A stretch of 56,476 nt of DNA, counting the filler, from Sphacelaria rigidula (taxonomy: Eukaryota): assembly GCA_964200075.2 (NCBI GenBank). It is 5 parts of 5 records of this genome, joined end to end, with 100 filler letters (N's around TTAATTAATTAA, not from the genome) between each part and the next. Parts side by side here need not be neighbours in the genome. Positions count along the whole stretch, not along the records: positions 45,263 to 56,476 come from CAXNAA020005229.1; 4 more parts are not named here. The stretch is one strand, 5' to 3'. A program made the position numbers and the translations under genes. Below, one piece after another: positions 1 through 56,476 of this stretch. Under the pieces are notes generated by a model. It made no database searches. It saw nothing but the letters and a program-made list of their open reading frames with translations, and was not told the origin of the DNA. How positions within the stretch are numbered: position 1 is the first letter of the stretch; every line of letters starts with the position of its first letter.

Positions 1-52
1 CGAAGATTTTAATCCTCCGGGTTCTCATCCTCAATGAAAAGCATCATCCTCA
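1..52. repeat. Fragment of the long-TIR MITE family seen at 41550-41998
   Basis: ttttaatcctccgggttctcatcctcaatgaaaag matches ttttaattctccgggttctcctcctcaatgaaaag at ~41931-41965. Confidence 0.7.
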
Positions 53-702
53 ACATAGATGATCGGCTGTTTCGGGGAGTGATATCGCGGCGACCAATCA
101 CCATGCTACTTTAGCTCGTCTACTTTTTCAAGTCTCGTAAAGGCTCTGTCTTATCGAGACGAAAACAAAAGAAGCGTAGAACGAAACAACAATCCAAAAA
201 CAGCATTTTGATTAGTCGCCACAACCATGGACCTGTCCGGCGACCAATCAACGTGCTACCTCTGGACGCTTGTTTCGTTTCTCGTTTTTTTTTTCTTGTC
301 TCGATATGGCACGACCCAAGACAGGCCGCCGTATGGTTATTGGATCAATTTTCACCTACTCTTATCGACCAAGCGAACCGCTGGGACTATTCCTTGTTTG
401 GCATGGTCAGATTGGTGCGGAGAAGCCTCCAAGTGCGTCCCAGCGACCAGTTCCGAAAAACTTCATTTTTACTGTGGCATAGCCCAGTTTCGGCTCATTA
501 CTTGTGTTCAGTATCGAGTCGTGATAAAAAATTTCAGGAGTACAACATGGGACTGGGGAACATGACCGTGATGCCAGTCGACAGAAACCTGCGTATGAAT
601 TGCAGTATCCGTACGAACTTCAGCTTGCCTTTCGGACAATGACGCCTACGGTTCAAACCACTCTGTTTCCAACACATTTGTGTCTGTAACAGGCTATCTT
701 CT

Positions 703-1600
703 CCCGTCCGCCGGAATTTTCACGTTACGTTCATCACGTTTGTGAAATTTGACGTTACGTGAGCGTTTCATTTGAATATTTAATGACCACGTTACGTTAC
801 GTCCATCACGTCGAAAAACTGAGTGTTACGTTTCGTTACATGTAACGTAATATGAAACGTTCCAATGTCACGTGCAACGTCTAATGTAGCGTTTATTGAC
901 ACGTGTACCGTTCGAATGTAACGTTTCATTCTGTGCATGTCGCGGCTCATTTACCAGTGTTGAAGGCGTTGTAACGTGTCATGTAACGCGTGACGTCACC
1001 GCGCACGTTACGGTGACGGTGGCTCGTCGTTTTTTTGAGCGTAAGCGCATTATGTGATTGTGTAATGTTACCTTCTCTACAGTGTATCGTTCATTCGTTT
1101 TTTACCGTTATGTTTTCATGTCTGCTCGTTTTTCGTCATATTTTTGTTTTCAATTTTCATTAGTACTCCGCAGCGATAACTTGAAATGTGTGCTGTGGCG
1201 CGGAGCGCGCGAACTTGCTAGAATAGGTTGTCTTATACCACGGTGATTCAAACTCACTCGTGTTTGTTGTAGCATAATTTCCCAGGATTCCAAGTTCATC
1301 GCAAATTTGAAGTGTACACCGCTTCATGTAGCGTGTTTATGACGTTTCATGTACGGTGTAACGTTTCATGCCCCTGTAACGTCTAATACACACTAAACGT
1401 GTAAAAGACGTTACACGCTCCGTGAAGCGTTTCATATTACGTGTTTTGAACGTTTAGACAATTAAATGTTAACGTTACGTTTCGTTTGGCACGTTCAAAA
1501 ATAAGTGTCACGTTGACGCTTCATTTAAAAATTTAACGGTCACGTTACGTGACGTTCATCACATAAAAACAAATTAACGTTCACGGACGTGACGTGTATA
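703..1600. repeat. ACGT-motif-rich degenerate repeat, probable non-autonomous DNA element
   Basis: Very dense (T/C)ACGT/AACGTT motifs in both end blocks; the block at ~748-810 recurs at ~1521-1563; terminal hairpin ACGTTCACG-GA-CGTGACGT at ~1577-1595. Confidence 0.5.
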
Positions 1601-1602
1601 CA

Positions 1603-1603
1603 G

Positions 1604-1677
<74 letters not shown>

Positions 1678-1693
1678 GCTGCTGCTGCTGTTG
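1603..1693. repeat. (GTT)n/(GCT)n microsatellite forming the (CAA)n tail of the adjacent minus-strand LINE
   Basis: Pure trinucleotide run abutting the LINE 3' UTR. Confidence 0.95.
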
Positions 1694-3429
1694 TCTTCGC
1701 ATCAAAAATCGTTCCTGTATCTGCGCGGTACATCCGTACTGGGCATCTGATGCGGACACCTTCTGTGGTCACAAGCTAGCTACCTATAATAAGGTATGAG
1801 GGAATCAAACAAGAAAACAAAAAAAGACCCGAAAAAAAAACTCAGATGCGATACAAGCAAAACAGGAATAAAAAATAAAGAAGGAAGAGAATGACTATAG
1901 CTAACCTCAGAAGATATCTATGGCTTCGAAAGCTTAAGGATCGTCCCTCAGGCACTTCAGCCAGTTTTGTTTCGGGCACCCTGGTCCTGGATCCTCTCTC
2001 CCCACTAATGTTCCGAATGCTATTCGCTTCGGTTGTCGTCAGTCCGGTTGTCTAGCCAGGGCTCCCGCGAACAGCATCGTTGCCGGACGATGGCTCCGGT
2101 ACTTTGGCATCAGGTCTTCTTGAGGGCCTGTGCATACGAAAGCAATCGGTATGTGCCACGCACTCGGCGGTACTCAATGACTCGCAGAAGGAGCCGGTAG
2201 TGTACCTTCCTCAGCAAGTCGTAGTGTTCGCGGCGCGGGGCTCACATCATGCATCCGTATACTAGAGCCTCCATCGCCTCTGCTTTCAGCAGTCGGACCT
2301 CGAGTCTCCACGGTGCTTTCGGTTGATCAAAGAGCTCCAGGGAGAACTTCCTGATGCACGCCCACGCTGCTCTGCTCCGATTGTTGATTTCTTGCTTGAG
2401 TTTACCTTCTTATTTGACGAGCCCGCCCGAGTATCGGAAACTACTTTTCTGGGTGTACTTCTGGCCCACTGCTTCGATGATCAGCGGCGGGGGAGGAGGT
2501 ATTGGTGACTCTTCCTTCTTCGGTGCTTGCCTCGGTACTCGCATCAATAGATTCTCCGTCCTCTTTTCCGATATGGTTAGTCCAAACGCCCCGAACACGT
2601 CCAATATAATGTTCATCATCCCCGCCAGGCCGTCGGGGATCTCGAGACGACGCCGGCATCGTCGGCATATAGTATTCTCCATACCGCTCTCCGTACACGT
2701 TCTAGAGGTGTCTCCGCCCCCCGCCCCGTCTCCTCCTCGAGATATACCATGTCCTTGATGACGATATCGTCCTCGCTTCATCGCACGAGGATTATCTCGA
2801 GCACCGCTGCGAAGAAAATGTTGAACAACAGGGGAACAGCACACACCCTTGCCGCAGTCCCTGTGTGACTTCGAACCACTCCGAGAGCTCCTCGTCGTCC
2901 ATGCGTACGCGGGTCTGCACACCGTCGTGGAATTGGCAGATAATCGCTATAATATCATACGGAATACCAGCTCGAGCCAGTATCTGCCACAGAAGCTCTC
3001 GGTCGACCGAGTCATAGGCCTTTTGGAGCTCGTCGAAGCCCATGTACAGCGATATTCTTCGCCGCCGTCCCAGCTCCTGAAGTCGGCGCACTACGGACAG
3101 CATGTCGACAGTGGATCGGTCAGGTCGCAAGTCGCACTGTTCCTACGGTAATATCTCGTGTGTTTCGCAGTAGTCGCGGAGACGGTTGGCCAATTTCTTA
3201 AGGGGCGCTTTCCCTGCGTGCGACATCAGAGAGATTCCCCTGCAGTTATCGCAATTGGACCGGTCCGATTTCTTGTACAGCACCTTGATCGTTGCGTCTT
3301 TCCAATCCTGTGGGACCTTCGCTCCGTTCCACACCTCGACGAGAATGGCATGGAAGCGTTCGAGGACGATGGGTTCGGCGCAGCGGTCGATCTTGAGCAG
3401 CTCTAGAGGGAGGGAGTCGTGTCCTCGCA
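1603..3429 (-). mobile_element. 5'-truncated, frameshifted RTE-type LINE (reverse transcriptase fragment)
   Basis: Minus-strand pieces: VPQDWKDATIKVLYKK..NCRGISL (3143-3430); [41 protein letters not shown] (2792-3130); LYADDAG (~2655-2675); then the RT C-terminus, 3' UTR and CAA tail. Confidence 0.92.
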
Positions 3430-3825
3430 TGTGTAAGGTGTATATCCCTGGGAATTTCTTGCTCGCTGGTAGTATGCTGTATTGTTACCCACCAGATCAG
3501 GTAAGGGCAGCATACTACGGTAGTGCTGAAAACTGCCTTATTAATGCGATCGAGAGTTGACGACGGTGCCTTGTAATAACGTTACAATATCCGCCGATGA
3601 TGGAACAGGCGCACATTGACTGAGTATCACTCTGTCGAACGGCACATGCGCTCCCTATATTCATCCACCGTCGTGTAGAGGTTAGCTCAGACGTGACTCT
3701 AAGCGTCGTCACAGTATTAACGTGATCAGTTTTTGTGAGACTTCGCAGACTTCTTCGTGTCCTTCTTATCGAGGGGAGTCTCCCCCGTTTATGAATTCCC
3801 CTTTTGAAAGGGGTCCCTATGCACA
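3430..3825. mobile_element. LTR-like segment (possible solo LTR) between the two LINEs
   Basis: Starts TGTGTAAGG and ends CCTATGCACA (imperfect TG...CA inverted termini); non-coding; begins exactly where LINE homology stops. No TSD found. Confidence 0.4.
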
Positions 3826-5535
3826 TTTATTATTATTATCATTATTCCCGCACACTGGTCCAATCTCTCGAACCCGTGGTCACAAACGTTGGCTCGCCTG
3901 TACAATACTGTACCGCCCTTGCTATTCCCTACAAGACATAGCGTCTTCCGTCAATTGTTTCAGACTTCAGCCTAACTACAAGAACAAACGCAATCAACTA
4001 TGATATCACCAAAATAAAAATAAGAAGAGAGACGCCAAGAAAAACATGAGAAGTAGCTCCCCCGAGTTCGAAGGGATGAAAAAAAACAAAAAACTTCAGA
4101 TCTGCCAAGAATAGCACACCGACAGAAGACGGGAAAAAAATACAAGAAAATACAGATGACACAAACGGATTAGCAAGGCATCCTCATAGACCACCACCAC
4201 AGCTGTTCGGAAAGACCGCAGATGTACTAGTGAGTATCCTACCCGATGGACTACTGGTTACTTTTTGAAGGTCCTCGGTGGGCACTAGGGGAGCTCTAGT
4301 GGTAGCACAGCAAAAATTTCCTTAGCGTGGCGTGCTTTCGTCCAGGCTGCCGTGTGCATGTTAGCCCCCTCCTCTACAGCTCGGGACCATTCGGACACGT
4401 CTGCAATCTGCGTCCACGATGTCGCATTTATTCCGGAGTACGAAGAGTAGCCCGTGATACAGTGTTTGTAGGCGCCTTGCTGGTTGGTCTGCCCTTGTCT
4501 TCCCCCCAACCATGACTCCACACATCACGATGTTGGGGAGGCGTTCATCGTGTATTCGCACAACGCGGCCGGCGTGTTGGAGGGTTCGCTCCATCACTGT
4601 GGCCTCAGGGCACTTGCAGCTAGTTCGTTCGAGAAACTCGTGGTATGGCAGTATGTGGTAGTCAGGGGCGCTGCGGCTTGAGGTATGCTTATTGAGGCAC
4701 CTCAGCAGGAGTCCTCGATGGGTCTCCCGTAACGTTCCGAAATGATCGTGTACAATCGTCCAGGTCACGCAGCCGTATAGCATTACTTCGATCACTTCAG
4801 TCTTCAGGAGATGAACCTTAGTGGCGAGCGCGATGTGCGGGTTATCGTATACCGCTCTGCTGTACTTGTAGAAGCACGTCCAGGCCTGGCCAATGCGGCT
4901 GTGGATTTCAGGAGTGACATCACCGACGCTGCTTATTTTTCCGCTAAGGTAGAGGAACGACTCATTTTGCTTGTATCTTTGGCACGCTGCCTCCACCTCG
5001 ATCGTATCCGTCTCCATTTTCGGGGAGCGCATGTGCATCGTGACCGTCTCCCTTTCCGCGGCGACGAGACTGAATGCCGCACATACGTCGACGACGGCCG
5101 TCAACATCTTTGCCAGGCTTACCCGGGACCGCGAAGCGATGCCAGCGTCGTCGGCGTATAGCATAGCCCAGAGCACTTTGCTGAGTTCGTCTCTGGTCTT
5201 CCCGCCCCTTTCAGCGATTCGGATGAGGTATTGTACCTCCGCTTTATTGATCGAGAAGCGGTCGAACGTTACCGTCAGCACCGCCGCGAAAAAGGTGTTG
5301 AACAGACCGGGGGAAAGTACACACCCTTGGCGGAGGCCCTGGTTAACGTTAAACCACTCAGACGTCTCGCCGCTGTCCAGGCGTACGTATGCTCGAATGC
5401 CGTCGTGGAATGTGCGGATGATGGAATCACTTGGCGGGGATACCGTAGCGTGCTAGAACTTTCCAGAGAAGAGAGCGGTCCACTGAGTCGTATGCCCTTT
5501 GAAGGTCGATGAAGCACATATACAGAGGAAGATTC

Positions 5536-6217
5536 CACAGGTCGAACGAGTCATTACTCGTTTAGACGGGTGCACTTGTGGGTGTTTTTCCAAAACACAA
5601 CGAGCATGACTTGAGTGCTCGTCCCATTATGTTTTTTCCACAACGAGCAATGGCTCGAGTGCTCACCCTAATAATTATTGCCACAACGAGCGATGACTCG
5701 AGTGCTCGCCCTAATGTTTTTTTCCACAACGAGCAATACTCGAGTGCTCGCCCTATTAATTATTGCCACAACGAGCAATGACTCGAGTGCTTGCCCTAAT
5801 GTTTTTTTCCACAACGAGCAATGACTCGAGTGCTTGCCCTATTATTTTTTTCCACAGCGAGCAATGACTCGAGTGCTCGTCCTATTAATTACTTCCACAA
5901 CGAGCAATGACTCGAGTGCTCGCCCTGTTATTTTTTTCCCACAACGAGCAATGACTCAAGTTCTCGCCCTGTTATTTTTTTCCACAGAGAGCGATGACTC
6001 GCGTGCTCGCCCTATTGATTTTTTCCACAACGAGCAATGACTCGAGTGCTCGCCCTATTATTTTTTCCCACAGCGAGCAATGACTCGAGTGCTTGCCCTA
6101 TTAATTATTGCCGCAACGAGCAATGACTTGAGTGCGCGTCCTATTGATTTTTACGGCCAACGAGTAGCCCAACCAGTGCGAGCGTCACGAGTCACACTCG
6201 TGCTCGTCCGGCGTATG
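5536..6217. mobile_element. Non-autonomous DNA transposon (P/hAT-like MITE) inserted in the LINE RT
   Basis: 8-bp TSD GAAGATTC at 5528-5535 and 6218-6225; TIRs CACAGGTCGAACGAG / revcomp CATACGCCGGACGAG; excision restores LAREKNLPLYMCFIDL. Confidence 0.88.
5591..6165. repeat. Tandem array of 13 x ~43-bp units with a palindromic core
   Basis: Unit ccacaaCGAGCAatgactcgagTGCTCGccct plus an ~11-nt AT-rich linker; units start near 5638, 5681, 5724, 5766, 5809, 5852, 5895, 5939, 5982, 6025, 6068 and 6111, with a degenerate first copy near 5595. Confidence 0.95.
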
Positions 6218-8544
6218 GAAGATTCTTCTCTCTAGCTAGTTCTTGGAGCTTGCGCACAACGAACATCATGTCGACTCCAGACCGGCCAAATCAGAAACCG
6301 CATTGTGCTTCCGAGAGGATTCCCTTCCACTCGCAATACGCGCTGAGGCGAGTCGCGACTATCTTGAGTACCACCTTGCCCGTATGGGACCCGAGAGAAA
6401 TACCGCGGTAGTGGCCGTATTCGTGCGAATCCTGTTTCTTCAAAGGCACCTTGATGGTGGTGTTTTTCCACTGCTGCGGCACTACTTCCTGACGTCACCC
6501 GGTGAGCATGATGTTGCGGAGGCACTTCAGGATTACAGAGTGTTCGGTGCGGCCGAGCTTCAATAGTTCGCCCCAGATGTTGTCCGTCCCAACGGCCTTG
6601 CCGTTCGCTAGCTTGCCCACCGCTTCCTTCATTTTTGCCATCGAGAGCTCCACCGCGAGTGGTGCATGCTCCGGCATCTTTTCGATGAGATCGATGACAG
6701 TGTGGTCGATCGCAGGCGAGGTTGCGTTCAGCAGTGTTTCGAATCGCGTTTTCCATCGTCGAAGGATAGCTTGCTTGTCCCGCAACAGCTCGCCAGTCGC
6801 GCTCCTGATTCAAGTTGAGTCGCTCTGTCTTTTCCCTTCCAGTTCCAAGGATTTGATATGCTGGTACAGTCCTGCTTGATCTTTCTTGCGAACAACCTCC
6901 GCGGTCCGGACTGGGAACTCGTGAACGAAGTTCTGCAGCTCAGTATGCTTCACCCGCTTGAACGCTTTCTTCGCTATCTTCAGCGCCCTCTTCAGAACAG
7001 CGTCGTTCGGGTTTGCTCGCAGATTTTTTCATACATTTTCCCTGAGATCCCACGTTTTTTGGAGACGATCCTGAGCTTGAGTTAACTCATTGAAACCTCT
7101 ATTGTAGATGGGGTTTTCTTGGGCATCGAGGGAGTGTATCCGCGACCGTCTGCCGCAGGGCGTCGGCGAAGGTATATAACATGTCGTTGACGTCCATTTC
7201 TGCGGGGGAATTGGTGACACTCGGGAGTTTAGCGACAATGGCCTGTGGAACAGTCGCTCTCCAACGTCGGTCGGATGCGCGGATATTGCGATCGACACGC
7301 ACTCTCCTATCCCCGTCTCTCGGTTTCCGTTGGCGGTTGGGAGCGTTGCGTTCGAGGAGACGGATGGTGGCTGAGATCAGCGATGGTCCAACTTAATCGC
7401 GGGGGGCACAGTGACATTTTGGACGACTCTGCGATCTTGCTGACGTACTACGATGTAGTTCAGGCGCCAGCGGTGTTCGATCTTCGGCCCCGCATATGTG
7501 TAGGCGGTCGAGCTTTCCCCGCGCATTGGTGTGCGAAAAAATGTGTTGGTGATGGCCATTTTGTGTTCCGCAGCTAATTTCAGTTGGCGTCTACCGTTAT
7601 TGTTCCGGGTGTCTCTGCCATATGTTTATTCTCTCAATACCCAAACGTCACCCATGCCTCCTCCTTCTCTCCTTCCGGTACGAGCATTGGCATCCATCAT
7701 GAATACTAGGTGCTCGTTAGTGGACACTTCAGCGATGGAACTACTGATGGTTTTCCAGAACTTGGTTTTTTCAGAACCTTGCGCTGCCTCAGTAAGAGCA
7801 TACCCTACGATCAAGGTTTTTGCAACTCTATGCCTGAAAGTAACTCGTACCTTGAGGATCCTAGCGCTCAAGTGTTCGGGGTCGATGACTCCTGGGCCCA
7901 GAGTGCTGGCGATAGACTCCTTAATGGCGAAGCCGACTCCGACCATTCCCGGTATACCCCCGTCTCCATGGCAGTGGCCGCTGCAGCGAACGATGTACCT
8001 GATGCCGGTGCGTGGAAGGTTATTCGTCCATCACGCCGGGCTTGTTGAAGGGCGACGAAATGACAGTTGTATTCACATGCAAAAAGCAGCAGGTTCTCGG
8101 CGTGGCCTGTGCCGTTGGAACCTCTCTCGGACATGGTGCGTAAATTCCAAGTGGCAACCACCAGCTCTTTGGATCGAGACTCCACCCTTGCGGTGGGGCG
8201 ATGGGCGCGAACCTGAGCCTTGGCTGCTCGCCGGGCTGGTCTTTTCCTCCCTGTTTTCCTTCGTTTTGCTATGTCCCTTTCCTGTTGGTATTTGATCCAG
8301 TGTTTGTGGGCTATTCTCTGTTTCCACGCACTCTTCTGCCTACGCTGGTTCATGCTTCTTTGTTCCTGCACGGGGTTCAGCGGGCCTCGCGCACGTCGAC
8401 CTCCACCAAGTCGACCTTTGTGTTTACACGCACGCCGCTGTCTGCTCTCAGAGCTACGCCAGCAATGCTTTCGGAGGTGGTGATGATTGGTCGGATTACC
8501 GGCCCCCACCGGCAGGGGTAGGGCGTGTTCCGATGTCATCGCCA

Positions 8545-8937
8545 TGTAAGAGCAAATGTACGAATGTTAACCACTGTATGTATAAGACACAGTCGGACAG
8601 TGAGTGTGACGTATCCTACCCGGACGGTGTGTGTGTGTGTGTGTAGGTCGCAGCTTCTCACTCGGTGAAAGCGTACGGAGTGTGCGGAGCCGTGACGTGG
8701 ACTTGAACAGGGCGGACTTTGCACGCCGGTTTGGGTTGAGGTACAGAACTGAGAGAGTGGGGAAGGCACCCACGGGGATACCTCCCGAGACGGGAGAATG
8801 ACGATCTCAGACTGGGGATTGGAGGATGACAGTCCCAGGGTGATAGACTCGGGAAGACGGTCCGGGTTGACTGGCCCGGGGTTATTAGTAAGCGGGTCGG
8901 GTCATACAGAGGTCATAATAACACATGGTGCAGTGAG
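8545..8937 (+). mobile_element. Putative 5' LTR plus primer-binding site
   Basis: TGTAAG at 8545 to ATAACACA at 8925, followed directly by TGGTGCAGTGAG (two mismatches from the tRNA-His-type PBS TGGTGCCGTGAC). No partner LTR or pol in this contig. Confidence 0.4.
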
Positions 8938-9491
8938 TAATGCCAGCGCGATGGGCATTCAATCCCACACCACTGTGGTGCGGAGCAGTTAAACAGTAGT
9001 AGGAGTTACTCTCCGCACAATCCGAGTGTTTTACTCTTCCAGGGGTGGTTGTCTTAGTTGGTGTAAGCCTGGTCTCGGTGGTTCGGGTCCACGCCCGGTG
9101 GAGAGTGTCGACTGTATCACGGGTGTCAAATGTTGAACACCGTTCAGCTTGCGGGTGCGGGTCACTTTGACAGTGCGAGTCACCCAGCTCCCGTACGGAC
9201 GTGGTGCGGAGCATTTTGACAGTGGATGTCATTGATTCTCCGTACCGCCCAAAATGCTGCGTCTTTCCGTGGGCCGCTATTGTCAGCCGACCCAACTCGG
9301 CCTCAGCGCTCGAGGCTGGGCCGGGGGATGACGCAAAACTACTACCGGACGAAGCAGCGGTTCGTGAGTTTGAGAGTAAATGAAACAATTGAGAGGCACG
9401 GTGACCTCTTTTGAGTCTTATGACGGCCTGTTGCCTACTGCTGCTGTATGTTTGACTGTCGCCGCGTGTTGTGGTTGGTATTGGGTAGGGT

Positions 9492-9680
9492 TTGGTTCCG
9501 CGGGATCGCGTTTGGTGACGGGTCGCAACATGCAGTTCAGTAACAACGGTAGTTCTTAGCATGTTGCATTTGGTCTCGTCGCCGTTGGTTCCGCGGGATC
9601 GCGTTTGGTGACGGGTCGCAACATGCAGTTCAGCAATAGCGGTAGTTCTTAGCATGTTGCATTTGGTCTCGTCGCCGTTG
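9492..9680. repeat. 93-bp tandem duplication (2 copies)
   Basis: ttggttccgcgggatcgcg...gtcgccgttg at 9492 and 9585, nearly identical. Confidence 0.92.
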
Positions 9681-10403
9681 TTCTTGTGCTACAGTATCTC
9701 AAATTGTATATGTTGTCCCCGAGGGGACGGACCTCACAAGGCGGTAGTGAAATGCCGAGGAAATCCTGCCGGAGCACTGCAAGCAGGGCTAACCCGACGA
9801 TTGCAAAAACAGGTGTGAAAATGACACTCGGTGAGTGTCAATCAGTTTTCACACTGATTAGAACAGATACTACACATGATCTTAGCCAAAAGGCCGAGAA
9901 GGTATGTCCGTTGAATCGTGTGTGACGTTTTATCAATTCACATCTTTCTGAAAACCCCGTGGTCCCGACTCTACCGATCGAATACAAAAAATATTACTGT
10001 CAGCTCTCGGTCAGCTAAGTATTTTTCAGGCATCTATTATTACATTGTTAGCGATAGCGCACTGCTCATTGAAATCCGTCTGCTGCTGTTATTGCTGCCA
10101 TGTACCTGGCCGGAGGTGTAAAGAGATCAGTCTGTTCAGCTACGCATGGACGTTTCCTTTAGCTTTATGTCGGCGAGACATCCGTCGCACCAGTAACGAA
10201 GGAAGTGCCATGTTCACACGCGCCATTCGCGTCGGTTGTGGTATGCGGTTTTGGCAGTTACAGCTCTGTCTGGGACTGTACACACAAATGATACGTTTTG
10301 AAAATTCTGTTGTCCGGTGCCTACTACTATTATTATTGTCAGTTCTCATGTCCAGCAAACCGAACATGGCCGACAGGGGGATTGAGTGAGTACTGCACCG
10401 TTG

Positions 10404-10404
10404 T

Positions 10405-10460
<56 letters not shown>

Positions 10461-10870
10461 ATGTTGTTGCTGTCTTCACATTAAAAACCGTTCCGATATC
10501 TGCGCAGTGCTCTGTACTGGGGATCTGATGCCGACGTCTTCCGTGGTCACAGGCTGACTATCCCAAGCTAGGGAAAAGAAAAATCATGAAAAAAAATTCT
10601 CAACATGTAGAGGCACGTAATCGGCGGGAAGCAGGAAGAAGGGACTATGCATATACACTAGTACATATGGAAGGGATAGGCCCCTTGATAAGTTCTACAA
10701 GACGTTGGTCTCTTCTTCAGCAGTTTGGTGCGGAGTACACACCGGGTTGTGTCGCGTGTGGGCGAGGTAGTTGGGTGAAGTTGCATAGCAAAGATGCCCC
10801 GCGTTCATGCGAGGAATGTTCCTTCCGGGTTATTCCCCCGAGGTATTCCCCCGAGGAATTCCAGGAACGG
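10404..10870 (-). mobile_element. 3' end of a LINE/SINE related to the 1603-3429 family, with a (CAG/CAA)n tail
   Basis: 10471-10560 aligns with 1692-1780 (tgtcttc.catc/ttaaaaa.cgttcc..tatctgcgc.gt...gtactggg.atctgatgc.gac..cttc.gtggtcaca); (GCT)n run at 10412-10460. Upstream boundary approximate. Confidence 0.7.
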
Positions 10871-11144
10871 TTCTGACTCTATCTGTGTAACCCCGTCCAG
10901 GACAACCGTTCTGGACGGCCATCTGACGTCACTCTATCGGTCAATCTATGGTGGCATTTACATACAGTCAGTGCAGTATGTAATATGTACGTGTCGAGGG
11001 GAATGTACTCGTTTACCTCAGAAGGGTGATACTCGTACAGTGTATAGTGCCGCAATACAGCAGACATGTATGCAGTGGTGGTACGAGTACTGACAACAGC
11101 GGATAGTACAGTCAGCATTTTCGGAGAGAGGTACGGATATACTC

Positions 11145-11217
11145 TGAACATAAGGCCACCGTGATGAAACGGACCCTCCTATACGCCGGCCACGTTGAGC
11201 GCATGCACGACGATCCC
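11145..11217 (+). pseudogene. RTE LINE C-terminal fragment at the contig end
   Basis: Plus strand reads KATVMKRTLLYAGHVERMHDD, homologous to [21 protein letters not shown] in the 4361-5281 ORF. Confidence 0.75.
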
Positions 11218-11317
11218 NNNNNNNNNNNNNNNNNNNNNNNNNNNNNNNNNNNNNNNNNNNNTTAATTAATTAANNNNNNNNNNNNNNNNNNNNNNNNNNN
11301 NNNNNNNNNNNNNNNNN
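11218..11317. other. Artificial contig-joining linker (N44-TTAATTAATTAA-N44)
   Basis: 100-nt N block with a central six-frame-stop linker; same layout repeated at ~11.3-kb intervals. Confidence 0.97.
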
Positions 11318-12310
11318 AAACGGCGTTTTTGAGCCTTCTTCGACGTGGACATGGAAATTCAAGCATCAGTTGATCGACTTCTGCGACGAAAATTTGTGGA
11401 GCCCATCCTTGGGTTATGCGGAGGCAGAGAGTTTGCGAACAAAATGAAGAAAAAACTATATCGTAGTGACGTTTTTCTGGGGTCCTAAAATGGAGACTAT
11501 TTCGAAAATCGGGTAGGCACTGTCGCTTGGCGTGGTGACCCCCGTAATATGGTAACAAAAAAAAATCAAGAAACCTCGTCCATCCAAAGTTGCAGAATGT
11601 CCCAAAGCACAGTTGTACAAAATTTCAGGGTCTAACTCCTTAAAACGGCGTGAGGTTTTTGGCTTTGGTATGATGAACTCTGCCGTGATGGGGTGAAACC
11701 GCAAACTACTTGAGTTTAGTACAAAAACGGCGTCTTTGGGTCTTCTTTGACGTGAGCATGGAAATTCAAGCATCAGTTGATCGAGTTTTGCGACAAAAAC
11801 ATGTGGAGCCCATCCTTGGGTTATGCGGAGGCAGATAGCTTGCGAAGAAATGAAAAAATATATATATCGTAGTGACGTTTTTCTGGGGTCCTAAAATGGA
11901 GACTATTTCGAAAATCGGGTAGGCACTGTCGCTTGGCGTGGTGACCCCCGTAATACGGTAACAAAAGAACAAGAAAAAAAAAATCGTCCATCCAAAGTTG
12001 CATAATGTCCCACAGCGCAGTTGTACAAAATTTCAGGGTCTAACTCCTTAAAACGGCGTGAGGTTTTTGGTTTTTGTGCGATGAACTTTTCCGTGCCGGG
12101 ATGAAACCGCAAAGTACTTCGTTTTAGTATAAAGACGGCGTTTTGGGGTCTTCTTTGACGTGAGGTTGGAAATCCAAGCATCAGTTGATCGAATTTTGCG
12201 ACGAAAATTTGTGGGGCCCATCCTTGAGTTATACGGAGGCAGATAGTTCGCGAAGAAATGAAGAAAACACATCGTAGTGCCGTTTTTCTGAGGTCCCAGG
12301 ATGGAGACTA
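11318..12310. repeat. Tandem repeat, ~408-bp unit, ~2.4 copies, running off the contig start
   Basis: aa(t/a)t(t/c)caagcatcagttgatcga recurs near 11356, 11764 and 12172; the intervening sequence aligns unit to unit. Confidence 0.92.
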
Positions 12311-12572
12311 CCTACAACATAAAATATATACGCTTCCTTGAGCTAACACGGCTGTCGTTAATCCATGGAAGCTCCTCCTCAACGAATTATGGTGGGAGAC
12401 TTCGTAGGGCAGCATCGCGTACGTTCGTTCTGCCCCCCTCCCCTCCCTGAGAAGGAGAATCGGTACTTCGCTGCCGTCACATGGCGGGGGGCTGTACCTC
12501 CATATCGACCGCCGTTTGGCATCAACTGCCGAAAACGTGAAACGTCATGACCGTTGGGTGTCTCGGACGAAT

Positions 12573-12950
12573 TGTTATTTATCAATGTATCATCGTTTCC
12601 GTACATTATTCGGATCTCTCGAACCCGTGGTTACAAACGCAGGCTCGTCTTTCCAATACCGCCCCTGCTATTCCTTGCAAGACATGGGTTTCTCGTCGTG
12701 TGTCTGCAGACTTCACACAAGAAAAAATATATACAAACAAAACAACACAACATTTTAAGGCGAAGAGATACGCCAAAAAAAACAGATAAGAACCGCAGTA
12801 GCTTCCCGCGAGTGTATCGGGTGGAAAAAATAAAATCCAAACCTGCTACCAGAGCGTACAGAACAAATAAAAAGAGAAAGATACAAGTAAATAGAGGACA
12901 ATCTACAACAGCAACAAACCACCACGCTTCAATCCCCCCAAAACACAATA
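12573..12950 (-). mobile_element. 3' end of a LINE/SINE related to the 3826-8545 LINE
   Basis: atctctcgaacccgtggt.acaaacg..ggctcg...accgccc.tgctattcc.t.caagacat..cagacttca shared between ~12614-12715 and ~3863-3969; followed by an A-rich 3' UTR-like tract. Confidence 0.75.
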
Positions 12951-13024
12951 CTGTAGTGCAATTCACAGGATGTAGAATTTGTAACCCCGTGCGCACGTCA
13001 CCTCCACAGACAGCGTTTATCTAA

Positions 13025-15083
13025 TTACTTGTCCTGGATATATGTAACTTCCATGTCCACGATATTTCGGTGCGCCTTGCACAATGCCACCATCTTCTCA
13101 ATGAGCTTGAATCCCTCTGCCCCACCGTGCTTTCGCTTCAACTCCTCCAAGTCAGCACCGCCTAGTAACGCATAGGTGCGGCGGTAATCCCTCGTGCGCC
13201 GAGCAAACCTTGGAATCCGGCCTAGGATGAGAATCGTCTCCGTGTTCAGCGCTTTCAGCATGTTATTTTTCAAATTTTTAGGCTCCTCGTCGTTGATCCT
13301 TCGCCGAAACTCAATCTTCCCCTTTCCCCAAGAATACTCGATACCTACCCCTGCCAACTCCGGGTGGCATTTCGGTGACATAATCAGTATATGCCCGCGA
13401 CTCTCGAATACATGCTGCAGCGCAGTCCTCTCCTCTTTGGAATCTGGGCAGTCCCCCAGAACGGTAAATGTGTTCTTGCCACTTATAGGGTTCGCCGAAC
13501 CCGCCATGCCATCTTCCCATAACCCCCTCTCCCACAGCATCTGGCGAACTCCCTTCGGCTTGCCCTCGTATCCGATGATAGGTTCATCCAGCGTCTTGGG
13601 CGTTTTCCTCCCGCCCTTGCCCACAGCACACACTCGTCGGGTTTGTTGTGGCCGTCGGTGTAGTAAGTCTGAGACGCGCGGTCATACACACAATCCGCAC
13701 GCTTCATCCACGAGTGCACCAAGCCCCACGAAACGGGCGTTACTATGCCGTACACGTCCTTCATCTTTGCAGCGTCCATGTTGGTGTGCGTTTTAGTGAG
13801 AAGCTAGGTGTTCACGTAGTTGACGACCTTCGATACGGTCAAGCGCTCCTCTGTTTTCAAGTGCATCAGCAACGTGTGCAAGAGGTCGTCCTCGGTGAGG
13901 ATCCATTCCTTGCGCGCTGCGCCTCTCTCATCTAATTTGAAGTACCCCAGTTTGTTGAACTGGTTGTACCAAGCGAGCACCGTCTCGGCAGTGATACTAC
14001 CATGGCGGCGTGCTGAATCAGAAGCGATCGCCGGCATCGAATACGCTTCCCGCACCCTCTTCATTTCCTCCAGCCCTCCCTCTATTGCTTCGTTGCACCC
14101 GGCGGCCCCCAACAAGTCGGCAGCAGCCAACGCCTTCTTCGCCACGTCCGACTCATCTCTGTGTCGCCGCGCTAGGGCCTCCAGCACCTTCATCGTAGTG
14201 CGGGCCTGTTCGCCCACACGGCCGATCTGGTGGGCTGAGCAGTCGTTGATGGACATCTTCCTCGCCTCGTGTGCCGCGAGGGCGGCGTCAGCAGCTGTCC
14301 TCACTTGAGCGGCACAGTCTCCATCCCCCGACATGTTGAGTTTTTTCCTGGACTCCTTTTCAAATTTCGCAACCGCGGCGCGGGCTGCGTCCTGCTGTGT
14401 GACTGCTGCGTTCTCGGCGGCCTTTGCGACATCATCAGTTATCTTGGCACTGGTGGCTGCTTGTTCCCACTCCACTCGCGCCTTTGTTGCGGCCACTACC
14501 TTCGGGTGGGTGGTTGTATCATCGGTGCGCGGTATAGCGAAACACGGTTCGGCGTCCGCTGCCAGTAGCTGATACGTCGCCTCCGCCGCGTAAGCTTCCC
14601 TTTTGTCCTCCTCGGCTTTATTGCGCGCAGCATCTGCTTCAACGGCGGAGACGGAAGCGCGATCCAATGCGTCCGCCGCAAGCTTTGCGGCGAGTATTTC
14701 GGGAGGGTCCGACACGTTGACTTCGTGTGCAGCTGCGTTTGGTAGAGACGGCGGCTGTTCTTGAGGCTCCAACAGTTGTATCGCCAGCCCCCTGCTAATC
14801 GTTGAAAAAATCACCGCCACCTTTTCGTCTTCCTCTTCAGCATCCTTCTACAACTGTTCTACCCGCCTCTCCATGTAACCCCTGCGAAAGCGATGTCTTC
14901 GATCGGGGGCCGCCTTTCTTCTCCACGGATGTACACCTCGGGCGAGCCCGGCGTGTCGCAGCCTGTTGCAGCGTAGTCGCATTGCATCTTTGGCAAGCTT
15001 CCGTAGTCCCCTCAGCGCCCTCGCACGGGCTATTTTCAGTTTCACCGCACAGGGACGAGAAGTCTCGTGATTTGTCTTGGGAT
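13025..15083 (-). pseudogene. IS630/Tc1-mariner-like (DDE_3 family) transposase, disrupted and internally deleted
   Basis: TVLAWYNQF..ERG..WILTEDDL..VVNYVN and VSWGLVHSWMKRADCVY..YYTDGHNKPD, then PKGVRQMLWERGL..RGHILIMSPKCHPELAGVGIEYSWG..RFARRTRDYRRTY. Premature stops are present, and the region expected to carry the first two catalytic Asp residues is missing. Confidence 0.82.
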
Positions 15084-16865
15084 CTGATAATTATGTGGTG
15101 AAACGCACGACAGATCCGAGTGCACAAACAACTCGTTAGCACACGTTTGTACAGCAGGGAACGCGCGTCTTGCTTGAGAAACGCAATGGCTACAAACCCT
15201 AACCCTTGGTACACGAGAGTAGTGTGCGCGAATCAGTACAGTTCATAACGCATGCATCACAACAGAAAGGAACACGTGTTTGTTACGCACTCGCGGTGGA
15301 AGGCACGACACAGACCATCGCAAAGTATTGACATCGCACGTACGACGGCGCACAAGCTACCACACGTGGTGGTGTAAAACAGCTCGGTTTTGCACGCTCA
15401 ACTACTCGACTACAGAGGGTGACGGCCGAAAAGGGCGGCATTCAACAGGTCTTCTGGAGAGCTTTTCCAAAACGTATCATGTTACTGTACTGTAGGAACG
15501 GGGCGCTCTTGGTGGCGGATTCATTCATCTTTGAACCCGTTGGGTATATATACCGTCACCCACAGTTCCTTCTCTTCCGTTATAGTTGTGATGGAACACG
15601 CATCTTATGTTTCGATTGCATCCACAGCACCGTGCGCGCGGCACAGTTGCAGGGGAAAAAATCAGCGGGCGTGCAACAGCCTGCGTACACAGATATGGTT
15701 GCTGTACTTGTACCTTTCCATCTCTGCAGAATGTACAGCATTTGTTGACCTCTGTGTACTGTACAGCGCCTGTACTATACTGCTTTCAACGTGCATTGCC
15801 CCACTACCAAGACGGCGCCACCGTCGAAAAGGGCGAAGATAGGATGGTATTATGGGGATCTTTTCAACAACGCGTCTTGTGGTATTCGGACGCTCTCGGT
15901 GGAGAAGCCAACAAGATCTTTGCATCATGAGGGTGTCATACACCGTCATCGACGGTGCATTGCACCGCACAGCACTTGTGTCCCACTTGTCCTGTATCTG
16001 CAGCAGTCGACAGCAGCTTGTGCACAACACAGGTGAAGCAAAAAACGCTAGCTGTACTTGCACACTCACTTCTCTGCGGATTCCACAGCGCAATTAGTCC
16101 CCTGTGTACTGTACGGCAGCGATCGCAATCTACTGTGGCGTGCGTACCCGTGCAGACTGCTGCAGCTGTTGCTGTACTGTACAGTATTGCACCGCAACTT
16201 GTGCACCGCAGGTTGTCCACAACAACAGTGCGCTCACCATTTGCAGGAGAGAGGCTCATCCTCCTCGGCTTCTCCAGCCCGTGTGTCCAGTTCTCTGCGT
16301 CCGCGAGCGCATCTGCCCGCGTTTCGTACTTGTACGAGGTGTCTCTTCTTGCACCAACGCCGTATGTTCGCGCGCAGGACGTGCACTTCAGTTTCAAGCG
16401 CTTCGTTTTTTTGTCTTGCACCGCCCCCACAGATGTCACTTTGCGCTTTGGAGCGGGCATATTGCTGTCTAAAGCTTGTAGTGCGCTCATGTGTCGGCTC
16501 TGACTGCGTACCACGCCCATGTGTGCAGGTGCGTACAGGCACGCAGCAGCACATTACACCTCAACTGTGCAGCACGAGCGATAGTCCCGCTGCCAAATCT
16601 AACAGAAAACGCGGCGGAACTGTTTTCGTCATCTCCGTTTCGGAGATTCCTGCTTATTCTTGAAATATTTGAAGGGCGCTGATTGGTCGAGACACTTTTT
16701 CGTCTATAGCGCCACCGCTCCGGCCTCAATAAAAAATCTGGCTATGTGACCCTCTTCGTCTAATCTTTGCGGTCAGTATGATACCAGATATGCGGCTGTT
16801 GGGTAAGTATCGCGGAAGGCATTTGCTGATGACACAATTTTGGGTGATGAGCGTGAACCAGCCTG
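13025..16865 (-). mobile_element. DNA transposon carrying the above transposase; one terminus visible
   Basis: Terminus ...GTGAACCAGCCTG|TA at 16865; the same ~200-bp terminal segment with the same |TA boundary recurs at 23225-23428. The opposite terminus was not found. Confidence 0.65.
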
Positions 16866-17351
16866 TACTAGTATATTACATGGGCACAAACAACGTGCTT
16901 TCTCCTCTGATTGTGGTCTCTTCCCCGCATGCCTGACCCCTTTTGTGTTGCCAGCATAGCCTCACACTGTAGCGTTGCAGTGGAACACTAAGCAGGGATA
17001 CCAGCAGCGTGCAGTAGACTGTATTCAGTGGAGAGCGATAGTGCGCTGAATGTTTCTTGCCGTTGTATCCAGCGAAGTCATACAAGATACACACTGACAC
17101 TGCACGCACTTTACTGGAGGGTGAAAAACGGCCAGGGATTCTTCTGTACTGTTTTCTATACATATGTTCATGTTCATGAAAAAAAGCGTTTTGTGAAGTG
17201 AAAAAGCACAGCTGTTTTGAACCCCAAATGTGGCACAGTCCATCTGAAGGGGGTTCTCAGTCTTGAAGTCAAAGTCTGTACGAAACTCCTTCACAATGAA
17301 ATCAGCAGGTAGCGCTGCTTCTTAGTGTGAACATTCCAAGGGCGTATTGGG

Positions 17352-17739
17352 TAGGGTATGTAATCTCAAGTACCCCAGCAAAATACCCGGGTATTTACTG
17401 TACCCAGGGTTGGGCAGGTTGGGTACGGCCTCAACTACGCTGCCCAAGGTTTGGGTAGATTAGCTACGACTTCCAATACTCTACCCGATTCTTGGGCAAG
17501 CACTCTCAGCAAGTCCCGATATAGAGTATCACTTGGGAATGATCCCAGAATTTTCGGTGAATACTCTCAGCAATACCGGAGTACTGAGTATCGCTTCGGT
17601 ATGACCTCAATACTCTACCCGAATGATTTAGGTAGATTGAGTAAGGTTTCAAGTACTCTACCCGAATGATTTGGGTAGATTGGGTAAGGTTTCAAGTACT
17701 CTTACCCAAATGATTTGGTGAGTAATATCAGCAACCCTG
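17352..17739. mobile_element. hAT-like MITE rich in TACCC/GGGTA motifs
   Basis: Ends TAGGGT...ACCCTG; many TACCC/GGGTA/TACTC motifs; internal 43-bp tandem (x2.5) at 17611-17717; TSD not exact. Confidence 0.5.
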
Positions 17740-18317
17740 AGCGTTGGTGACTTCGTGACGTCACCTCACAGACTACCTTGACTGTTGAGTGAATGATCAC
17801 CACCGGCAAAAGAGCGTGTAGTTCCATCGCTCCGCACATTACAATTCCCAATTGTGGCCAGATTTCGGTTTTCAGCATAGAGCATCCACCACCTTCTTGC
17901 GTGAGTATGAATTGACGGGTGAGGGAGTGAAAAGTGAGCGACAATGCGGACCACGCTACCGAAACTACTGCAGAAAATGCAGTAAGTACACTGTAGTAGA
18001 GGGCAACACAGATATAGGTCGGAATGGGGGGCCTAACGACCAAATATTAAATATCCTCCGGGAACAAAAACTAAAAATAAAACGCGGAGGAATAATGAAC
18101 ACTTCAGTAGGTGGTCGCACCTGTGCCGAGGCCCTCACGAACAGAACACAGGCTCAATTACTTTTCAAGTTTGTTTAGTATCGGACAGCTGTAGCAGTTG
18201 AGATCGCGCGGTTCTGGACACAGGAAGCTAGCCGACCCACGGCACTTCACAGCCCCACGTACACACACAACAGCTAGGAAATATGTCACACATTTTCACG
18301 GGTCGAACGAATACATG

Positions 18318-18549
18318 GATTCGTCTGGGAATTACTCGATTTGAGTGTCATTGATTCGTACCGTGCAAATCAATCCTTGGGCTTTGTTTTCAGCGTTGCA
18401 ACCCAGGTACGCACAGCCCAGGCACGCGGAATGGCGCAAAAGTTGCGTGGGAACCTTTTTGACCATCGGTCGACTTTTGTTCCTCTTTCAAGCAATCAGG
18501 CCTGAAAAATCGTGGATTTGGTAATTCGAACCGGCGATGCTTCGTCCGA
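18318..18549 (+). repeat. Dispersed repeat, copy 1 (copy 2 at 40398-40635)
   Basis: ~230-bp colinear match including tttgttttcagcgttgca and agcaatcaggcctgaaaaatcgtg.atttggt.attcgaaccggcgatg.ttcgtccgaa. Confidence 0.88.
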
Positions 18550-18849
18550 ATCGTGCACATTTTGCTCTCGTCGCGACAGCGGACCGGGAAACTCCCCCCG
18601 AAGCCGAAAACAACTCATGTTTATATATTTGGGTTTATGACGGCTTCGTGACACGCGCGAACGAAAAAAAGAAACAAAGCGACCTAGCTTGGGTGTGTGG
18701 GAAGCGCACGCAAGAAACCGCAATCCAATCCTCAGCATTGTTGCCGGGATTTGAGCGTTGCGCGATGGGCACTTTTGGGTTGAGGATCCCTCGCGTCTTT
18801 CGAAGTGGAAGATGGCAAAATCCAAAAAATCGGTGCGCGTATTTTTTTC

Positions 18850-19880
18850 TTGCCGCGAGTAAGTTGTGACGACATGCAGTTTGGTTGCGTGCCACTAGGC
18901 GCTGCTTTGGTTTTTGCGAATGTGCACGAAGGGTAATTTCACCTTTCAACAGCGAGTATCCTTTCAAGTGTCGAATTGCAGAGGGAGAGGTCACAGGAGA
19001 AAGACAAAGCTGGCGGCTGCTTCGTGTCAGAGGGCTCCACTGAAAAACCCAAGGCGTCGAGAGCGATTCTAGTATGTGCACTACATTACATCTGCTGGTG
19101 ACAGCGATCATGTGTTTAGTAACTGTCTGTATATACTAGTATAAGAATAAGATGCAAACTATGCGACCTTTGACAAGCTTCGTTTTAGGCTGGGTGTTTC
19201 TTTTCTTGCGGCGAGTAATCTGCATGACGGCATTTCGCTTTGTGGCGTGCCGCCAGGTGCTGCTTCGTTCTGTACGGCTGTGCACAAGGGGCGAATTCGC
19301 CTTTCGAAAGCGAGTACCCCTCACGTACTGAATTGCAGAGGGCGAGGTCACACATGAGCTTAGGTTTTTGTGTCACGGGGTCCCAGCGGAGGAGCCAAGG
19401 CGAGAAGAGAGATCTTTATTTTCGGCTACAGGCTGACCATGTATGACCAAGTCGGCGGAGCCACGATGTTTCAAGTGACTGCCTGTACATTCTGCAAACA
19501 ATATGTAAACCATGCGCTTTACGCTAAGTTGCATCTTCGACCAAATGTTTTTTGGCAGCAATCAATGTCATGACATTTGCTTCGGCGGCGGTCTGCCATG
19601 TGCTGCCCTGTTCTGTAGGGATGTGCACAAAGGACAACCTCACGTATCATGAGCGAATGCGCTTTCATCCCTTGACTTGAACAAGACGAATTCACAGATG
19701 AAATACGGCTCTCGCGGCAGACGGTTTCGAGACAGAACCCAAGGCGTCTAGATGAGCGATTTTAATTTTCGACGACGCACTGGCCATGTATGACCGGGTC
19801 GGCAGAGCCACGATGTTTCAGGTGATTGCCTGTACATACTGCAAAGAATATGTAAACTCTGCGACTTTAGCCAACTTCCT
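18850..19880. repeat. Degenerate tandem repeat, ~350-bp unit, 3 copies
   Basis: tgtgcac..aggg..aatt and gaattgcagaggg.gaggtcaca recur; ccatgtatgacc..gtcggc.gagccacgatgtttca at 19437 and 19784. Confidence 0.8.
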
Positions 19881-22533
19881 GCTTGAACGGGACACTATAC
19901 AGGCGGGAAGGAGCGCAGTCGGTGACTAACCAATTCATCACATTCGAGAACGTCGCCCCCTCCCATATCACCATCCACCTCGTCTCTGCCAGCCTCACAA
20001 TTCTTCGTCACATTTGTCCAACTTCGTCCCTCACTAGATTTTGAAAGTAGGGGGAGAATTGACGTCGAAGATGTTGATATGGACAGAGTGTACCAGACCG
20101 TGCCCAAGCGACCGACAAAATGGGATTCCTCTAACTCATGCCATGACCCTGCCCCCATACGGCCCATGAAAAAGTCTTTCTCCAACCCTGCAATCATAGC
20201 TATGTGTAGGACATGCAGCGCGCAGCCAATTCACACAGCGTGAGCCTCTTGATCGTCAACATCAACATCGTTCTCAGTAGTTTCCACATGCGCGACGCTG
20301 CTGCTCACAGTCTCCAGTTTTCCGTTCTTTCTCGTTCTAGCATCATGTCAGGCACGACTTTCACTGCAGTTACGTTGGTTTTTTGTGGCGGCCACAACTA
20401 CTGTTGCTTGTGTTCTTGTCTCGTTATCTTTGTAACGGCGGTAAACATGGGGTGGCAGCTCGGGGGCGTGTGCTTCCCTAGTAGTACAGCAGCTGGACAC
20501 TAGTGCAACAAGAGCCGCCACCCACTGATGACCTGGAGCGAGTTATCCGGAGGAACAATATCATCTCAACACCGACCACTCACAGGCTTCGGGATATGTA
20601 CTACATTTACAGTAAATTTTATATGAATCAGGTCGTTGTTTTTAAGTGACACATGTATTTTTACTGATATGATTCGCTCGATTACGGTCCAGTTCTTACG
20701 CATATAGCGTTCAGGGAGCAATTTCCCGAAATATAGTACCCAAAGTTGGCCCCCATTCCCACCCATCACAGTACTGTCTGTACAAAAATACAAAAGTACA
20801 AAGTAGTAAGGTGAATCTTACGCATATGCTGTACTGCTTGTACGTTTTCTGTCCTGTACTGCACTGCAGTGTGCTAGACTGCACTGTCTAGAGTAGTCTC
20901 GGCAGCTTGTGGTGTCTGATACGTATACTTGTGAAGCGAAGAAAGAATACGACATCGAGAAACGCTCTTGCATGTTGCAAACGGGTTATCTATTTTATTA
21001 TATATCGGGAGATATGGCTGAAACAATAACACATACTAGATTCGATACATCGCATTAGATGCATCACATCTGAACTGAGCAGCCTTGTTGTGAGATTTGT
21101 GCCTTGAAATTCGGTACTGAGGGCGTGTCTTCGTACATTTTTTTTTCGATCGATGAAGTGCGGTCGATTTTTTTTCGCCGATCTTACAGGTCCACCGCAC
21201 TCATGTTCCCAGAAGGTTTCGACTCAAAATTATAATTAGCGACGCGCGGAGAAGAATGCAACGAGGTAAAAAACAACCGTTTTCGATCGAAAACATGCGG
21301 TCGAAAGGCACGAAGCGGCACTTGACTCCTACCTCACAGACCACCACGCCTAATAACACCTGTTCACAGGACCATGCGAACTCCATCCAACTCATTCTCA
21401 GCTACCACCGCAACCCTGCAGCACAGAGCACGAGTTGAGCACAGAGATAGATACACTGCAGTAGTCGGGTGTGCTTTGTCTATTTTTTGTTGGCGAAAAC
21501 TTGCGCATTTTCTCTCATGGTAGGCATCAGCGACGGAACTGCGTGGTACGGTGGGCAACCGAGTTGTGTGCACTCTCATGGACAGCACCGGCAGTACAAA
21601 GCTGCACGTTGCCGAAGTCTTCTTCACGTCGCATTGTAAGCAGAGAGAACTGATAGTCCTGGGCTGTCTGCATTGCACGTTGCCCGCTTCTCCTTTATAT
21701 ACTCCTGCGCGAAACACGCGCGCACGCACCCAAGACACCCTGGTTGCAAGCAGTGCAGACAGTACAGGGTGCCTGTACTGTGCACGAGTGACCATGTGCC
21801 GTTTCACGAATTCCACTGCCTTTTTTGGATCGAAAGCTTGCACACGTCGGACAGCTCATGAGCTATCTAAATATTACTTCTTATTAGTGTGCTGATCCGG
21901 ATCACGAGCTAGCTCATGTGATCGTTTTTTCTATATTTTCTCCCTAGAGCGCTGGACACTGAGCACGCGGAGAAGCGTAAAGGTAGCGCTTTGGCTTCTC
22001 GGGCCCTGCTGTCACGTAATTTGTGTTTTTGGATGAGCAATCTGAGAGTCCCCTCCGATTTGTTATTCTCGGTAGCTCATGAGCTGTCTGACGTGTGAAA
22101 GCTTGAAAATCCATCTGGATCCAACTGCATCAAGAGCGATAAAATTTCGCTCAAATCGATTCCACGGCCCCATTTTTTCGATCGAAGAGAAAAGTGCCAA
22201 GACAGGCCTTGATGAGGACGTGTGGTGGCACATTTTTTCCCGATCGAAAAAGTGCCGTGGGGAAAGAAAAAAATCGATGTGAAAGGTGAACCACATTTCA
22301 ACTCGTAGTTGGCTTCAACTATTTTTATAACTAGTGGCACCCGGAAAAGGTAAAAACCAATAAAGCTACAGACGTGGGCGGTTCAAGTGTTTGTTGTGTG
22401 ATATTTTGTGATTCTTTCGTAACTGGCGATTTTCTTGGGCTCTTTTCGCTTGCCACCGCTCATTGTTATGTCGGGTGTGTGTTATCGTCCCACATATGCT
22501 GGGCGGCGTTCTAAACCTTTGGTGCTATGTGGG

Positions 22534-22633
22534 NNNNNNNNNNNNNNNNNNNNNNNNNNNNNNNNNNNNNNNNNNNNTTAATTAATTAANNNNNNNNNNN
22601 NNNNNNNNNNNNNNNNNNNNNNNNNNNNNNNNN
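22534..22633. other. Artificial contig-joining linker
   Basis: N44-TTAATTAATTAA-N44. Confidence 0.97.
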
Positions 22634-23224
22634 GCCCTTGTCCCCTGGTCATCATCCAGGATCCTACATGCTACATTTACTACGCCTTGGTGTATTTTGG
22701 CTACAAATTTCACGTCAAGGAAGGAAAAATTGTATGAGATTTTCGAGTTTCTCCACCAAAAGTTGTACATGTGTTCCTTGGACCATCCTGGGACGCATCA
22801 TGTTATTATTTTTTCTCTTGAGTAATTCTGTACCGCCTTTCGGGGGTCTCTGTACTGGGACCCCCGGAAGCCGTCAGAGAACGGAGAAACTCTCAACCCT
22901 TGCCAATAACACAATTTTTCCATTTGAAGCATCAATACCTATGGAACTGCCAAGTTTGAGGATGATCGGAGCTTTTCTACAACAGATCTAAGGGAATCGT
23001 CACGAGGCTCCCTGAGTCTTTCCTGCGTATCATGAGTGGGAATTAGACGACACCAAACTCCACATCACCGGAACATTATGGTTTCGGGTATAATTCGACC
23101 CCGTTGGAATCGTTTTCAAATTCGTTTCTCCCGTTAGATTCCTGAGGTGATGGAGGTCACTACGATTTGAAGCATGTGGGAATCCGGTGGAAATTGGACT
23201 TGGAATTCGTATTGTCAATTTCGG

Positions 23225-23428
23225 AACAGTTTGAAAGGTGCTGATTGGTCGAGACACATTTTTGTCCATAGCGCCACCGCTATAGCCTTACAAAAAAATC
23301 CAGCTATATCACCTTGTTCGTCTGTTCATTGTGGTCAGTATGATACCATGTATGCGACAATTGGGTGCGTATTGCAGAAGGCATATGCTGATGACAGTTT
23401 TTTTTTTTTTTTCCAGTGAACCAGCCTG
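23225..23428. mobile_element. Second copy of the Tc1/IS630-like element terminus
   Basis: Aligns with ~16665-16865 (gctgattggtcgagacac..tagcgccaccgct..ggtcagtatgatacca..gtgaaccagcctg|ta). Confidence 0.8.
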
Positions 23429-25962
23429 TACAGTATCGTCGAAAGTGTCTTATGTTGACCTTATTTTTTGGAGCGCTTTTGACGCAGGCGTTTTTCTCAG
23501 TACCCTAGTGGGCTAGGGGGTCCAAAACACGCGAGAAATCGCCTCAAAACAATATAATGTTTTTTTTCGAGATCAAATTTTGCAGTTTTCTCGACACCAT
23601 CGACAAGGATATACTTCGTACATGGGACGGGCAGCAGGCAGAAGCATGTGATGTGAGTACAGCTCTCGATCAGTGCCTAGTTTGTGCTTTGAATAGTCGG
23701 ACCGTGTGGTTCACAAAACACAATAACATGCAGTATTGATTCTGCTCGCCAATGATCCATTTTCCCTCTGGTTTCTGCGTTAAAAAACAAATTATGTTCC
23801 AAAGCCGGCTTGGAGTGCTCAAGGCGCCTGTCGGGCTATGGAATCATGGCCCAACTCAAATGAGCAGTATCTGCACAGATATAAATGCAAGCCAATTAGC
23901 GAGCTGTAACCCAGCTTACTTTCCTTCATGGCTGAAGACCGAGCACGCGGTAAGATGGGGTGAAATCCACGCCGGGACTTCTCTGACCCGTGGGAAGTTC
24001 GAGCAAAATAGGTCCCGTATTTTCCGGCAAACTTTTCTGGTGAGCTAATTTTTTGGCGCGGAGGATCACGGATATGCCCTTTGTCCCTCCTGAATGAAAA
24101 CAAGCCACAGAGGTGCACGCTTCGTGGTGAAGTTACTTTTGCCATCTTACGAAGTACGCCCTGCGGGATTTTTCGTCAATGCCATGTATAGCATTGTTAC
24201 AAGTAGAGAGTACAAGCTGAACCGGTCAAGAATCCCATTTTTTGTCGGATGGTGACACCTTCCGAACGGCACACGGTCTTAAGGTCACCTGAGCACAAAC
24301 TTGTATATCGCCTCGAGAAGGCGGTCACCCACAGCCGTCCTGATAATTATGGGAAAATCGGCCAAGTTGGTGTTGTGAAACTCGCGCCTCTGTGTTCGCA
24401 CTATTTTGGTACGTCAGGTTTTATCCCTTGGACAGCGAGAGTTGGTGATCTGTTGAACCGACATCAATTTCACTTGAAAAAAAACGAAGTATGACCCAGG
24501 TGGACCACCCTCGCGGTCTCAGGGTTAAGTGTTGCTCTTCTAAGAATGTTTAAGAAGTACTTATTCCGAATTTTCAACTTTTTTTTTTCTCCCTTTAATT
24601 CTCGGGGTGTACCGTGTGATTCCCAAGGCGAGGAGGAAGGCATTGGACGTCACTTTCCGTGATCTATCGTCGGTCGGAATTCCATCACCGAAATCCTGTA
24701 CGGGTACCACGTATTGTACTCAAAGTTTGTGTGAAGAGCGATCTTGGTGCAAATATCGCTACGCACGGCTCACTTTCTCGAGATGGGGCTTGAAAATTCG
24801 ACACGTATTATGCAAGGCACTCGCCAGTCCACCGCCAGTTTGATATTTCCGGCAAACGATAGGTCCGGGTATACCCGGGTGTTTGTCGGCCACAAAGAGG
24901 TGTAGGATTTTCATCACAGTACAGATGCCTGAATTCACTGTCAAGTGATTGACCGCATTCGCTGCATACCTGGTCGTGGCGAGATGGGCCACAGGTGTAC
25001 CTGAGGTTTTCCTCCCCCTCAGAAACCTATTCCTGAACGGGCTAATGCACCTGAATTTGGCGGAAATTGTACCTGTTTGTGACTCTCTTCCAACAGTCGC
25101 GAAACAGCGATGATCGTACTCTCTCGAGTTCCTGCCACACAAGATACACTCGTCCAAGAGTATGACATGTATTCCGATCTGCGAACGAAGTTCGACTCTT
25201 GTTGCGTGCGAAGGGTTCGGCCACCGAGAGTTTGCCCATGTTGATGCGGGAACCCGTCTTACACCGAAACACCTATTAAGGTTGGACCCTCCCCCTTTTT
25301 TGTCTGGTCGAATTCGGTAACTCAATTCCTCTTGACTATTTCTTGCTGTCGAGGAGCGGTGGCATGGCGTGTGCGTATGTACTACAGGTGAAATGTGTTT
25401 ATGTGACCCGCAGCGATTTCGGCCAACAGGCTCAGGTTAAGCCGCAGTTGGTGGTCGGCTATGGTAGTTGCTGGCGACCCGCTATACGCGTGAAGCCCGC
25501 TACTGTACTGCGTTTCTTATCCGCTGACGGCCAGGATTCGGCTTTGTTTGGCTGTTTCTTGTCTTGCGATTGATTTCGATCTCTTCTTCTTGGGCGACTT
25601 CCTTTCTCTTCGAGGCAAGACTTACTTCGCCATCTCCACGTTTCGTAGTAGCAGACCGGATCTTCACATTCTCCTTGACTGCATACGCGACACGCAAGAT
25701 GGCTTAGGGTTGCTATTGATAATACTTCTTTTTCAAACAAAAAAAAAACGGAATTTTTCCCGACTTTTTACAAACAAAATGCTGAAAAGAATTCCAACTC
25801 CCAGATTTATCGAGTGATTTGTGATCAGTCGTAGATTGTCCAATTCTCTGACCTGGTTGAGACACCTGCTGCAATATATTTTGCGGAAGTTCTCTTTTCC
25901 AAAATAGTAAAAACAGTCTGTGAAAAATCAGCCCCGCTAATAATGACCCTTTCACCAGCAAA

Positions 25963-26258
25963 GAGTCATCCTACGGTAGGGGGGGTGGGGTATTTGAGTG
26001 CACGAAAAAGAGGCTCCCACGTGTCTCAGACGACCTGCCACACTCGCGGTGCGCTTGTATTTGATTGAAAACGGTACCAAGTAATACGAATGAGCGATGT
26101 TTTCAAGAACAAGCTCGTTCGAACAACCGTTACTGCTTTTAACGACAACTTAACTTGGAATTTCGTGCAAGAAGTGGCCCAAAATACCCCCCTCCCCTAT
26201 CGTAGACTATGGCATGCATGATCATGAGTACACCCCCCCCCCTATCGTAGGATGACTC
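25963..26258. mobile_element. MITE with GAG termini and 4-bp TSD (Sola-like), upstream of the RCC1 exon
   Basis: TIR GAGTCATCCTACGGTAGGGG / CCCCTATCGTAGGATGACTC; TSD CAAA at 25959-25962 and 26259-26262. Confidence 0.88.
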
Positions 26259-26321
26259 CAAATTTCTATATTTTTCTTACCCCGTCATCGTGCAACGCGT
26301 CCGTTTCATTCACGTCAACAG

Positions 26322-26506
26322 CTGGGCGTGGGTACGGTGGGCGAGAAGGCATGGACGCCGACCCCCGTCGAAGCATTGGACGGCGTGGGCACCATGCGCG
26401 CAAACGGCACGTTCACTGGCATCCGTTCATTAGCGTGTGGAGTATGGCACACAGCGGCTGTTTCCTCGACAGGCGACGTCTATACCTGGGGTTGGGCGCG
26501 CTTCGG
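26322..26506 (+). CDS. RCC1-repeat (BLIP-II beta-propeller) protein, penultimate exon
   Basis: cag| LGVGTVGEKAWTPTPVEALDG..IRSLACGVWHTAAVSSTGDVYTWGWARFG |gtaagg; canonical RCC1 repeat; ends in phase 2. Confidence 0.9.
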
Positions 26507-27395
26507 GTAAGGAAGGCACGGTGACCTAGCTTTGCTTTCGCTCGTAGTGTTTGGGTTCGGCTACGAGCTGGGCCAGCCAAGAGTAGATGTGAATCTCGCT
26601 CAGGCGACGCACGGCGCGATATTAGGAGTTGAAAGCTAAATTATAACCGCAGCCTTTTACGATCGAAATGCAGAAGATCACGTCAGCGGCAAAGAAGAAA
26701 GAAGAAAACAAAAAGAAGTTATGGGCATTTCAAATTTCAGCAAAAACAAGATATTGTCATAAGTCCAGGGAAAAAACGAGAATCTGCAGCTGCTCACGTG
26801 AAGTATCAGTTCCTTGGGTGCAGAAGGTCTACCTGAAATTTCAGCTCAAGAGTCGTGGAATTGGGCCGTGCGTTCAACATTCCCCGCGACGCTACTGCAC
26901 CCCTATAAATCAACTGATGGGAGACTCCAATTATGGAGGTCATGAGTTCGAATCCCGACATATTCTTTTTTTTTTCGTCCGTCGTTCAGGTCGTACATTA
27001 TGCAATACATTAAAAAAAAAAAAAATCAGCGGTGGTGCCGTGTGTTACCAGGTTGGTCTTCGCTTCACAGTGATATGCTTACATCGGGTTCATTCGGGAA
27101 ACTGGGACAGCTGTGGTGTGAACAAGTTTTAGCCGCTTCTAAGCTGGCCCAGCTCGTAGCTCACCTGGCGGTCGGGTCCCAGGCCGATGTTGGTGGTCGG
27201 TAGCCGTTACTTCCCGTGTGTTGATAGATTTATTGTCGCAGATTACTACGCTGGTCTCTTTATCGCCGATCTGCGCACGGTATTATTTGAGGTTGATTCT
27301 GTGTTGGCGTCTGTGTTGGTGTCTGTGTCAGCGTCTGTATCAGTGATGAAATATGCAAAAATTCGAGGGCTTGTGGCACGTTTTTATTCATACAG

Positions 27396-28107
27396 GGCAC
27401 TGGGATCGCTACCGGAGGAAGAAGACTTCGCATCATCAATTGTGCACGAAGCATCAGAAATGAGCAGCGCCGATGTCGTTGACCAGCCCAAGAAGAAGGG
27501 CTGCCAATTGTCAGCAGCAGCAGCAGCAGTAGCAGCTCCGATCAAGGAAAGTGATGGTGCCGAAGTGCGACCTTCTCCGGGACTTGTCGGCGGACTGGAA
27601 GAACTCCTCGTGCCGACAGATGACGGCGCCGACAACGACCAAATCATATCGGTCGGGTGCGGCACGCGATACACGTTAGCTGTATCGCGGGCAAAGAGGG
27701 CATACGTTTGGGGACAAGTATCGCCCTCATGTGACAGTGGAATACAGGGTCGCTCCGGTGAGTGCGGTTACAGCAGCGGCAAAACCAACGGCAGCGCTAC
27801 GATGGGGCAGATTAGCGATGGTGATGTCTTCACCAAAAAATCATTTTCGTGCCCGAGGGAACTTGACCTGAATGAACTCATGCGGTGGCGGGAAGGAGCA
27901 CCTGGTGGCCGCGAGTGTCCCGAAAATGAAGGGCGTGTGAAGCCTGGATATTGCGCTGGCGACGAAGGTGATGTGAGCAGCGGCAGCAGCAGAGCAAAGG
28001 GCATGAAACCGCGGTGGAGGGTAGCCGCGGCGGGCTGCGGGCCGTGGTATATTGTGTTGGCGCTAGAGGAAGCGTCTGCAACAACAGCCCTGCCGCTGGC
28101 GAGATAA
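27396..28107 (+). CDS. RCC1-repeat protein, last exon
   Basis: Acceptor tttttattcatacag| is in phase with the previous exon, giving WGWARFGALG; contains IISVGCGTRYTLAVSRAKRAYVWGQ and VAAAGCGPWYIVL; stop at 28105-28107. Confidence 0.87.
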
Positions 28108-28280
28108 ACTGAGCAATGTGTGCCTTATTTGTATTGCTCACGGAAGCTGGCGTTTGTCTTTTGGCTAGTTCGGTCGGGTTTTTCGTAGCAGAGAAACGAT
28201 TGGTCAGGATCGTAAAGTGATCGATTTCAACGCCCGTGGAAAAGGATAGACGTATGGAAAGTTCATCGCACATACGCGAA

Positions 28281-28560
28281 AAGCTTTACGCCTTTTTCAG
28301 GAGTTAGACCCTGAAGTTTTGCACAATTGTGCTATGGGTCATTACGGAACTTTGGATGACCGAGTTTTTTTGTTTTTTTTAATCGTTTTACGGGGTCTGA
28401 TTGGATAGGAGTTTCCCCTAAAAGAACTGGGACCCCCCCAAAATGGTGAAACTGGTAAAAAGAATCATAAAACCTCGACCTCCGCAAGTTGCGTAATAAC
28501 CCATAGCACATTTGTGCAAAAAATTAGGGTCTGATCCCTTAAAACGGCGTCAAGCTTTGC
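28281..28560. repeat. Inverted pair of a subunit of the 408-bp tandem repeat
   Basis: aagcttt.acgcc.ttt.caggagttagaccctga..ttttgcacaattgtgctatgggtcattacg (28281-28350) is the reverse complement of ~28486-28559; both arms match ttgtacaaaatttcagggtctaactccttaaaacggcgt in 11318-12310. Confidence 0.8.
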
Positions 28561-28758
28561 CGTTGAGTGTTGTTTGGGTGATGAGCGTGAATATGCCTGT
28601 TGTTGTTGTAGGGGTTTCCTGTATACTATTCCCCCAAAGGGTATGTGGGAAAGCATCTTTTTGCGTCGATTTCGAGGTGAAAAAGGGACGCTTTTAGCCC
28701 GAAAACGATGCTTCCGCACACACCTTTTGAGGGGACAGAAGACGGGAACCCCCCCCAA

Positions 28759-29015
28759 GAGCAATGCTACGGTAGGGGTGCACGTTTTGCGCAAAATTGT
28801 GTCTGGTTCAGGGGCTCCTCACGATTCTAGGTGCACAATAATATGGGTCAGAGCATCCCCGTTTGCAAATTCATTTAGGATATCCCAAGCACATTGGAAT
28901 ATCAATCCTGGGGTACCTATATATTTCATAATAAGTCATGTTTTGGATGAGATGAAGAGCTCCTGACAATTCTAACCTCAGATCATATTTGTGCACCCAT
29001 TCCGTAGCACCACTC
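28759..29015. mobile_element. 257-bp Sola-like MITE, copy 1
   Basis: TIR GAGCAATGCTACGGTAGGGGTGCAC / GTGCACCCATTCCGTAGCACCACTC; flanks CCAA/CCAC; inverted copy of the same length at 45426-45682. Confidence 0.85.
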
Positions 29016-29409
29016 CCACGAAGATAGCTTCAGGAAGGTCAGGGAGCATTATCAGGTCGTCCATATGAAAGTCATTTGCCATCACTTTACGTCAGTGCAA
29101 GCACCATTTTGGAGTTGATCTCAATTTAATATCCAACCTCCTTTTTGGAGATGATCTCTTGTGGGTGCACATAGTTCTTCGTGGATGGTGATGGATACCC
29201 CTGAGTGGACCCACGGGTACCTGTGTGTCGCGGCCGAAAACGTGGAGGCCGCCAATTTTTGGACACCATCTCCCCCTTTACACCAAATGAATATGAAAAA
29301 GGAGACAAAGTGCGGTTCGTTCGCCGCTGGTATTTTCTCGGGGTGTTGACTCCTTTCAGCTGGCAGTCGGTATAGTAGGGAGAACCTAGACTTTTGTTAA
29401 TGGTATGCC

Positions 29410-29757
29410 GGTCGCCCCGGTGGCTCAGTTGATGACCTCAAAAGCTTGTGACGCTTGTGTCGTGGGTTCAAATCTCGGAGCGACCTGAGATTTTTTCTCA
29501 CACCATGCCCAACAGTGGTGAGCGACTATTATGCCGTGGGTACACAAAATTGGTCTCAACAGTCGACGAGGGAAAGGGATTGCTGGACCCCTCTCGTGAC
29601 AAAAAGAAAGGCAATGAGCACCGCAGAAGGAAGGTGGAGTACTAGAAAGAAAAACTCCTGTGTTGATCTTGGTCCTGTGTGATCCCGGCTGGTGCGCCCA
29701 CATATACCGAAAGATGTAGACCGGCGTCCACAATAGATGGGACGACAACACTCACAC
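29410..29757 (+). mobile_element. tRNA-derived SINE (His-like head) with a LINE-like 3' tail
   Basis: A box TGGCTCAGTTG (29421), B box GGTTCAAATC (29465), arm AAGC-TTGTGAC-GCTT, closing stem GGTCGC/GCGACC; the 3' ~65 nt match an inverted fragment at 30507-30583; (CA) tail. Confidence 0.8.
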
Positions 29758-29853
29758 ATAGTAGAAGCATCAGGTGCACATGGCAGCAAACAAGAATCGA
29801 GAGTGTGTTATAGCTGACCTGATGATCTATCTTTGTTGATTTGATTTCTGCAC

Positions 29854-30218
29854 ACGCGGCCGTTTGGATACCCCCAAAAATGTCTCCAGAGGGATGCGTG
29901 GCTCTCCAGAGGCAAAACAAGCCTCCGAAGGCCTTCAATCCCGCTGGATGAAACCAAACACTACCGACCTGGAGGTCCGCGCTCCCCTCCGGAGGAACTT
30001 GTGGGCATGCGCGGCCCTCTAGAGGCAAAAACAAGCCTCCGAAAGCCTTCAATCGCTCTGGAGGAATCCAAAAAATCTCCTCTGGAGGGCTGCGCACCCC
30101 TCCGGAGACTTTCAATTCTTCCGGAGACTTTCAATTCTTCCGGAGACTTTCAATTCTTCCGGAGACTCGAAAAGTTGACCGACCTGGAGCAATTTTGGGG
30201 GTAGCCAAATGGCCGCGT
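29854..30218. mobile_element. MITE with ~35-bp TIRs and internal TCCGGAG repeats
   Basis: ACGCGGCCGTTTGGATACCCCCAAAA / TTTTGGGGGTAGCCAAATGGCCGCGT; 19-bp tandem ccggagactttcaattctt x3 at 30102-30168; TSD not evident. Confidence 0.8.
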
Positions 30219-30221
30219 TTG

Positions 30222-30335
30222 TGATTGATCGATTGTCTCATTTTAACTGACCCCCCAGGGGTTCAGCCGTAGTCACATGATAGACGTACCCAACCAAAGA
30301 AAATAAAACTGTAACACTCGCTGAAGAAGAAGAAT
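30222..30335 (-). mobile_element. Retroposon 3' end with a (CAAT)-type tail (second copy at 38870-38988, + strand)
   Basis: Reverse complement matches ttgggtacgtctatcatg.gac.acggctg...cccctgggggg.tcagtt.aa.tg.gacaatc at ~38912-38981. Confidence 0.75.
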
Positions 30336-30506
30336 CAGAAAAAAGTTGAACATCACGAGTTGTGTACGGCAAATACACACACAACATACGCACACTCACG
30401 GTAGAAGCCATCACTACAAAAGCGTGTGAAGACGTATACATTGATTTTTCCATATTTCTCATATATATCCTCGTTTACTCACGATCTCTTAACGCAGGTA
30501 TGCATA

Positions 30507-30583
30507 TGTGTGTGTTGTCGTCCCATCTATTCTGGACGCCGGTCAGTATACCTTTCGGTATAAGTGGGCGCATCAGCCGGGGC
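30507..30583 (-). mobile_element. 3' fragment of the 29410 SINE or its partner LINE
   Basis: gtgttgtcgtcccatctatt.tggacgccggtc..tttcggtata.gtgggcgca.cagccggg is the reverse complement of ~29684-29751. Confidence 0.8.
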
Positions 30584-33089
30584 CATGTATATATATTTAA
30601 TTATTGATTGATCGATTAATCGATTGATGATCGATTCTATTTTCAACTGTGCATTGCTATTTAAGCGAAAAGCTCGGCTCGATTTCTACCGCTCATTTTT
30701 TTTTCATGTCATGCCTGTTTCATGTCGATTTTTTGGGAGACCGCGTACGGGCGCCCACCCCATCACAACGAAACACCGTCACCAACCATATACTGTTCGT
30801 TAACCTCCACAGAAAGGGCATAGCTGTACGCAGTACAACAGGGCAAACACGACACATAACCATCTGCTCTCCAGGGCGTTTTGGAACAGACTGCACTTGA
30901 ACGTGAGTGTTTCGCTGTATGTTGTCGACCTGCTGCTGACTCCCCTGTTCACTCGATACAATACGCGGATTGTGATCGTTCCCCCCTTGTGTTGTAAAAT
31001 ACTCGTGAGCTCATCAAAAAAGCATGTGGCGAAAAAACCCAAACCAAGGCGACTAATCATCCTCACGTACGCGATTACCTTTTATTACCCTGCGGGGCGC
31101 CTGATTCCAACGCCGACAGCAAGACTTTCGTCTTTGTTCTACTGAGTGACTGTTTCTACGATGGACCCTCCTGCACCTGAGGGTTCATGGTCTGCCGTTT
31201 GTTGGGGTTTGAGATAACACGACCAAGTTTGGGTTTGGTTAGTTTGTGCGGTGGACGGCGGTGCGGGGACAAGTTTGTACAGTAGATAAGTGCGTGAAAT
31301 GACTGGTGATGAAATTCTTTGTCCCCGTCGTGAGGGCAAGATTATGATAAGCTCTTAGTTGAGAGCTTAAACAGCAGCACACCTGCACGCGCGCTTCAGC
31401 ACCATTCAAGCACAATGCACATGGAAAGGGGGCGCGGGCGGCTGGCGTATGGACAAGCTACAATTGTTGTCAGGTCTCTGACCGCGGGATGGATTTCAGA
31501 CTCTTGAAGAGTCGGCATTATCGATACTTGAAACACGAGCTTCAGACTCCGGTGTCAGGTGTCCGTCTGTTGACGCTTGACTTTCTAATCGATAGAAAAG
31601 TTCATTTTATCTGAAAAATGAGACCGAGACTCGAGTGTCTACAGTATCTGCGGGCGCCTGACACCTGGGTCTGACACCCATTGTTCAAGCGACTATGATC
31701 TCGATCCAGCAGATGAAAATCCGTGTGCGACAGGATGGTAACCATTGTGGGGTAAATGGCGATAAAACTCGCACACAAGCGGACGGGGTGCATGTCTCTC
31801 GTTGCTTGATGGACGGTCTCGTGGACACAAACGAACGAAGACGGGCATTACTTCCCAATAGTGGATAACCTGATAAAACCATACTTCCGCCGAGTGCGAC
31901 TACCACCATGAACAGTGGAGGTAAATAGTGTGGGGTTGTGAGAGTTACTGCCGCGCGAGTGTGGGCGTATTCTGTCTGGATTGATCCTCAATCCAGCCCG
32001 CACAAGATACATCTCGCGGAGTATAGCACCCCCCCATGATTGTTGCCGCCCCACATATTTTCTTTACAATATCGCCGCCATATTTCGCCATGATTCTCCT
32101 CGGTAGGAGAAGACGATCGATATCTTCAAATGATTGATTCATTTGCGTGATAATCTGTTTTGATGTCGAGAAGTTGATCATGTTCAGAATATACGGCGTC
32201 TGAAATCTCATCATGAGGGTGCTATACCTCGTCACATGCGGTGCAACTAACGGGTGTGACATTGGAGCAACTGTCTGTACAGCATCTTCATGTCATACTC
32301 GTCTTGTTTTACAACCCCCACGCAGCGCACCGAAGCGGCGTCGAACTATGCGAGAGGAGAACTAACGAGAGAGGACACAGCACGCTAGTATGAAGACATC
32401 TTCTTTTGTGAGTGTGAGACTGATAATCCTTGTCCGCCTTCGCACCCAACCGCTGCTTGTTGCCGTATCATCCGTACGTGGCAAACTTCGACGTCTGGAC
32501 CAGTGGGAGTAATTCATCATCGACATGTTGGCCAGACAACACATCTTCCTTTTTCTAGCAGCGATACCGCTGCTCTCTGGAGTTCGTGGCGCTCCATCTG
32601 CGCCGAAGGAGCTGACTACTTCAAGGTCTTGGCTCGACTCCGTGAGGTATGTTTGAGAACCTGTGTCGTTGTTGGATACTATTATACTGTAATTAGGTTT
32701 GTATATCAACTATTTTTAAAGGTTGATTTGATACTTGATTTTTTTTTCCAAATCGGCTTGATTCCATCACGATTTAGTTGATTTAATCAACTTATTAACA
32801 ACATGTCAATTGAATCAACTACTCGTAACATGATTGGTTGTTTTTTTCGGTGGAATTTAAGCAGCATACACGCGAAAAATCGGCTGAATTTTGTCGTATA
32901 ATAATGTACAGCACACGAGCACGCATACGCAAGCCCACAGCAGCAGCACAGCACTCTTGTGTTCAATATTTTCGCTCAACCTACTGCATCGGTACTCAAG
33001 CACCCCGTCTTTCTGCACTACTACTACCGCTGTATTTTACTTCGAAGAACTCTCAAATATGAAACATGTACGCCTCAAACCTGTCTGGT

Positions 33090-33090
<1 letters not shown>

Positions 33091-33146
<56 letters not shown>
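33091..33146. repeat. Poly(C) tract (~56 nt) beside a 10-N gap
   Basis: Homopolymer; the sequence past the gap is a noisy duplicate of the lead-in. Confidence 0.85.
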
Positions 33147-33147
<1 letters not shown>

Positions 33148-33848
33148 CCGGGCACCACCGCGCTAATACCTACACCCACTTGAACTCTACANNNNNNNNN
33201 NCCCCTTTTTTTTCCTTCCAACACCCCCCAAAAACAAAACAAGCCCCCCCAAACCCTTTCCGGCCCCCCCCCCCCCCCCCCCGCCCCCCGGAAGTAGTAC
33301 CCAGATTGCACTCGCGTGTAGGTAAAGCTCCCTGTTGAATATTAGCAACTCATATCATACATTACTCCGTATATATGATGTCGCGTGGTGGATGTGACTG
33401 ACGAGAAGAAATATTGATGCGATGCGAGTATCACTACAAAACATGTCATCCTATGAATGGTGTACTGTACTATGTTGTGATGCAACAGCCTTCAACCATA
33501 CGACATGCACGCGAATTTTCCTTTCCCTCCCCATTCCCATCGTTTCATTGTTTTTTATTTAATTTGCTTTGTACTTTCCTTTTGTTTTCCTTTTTCTTGC
33601 TTTAGGTCGGCCATTTCTTTCTGTGCTTTGCTTGTGTTGATTTTTTATTCCTTTTTTTGTCACGACTTTGTCTCATGTCGTTCTGTTCGACCTCTCTCTT
33701 TTTTCTTCTTCTGTTCCTATTTGTTTCTGCTTCTGTTCCTTTTTTTTTCTGTTTCTGTTCCTTTTTTTTTTCCTTTTTTTTTTTATGTATTTTTTAGTTT
33801 TCTTTTTTTTTGGTTCCTTCCTCATTGAACCCCGGGTTGGCCCCGGGG

Positions 33849-33948
33849 NNNNNNNNNNNNNNNNNNNNNNNNNNNNNNNNNNNNNNNNNNNNTTAATTAA
33901 TTAANNNNNNNNNNNNNNNNNNNNNNNNNNNNNNNNNNNNNNNNNNNN
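33849..33948. other. Artificial contig-joining linker
   Basis: N44-TTAATTAATTAA-N44. Confidence 0.97.
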
Positions 33949-35232
33949 GGTCAATGGTCAAATGACTAAGGCAAGCAACAAATGAGTACGCCCCCTCCCC
34001 CTCCTCCTCCCCCACGAGACGGTGACGGCGTGGACCTCACGTCTTTGCACTTCTTCTGCACCTCCCTACACCAGATATCCTGGAGGGAGGGGTCGGTGTA
34101 CTGCTGCCCTGACAAATGTGGGTGAGACGCGTCTTTTACACGCCTTAGATGTTCATGGTAGGTATCATTGCATACGCACGCTTCTCAAGGAACATCTTTC
34201 TTTTAACGAACAGGGATCGCCAATAGGCATCACTTAGTCGAATGGGGGCGGCGGCGGCGGGGGGGTGGAGGAGGGGAGGGATAATAGCTTTGCGTATGAA
34301 GGGTTAGGGTTAGGCTTCAAGTTAGGGTTGGGATTGGAGTCGCGCGTGTACGTAGGATCGCCCATACCGGATTTCTCTGGCTTTTCAGCGTTTTCCAAGA
34401 CCAACGCGTACGTTGGTTTGTGGTATGTTGGGTTAGGATTACGAGGCGGATGTCGGGCTTGCCTTGCAACTTGCCAAAAGAGAACAGTTTGGTCGATGGA
34501 TTGTAGCACATTAACTGAACTGCTACGAACCCAGACGTGGTCACAAGGCGTAGGAGACTGAGGGTGAGTTAGTTAAGGGAACACTCGCCGGGGACGGTCC
34601 AGACAAGAAAAACGAAGGAGACAACAGGCGTCGTCGGGTGAACGAGACAAAAATTAAACCTGAAGACACGACATACTTCGTACACACATAACTATATTCA
34701 GAACACAGTTTTGTGCTGCTCCATCTCTCAAAAATCAAACAGGTACTTCTCCTCCTTTTCCCGGTCACGAGTTGGTTTGGGGATATAACAGTTGCTGTAG
34801 AAAATTACACAAAACGGGAGCCCCGTAAGCTTTAGTATCAGCGCACACACGCGTGGGCTCCACATAATGGCTACTCAGTACCCGAAGGCTTCGTACGGTG
34901 CATGCAGTACACATCATTCTGCACAGAGCACCGAGTATTGTTTTCTCTTCGTCGCATTTTCAACCCCTCCCCTTACTCGGGATGAGTCCGAGGTCTCAAG
35001 GGATGGATCTATCTACTATCTACCCATCTCGCCCCCGGTACACGCCTTGCACTTTGGTCTCGAGGATTGGATCATGACCAAGACTCCTGCGCCGCGTCAA
35101 CTCTCGTCAGATTTGCTTTTACGAGTCTCGTTCTCACGTTTCCACCGACGGAAAATTATATGCTTCTCATGAAAAATCAAAAACAAAAAGAAACCTCTGG
35201 CTAGCGGGATTCGGATTCCTCAATCTTCTGAT

Positions 35233-35610
35233 CTAAGTGCTTTCAGGTGTACCGACTGGATCGTACGGACACGGCAGCATGGTACAACTCTTCTCGACCA
35301 TCACCGGATTCACTCCGTCACCTGTCTCGGCACCGGCAGCCTGGACATCCTCAACCCCCTTCCCGACCCCACGCCTCTCCTCCAAACGGAGGTAATCATA
35401 TGTGTACGACGTAGGTGTTCCCAAGGCATCGTGTCCACCGCTGCCTCTGGGGTCAAGAGCGGGATCACTGCTGTTGTGGGCGCTGTCGTTGTCGTTTCTG
35501 TTGTTGCTGATGTCGGTATTGCTCGTCTTACCGCGAGTCGGTCGCGCGGAGGAAGGTCTATCGTCCGAGTCCCGCCTGCCTCGCGGAGACGTGGTGCTAG
35601 CGCGAGTGCG
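35233..35610 (-). CDS. Unknown Ser/Pro/Arg-rich protein, probable last exon
   Basis: cag| RTRASTTSPRGRRDSDD...DPVGTPEST*; 378 nt open, phase 0, compatible with the donor at 36498. Confidence 0.6.
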   Translation of the reverse strand, partial: RTRASTTSPRGRRDSDDRPSSARPTRGKTSNTDISNNRNDNDSAHNSSDPALDPRGSGGHDALGTPTSYTYDYLRLEERRGVGKGVEDVQAAGAETGDGVNPVMVEKSCTMLPCPYDPVGTPEST

Positions 35611-36498
35611 CTGACGATCGTTTTGGAGTTGTAGTAGTAGTGGTGGCGGGAGGGGCGGGGGAGAGGAAAAGCTGCGTCATAGAGTGAATGCGTGTGTTTG
35701 TGCGGACTGTACATGAGTGGTGTGCAGTATCGTGATTGCCACATCACAGTACACGGCTGGTACGAGGAGTTCTCGTCATCATATCAGCTGAAACAAATGA
35801 AGATACCGCCTTCCTTGTCTCGCCAGCCTCGACCAGGGACGTTTGCCCCATGAGCGGGCAGTGAGTAGCTCTTCCTCTTTTCGCTTGGCGGGGTACATGA
35901 TATCAACACCGAGACAAGGCAGCTCGGACACGTTGAATTCCGAACAAACGACGAATAAGAAAGGCTGCCATTCTTTCGGAGATCAACAACAAGAAGCTAG
36001 ACATTCGTGATGACAGCTAGACGAGACTCTATATTCAGAACATTCCATACAGAAACCAGCACACTTTTGATGCATACTGGGAGCGACACCAATGCAAAAA
36101 CGGAAATGTAGCCCAAGCATGGAATTTCTGTTGAACGAGACACATATATCGATCGCCGTATCCCCGGTAATCAACTATTTTCCAAGTCTACGGTAGAAAA
36201 AGGGCACGGAGAAGAGATTGCAGGAGAAGAGTCGGTTGTGTTTTTTACACGGCTGGCACGCGCTCGTGCTGCCCTCGGAATGACTGCACAGAGAACGATC
36301 AAATTTATTCTAGATGCAAGACAGAGAGAATACACTGTGGCGGCATATCCAGCCGCGTCCAACCCAAATATAACCCGGCAGCGTCCTTCCTGTATTCCCA
36401 AGTACATACATGATAGGCAATTCTTTTGTTTTTTTTCTCGCCCTCGTTCATCTCCTTGAAGAAGGAAGACTCAAGTGTGGTGGACTAATGTATCCCAC

Positions 36499-37112
36499 CT
36501 GACGGCCACGACTAGGCGAGTCCATGTCTTTTCGTCTCCCGCGACTAACGGCAGCACTACTTTCACCCGGCGACATTCCCCCGCTGGCCCTCGACCTTCC
36601 CGTGCAGACACGGGGCGACAACGAACGGCTTTTCCGTTTCTCGGACGATGAAAACGTGGCTACTGTCGAAGAGCGATGGTAACCGCGGCCGTCGGCGACC
36701 CCACTACTGCCTCCGTATCGTTGGGCGTATGGCAACATGAGGGGGTTGAAGGGTGTATGATTTCCGCTTCCGTCTTCGAACCCCCTTCCTCTTCCTCTTG
36801 GCGAGAGGTATCGGTGGTTGAAAGGAATAGCCCCCGACGTTGTCTTGGAAAATGACCAAGTCGATTGCGTAGTTCTGGGCTGAGATCGCTTTGGAGATAC
36901 ACTGCGGGCGCTCCTGTTTGATGGGGATGCAAGGAGGGATTTGGGGGGGGGGGGGGGGGGAAGGGGGGCGCAGGGCGCAAGGCGAGACGTGGCTGGGGGA
37001 GGAGGCATAGTTTTGAACATTGAACACGCCTCGTTCAAGTATCTTTGCGGTATAGTCAGGTGGTGAATGTTTTTCAATTCCTGGATGATGGCAACTGACA
37101 ACAACATATGAT
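36499..37112 (-). CDS. Unknown Ser/Pro/Arg-rich protein, internal exon
   Basis: Pyrimidine-rich acceptor ttttattgtcaag|; open frame HMLLSVAIIQELKNIHHLTIPQRYLNEACSMFKTMPPPP...SPSRGRQ; donor cag|gtggga. Confidence 0.62.
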
Positions 37113-37892
37113 CTTGACAATAAAAGGCACGGGGGAGAAAGAGGGGATCGGTGGGGGTTATCTGTTTATATGTGGACCTAAAGGGAACCCAACCCAACGC
37201 GAAATGGTGAGTCGGCGGAGGTTGGGGGGAGGGGAAAGATGAGGGGAATGGGGCAATGTTTGGACTAGCATGCCAACACAAGAACAGACCACGTTGATGC
37301 AGAACATGTTGCAGAAATTAAATGCATATTCGTGAGCTCGTCGTCTTTAAGTAAGCCTGTGCCTGTGTGCTTGGCGCAAGAAGTGCTGAGGAGAAGCAAC
37401 ACTTCGTACTTTGCGTCACATTTCAAGGTCGGTACCACACTGGGGACAGTGGAGTGCGCTCTTCAACTATTTCTTCGCTATATTTCCACTCTCTTGGCAG
37501 CACAGCGGTAACCACCGTAACCTCTACGGAGCACCATGCTGATTGTGATCGGTTACTGAGCCATAATTGTGCCCCCATGAATGATTAGAACGGAGAGGCC
37601 GATATCGCAATCGCTCGACACTACGGTGCTCGACAACACGAGACAGTTAGGCTCACGACGGCTGTCTCGTTTGTCGCTCTGGATACTCCTTGCTTGTTGC
37701 TCAATATCCATCATTAACCGAAGACCGCGAAGTGGGTGCATCACGACTCGCAATGTGGTTCGGAAGGGAGAAAGAACGATCAGGAAGACAGCAGCACAAG
37801 ATGGACACCCTTGACGTGCTTGATGAGGGTGAGCAATGTCATCACTCCAGGACCTACACGACGTCCAGACAATCCGGCAAGAATCCAAAAAC

Positions 37893-38127
37893 CTTGCACA
37901 CATGTACAGAAGTCGCGTTATCCACACACACTGTAGGCAGGGGGGTCCGTTCAACAAATTTCGATGTATGCCGGGCGACTGACTGGCCGGCTGAGTGACA
38001 ATCCATGGTGGACGGAAATACGCCGAGGCACTTCGCTCCGTAGAAGTCACCCCCGCTGACAGCAAACAGAACATCCAGCACGCCTGTGCTTGAGGAAGAG
38101 CAGGGGATGGTCAGCGAGGATTCGAAC
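37893..38127 (-). CDS. Same gene, internal exon (3' boundary uncertain)
   Basis: gtgtcag|G TTC GAA joins in phase with the AG|gtgagt donor at 38200; reads FESSLTIPCSSS...VHVCK. The donor is weak. Confidence 0.5.
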
Positions 38128-38200
38128 CTGACACACACATGGGACAAAAACGTCTCACACCAACCACGACTGATGTCATGATGAAAACGGCGACACTCAC

Positions 38201-38521
38201 CTGCCGCCCGATCTCCGCCCGCTCACAGCACTGAAGCTACCATTCCCCGTCATCGCAAGACGTCCACTGGTAACCCTGTCGCGCATCGACGCCAGTAATG
38301 CAGAAGCGGGTGACACGCAGCGTCTCGTAGAAGGGCCGGGAGGGTACGTCGCGGCCAGGCCGGTCGTGCCTCGACCGCCGACCCCTCCGGGGCTAGGGTT
38401 CGGGTAACGGGCGACCAGATGTAGGTCCGGCCGACCTATGGTGCTATTTTGGGGGTATATGTCTGCTGTCGACGACTTTTGGGAGAACAGGGCTCGCGCA
38501 CAAGACGATGTGCCACTAAAG
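38201..38521 (-). CDS. Same gene, internal exon
   Basis: Long pyrimidine tract then aag|; FSGTSSCARALFSQKSSTADIYP...SGRRSGG; strong donor ag|gtgagt. Confidence 0.62.
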
Positions 38522-38869
38522 CTTTTTCGACGGGATGACATGGGCGAAGCGGAGAGAAGGGGGAGCAGGATAGGAAACAGCAGGGCAGGGCGGGGTGGAG
38601 CGGGACGAAGCGGGGTGGTGTGGGGCGGGGCTGAAAGCGTTCATGAGAAGGGGGCTGATTTGTTTGCTTGCTTGTGATGGTACTTTGGAGCCGAGCCCAC
38701 CACACCAAGAATAAGCAGAAGAGCAACGGCGTATCTGCAGCGTTACATGACGGTGAATGGGGGCCGGTTTTAGATACGATGTTTCGGGAAAGTGTGCATC
38801 GACACCTGCGTACAGAAGAAATGAAGCCTGAATGAGCTGATGACTATTATTCGCGACTACACGTTCCTG

Positions 38870-38988
38870 TTCTTCCTTTTTCTCTCAGAGCGTGTTTCAG
38901 TTTCGTTTTTGTTGGGTACGTCTATCATGAGACCACGGCTGGATCATGACCCCTGGGGGGGTCAGTTGAAGTGCGACAATCAACCAAT
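38870..38988 (+). mobile_element. Retroposon 3' end (same family as 30222-30335)
   Basis: Inverted match to 30222-30335; ends gacaatcaaccaat. Confidence 0.72.
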
Positions 38989-39205
38989 GAAAAAACACGC
39001 GTCATCCCGAAATAACGACCTGGCCCATTTGAAATTTACTACACAAGTAGCACATAATTTATCACAAGCTTGTGACTGACGTTGCTGTACACTTTTGTAA
39101 ACAGGGCTACAGCAACAGGAAGACAGAAGCTACTACTTGTGTTGCTGCTGTTCGTGTTGTTGTTGTGCGCGTTGCACGACGTTGTTGTGCCAACTTTTCA
39201 CCGCG

Positions 39206-39264
39206 AATATCTCAGCAACAAAGAGAGTATCTCAGCAACAAAGCGAGTATCTCAGCAACAAAGC
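39206..39264. repeat. 20-bp minisatellite x3
   Basis: ga(a/g)tatctcagcaacaaag(a/c) repeated three times. Confidence 0.9.
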
Positions 39265-39939
39265 AGAAGATTGAACTGCGGTATCTTGCGCACGCTTGCA
39301 TGACACCCAAACTAGGAAACCATAAAATAGGTTTCCCTGACGCGTCCCTCGAGCGCTGCATCAAAGCAAAACGTACTCGAAAAGGCTGTTTTTTCCCGGC
39401 TTGGGGGGCTTGGGGGGTTCGCTTTGGCTATTTGAGCAATTTTATTCTATCATTCCCTAGCGTTCGTATGAATGTGCGCAGGGCTGTAAAGTGCCACAGG
39501 CTGGCTTGCTTGCTTTGCCGAGGAAAACGCGATGAAAGTGCTGCAGTTGTCGTTTACTAAACCCAATTGACTAGAGACGAAGCGCGTGTCCTACTCAGAA
39601 CAGCTCGCAACAGCTGACGACGTGTTTATTACTCCTTCGCTGTTTTTCTTTTTTGGTCCTGCATGAATTGTTTTGGTCATCATGGCCCTCATTCACCCCC
39701 CTAACACTGCGCATGTGCGAAGATCTCGCCGTGCTGCCCAAAATCCTCTATCCGAGATTACACACCTATACATACATACATAGATGCATGTGTAGTACAG
39801 TGCGGCGACCTCTGACATACAAAAAGCCACTCGTTGCAAGGTCGCCCTTGTTTGCTGTGTTGATGTTTTCGACAAGATTAGCGACGTACCACATCCGTTT
39901 GTGCGTTGTGTGCGCGGCTTATGTGTGTCAACCCTTTAC

Positions 39940-40103
39940 TCATCACTGGATTTTGTCGTGTTTGGCTTCGATCTAAAAGAGCAATGGCAACCCTGATGAG
40001 AGTCGAGATTGAGGGAGTGGGGGGAGCTGCTTTGGGGCAGATCAGTAGCTGGTGCTTCACAGACTGCCACTACGTTTCCACCCACGGAACAGAGCGTGTG
40101 GAC
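39940..40103 (-). CDS. Same gene, candidate upstream exon
   Basis: ttcttag| VHTLCSVGGNVVAVCEAPATDLPQSSSPHS...KSSD |gtaaag; the phase-2 end matches the phase-2 start at 38521. Confidence 0.42.
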
Positions 40104-40397
40104 CTAAGAAGTCTGGGGTAGGATATCAACAACGTCTAGAATGTCCACCTTGATTTTTTACTGAAGGTGCATTTCGCCCAACTGCGTATAGTTACATTCC
40201 ACTTCTGTTTTGGCACCACTATGTAGAAGGGACACTGCCCTGAGCCTCTCGTGCGATAAACGGAAATAGCCCGTTGTTCCAGCTAGCCGATAGGAGGACG
40301 TGTGTGATGACTGTTAATGCCCCCACACCGTACATTACGCGAACTCGAGGGGACCATGAAGGCCGGGGTGAAGGTAGCAAGGGTCGGATGGATTAAT

Positions 40398-40635
40398 GAC
40401 CCGTCCGGAAATTACTTGATTTTAGTGTAATTGAATCGTGCCGTATGAAGCAATCCTTAGGGTTTGTTTTCAGCGTTGCAGCGCAGGCACGCGCAGCTCA
40501 GGCACGTGGAGTGGCATAAAAATAGATTGAGTGAAGCCCTCTTTGATCAGCGGTCAACTGTATTTTTTTCTTTCGAGCAATCAGGCCTGAAAAATCGTGA
40601 ATTTGGTGATTCGAACCGGCGATGATTCGTCCGAA
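40398..40635 (+). repeat. Dispersed repeat, copy 2 (copy 1 at 18318-18549)
   Basis: Colinear ~230-bp match. Confidence 0.88.
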
Positions 40636-41549
40636 CTGTGGAAGGTTCTTCTGTGTTCCTTTTGTTTTTTACCTGAGTGACCGTTCCCTACGGACTTGGC
40701 TGGACTGCGCCCTAACGTTGTACGACCGCTTCGTCATTGGGTCCTGCCGATTGTCTACACCTGGTGAGACAGCACAACGTGCACACACTTGTGGAGATGA
40801 GAGCCCGCTACTGAGAAGCATGAAATCGGGCCAAAGCTTAAAGTTACTGTCCTTGAAGTTGTTCAACTGTGTCGAGACGTACTGTACATTCTTGCAATAA
40901 AAGCCTGCAGCCTTTCACCCCGGATTCTCGTACAAAAATTCTTCCTATTGCAATTGTCAATCAAACCTGAGCCTTATAATATATAAATCTTGCATGTCTG
41001 ATCTGTTACAAGGGGCTGGATCTGTATTGATGGATAGAGAGAGACAGAGGTTACGGATCGACTCGAACGAAATGTTAGGTTTTATATGCCTGGCGAAGGA
41101 ATAATTGAGAAGAAAACAAATAAAGGCGCGCGCGCGTGCGTTGGAAAATCATACATACACGTACGCTGGTAGGGTATCGTAACTCGGGCATGGTTTTTCT
41201 TCGATTCGTAGCTACATTCCTCAAATCCATGGTAAACCAGACGCTCACAATCGCGGACACAAACGAACATGCTACAAACATCGATCTAGTCGCCCAGCCC
41301 TACCTGTAAGGGCCGCAAAATACCGACCAGTTTTACGTATACCACCGTGCACTTTAAGCCCAGGTGTGATCTGCATAGCATAGTTTTTTACACTACGGCC
41401 TACTCTGGACCTACCATTGTCAGAAGTCGAGAAGACAAAATGTACACATGCACGGTCAACATACAAATGCTGAAGAATCTGTCCTCTGATTCAGGCCATC
41501 TTTTTGGTACGCTCTCGGGTGCGATGCAGAAAAAACGATTTTTCCAAGG

Positions 41550-41998
41550 AACACGGGATTTTACAAATTGGGGATGGATCTTTTGTTGGGGATGAAAACC
41601 CGGAGGATTGAAATCTCCGTATCCACACCAAATCTTCGAAGTATGCTTCCATTTCCTCACTTGCTGGTTGTTATTGACAGCTACTACACTCCATACAAAT
41701 TTGGATTTCGATAACCGAAAAGTCGGGGTCCCAGTGGAAAAAACTTCTTCTGTTTTTTTTTGGGGGGGGGGGTTAGGTGTCCGATCGGACGCCAAAATTG
41801 GTTCCTCACCTAGGATCCCGACATTTCGCTTATCGAAATCAAAAATTGTATGGCGTGCGGTAGTTGTCAATTGCTGCCAGCAAGTGAAGAAATGAAAGCA
41901 TACTTCGGAGATTTGATGTGGATACAAAAATTTTAATTCTCCGGGTTCTCCTCCTCAATGAAAAGGTCCATCCTCATTTCATTGTAAAATCCCGTGTT
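41550..41998. mobile_element. 449-bp foldback MITE with ~190-bp TIRs and a 4-bp TSD
   Basis: AACACGGGATTTTACAA / TTGTAAAATCCCGTGTT; the arms stay alignable to ~41735 and ~41808; AAGG on both flanks. Confidence 0.88.
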
Positions 41999-42845
41999 AA
42001 GGGCTTGTCCAACGAGTGACACTTGAACATGGTGCTATAAGTGTGTGTGCACCTTCTGTATGCTTCACATATCGGACAGATCATGATCCATTTGACGTAA
42101 CTCACGTAATATATATATATATTAAAAAAAAACTCTCGAATCCGTTGGTCCTAAAACAGACAACATGTGACCGCGGAGTGAGAAAATCCAAAGCGAAAAC
42201 CTTTGCGCTACTCGGCGTGCTCGGCGCCCGTTGCCGTAGGGTGCCAAATGATCCGGATCATGATCCAGATCACTATACTGAGAGGCAGGTATTTGCTGGC
42301 CACTTTGTACGATAGCCCTCCCAAAAAACGTGGCTGGTTTGGGGAGGCGAAATCTACTTGTACATCGAAATGAAAAAAGCCGAGCACAACGAGGAGCTTG
42401 GAATTTCAACGTTTGTGTTTGTTTTCATCAACGTCGCCCAGATGGGGCGCTTGATTCAGCCTGAAACCAAACACCAGGCGTTGTATGACCATTTTTTTCG
42501 TGACGGTTTTGGGCTGCTTTTTGGAGGGAAGGCTATCGTAGAAAGTGTCTCTGACGGATCATAATCTACCCGACGTGTGGTATACTTGAGATGACTATCA
42601 CCGTGGTATGTTCCGGGGCCGACGCCAGTCGTGCGGTGACCATCCTCGGCTCCACCTCGTAGAAACAGCACACCGTTGCGAAGCGAAACTGGTGTAGAGG
42701 GATGTAATATTCCGAAACAGCGGGTGTGGAAAACGCAAAAGCAAGGAAATCGAAGGTGAAGCACACAACTCGTGTATCAATATCCACGTATACACACTAT
42801 TAGACCACGGGCTCGTCCCGAGAAAGGGGAGGGGTTCAAAGCGCG

Positions 42846-42914
42846 ACAGATAAATAAATAAATACATACATACACACATACATACATACATACATACATA
42901 CATACATACATACA

Positions 42915-42945
<31 letters not shown>
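42846..42945. repeat. (TAAA)n/(TACA)n microsatellite
   Basis: Tetranucleotide run, probably the tail of a short retroposon just upstream. Confidence 0.92.
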
Positions 42946-42947
<2 letters not shown>

Positions 42948-44481
42948 TATACTAAAACACATCCAAAACACCACAACCCGGACCAAGTACACGGAAATAC
43001 GGGTGATGATAGATTTTGAAAGACATGAATGCCCGGTTGCAACCGTGATACTCATAACCTAGCTTGCAAATACCTGCGGTACGTCTAAATCGTTAAGGTT
43101 CGTGGGATGACCTGTAGCATCACATTTCATTGATATGTACACATGAAAGGATGATGAGTCTTCGACAAACGCGTATGGAAATGTTTCCCCAGTATGTCGT
43201 AGTAGCGATACCCCCCCCCCGTCCCCCGGTCCCTTTATGAGCCTCTTTGGCCGTGCTTTGACGAGAAAGGCTCTGAAGGGGTAAACCTTTCAGCCGGCTA
43301 GCGGTGATGATGTGTTGGCACCTAAAGGGTGCGTTGGGTCGCCAAGCCAACGCTCTCCACAAAAGGCTGGTCCATGAGTTTTGGAGTCTGCTTGCTGGTC
43401 CCCCACCCTTATTTTCTTGCCCTCCATCGATTTTACAGCGTTCCTTTGCTCGCTCAACTTCGGGGATTTCTATGTTTATTTGCCGCGTCGGTTAGGGTCG
43501 GGATTCGAACTGGGGACCGCTTCCTACTCAGGAAGCGCACCGAGTCATCTCTCGGTGTCGCCAAGTGAAAAAGTGGTGGGCCCTCTACAGTCACTGATGG
43601 ATTTATTTTCCCGTCCATGTGGCAGTTTCCACGCGTGTAGCGAAAAGGATTGCAATAGAGTGCAGGAGCACAAATACGAGAAAACCCCGAGAAGGAGTAA
43701 TACTGGTAGAAATGCGTCCCTGCTTCCTTCGGCGAAAGGAACCACGTCTTGGGAGCGAAAAGCGAGCAGGCGGAAACAGTTCTCACCATCAATTTCCATT
43801 CTTAGGGGGTAAAGACACGAACCCCGCCGTCAAGATGACCTACTCCGGAGAAGCGTACAGTACTACTCCACCGCAAATTGGTTGCAATGACCGACGCCAG
43901 AGCTCGAGTAGATTCCACTACCAAGTCCAGTGAATATGCATCCCCAATATTTTGTAGCGTGCATTGAAGATTTATAGCCACACACTCACACACAAATGTT
44001 GGACGCAAGAAAATATTTCATTCCAAGATCGCTTCCTACGACACCCGTTCCCGACCTCGATCCATACCCAAACTTCGAAAGCCGTGATACGGCCCCAGTG
44101 CATCCAACCCTAGCCCAGTATACATTGTCGTTCCGTGCACCATGAATTAAACGGTGGCGCACGATCTCCTGCGTTCGGTGCAAAACCCGATGAACAAATT
44201 AAACACCAAGTTCGCCAGGGATGATACAATCCAACGTACGTGACATAGCACATGTTAATCTTCTTTCCGTGTCGCACATTGAAGCCCCCCCCCCCCCCCC
44301 CCCCCCCCCCCGCCCCGCCCACCCCCCCGGGAACCCCCCCCCCGCGCGGGGAGGCGGGGGGGCACGGGCGCGCGTCGNNNNNNNNNNACTCCGCCAGGGT
44401 GGCTACAATCCAAAGCACGTCACCACCCCCCTGTTAATCTTCTTTCCTTGGCCCCCACTGACGCCCCCCCCCCCCCCCCCA

Positions 44482-44606
44482 CCCGAGCCTGGTCCGGTCA
44501 AAACCCGGCGTGATCCGTCCCGGCTCTGTAGGGATGCGAGGTCAATGGTCTAATGACTATGTCATGCAAGATCATGAGTACATGAGTACATGAGTACATG
44601 CCCCCC
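44482..44606 (+). mobile_element. Retroposon 3' fragment flanked by C tracts
   Basis: aaaac.cggcgtg.tccgtcccggc...gtagggatgcgaggtcaatggtct..tgacta.g.catg is shared with 45068-45134, 33949-33990 and 26206-26232; ends (catgagta)x3 then C-rich. Confidence 0.75.
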
Positions 44607-44687
44607 TCTGTCCCCCTCCCGCCCACCCCGCCCACCCTTTTTCCTTGTTGGGGGCTGGCGTCGGTTGGCAACGACACTGTAAAGCAC

Positions 44688-45162
44688 GCCGCTCACTGTG
44701 TAAGATAGGCAACCAGGTTTGCCGAGGCGGATTTGTGCTTGCGTTGTTTGCGATAACCATGATGATGGTCGAGCTAGCTCCTATTGTGCGGGGTGGGAGA
44801 ACCTCAACTTCGCGCAAAGGGGATGATCATCCTACCTAGCGTTGAAATGGTGAAACACCCATGAGACAGTGTGGAACCCGTGACTGTCTCTGGAAGTGGC
44901 GGTACAGGAAAATAAGGCAACTCATCGGAGGCTGTCATCCAAATGCACGATAATCAGTAGGCTTAGGGCCGAATAATATTAGCAGGATGCAGCTCACCCT
45001 TCTTACTACCCGCCGAACACACCACGGCGATTCGCGCTTGGTGACTGACTGCGAGTCTGGTACGGTAAAAACGCGGCGTGCTCCGTCCCGGCGTCGTAGG
45101 GATGCGAGGTCAATGGTCTTGTGACTACGGCATGAAAAATAATAAGTATGCACTCCAGTCCC
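44688..45162 (+). mobile_element. Longer copy of the same retroposon family (5' boundary uncertain)
   Basis: The 3' part at 45055-45150 aligns with 44485-44582. Confidence 0.55.
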
Positions 45163-45262
45163 NNNNNNNNNNNNNNNNNNNNNNNNNNNNNNNNNNNNNN
45201 NNNNNNTTAATTAATTAANNNNNNNNNNNNNNNNNNNNNNNNNNNNNNNNNNNNNNNNNNNN
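45163..45262. other. Artificial contig-joining linker
   Basis: N44-TTAATTAATTAA-N44. Confidence 0.97.
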
Positions 45263-45425
45263 TCTTCCGTGCAAGACAGATATGCCACTTCAGCCCCATA
45301 TTTTGTATGAACCCCAAAATATAAAATCGACTGTTATGACGTATGTCGGTGGATTCTTCTGTGGCCTTCCGCCGCAAAAATAGTTGTTGTCGATATTTTA
45401 GTTTCCCATATTTTCTTCTTTATCA

Positions 45426-45682
45426 AAGTGATGCTACGGTAGGGGTAGAGAAATAGTTTCTGAGATTTGAATTGTTAGAAGCCCCTTATCTCATTCAAAA
45501 CACGAGTAATAAAAATATGCGAGAGTACGCCAGGATTACGAGTCCAATGCGCTGGGGATATCCCGAATACATCTGCAAACGGGGATGCCCTGACCCGTAT
45601 TCTTATGCGTCTAGAATCGTCAGGAGCCCCTGAACCAGACAAAATTTGGCGAAAAATGTGCACCCCTACCGTAGCATTGCTC
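45426..45682. mobile_element. 257-bp Sola-like MITE, copy 2 (inverted)
   Basis: Reverse-complement match to 28759-29015; exact 4-bp TSD ATCA at 45422-45425 and 45683-45686. Confidence 0.87.
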
Positions 45683-46041
45683 ATCAGCGGTGGCAATAAT
45701 ATGGTGTCTGGACCGGGGGCGGGAGGGGAGGGTTCTCAAAGGATTCTTTATTATCAAGACGCGGAACACAACTCAAGGAACCACAGAGACAAAAAGAAAT
45801 CAGAAAACTAGAGCGAGTAGGAATTTCAGTTCAGAACAAATGTCGTAATTCCATGAAAAAAACGGTGGTTGCTTGATTAATGAATGTTGAACTTACGCGC
45901 AAAATATCTGTAGCCGAATAATACCAAGCCGTAGGTTTCAGTATTATCGCATGCATGATTGGAGCAGTGGCAGGGGACAGGGGATCCTGGATTGATGGCC
46001 CTTATCTGTGTCGCCCCCTATTGCTGGCTTGTGATGTGATC

Positions 46042-47125
46042 TGTTGAGGATCACTCCGCAATAATAACAAGTTAGAAGAAAGGATTTGTCGAGCACGAGG
46101 GCAGTGCTACTGGAGGGGTCCCTCGTCAAAAGTCCTCTTGTCGAGATCGTCTCGCAGAGGCTATAATATGTAGATATTACTCATCCGTCACTCCCTTAGA
46201 GGAGTTTGACTGAGGAGAAAAGTGGGCTGCAGCTGAAAGCCTGTTGAGCCCGCAGACAGAGAGACCAACTTGGAGCGCACAGCAATGGGGGACGCTCCGT
46301 GGGCTGTAGGACGCACAAGTCAGGCAAGCCTCTCTCAGTGAAGGTCGAATTCTAGTCTACATGGCTCAAGCGGCGGCAGCGCCGCTGGTGTTAGGTGAGT
46401 CACTAGAGCCGCCCAAGTATGGCGAAGTGTGGACTGAAGAATCGTCGAGAATTTTCGATGCCAAATATCTTGATTACAAGAAGAGGCTATATTTAGCCAA
46501 TGCCACAGGGGGCATACGGCATGAGACAGTGAGCATCGGTCGACTCATCCCTACCTATGTTCACCGGCGCTTCGAAGATATGTACAAGGACCGTCGGGCT
46601 ATGACCCCCGACGAATTGCTAGATGCTGTGGAGTAGCATGCCGGGTGCACCACAACCGGCGGCAAGCGTGACACTGCGCGGGCCGCAGCAGACCTACGTA
46701 GAGTTCTTGCCATGACACAAAGCGGCGGAATATATGTGACGGATCATGCGATGATGGTCAGTTCATCGATGGAAAACCTGACGGTGCAAGTCATGTACCG
46801 TGCGGAGGATAGGAGTTGGTTGCCAGGCCCGGCCGAGTCGGTTTCCATAGCTTTGGTGGACGGGGTTTCGCCTCCGGAATTCAAGGCGTATGTTAGAAGT
46901 GTACTAGCGTATGTTGACGGCTGGAAAACGAACCCGGCGGTGGTGTTCAAAGCAAGATTTGATGCTGCCGATCAGTGGAAATCCATTGAAACACATGGCC
47001 GGCGCGATTCTGCGGCAAGTGTAGGTAGTGCCTGCCGCAAACAGCAACAGCAATAGGATCAGCAGTCGTATTCGCGAGCGTCGTCTTCTCGCGCGTGTTA
47101 TAACTGCGGCGACACCGGATATCTG
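46042..47125 (+). mobile_element. Decayed LTR retrotransposon 5' part: LTR-like segment, PBS and gag pseudogene (Ty3/Gypsy-like)
   Basis: TGTTGAG..ACCAACT (46042-46270) then TGGAGCGCACAG; ORF from ATG 46361 with in-frame stops, LVDGVSPPEFKAYVRSVL..WKTNP, ending in a broken zinc knuckle CYNCGDTGYL at ~47096-47125. Confidence 0.68.
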
Positions 47126-47139
47126 ATGACTAATAATGC

Positions 47140-48195
47140 CGAGAAAGCCCCTCCACAAGAAGTGCACCGGAGACCGTCCGACAAACCGGCGAAAGACATG
47201 TTTCCACTCGACGCCGACCTAGTTCTTCAGGGCCCTTTCGTTGGTTTGATAAAATTTTTCAGTGCTCTGTACTGCTTTTTCGAAGGACCAGATATATGGC
47301 GGGAATCAGTTGTGGCTGGTTTCCAACCGGGATCAGTCACGTTGGGGTTACGTACTGAAGATGTCTTGGAACACATACAACAGTATATGGCATGTGAACA
47401 AATAAACAAGCCAAATATATACAGGAAGTATGACGAAAACTCTGATTATGCAGCATTTGATTATACTGCGATAGCCCCACCCACAAACAAGTGCATCAGA
47501 GATCGTCCAACAATGGGAAAGATGGCGCGTTTTCGCCAGATGTCGATCTGGTCCTTTGGGGTCTCTTTGCCCGTTCAGGATCCTCTTTTTTGGGCTCGCT
47601 ATCGATTTTGCTAAGGGCCAGAAATCCCGTCAGGAATCGTTTGTGGCTGTTTTCGAAACAGGATCAGTCACATTGATTGTCGCGCCGACGACATTTCCCC
47701 TCAACACCTGCAACAGTATGCACGCGTCGGGCGTTGGTTGCGCATACCAAGTTGTCGATACATAGCCCATGCTGAAGGAATCAACGAGACGAGAGGAGGG
47801 TACCCAAATCACGAAACGTAAAAGACGCAGATATGACTAGATAGCAACGCGTACTACAATACCCACCTGCTCTGCTCCGTCGTTGTCGGGTAGTCGTACT
47901 GTCGAAAATAGACCTTCGATGACATTATTTCACACGCCCAGCATTGCATGGGGCCAGAAATGCCACGAAGAACCCTTTGTGGCTGGTTTCGAAACCGGAT
48001 CAGCGACGTTTGGGTTACGTACTGATATTTTTTCAAACAACACATGCAACAGCACTATACGTAGCCTATGGAGAAAGAAACAAGCAGAGGAGAGGAAGCC
48101 AACTGTATATAGAATTTAGGAACATGTTTATCTGATTATGCATCATTTGATGATGCTGCGATTGCCCCACTCACAAACAAGTGCATCGGAGACCG
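47140..48195. repeat. Degenerate tandem repeat, ~330-bp unit, 3 copies
   Basis: gg.ccaga.at...ttgtggctg.tttc.aa.c.ggatcag.cac.ttg near 47285, 47615 and 47951; tctgattatgca.catttgat.at.ctgcgat.gccccac.cacaaacaagtgcatc at 47441 and 48131. Confidence 0.85.
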
Positions 48196-48779
48196 GAGTG
48201 GGGGTAACAGCCATATCATGTGAGGTCGAGAGCACGAGAGTTCACCAAAGACGGCAAAACAATCATTCCATCTGGGGATTGGCTTTCATGTACCCGTAGG
48301 CCGGTTGCCACCTGCTACAGCATCATCCAGTGTCAAAAGTTTCGGGTCGAGGGACCACACGGCATATCCTATTCTCGTTTACGAGTGAGGTGTCGACATT
48401 TAGCAGGATCGATACACCTCGCTGAACAACAACAGATCTTCTTATAGCCGACCATGCTGCAGGATGTTGTGCATATGACACCATACATGTTGTCTGTGGT
48501 TGAGTGACTAGCTTCCCGGATCTTGCTACGGTCTCGTGTAGTTCCATCTCGGAACCGAGCAGAATCGCTACGCCCCGTGTTGGGCATCTTTCGGGGTGAA
48601 GGTATTTAAGGGGCCGGTCTCCAGGGAAGCATCGATGCAGTCCTGGGCGGAAGTCGTGCTTCCTCCTAGTGTCGCAGGGAGGTGGTTGTGTGTTTTCGTC
48701 GATCACACCGGCTATCATTGCCACTGCGTCGGGATTCCGAACGTCGAAACAATCACTACGTCTCGGCCGTATTCCCGTC

Positions 48780-49400
48780 CTGCCACAGATAAAGGGGCTG
48801 ATCGTAAGAGGCGCAACATCAACAACGGCATTACAAACTATGTCGCTGGGGTGACCCCGAAGTGCAGCCCAATGCTGTATTGCCCATCTACTACATCCTG
48901 TACTTTGCCACCAGTCGTTCTCATCATATCGACCTTAGACGCCACACTCGCCACCGTTTCCGTAATTGACTTCGGCGCTGATATCAATTGTCGCACTTAC
49001 ACTTACAGTTCAGCGGCGCCCCCAGAAGTTAATGGGCGTTTTCTTCTCGTCGAACATTCGCCGCAGTAACTCCTCTGCAGTGGCCCGATGGTTTCTGTGA
49101 GAGCTCTGTGTGATACTCCACTCCCCGACATTTCTGCGATGAGTACTCGACGAGCGTGTGAACCTGGAGTCGAGTCTACAATAGCAGAACTACACAGCAC
49201 TCATTCATCTCCTTCACGGCCTCAACGATGATCAGCTGATCTTCATTTGATGGCCCATGCTCGTGGACTACACCTTTGCGGCGGAAATGCTAGAAGTGCT
49301 TGTGGCCAATGAGCTTCTTCATCACCGCACGATGGAAATCAGCATCCAGTACCTCATTACATTTGTTTCTTTCACGCAGGGTGCGAACGGCGTCGTCGAT
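48780..49400 (-). pseudogene. Possible highly decayed gag/aspartic protease remnant
   Basis: Across a frameshift the minus strand reads VSATIDISAEVN/SITETVASV, resembling a retropepsin D[ST]GA motif context; many stops. Confidence 0.3.
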
Positions 49401-50697
49401 GGATTCCAATATGTTCCGTTGAATATTATCGTTTCTAGCACATCTCTGTGCTGGTGTACCGGACGACGCAAGCTCCGTACTGGAAAGATGATAGGTAATT
49501 GCAACAGTACAAAGGGATTGACACTGGATTGAATCTTATTATCGTAATATATTGAAGGCATCAGTACTGTTGGTGAGTGTGAGTGTGAGGAGGGGGGCTT
49601 GACCTCTATCGGACGCCGAACCACGCGTCGGAAAGCATGTTGAATGAACGATACCTGCGCATAAGTATAATATGTATGGACACCGACTACGATAGTCTTG
49701 GGACGCCACAACAAGCTCGCATTCCTTCCTCATGATATATATGTAGGTTCAATATCCCGGCAAGAGTACAATACCGGGCGGTCCAACAACCTGTCTGTCC
49801 TCTTGTCCTATCGTTCGTCAGGTTCATCTACAAGAGTTATGTCACTACTTCTTCAGTCATTATTTTTGTCTCGTGGTTGGTTTTGCGAATCAGCATATGG
49901 GGAGGAGATTCGTCAATGACCACACGATTCAAATGATATGCAATAATTGGTGTATGTGAGTACGATACAGTCTTTCTGTCTATCTTATTCACGTTACTGG
50001 ATGGGGATATACATTCATAGGAGTAGACAAGTGATGCGGTCGATGTAAGTGCGCTGTTACATGACCTTTCTGCTCGAACTCTTCGACATATGTGGGATGG
50101 AAAATGGAGAACGCCAAAGTGATAGCCATGTCACTGCTCCCTCTCTAACTCCTCTTCCTCCCTCTGTCTTCCCTCCCCTTCTTATGATCCTATCGTGGTC
50201 GGTTCCGGAAACCCGCCAAAAACAAAGGTTGATGGCCGTTGAACTGAGTGGGTCCGCTGATACACGGTGGGGCGTGCTTATAGTGGGCGATGCCGACTAT
50301 GTTTACCACCTCGGAAGCTGCATCGATTGAATATGTTATAGAGCCCTTGACGTGAGTGTGTTGAACGTGAGGCAATATTGCTTCTATCGTCTGTCGTTTG
50401 TTCAAAAAATCGCCCATCCTCAGTCATTCTGTATGCCAAAAATTGCCATGTCTCCAGTGATTTTACTAAGCGTAGTGTTTGTGCAGGGTATGATCAGTTG
50501 TGGTATTACGATATAGATTATTTGTGGCTCCTGTGGTACAACGTTTTGACGCATGCGATATTTCACTTGTTACGGAGTTCACAAGTCGGTTCGTGAAACC
50601 GGCCCCCTTTTCAGGAGATGAGTATATTTGACCTCTTGTTTAGGAGATGGGTATACTCCGGGTTTTTATCCTCAAAAAAGAAAAGCATTCCCAATTA

Positions 50698-53444
50698 CAC
50701 ACGGGGACAGATAGCACCCTGTGGAGGGGGTCTACAGGGTTTACCTACCCTGCGCAGTGTTTCTGGCGGGAATTTTACTGTACAGTGTTTGCCAGCGTAG
50801 CACAGGACGCTCCACAGGGTTTCCCTACAGTGGTCATGAATAGTGCGCATCACAGGGTTGCTCTCCACAGGGTTTCTCTACAGTGGTCATGAGAAGTGTG
50901 CATCACAGGATTCCGTCGCCCCGTGAAGACTTCATCGCTGCTGGCAATGCTGAGCAGTGTGTTTACGCACAAACACTACCCTCCCCACGCAGCTGCGGGC
51001 GCAAGGTACTGGCGGAAAAAAGAACTGATTACGTTGGACGGGAGTCGAACCCTCGACTTCACAATTATGTTGACTACCGGTTACACACGGAGCTACGCGT
51101 CGTAATCTTTACGGGTTAGGTTTTTCGTACTTCTGAATTCTGGGGCCCTCGAACGTTCGTGTCAATAACACTGAAATCCCCCGAATTGTTTTTAGACGCA
51201 CAAGTGTAATAATAATGGAAATCTGGAATTTGGACAGCCGCTGCTGTTCGAAATTAATCCTAATTCCACATTTGGAATAGAGCAAAAAGGATTCATCCGA
51301 AATAAATCCTAATTCCAAACTTGGAATATAGGGGGAAAAGGATTCATTCCGAAGAGCTTGAGCTGTACAGATAATCCCATATACACTGTATAAAGCAGAT
51401 GAAATTTGTACACCGCGAAAAATATACCTGAAATTGGGTGGAGAAAGAATTTGCTCGCGAGCAGCTTCAGCTGTTCAAGTCCCAACTACTGCGCGCAAGC
51501 TTTTGTTGCAGCTGTATCGTCATGACCAATTGACCTAGGTCATAGATCCACATACCTGATGAAAACCCCGTAGTCTTGCGTCGACGAAACTAGAACATTT
51601 TACAGGGAATAATGAAGCATCTCATCGCGCTGTTGATACTGCGTATACTGGGGATACATATTCACAACAATGAACTGGACTGGACTGTACAATACCATTG
51701 CATGCGGTACAGTGCGCTATATCGCCGTGCTTATACGTGCGGCGCCATGTATTGCAGATAGCTGGCTATAAATACAGTGTAGATGCCCGCATGCAGCTTA
51801 TTTTGATATATGGGGCGGGTGTTATATACCGTCAAGAACTTCAGGTTTTCACGCGCGCGTTCCAGCACAGCATATTTGCGCGCACATGCATCAGCTGCAT
51901 GCTGCTGCAGCACAGTAAGTAGGGCGTGAAAGGGAAGGGGAAAAGTACAGTACAGACAGCGCGGGACAATGTATGTATGTTCTCTACCTATGGTGCGACG
52001 TGAAAAGGACTTGAACAACGTGCAGCATATCGTACGCGGCCTGTATATGCTGCACTATATATGTTATATCGCGGTGCATCCGCAGCATGCATATGGTGAG
52101 TGCTATGCATAATATAGGCGGCCGGTTGATATTGTTCCTCGCACCCGCCTATATATACGCACTCGCCCGCGTATGTCGTCGCCGCGCGCGATGTCGCGAA
52201 CGCCATGAAAGAAGGTGCTCAAGTTTCCACCAACAAGAAATACATTATATCCACCCGCACGGCAGTGTGTATATGTGTCTATATATTTCCCTGTGCCCAA
52301 CCCATCCGTGCTCTTTGCTGCGGGGTTGTGGTAGTATAGCTGCATGGGCGGAATAATAATACTGTTGTGCGCGGGCGGGTATATGCGTTTATTGATGCTC
52401 GATTTGTGTGCGGTGATGATAAATATACGAAGTGATGGTCTACATATACTATTCATATACGATTGATTAAGTGATGTTTTCTAAACATGGTTCGTGTTGG
52501 TAGAGGACGGAAGACGGGGTTTTGTGAAAAATGTATATAGATTGACGAGGTATACCCGATAACCCGGCATCTTCCCACCTTCCCGGGAGCTTTAGACGAA
52601 GCACAGGTGTGGACATGCACACGTATCCAACGTGTGGGATCTCTATTCAGCGAAAGCGGTTGAGAGCTATTCATCCTCTAGCCCATGTACACATGGACTG
52701 AGGGGCGAAAGGATGAATATATTTCAGCAACTTTCTCTGCGTGTCGGATCGCATGCGCCGGTGACGATGCAGTATGCGGGATTTGCCCAGCAGCTGACGC
52801 TGCTTGCAATATAAATTTCTTTTTCCCCAATTTCTGGATGGAATTGGAGGGAAAAGTAAATACTTATCTCGAGCTTCTTCTACTGCTCAAATTCCGGAGC
52901 TGCCAGTGTGCATGGGATTTGCGCAGTAGAAGAAGCTGTTCGAAACAGATCCTTTTTTCGCTCATCTCAAAAATGGGCGAAAAATGGATCGATTTTGGAC
53001 AGCTTCTTGTGCTCTTCTCAATAAATCCTTTTTTTTGCCGAAATAAATTGGGCGAGAGGAGGACCTGTTTTGGATCTAGCTTGTCCTGCTGTCCGAAATA
53101 AATTCCTTTTCGCTCGATTCAAATCGGGTGAAGAGGAATTTACCTCGGAAAGGAGGACAAGGTATTGAAAATATATAAATTTACAGATTTTGTACCAAAA
53201 CATTTGGAATTTTCGAAAACAAAACTTGAGTTTTTTTTCACCAAAACACTACCACATGACTATGTAGGGCTTTCCCGACGTGCCTACAAAGGGCTGCAAA
53301 TCCACCCTGGGGAAAACCCTATCAAAACGCTGCGATGGCTACAGATTTTGCATTTCACTGTCAGGGATTTTTCACCAAGACTGTGGAGGACCCTGTACGG
53401 ACCCTGCACAGTGCGCCCCACAGGGTGCTATCTGTCCACGGGTG
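50698..53444. mobile_element. 2.75-kb non-autonomous DNA transposon with CAC...GTG ends and TA flanks (CMC/CACTA-like)
   Basis: TA|CACACGGGGACAGATAGCACCCTGTGG ... CCACAGGGTGCTATCTGTCCACGGGTG|TA; ACAGGGT/ACCCTG subterminal repeats; no transposase ORF. Confidence 0.87.
50910..51101 (-). mobile_element. tRNA-derived SINE nested in the CACTA-like element
   Basis: Minus-strand head gacgcgTAGCTCcgtgtg...gagGGTTCGACTCCcgt with A/B boxes; 3' boundary approximate. Confidence 0.5.
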
Positions 53445-53747
53445 TAGTACAATCCCGTTTTGTCGGCTCTATGTCCGTCACCTTCGCTTTTATTCTGGCG
53501 CTGTGGAGAGCTCTCTGGGGTGTCGGCATTGCCTACAGCACATTCTTTGCCCTTGCCCGCTCCCCTTACTGTGTCAACTTATGTGCGACCCTGAGGATGC
53601 TGCTAGAGTGCGGCGCTACGTGGCGTGTGGCATTCTGCGTCCTGCTATGTGTCCGTCGTTGCTAGCGTCTGTTCGACAGTAGAGTCGATGAGTAGACATG
53701 CCCGTCGATTAATGGCTGCGCTGCAAAAGAGTCGTATACGATAAGAA

Positions 53748-53832
53748 GACCGACGAAGGGACTTGAACCCTTACTCTCTCTGCGAAACGCGAGCGAGACG
53801 CAGGGTGCTCTTTCCAGTTAAGCTACGTCGGT
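53748..53832 (-). tRNA. tRNA-like gene with an atypical 18-nt anticodon loop (possible 11-nt intron, nominal TCT/Arg, or pseudo-tRNA)
   Basis: Acceptor ACCGACG/CGTCGGT 7/7; D arm GCTT-AACTGGAAA-GAGC; T arm AAGGG-TTCAAGT-CCCTT 5/5; anticodon stem CCCTG/CAGAG 4/5; TTTT ~20 nt downstream. Confidence 0.72.
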
Positions 53833-55470
53833 AGCGTTGAGTAGACAGGACAGGGCTCGAGTGAGCTTGACAGACAGAGTGGAGGTGAAGAGCAGAAGTT
53901 TTTGTGAGATGAGGTGGGGATGATATGCGATCTCTCCATGCAGCTCATCTCAGACAACAGGACATGGATCAAAGGACCATGTACCGACAGACATTGGCTT
54001 AGAGTTCAGTTCAACGTGTAGATCACCTTGGGTTTGGTGTGTACAACGTTCCGTGACTCTTGGGCATATTCGGTCTGATGTTGTCCCGATATTCCGAGAC
54101 AAACAGACCATCCTCTGAATATCTAGCGGACGTCTAAGGAACCTTCCTCAATGCTAGAACGTTCCCATGAAAAGAACCAATAAAATATTCTTGGACAGAA
54201 CTATAAGGTATGTTGGGTTCTCATACGTACGATTCACATCACCCCCCTAGTTGTGACGGTGTTAGAGCTCTCACTCCGTCAAAAACTCAAAAATTATAAA
54301 ATCTCAGATGATGAGATAATTCAACATTCCTTGATAGATATATAAATACGTTTAAAGTGTTCACTTTTACACTTAAGCGTAATATTCACAGGATGACAAA
54401 GACATTTATGCAAACAAACATTCGAATGCATAAGTACCGGACAGACATTTGTACTTATTTCGAAGTTGCAAAAAAGTACTTCAGGATCATTAAATTTTGA
54501 GTGATTTGACAGACAGACTTAATTTCTTCGCAGTTAACACAATTTTGGAATACTCAGTTTATATCGATCAGTGGTCGAGACTCGATCGTAGACTGAATAT
54601 ATCTAGACAGTATGTATAAAACTGCGACCTGCAGGGTCGAAATGTTTTAGTCTTTTGGACAAGTAAAATGAAATGCGCATAAAAATATGAACAAAAACAA
54701 ATGTTCATTCTTTGATCCTGTAGTGTCTTGTTACTGAGCAACGAGATAATATTGTGGCCAGACAATTATGTTATCGATGGCACTATTAATCACTGAATAA
54801 TAATACTGTTCGGCGTGGACAATCATGGCTGACAGATTCAGTGCATTGTTGTGTGCTGTTTGCACATACAATGGGACAAAATACAAAGATAAAAACGTTT
54901 AATTTTGACATGTATTTTGCGAGAAAAAATATGACAATAAATTCTCGAAGAACATAATGTTACCACTTGACGCCAATCGAGATACAATTTACCCCCCTTA
55001 CACCTTGAGGTGAATCAACATCCTTCTTGTAGACCGTTCTAGGGTCTTGCGTATATAAAAAATATACGGGATGTTGAGTGGTGGATATGTGGTACATAGT
55101 ATGTCGGACAGGGCACGTGATGCTAATGTCAGTGTTTGAAAACACTGAAAGACAGTTTTGTTGCGCAGATAAAATCTGGCAAAACCTCAACGAGTGCGTG
55201 GTACTTCGCACTCGACAAGCCATGTAGTAATAATTATCCATGGGATGATAAGGAAAAAAAGACGTATGTCATTTTTTTCTTTTTCCAGACAATTGATGGT
55301 GCATGCTGTAATGGGTGAGCATCAGTTGTTGCTGAACTGATGTGACATGTATATTGTAGCGCACTTATAAGCTCAAAACATTTAATTGTAGAACTTCTAC
55401 CGTTTTATCTTTCGAGGGGGATTAAATGCTGCTGGATCCTTGGACAAAATTGCAGCGCGATATGATTTCA

Positions 55471-56340
55471 TCATATCGTGACATTGTGGAATGGTACGAG
55501 AATATCGCCATACTCCACGTTGAGGAGGCCAATCCTTGATTTTGGGATGATATTGGAAATTCTCTTGGGAACCGGCTCCAACCCCCGCTTGTAACCATCA
55601 GTATACTCTACCGTATATGATCCTAACATGACCTTGTGCACTGAACCATCAAGGTCTGGGACTGGAAGAGTTGTTCCTAAAAATATGTCGTCGAGCGCTT
55701 CAAGGTCGGGGACAGGTGATGATATAGGATCGTTGTATTTTTTCATGCGACCAAGGTGAACAGTCATTTCCGCCGGATCATTTGGTTTACTTACTCGGTA
55801 GGTATCTGGTGATAGTTGCGTTCAGACTACGTACGGACCATACCATGTGCTGTAAAGCTCAGGATTGGGACCGTCAGTCTCGTGATATGGGCGATGTATC
55901 AAAACATTATCGCCTTGTTTGAAACTGGGAAACGACAGTTTCTCATTTGCAACCGCTTGTTTATCTGCGCGTTCTTTGAGATTGCGCCCGGCTAGCTCGT
56001 ATGCTAGTTGTAAATTGTTGGCAGTTTGACGAGAGTAATCAAGTCGTGTTTGCGGTGCAGATGTGGCTGGAACGCCAAGGATTATTTCCACTAGGAGTAC
56101 AGCTGATCTTCCGAACATTAAATAATGAGGTGTTTCCTCGAGTGTTGATGAATATGCTGTGTTGTGTGTCAATTGGACAAAAGGTAGTAATTCAGCCCAG
56201 TTATCGCAGGCTAAATTGCTATATATGGCGAGCATATAACAGAGGATTCTATAAAATGAGGTTCATCAATGAAATGAGGTTCGAGCTCAAAACAGTACTT
56301 TCTCCACGCTTTCAGCAATGGTGCCCAATGACTTTCTTGT
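55471..56340 (-). pseudogene. Ty3/Gypsy integrase C-terminal region, frameshifted
   Basis: MLAIY..DNWAELLPFVQLTHNTAYSSTLEETPHYLMFGR..FKQGDNVLI..WYGPYVV (GPY/F motif)..TVHLGRMKKY; followed by an AT-rich 3' region, PPT and LTR. Confidence 0.9.
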
Positions 56341-56476
56341 CGGCCTAATGCCCCTCGATCGCGTAGATACTTCTTCAGCGCATTTTATCGACACTGTGAG
56401 CTTACAGCGCTGTCCGGAACCGCCATTTCTACTTTTTTTTTTTTGGGGGGGGGGTGGTATCAGGGAAAAACATCAG

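Follow-up and report, generated by a model that had tools for sequence, protein, structure and literature searches.

Pol III-type sequences in and beside LTRs

tRNA-like sequences residing in LTRs have been described for Helenus, in which boxes A and B have been conserved although most of the tRNAs are non-functional, and for which an origin by insertion of a tRNA-derived SINE into the LTR is proposed (Kojima 2024, PMC10886601). Helenus elements are non-coding TRIMs of 311-1263 bp with LTRs of 120-323 bp, reported from fungi, animals, and Selaginella. In the same article, 'not a few' Repbase LTRs are stated to contain a tRNA-like sequence, and autonomous partners are expected not to share TRIMp3-type LTRs (Kojima 2024, PMC10886601). 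As summarized in that article, Cassandra carries a small Pol III gene with promoter and terminator in both LTRs, the copy in the 5' LTR being the site of transcription initiation and that in the 3' LTR the site of termination (via Kojima 2024, PMC10886601). Other retrotransposons are found next to Pol III genes. [quoted passage not shown]

Here, a tRNA-like cassette from Sphacelaria rigidula (assembly GCA_964200075.2) is compared with these systems. The window is the whole stretch of DNA analyzed, 56,476 nucleotides with filler included, and the locus lies in the part derived from CAXNAA020005229.1 (positions 45,263-56,476). The reading we lean towards sees in the cassette a Pol III-type module of tRNA origin that has been fixed within the LTR of a Ty3/Gypsy family. 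Helenus/TRIMp3 is the closest known case, and the arrangement of a cassette within an LTR is of a known kind, encountered here as a variant. As in Helenus/TRIMp3, the tRNA-derived sequence lies in sense orientation in the LTR, and LTRs far outnumber internal parts; in the one LTR read, the sequence and its A and B boxes are inside the LTR. Of the PBS, PPT, and 4-5 bp TSD looked for by analogy with Helenus, the PPT was found at 54239-54248, the remaining parts lying outside the window or being destroyed. Unlike in Helenus, the LTR measures ~550-800 bp and is joined to an integrase region both in the window and in other contigs. The element does not qualify as a TRIM, as 2 kb of internal sequence, including the integrase C-terminus, directly adjoins its LTR.

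Cassandra resembles the locus in its small Pol III gene, yet carries 5S rather than tRNA and belongs to the non-autonomous miniature elements, occurring in land plants. With SINE2 elements, the cassette shares a tRNA head, A and B boxes, and a flanking 10-13 bp direct repeat, but an A-rich or LINE-derived tail is absent, the 3' acceptor strand is intact, and the copies appear tied to LTRs rather than dispersed. As for Ty3, Tj1, and DGLT-A, a Ty3/Gypsy-type element adjoins a Pol III-type gene, and the two point the same way; unlike in those elements, the repeat unit includes both cassette and trailer, and the tRNA is abnormal. In a limited literature search, tRNA-like sequence in the LTR was not found reported for any coding LTR retrotransposon.

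The Gypsy element

The C-terminal part of a Ty3/Gypsy-type integrase is located at 55471-56237 on the minus strand, as determined by Pfam, Atlas, and the reading frame. With a TGA translated through as X, the fragment scores 30.9 bits against Pfam Integrase_p58_C (cut-off 27), and its Atlas neighbors include an SH3_Tf2-1 integrase cluster. This TGA, at 55822-55824, is the only in-frame interruption, and other contigs have G at 55824, resulting in the codon CGA instead. At 56237, the integrase is broken off by a very-high-copy repeat, and due to this truncation RT, RNase H, protease, and gag are missing from the window. The family carrying the cassette is a coding Gypsy family, and the copy in the window is decayed. 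Relatives of the integrase fragment were sought in a viral contig collection, where none of 23 pattern matches was confirmed.

The internal region continues as a 1.2-kb AT-rich, non-coding tail (54249-55470, minus strand), delimited by frames and contig depth. Its longest minus-strand frame is at most 102 aa, and diverged contigs cover it at internal-level depth. Direct reading identified the polypurine tract AGGGGGGTGA at 54239-54248 (minus strand), immediately before the LTR start. The assignment to Ty3/Gypsy is based on an integrase with a Ty3-type C-terminal module as the last part of pol, followed by the polypurine tract and a TG start.

Extent of the LTR

The extent of the LTR was derived from short public contigs aligned at 80% likeness from the DNA-type runs X1, X2, and X4, representing two studies. 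Depth is here the sum across contigs and not a copy number, and X6, guessed to be RNA, was excluded from the depth figures; among the runs listed as containing this stretch, none is given as RNA. Contig breaks and summed depth define an LTR-level repeat unit, TGTGAATCG...TGTCTACTCA, at 53689-54238 (minus strand), with a firm 5' boundary at 54238 and an approximate 3' boundary, for which 53443-53447 is the alternative. Contig records 1, 9, and 18 part from the window exactly at 54238, and the diverged records 2, 10, and 11 cross this position into the internal region, with the LTR-internal junction kept. From 54238 to the cassette bin, summed depth is uniform (1056-1751 in X1, 5338-7884 in X2, and 2147-5142 in X4), and LTR-level depth, 5-7x that of the internal region, persists through the cassette bin; the X1 bins hold 1452-1751 over 53658-54155 versus 113-360 over 54322-56147. 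At 53791, within the cassette, depth is 1164, 5615, and 4018 in X1, X2, and X4, respectively, falling to 592, 1462, and 1145 at 53671. The contig loose-end table omits the known divergences at 54238, and its silence at 53838 and 53690 was given no weight.

The LTR opens with TGTG at 54238, and the tRNA-like sequence begins 406 nt in, on the same minus strand as the element, in agreement with an earlier note on this DNA that placed the cassette in sense orientation ~400 bp into the LTR. Individual contigs join parts of the cassette to the LTR. Record 17 of X4 (307 nt, with 45 other letters and 19 gaps) covers 53793-54115 and links tRNA positions 1-40 with the upstream LTR in a copy ~15-20% diverged. 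The joint 53786->53931, with 20 replaced letters, is present in one contig each of X1, X2, and X4 and is a deletion variant still linking the 3' half of the tRNA to the LTR. Together, the boundary at 54238, the 5-7x depth, and the contigs joining cassette and LTR argue that the module is part of the LTR-level repeat of an integrase-bearing Gypsy. As judged from these alignments, the cassette is a component of the LTR-level repeat and not a one-off insertion. Of the two readings offered by the earlier note, that of a non-decoding tRNA mimic belonging to the LTR itself is supported by the LTR-level depth over the cassette and the joining contigs. The boundaries proposed there fared less well, as records 1 and 17 run across 53903, where one version had the LTR end, and an end at 50592 cannot hold because 51500-53446 belongs to a different repeat of far higher copy number.

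The AATAAA that the earlier note mentions beyond the cassette lies at 53489-53494 (minus strand), in a segment of lower copy number (53447-53688, minus strand) that follows the LTR-level unit and is defined by contig depth. The bin 53492-53657 has a depth of 456, 2443, and 1054 in X1, X2, and X4, ~1.6-1.9x the internal level. This segment is the leader of a tandem copy or else belongs to a longer LTR as its variable 3' part; both the lower copy number of the segment and the depth drop by the second direct repeat copy are only partly accounted for. The neighboring high-copy repeat extends to 53446. A joint 53439->56238 was left out, its shorter side having only 21 letters. Searches with blastn at word sizes 11 and 7 revealed no second LTR copy in the window.

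The tRNA-like cassette

The tRNA-like cloverleaf is real: ARAGORN, Rfam RF00005, and direct reading concur on an 85-nt structure at 53748-53832 (minus strand) with the perfect acceptor and T stems previously claimed for it. The RF00005 match reaches 43.0 bits, the gathering score being 29, and has an E-value of 7.2e-06 with 4227 families searched on both strands of the entire window; no second tRNA match was seen in the window in an Rfam search down to E<=5. By direct reading, the acceptor stem has 7/7 pairs with A1-T72 at its end, the D stem consists of 4 bp including one G-T pair, and the T stem has 5/5 pairs. The A1-U72 pair of the RNA and the C discriminator had already been pointed out and were seen again. 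The RF00005 score reflects the acceptor, D, and T arms only, the anticodon arm being passed over by the model. At minimum free energy, the 85 nt fold into a structure other than a cloverleaf, with a z-score of only -1.95.

Pol III signals that the earlier note had listed can all be read on the minus strand: an A box-like TAGCTTAACTGG at 53814-53825 (tRNA positions 8-19), a B box-like GGTTCAAGTCC at 53759-53769 (tRNA positions 64-74), and, 20 nt beyond the tRNA-like 3' end, a T4 run at 53725-53728 as a possible Pol III terminator. The A box consensus used for comparison agrees with the form TRGCY...YGG. The same form is quoted for the A box of Helenus, with GGTTC as the conserved box B core (Kojima 2024, PMC10886601). 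Judging from the boxes, the cassette may use a Pol III promoter, and the T4 run, being within the LTR, would halt Pol III in the 5' LTR as well. A scan for bacterial-type promoters and terminators gave nothing, signals of that type being irrelevant to a eukaryote.

The anticodon arm (tRNA positions 28-55; 53778-53805, minus strand) is expanded and non-canonical according to the Rfam skip, an excision scan, and ARAGORN, matching the abnormality suspected before. The RF00005 alignment bypasses and leaves unscored the whole arm, with 26 nt present versus 15 expected. In the standard register, none of the excisions of 6-15 nt yields a 5-bp stem with U33 and purine 37, the best outcome being 4/5 pairs with the loop CGTCTCG or CGTTTCG. 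In a shifted register, ARAGORN proposes a 9-nt intron at 53785-53793 and the anticodon CTC at 53795-53797 (minus strand); here, the loop GTCTCGC has U33 and G37, and the stem consists of 4 bp plus a C.A mismatch. Among the polymorphisms listed, 53791 G>A, present in 11-18 contigs, is the only one within the cassette and falls in the anticodon arm. Of the marks of a functional tRNA gene, the cassette shows a score above the Rfam gathering threshold and lacks a canonical anticodon arm after removal of an intron. Since single excisions never restore such an arm, the RNA of the cassette is probably tRNA-like without a decoding role.

Direct repeat and proposed origin

The cassette is bracketed by a direct repeat (repeat family D4, minus strand). 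Copy 1, TGTCTACTCAACG, at 53835-53847, lies 2 nt before the tRNA-like 5' end, and copy 2, TGTCTACTCATCG, lies at 53686-53698, near where the depth of the LTR-level repeat drops. The 10-bp core TGAGTAGACA, reported earlier, is an exact 10/10 match at 53689-53698 and 53838-53847 and extends to 12/13. Other exact repeats of 10-12 nt occur within the same 1.3 kb (families D6 and D13), and it is therefore its position flanking the cassette, not its length alone, that makes this repeat notable. Along the minus strand, the order is direct repeat copy 1, a leader of 2-5 nt, the tRNA-like sequence, a 49-nt trailer with the T4 run, and copy 2. A size of 10-13 bp is typical of a LINE-type target-site duplication, and the flanking repeat suggests that an ancestral LTR received the insertion long ago. 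As other copies have the cassette, any such insertion must be ancestral to the Gypsy family. The inserted unit has no A-rich tail and runs on 26 nt beyond the T4 run, and therefore does not correspond to a textbook SINE or to a primary transcript that was retro-copied.

Under the reading of a module fixed within the LTR, a tRNA gene copy or tRNA-derived retroposon would have entered an ancestral LTR near its 3' (U5) end, duplicating 10-13 bp of the target. The terminal sequence required by the integrase would have been retained, as the last 10 nt (TGTCTACTCA) are identical at both possible LTR ends. Ordinary retrotransposition could then have spread the lengthened LTR to both ends and to all descendants. 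Due to its aberrant anticodon arm, the cassette would now be without decoding, and the intact A and B boxes, short leader, and T4 run would offer at most an internal Pol III promoter and a TFIIIC site. Pol III might yield a ~110-nt tRNA-like transcript or, as has been suggested for Helenus and Cassandra, drive short derivatives with internal deletions; the full-length coding element would still need Pol II transcription. In the decayed copy, the cassette is probably a passenger.

A further step would regard an integrase-bearing Ty3/Gypsy element with an intact, non-decoding Pol III unit at U5 as the 'missing parent' of Pol III-driven miniatures, which we consider quite doubtful. If true, internally deleted derivatives would swap Pol II for Pol III with the same LTR, contradicting the expectation that TRIMp3 and autonomous partners do not share LTRs. 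An X2 contig with the joint 54609->53727, in which the T-run of the cassette is directly followed by the final ~370 nt of internal sequence, may be such a short derivative.

Alternative explanations

An unlikely alternative with several points in its favor is Pol III-targeted integration, where the LTR stops at 53838 (...TGTCTACTCA) and the family inserts a few bp upstream of dispersed tRNA-derived SINEs or tRNA-like genes. Insertion upstream of tRNA genes is known for several Ty3/Gypsy elements (PMC5911963), cassette and element share their orientation, and the ...CA sits 5 nt before the tRNA-like 5' end. Bin arithmetic also suggests that part of 53672-53775 is deeper than the LTR in X2 and X4, and such extra depth would fit cassette copies outside LTRs. 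However, the depth at 53791 is about that of the LTR in X1 and X2, and the trailer beyond the cassette is likewise repeated at LTR level. Instead of an LTR ending before varied functional tRNA genes, the depth, as an indirect indication, continues at LTR level through cassette and trailer. Moreover, the cassette differs from a normal tRNA gene, and the identical 10-13 nt on its far side would require a coincidence.

It could also be speculated that the tRNA-like RNA serves the element, as a self-supplied RT primer or by providing a signal for processing by RNase P/RNase Z; we regard this as very unlikely. Some long non-coding RNAs employ tRNA-like 3' structures as RNase P/RNase Z processing signals, and the acceptor-T minihelix is intact in a copy with a decayed coding part. 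Pairing between the tRNA-like sequence and the 40 nt after ...CTACTCA, the putative LTR end, reaches -27.9 versus -21.0 +/- 3.6 kcal/mol for shuffles, with 4.1% of 1000 as good, but 2/80 neighboring 40-nt windows are equal; the pairing is not compelling. The PBS predicted for a self-supplied primer, TGGGACCGACGAAGGG, was searched for in the window and not found, the 5' LTR and PBS falling outside it. In Helenus, the LTR tRNA-like sequence and the PBS are without complementarity (Kojima 2024, PMC10886601), which lowers the prior for such a primer. As for a processing signal, cutting at the tRNA-like sequence within U3, R, or U5 would presumably sever R from the genomic RNA. Two DNA patterns of the cassette gave 0 matches in the viral contig collection. 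A T-arm/acceptor pattern had a single match in metagenomes, a tRNA-His(gtg) on a 26-kb contig without LTR context; it was rejected as chance, since the pattern imposed the identity and the 5' acceptor strand must then follow.

That the cassette is a working host tRNA-Glu CTC gene with a 9-nt intron, merely located in or beside the LTR, is highly improbable. In its favor are the perfect acceptor, D, and T arms, the presence of both boxes and of the T4 run, and the shifted register of ARAGORN, which has U33 and purine 37 and places the intron canonically, at 37/38. Yet this register works only with G32, a second nucleotide at position 26, and a 4-bp stem carrying a C.A mismatch, the standard register fails, Rfam scores nothing for the anticodon arm, and the sequence is repeated at LTR level.

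Finally, a single local insertion of a tRNA-derived SINE or tRNA pseudogene into one LTR copy, with TGAGTAGACA as TSD, can hardly be upheld and is largely refuted already by the contigs: the flanking direct repeat that favors it is indeed TSD-like, as the earlier note had suggested for a SINE head inserted once, but the cassette occurs in other copies, diverged contigs join its parts to the LTR (record 17; 53786->53931), its depth equals that of the LTR, and a joint exactly removing 53699-53837 is absent among the joints listed.

Implications

tRNA-like sequences in LTRs raise tRNA gene counts and scatter Pol III promoters through genomes. So far, LTR tRNA modules have been ascribed to the miniature, non-coding Helenus, with autonomous partners expected to have ordinary Pol II LTRs. 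If a tRNA-derived module is fixed within the LTR of this Ty3/Gypsy family, a coding Gypsy LTR would show the route of origin, namely SINE or tRNA insertion followed by internal deletion, and the phenomenon of tRNA-like sequences in LTRs would reach another lineage. It would also offer a concrete system in which to ask whether a single LTR serves two polymerases. Should the module prove to be a mere passenger, the finding would be of value for annotation, as the tRNA call, and probably many alike in the same genome, would be ones to mask as repeat-derived.

The tRNA-like cassette and its anticodon arm

The only tRNA that ARAGORN called in the 56-kb window lies on the minus strand at 53748-53832. 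The Rfam tRNA model matched the same 85 nt with 43.0 bits, above its gathering score of 29 (whole-window E 7.2e-06); Rfam gave no second tRNA match in the window, even at E<=5. Read directly on the minus strand, the cassette has stems of 7 bp (acceptor, with an A1-T72 pair and C as the discriminator), 4 bp (D) and 5 bp (T), together with the A-box-like TAGCTTAACTGG (53814-53825), the B-box-like GGTTCAAGTCC (53759-53769) and a T4 run (53725-53728). The anticodon arm, at 26 nt versus the 15 expected by the model, is left out entirely by the Rfam alignment, so that all 43.0 bits come from the other three arms. Deleting every possible stretch of 6-15 adjacent nucleotides between the two flanking arms (D and T) never yielded a 5-bp stem with U33 and a purine at position 37, the best excision reaching 4/5 pairs with the loop CGTCTCG or CGTTTCG. 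The intron mode of ARAGORN returned Glu-CTC in a shifted register, in which the intron is 9 nt long, the stem has 4 bp and a C.A mismatch, and position 26 holds 2 nt. We infer that the cassette cannot decode. The tRNA-like cassette with an abnormal anticodon arm that the earlier note described is a real feature, rightly spotted there and borne out by ARAGORN, Rfam and the excision scan.

The whole T arm and 3' acceptor strand of the cassette, with most of the D arm, recur in a tRNA-His(gtg) at 1534-1608 (+) of L001, a 26-kb metagenome contig; this tRNA was not counted as a relative of the cassette, the likeness being read as a coincidence that the search pattern had picked out.

The Gypsy element around the cassette

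Upstream of the cassette, the minus strand carries a C-terminal integrase fragment (56237-55471), which Pfam Integrase_p58_C matches with 30.9 bits versus a cut-off of 27 when a single in-frame TGA is read through as X; the SH3_Tf2-1 integrase family is among the nearest Atlas clusters of this fragment. Next come an AT-rich stretch of 1.2 kb that has no long reading frames, a run of purines, AGGGGGGTGA (54239-54248), and the LTR start TGTGAATCG... (from 54238), the last two read directly on the minus strand. The element ends abruptly at 56237, and because it is cut off there, its 5' LTR and PBS lie outside the window, in which no gag, protease or RT of the element was found. The TGA (55822-55824, minus strand) is the only stop within the integrase fragment and represents a CpG-to-TpG change private to the window copy; position 55824 is G in all other contigs from public sequencing runs, turning TGA into CGA, and the family thus includes copies with that codon open. 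The polymorphism listed at 53791, within the cassette, is likewise a CpG transition.

Comparative evidence from public contigs

The cassette belongs to an LTR-level repeat of a Gypsy family. Self-comparison detected no second copy of the cassette or LTR within the window, and no cassette copy was found in viral and metagenome collections. Parts of the stretch occur in nine public runs from three studies, none with half its words and none recorded as RNA, and contigs of four of these runs were aligned to 51500-56476 at a likeness of 80%: X1 and X2, which belong to one study, X4, whose study is labelled 'algae metagenome', and X6, RNA by guess. Two distinct contigs (record 1, and records 9 and 18, apparently the same sequence from two runs) match as far as 54238 and continue past it with 112 and 139 letters that do not resemble the window, and records 2, 10 and 11 cross this position into internal sequence with identities of about 85-88%. 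Position 54238 is therefore a true repeat boundary, found in LTR-internal joins as well as in other contexts, as an LTR start predicts.

Summed contig depth, which does not equal copy number and was used for continuity only, was about 113-360 / 836-1739 / 334-796 (X1/X2/X4) in the internal region (54322-56147), 1452-1751 / 7048-7884 / 2923-5142 at 53658-54155, and 456 / 2443 / 1054 at 53492-53657. Point depths were 1164/5615/4018 at 53791, within the cassette, 592/1462/1145 at 53671 and 336/1416/719 at 53653. Thus, the repeat starting at 54238 holds level through the cassette and stops between 53791 and 53671, and bin-mean arithmetic places the fall near 53690-53700, the site of the second copy of the direct repeat. 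Positions 53793-54115 are covered by record 17 of X4 (307 nt, with 19 gaps and 45 differing letters), a clearly diverged copy in which LTR sequence is linked to tRNA positions 1-40. X1, X2 and X4 each have one contig that passes from 53786 to 53931 with 20 letters of different sequence at the joint, a deletion variant in which the tRNA 5' half is missing and the 3' half is still tied to the LTR. A further X2 contig leads from 53727, within the T-run on the cassette side, to the internal tail at 54609, with 26 other letters at the joint, and is possibly an internally deleted element or a rearranged one.

The best reading of the cassette is that of a tRNA-derived Pol III module, of unproven function, fixed in the LTR of a Ty3/Gypsy family. 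The distances and varied functional targets of Pol III-targeting Gypsy elements, going by the available portion of PMC5911963, fit the cassette poorly. A version in which the Gypsy family targets a SINE family has a low probability. A one-off insertion in the window copy is contradicted by the depth continuity, record 17 and the 53786/53931 deletion variant, and an LTR stopping at 53903, which the earlier note had also entertained, by records 1 and 17.

The flanking direct repeat and the 3' end of the LTR

The 10-nt direct repeat (D4) noticed around the cassette, at 53838-53847 and 53689-53698, is exact and extends to 12/13. Exact 10-12-mers are present elsewhere in the same 1.3 kb (repeat families D6 and D13), and what is unusual about D4 is its flanking of the cassette, which suggests an insertion, but an ancestral one. 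The last ten bases, TGTCTACTCA, are identical at both candidate LTR ends, 53838 and 53689, and the likely history is an insertion with a target duplication spanning the U5 terminus, which would have given a longer LTR with its integrase-recognised end kept. Lacking an A-rich tail and reaching 26 nt beyond the T-run, the inserted unit fits neither the textbook SINE pattern nor the retro-copying of a primary transcript.

The LTR probably has its 3' end somewhere from about 53689 to 53443-53447. The intervening 243 nt, with an AATAAA at 53489-53494, have a depth about 1.6-1.9x that of the internal region; they may represent a variable U5 that includes the AATAAA or, instead, leader sequence of a tandem copy. 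LTR-internal-LTR tandem arrays are common (Kojima 2024, PMC10886601; available portion of PMC13570524). The end at 50592 was the one error of the initial description, since this position lies in an unrelated repeat.

Other features of the window

Both flanks of the Gypsy remnant, 51500-53446 and 56148-56476, are repeats of far higher copy number than the LTR, with summed X1 contig depths of 11,000-73,000 and 136,000-710,000, respectively, versus about 1,500 for the LTR. The start of the right-hand repeat, at precisely 56238, is marked by the loose ends of dozens of contigs, and this repeat truncates the integrase. A full-length U2 spliceosomal snRNA gene is found at 9722-9905 (-; Rfam RF00004, 140.3 bits), with a ~93-nt tandem duplication just upstream (9492-9591 vs 9585-9683, 96% identity). 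The reverse-transcriptase reading frame at 4361-5452 (-; Pfam RVT_1, 33.6 bits vs 29.6) showed no LTR context in the analyses made and is probably a fragment of a different retroelement. Self-comparison also revealed a tandem array at 5596-6164 with a period of about 43 bp and units 82-87% identical. The ~190-nt inverted repeat at 41550-41998 (41550-41734 vs 41998-41810, 82%) scored 50.4 bits against the plant microRNA precursor family MIR2619, below the threshold of 113, and appears to be a repeat of foldback or MITE type and no microRNA gene. Pairs of 44-N blocks with 12 bases between them recur every ~11,316 bases (11218-11317, 22534-22633, 33849-33948 and 45163-45262), a regular spacing that suggests masking or scaffolding, not biology; two more blocks of 10 N each lie elsewhere in the window.

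Relation to Helenus and possible function

Helenus elements (TRIMp3), which are reported from fungi, animals and Selaginella, are by definition TRIMs whose LTRs contain tRNA-derived sequence; tRNA-like sequence occurs in 'not a few' Repbase LTRs, the origin of Helenus-type elements is derived from SINE insertion into an LTR, and autonomous partners are expected not to have these LTRs in common (Kojima 2024, PMC10886601). [quoted passage not shown] A literature search turned up no coding LTR retrotransposon described as having a tRNA-like LTR, which is weak evidence of absence.

The idea that the cassette supplies its own primer has no support. The predicted PBS is not in the window, which is without the 5' LTR, and pairing between the cassette and the sequence that follows the putative LTR end is only marginally stronger than in controls; in Helenus, no complementarity of the LTR tRNA-like sequences to the PBS is reported (Kojima 2024, PMC10886601). 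With its A and B boxes, a leader of 2-5 nt and the T4 run, the cassette could recruit TFIIIC and Pol III, and the transcript would be about 110 nt, while a 5-kb coding element with many T-runs would need Pol II. Short derivatives driven by Pol III have been proposed for Helenus (Kojima 2024, PMC10886601) and, according to the same paper, shown for Cassandra. By analogy with both, the cassette could also drive short derivatives of its Gypsy family.
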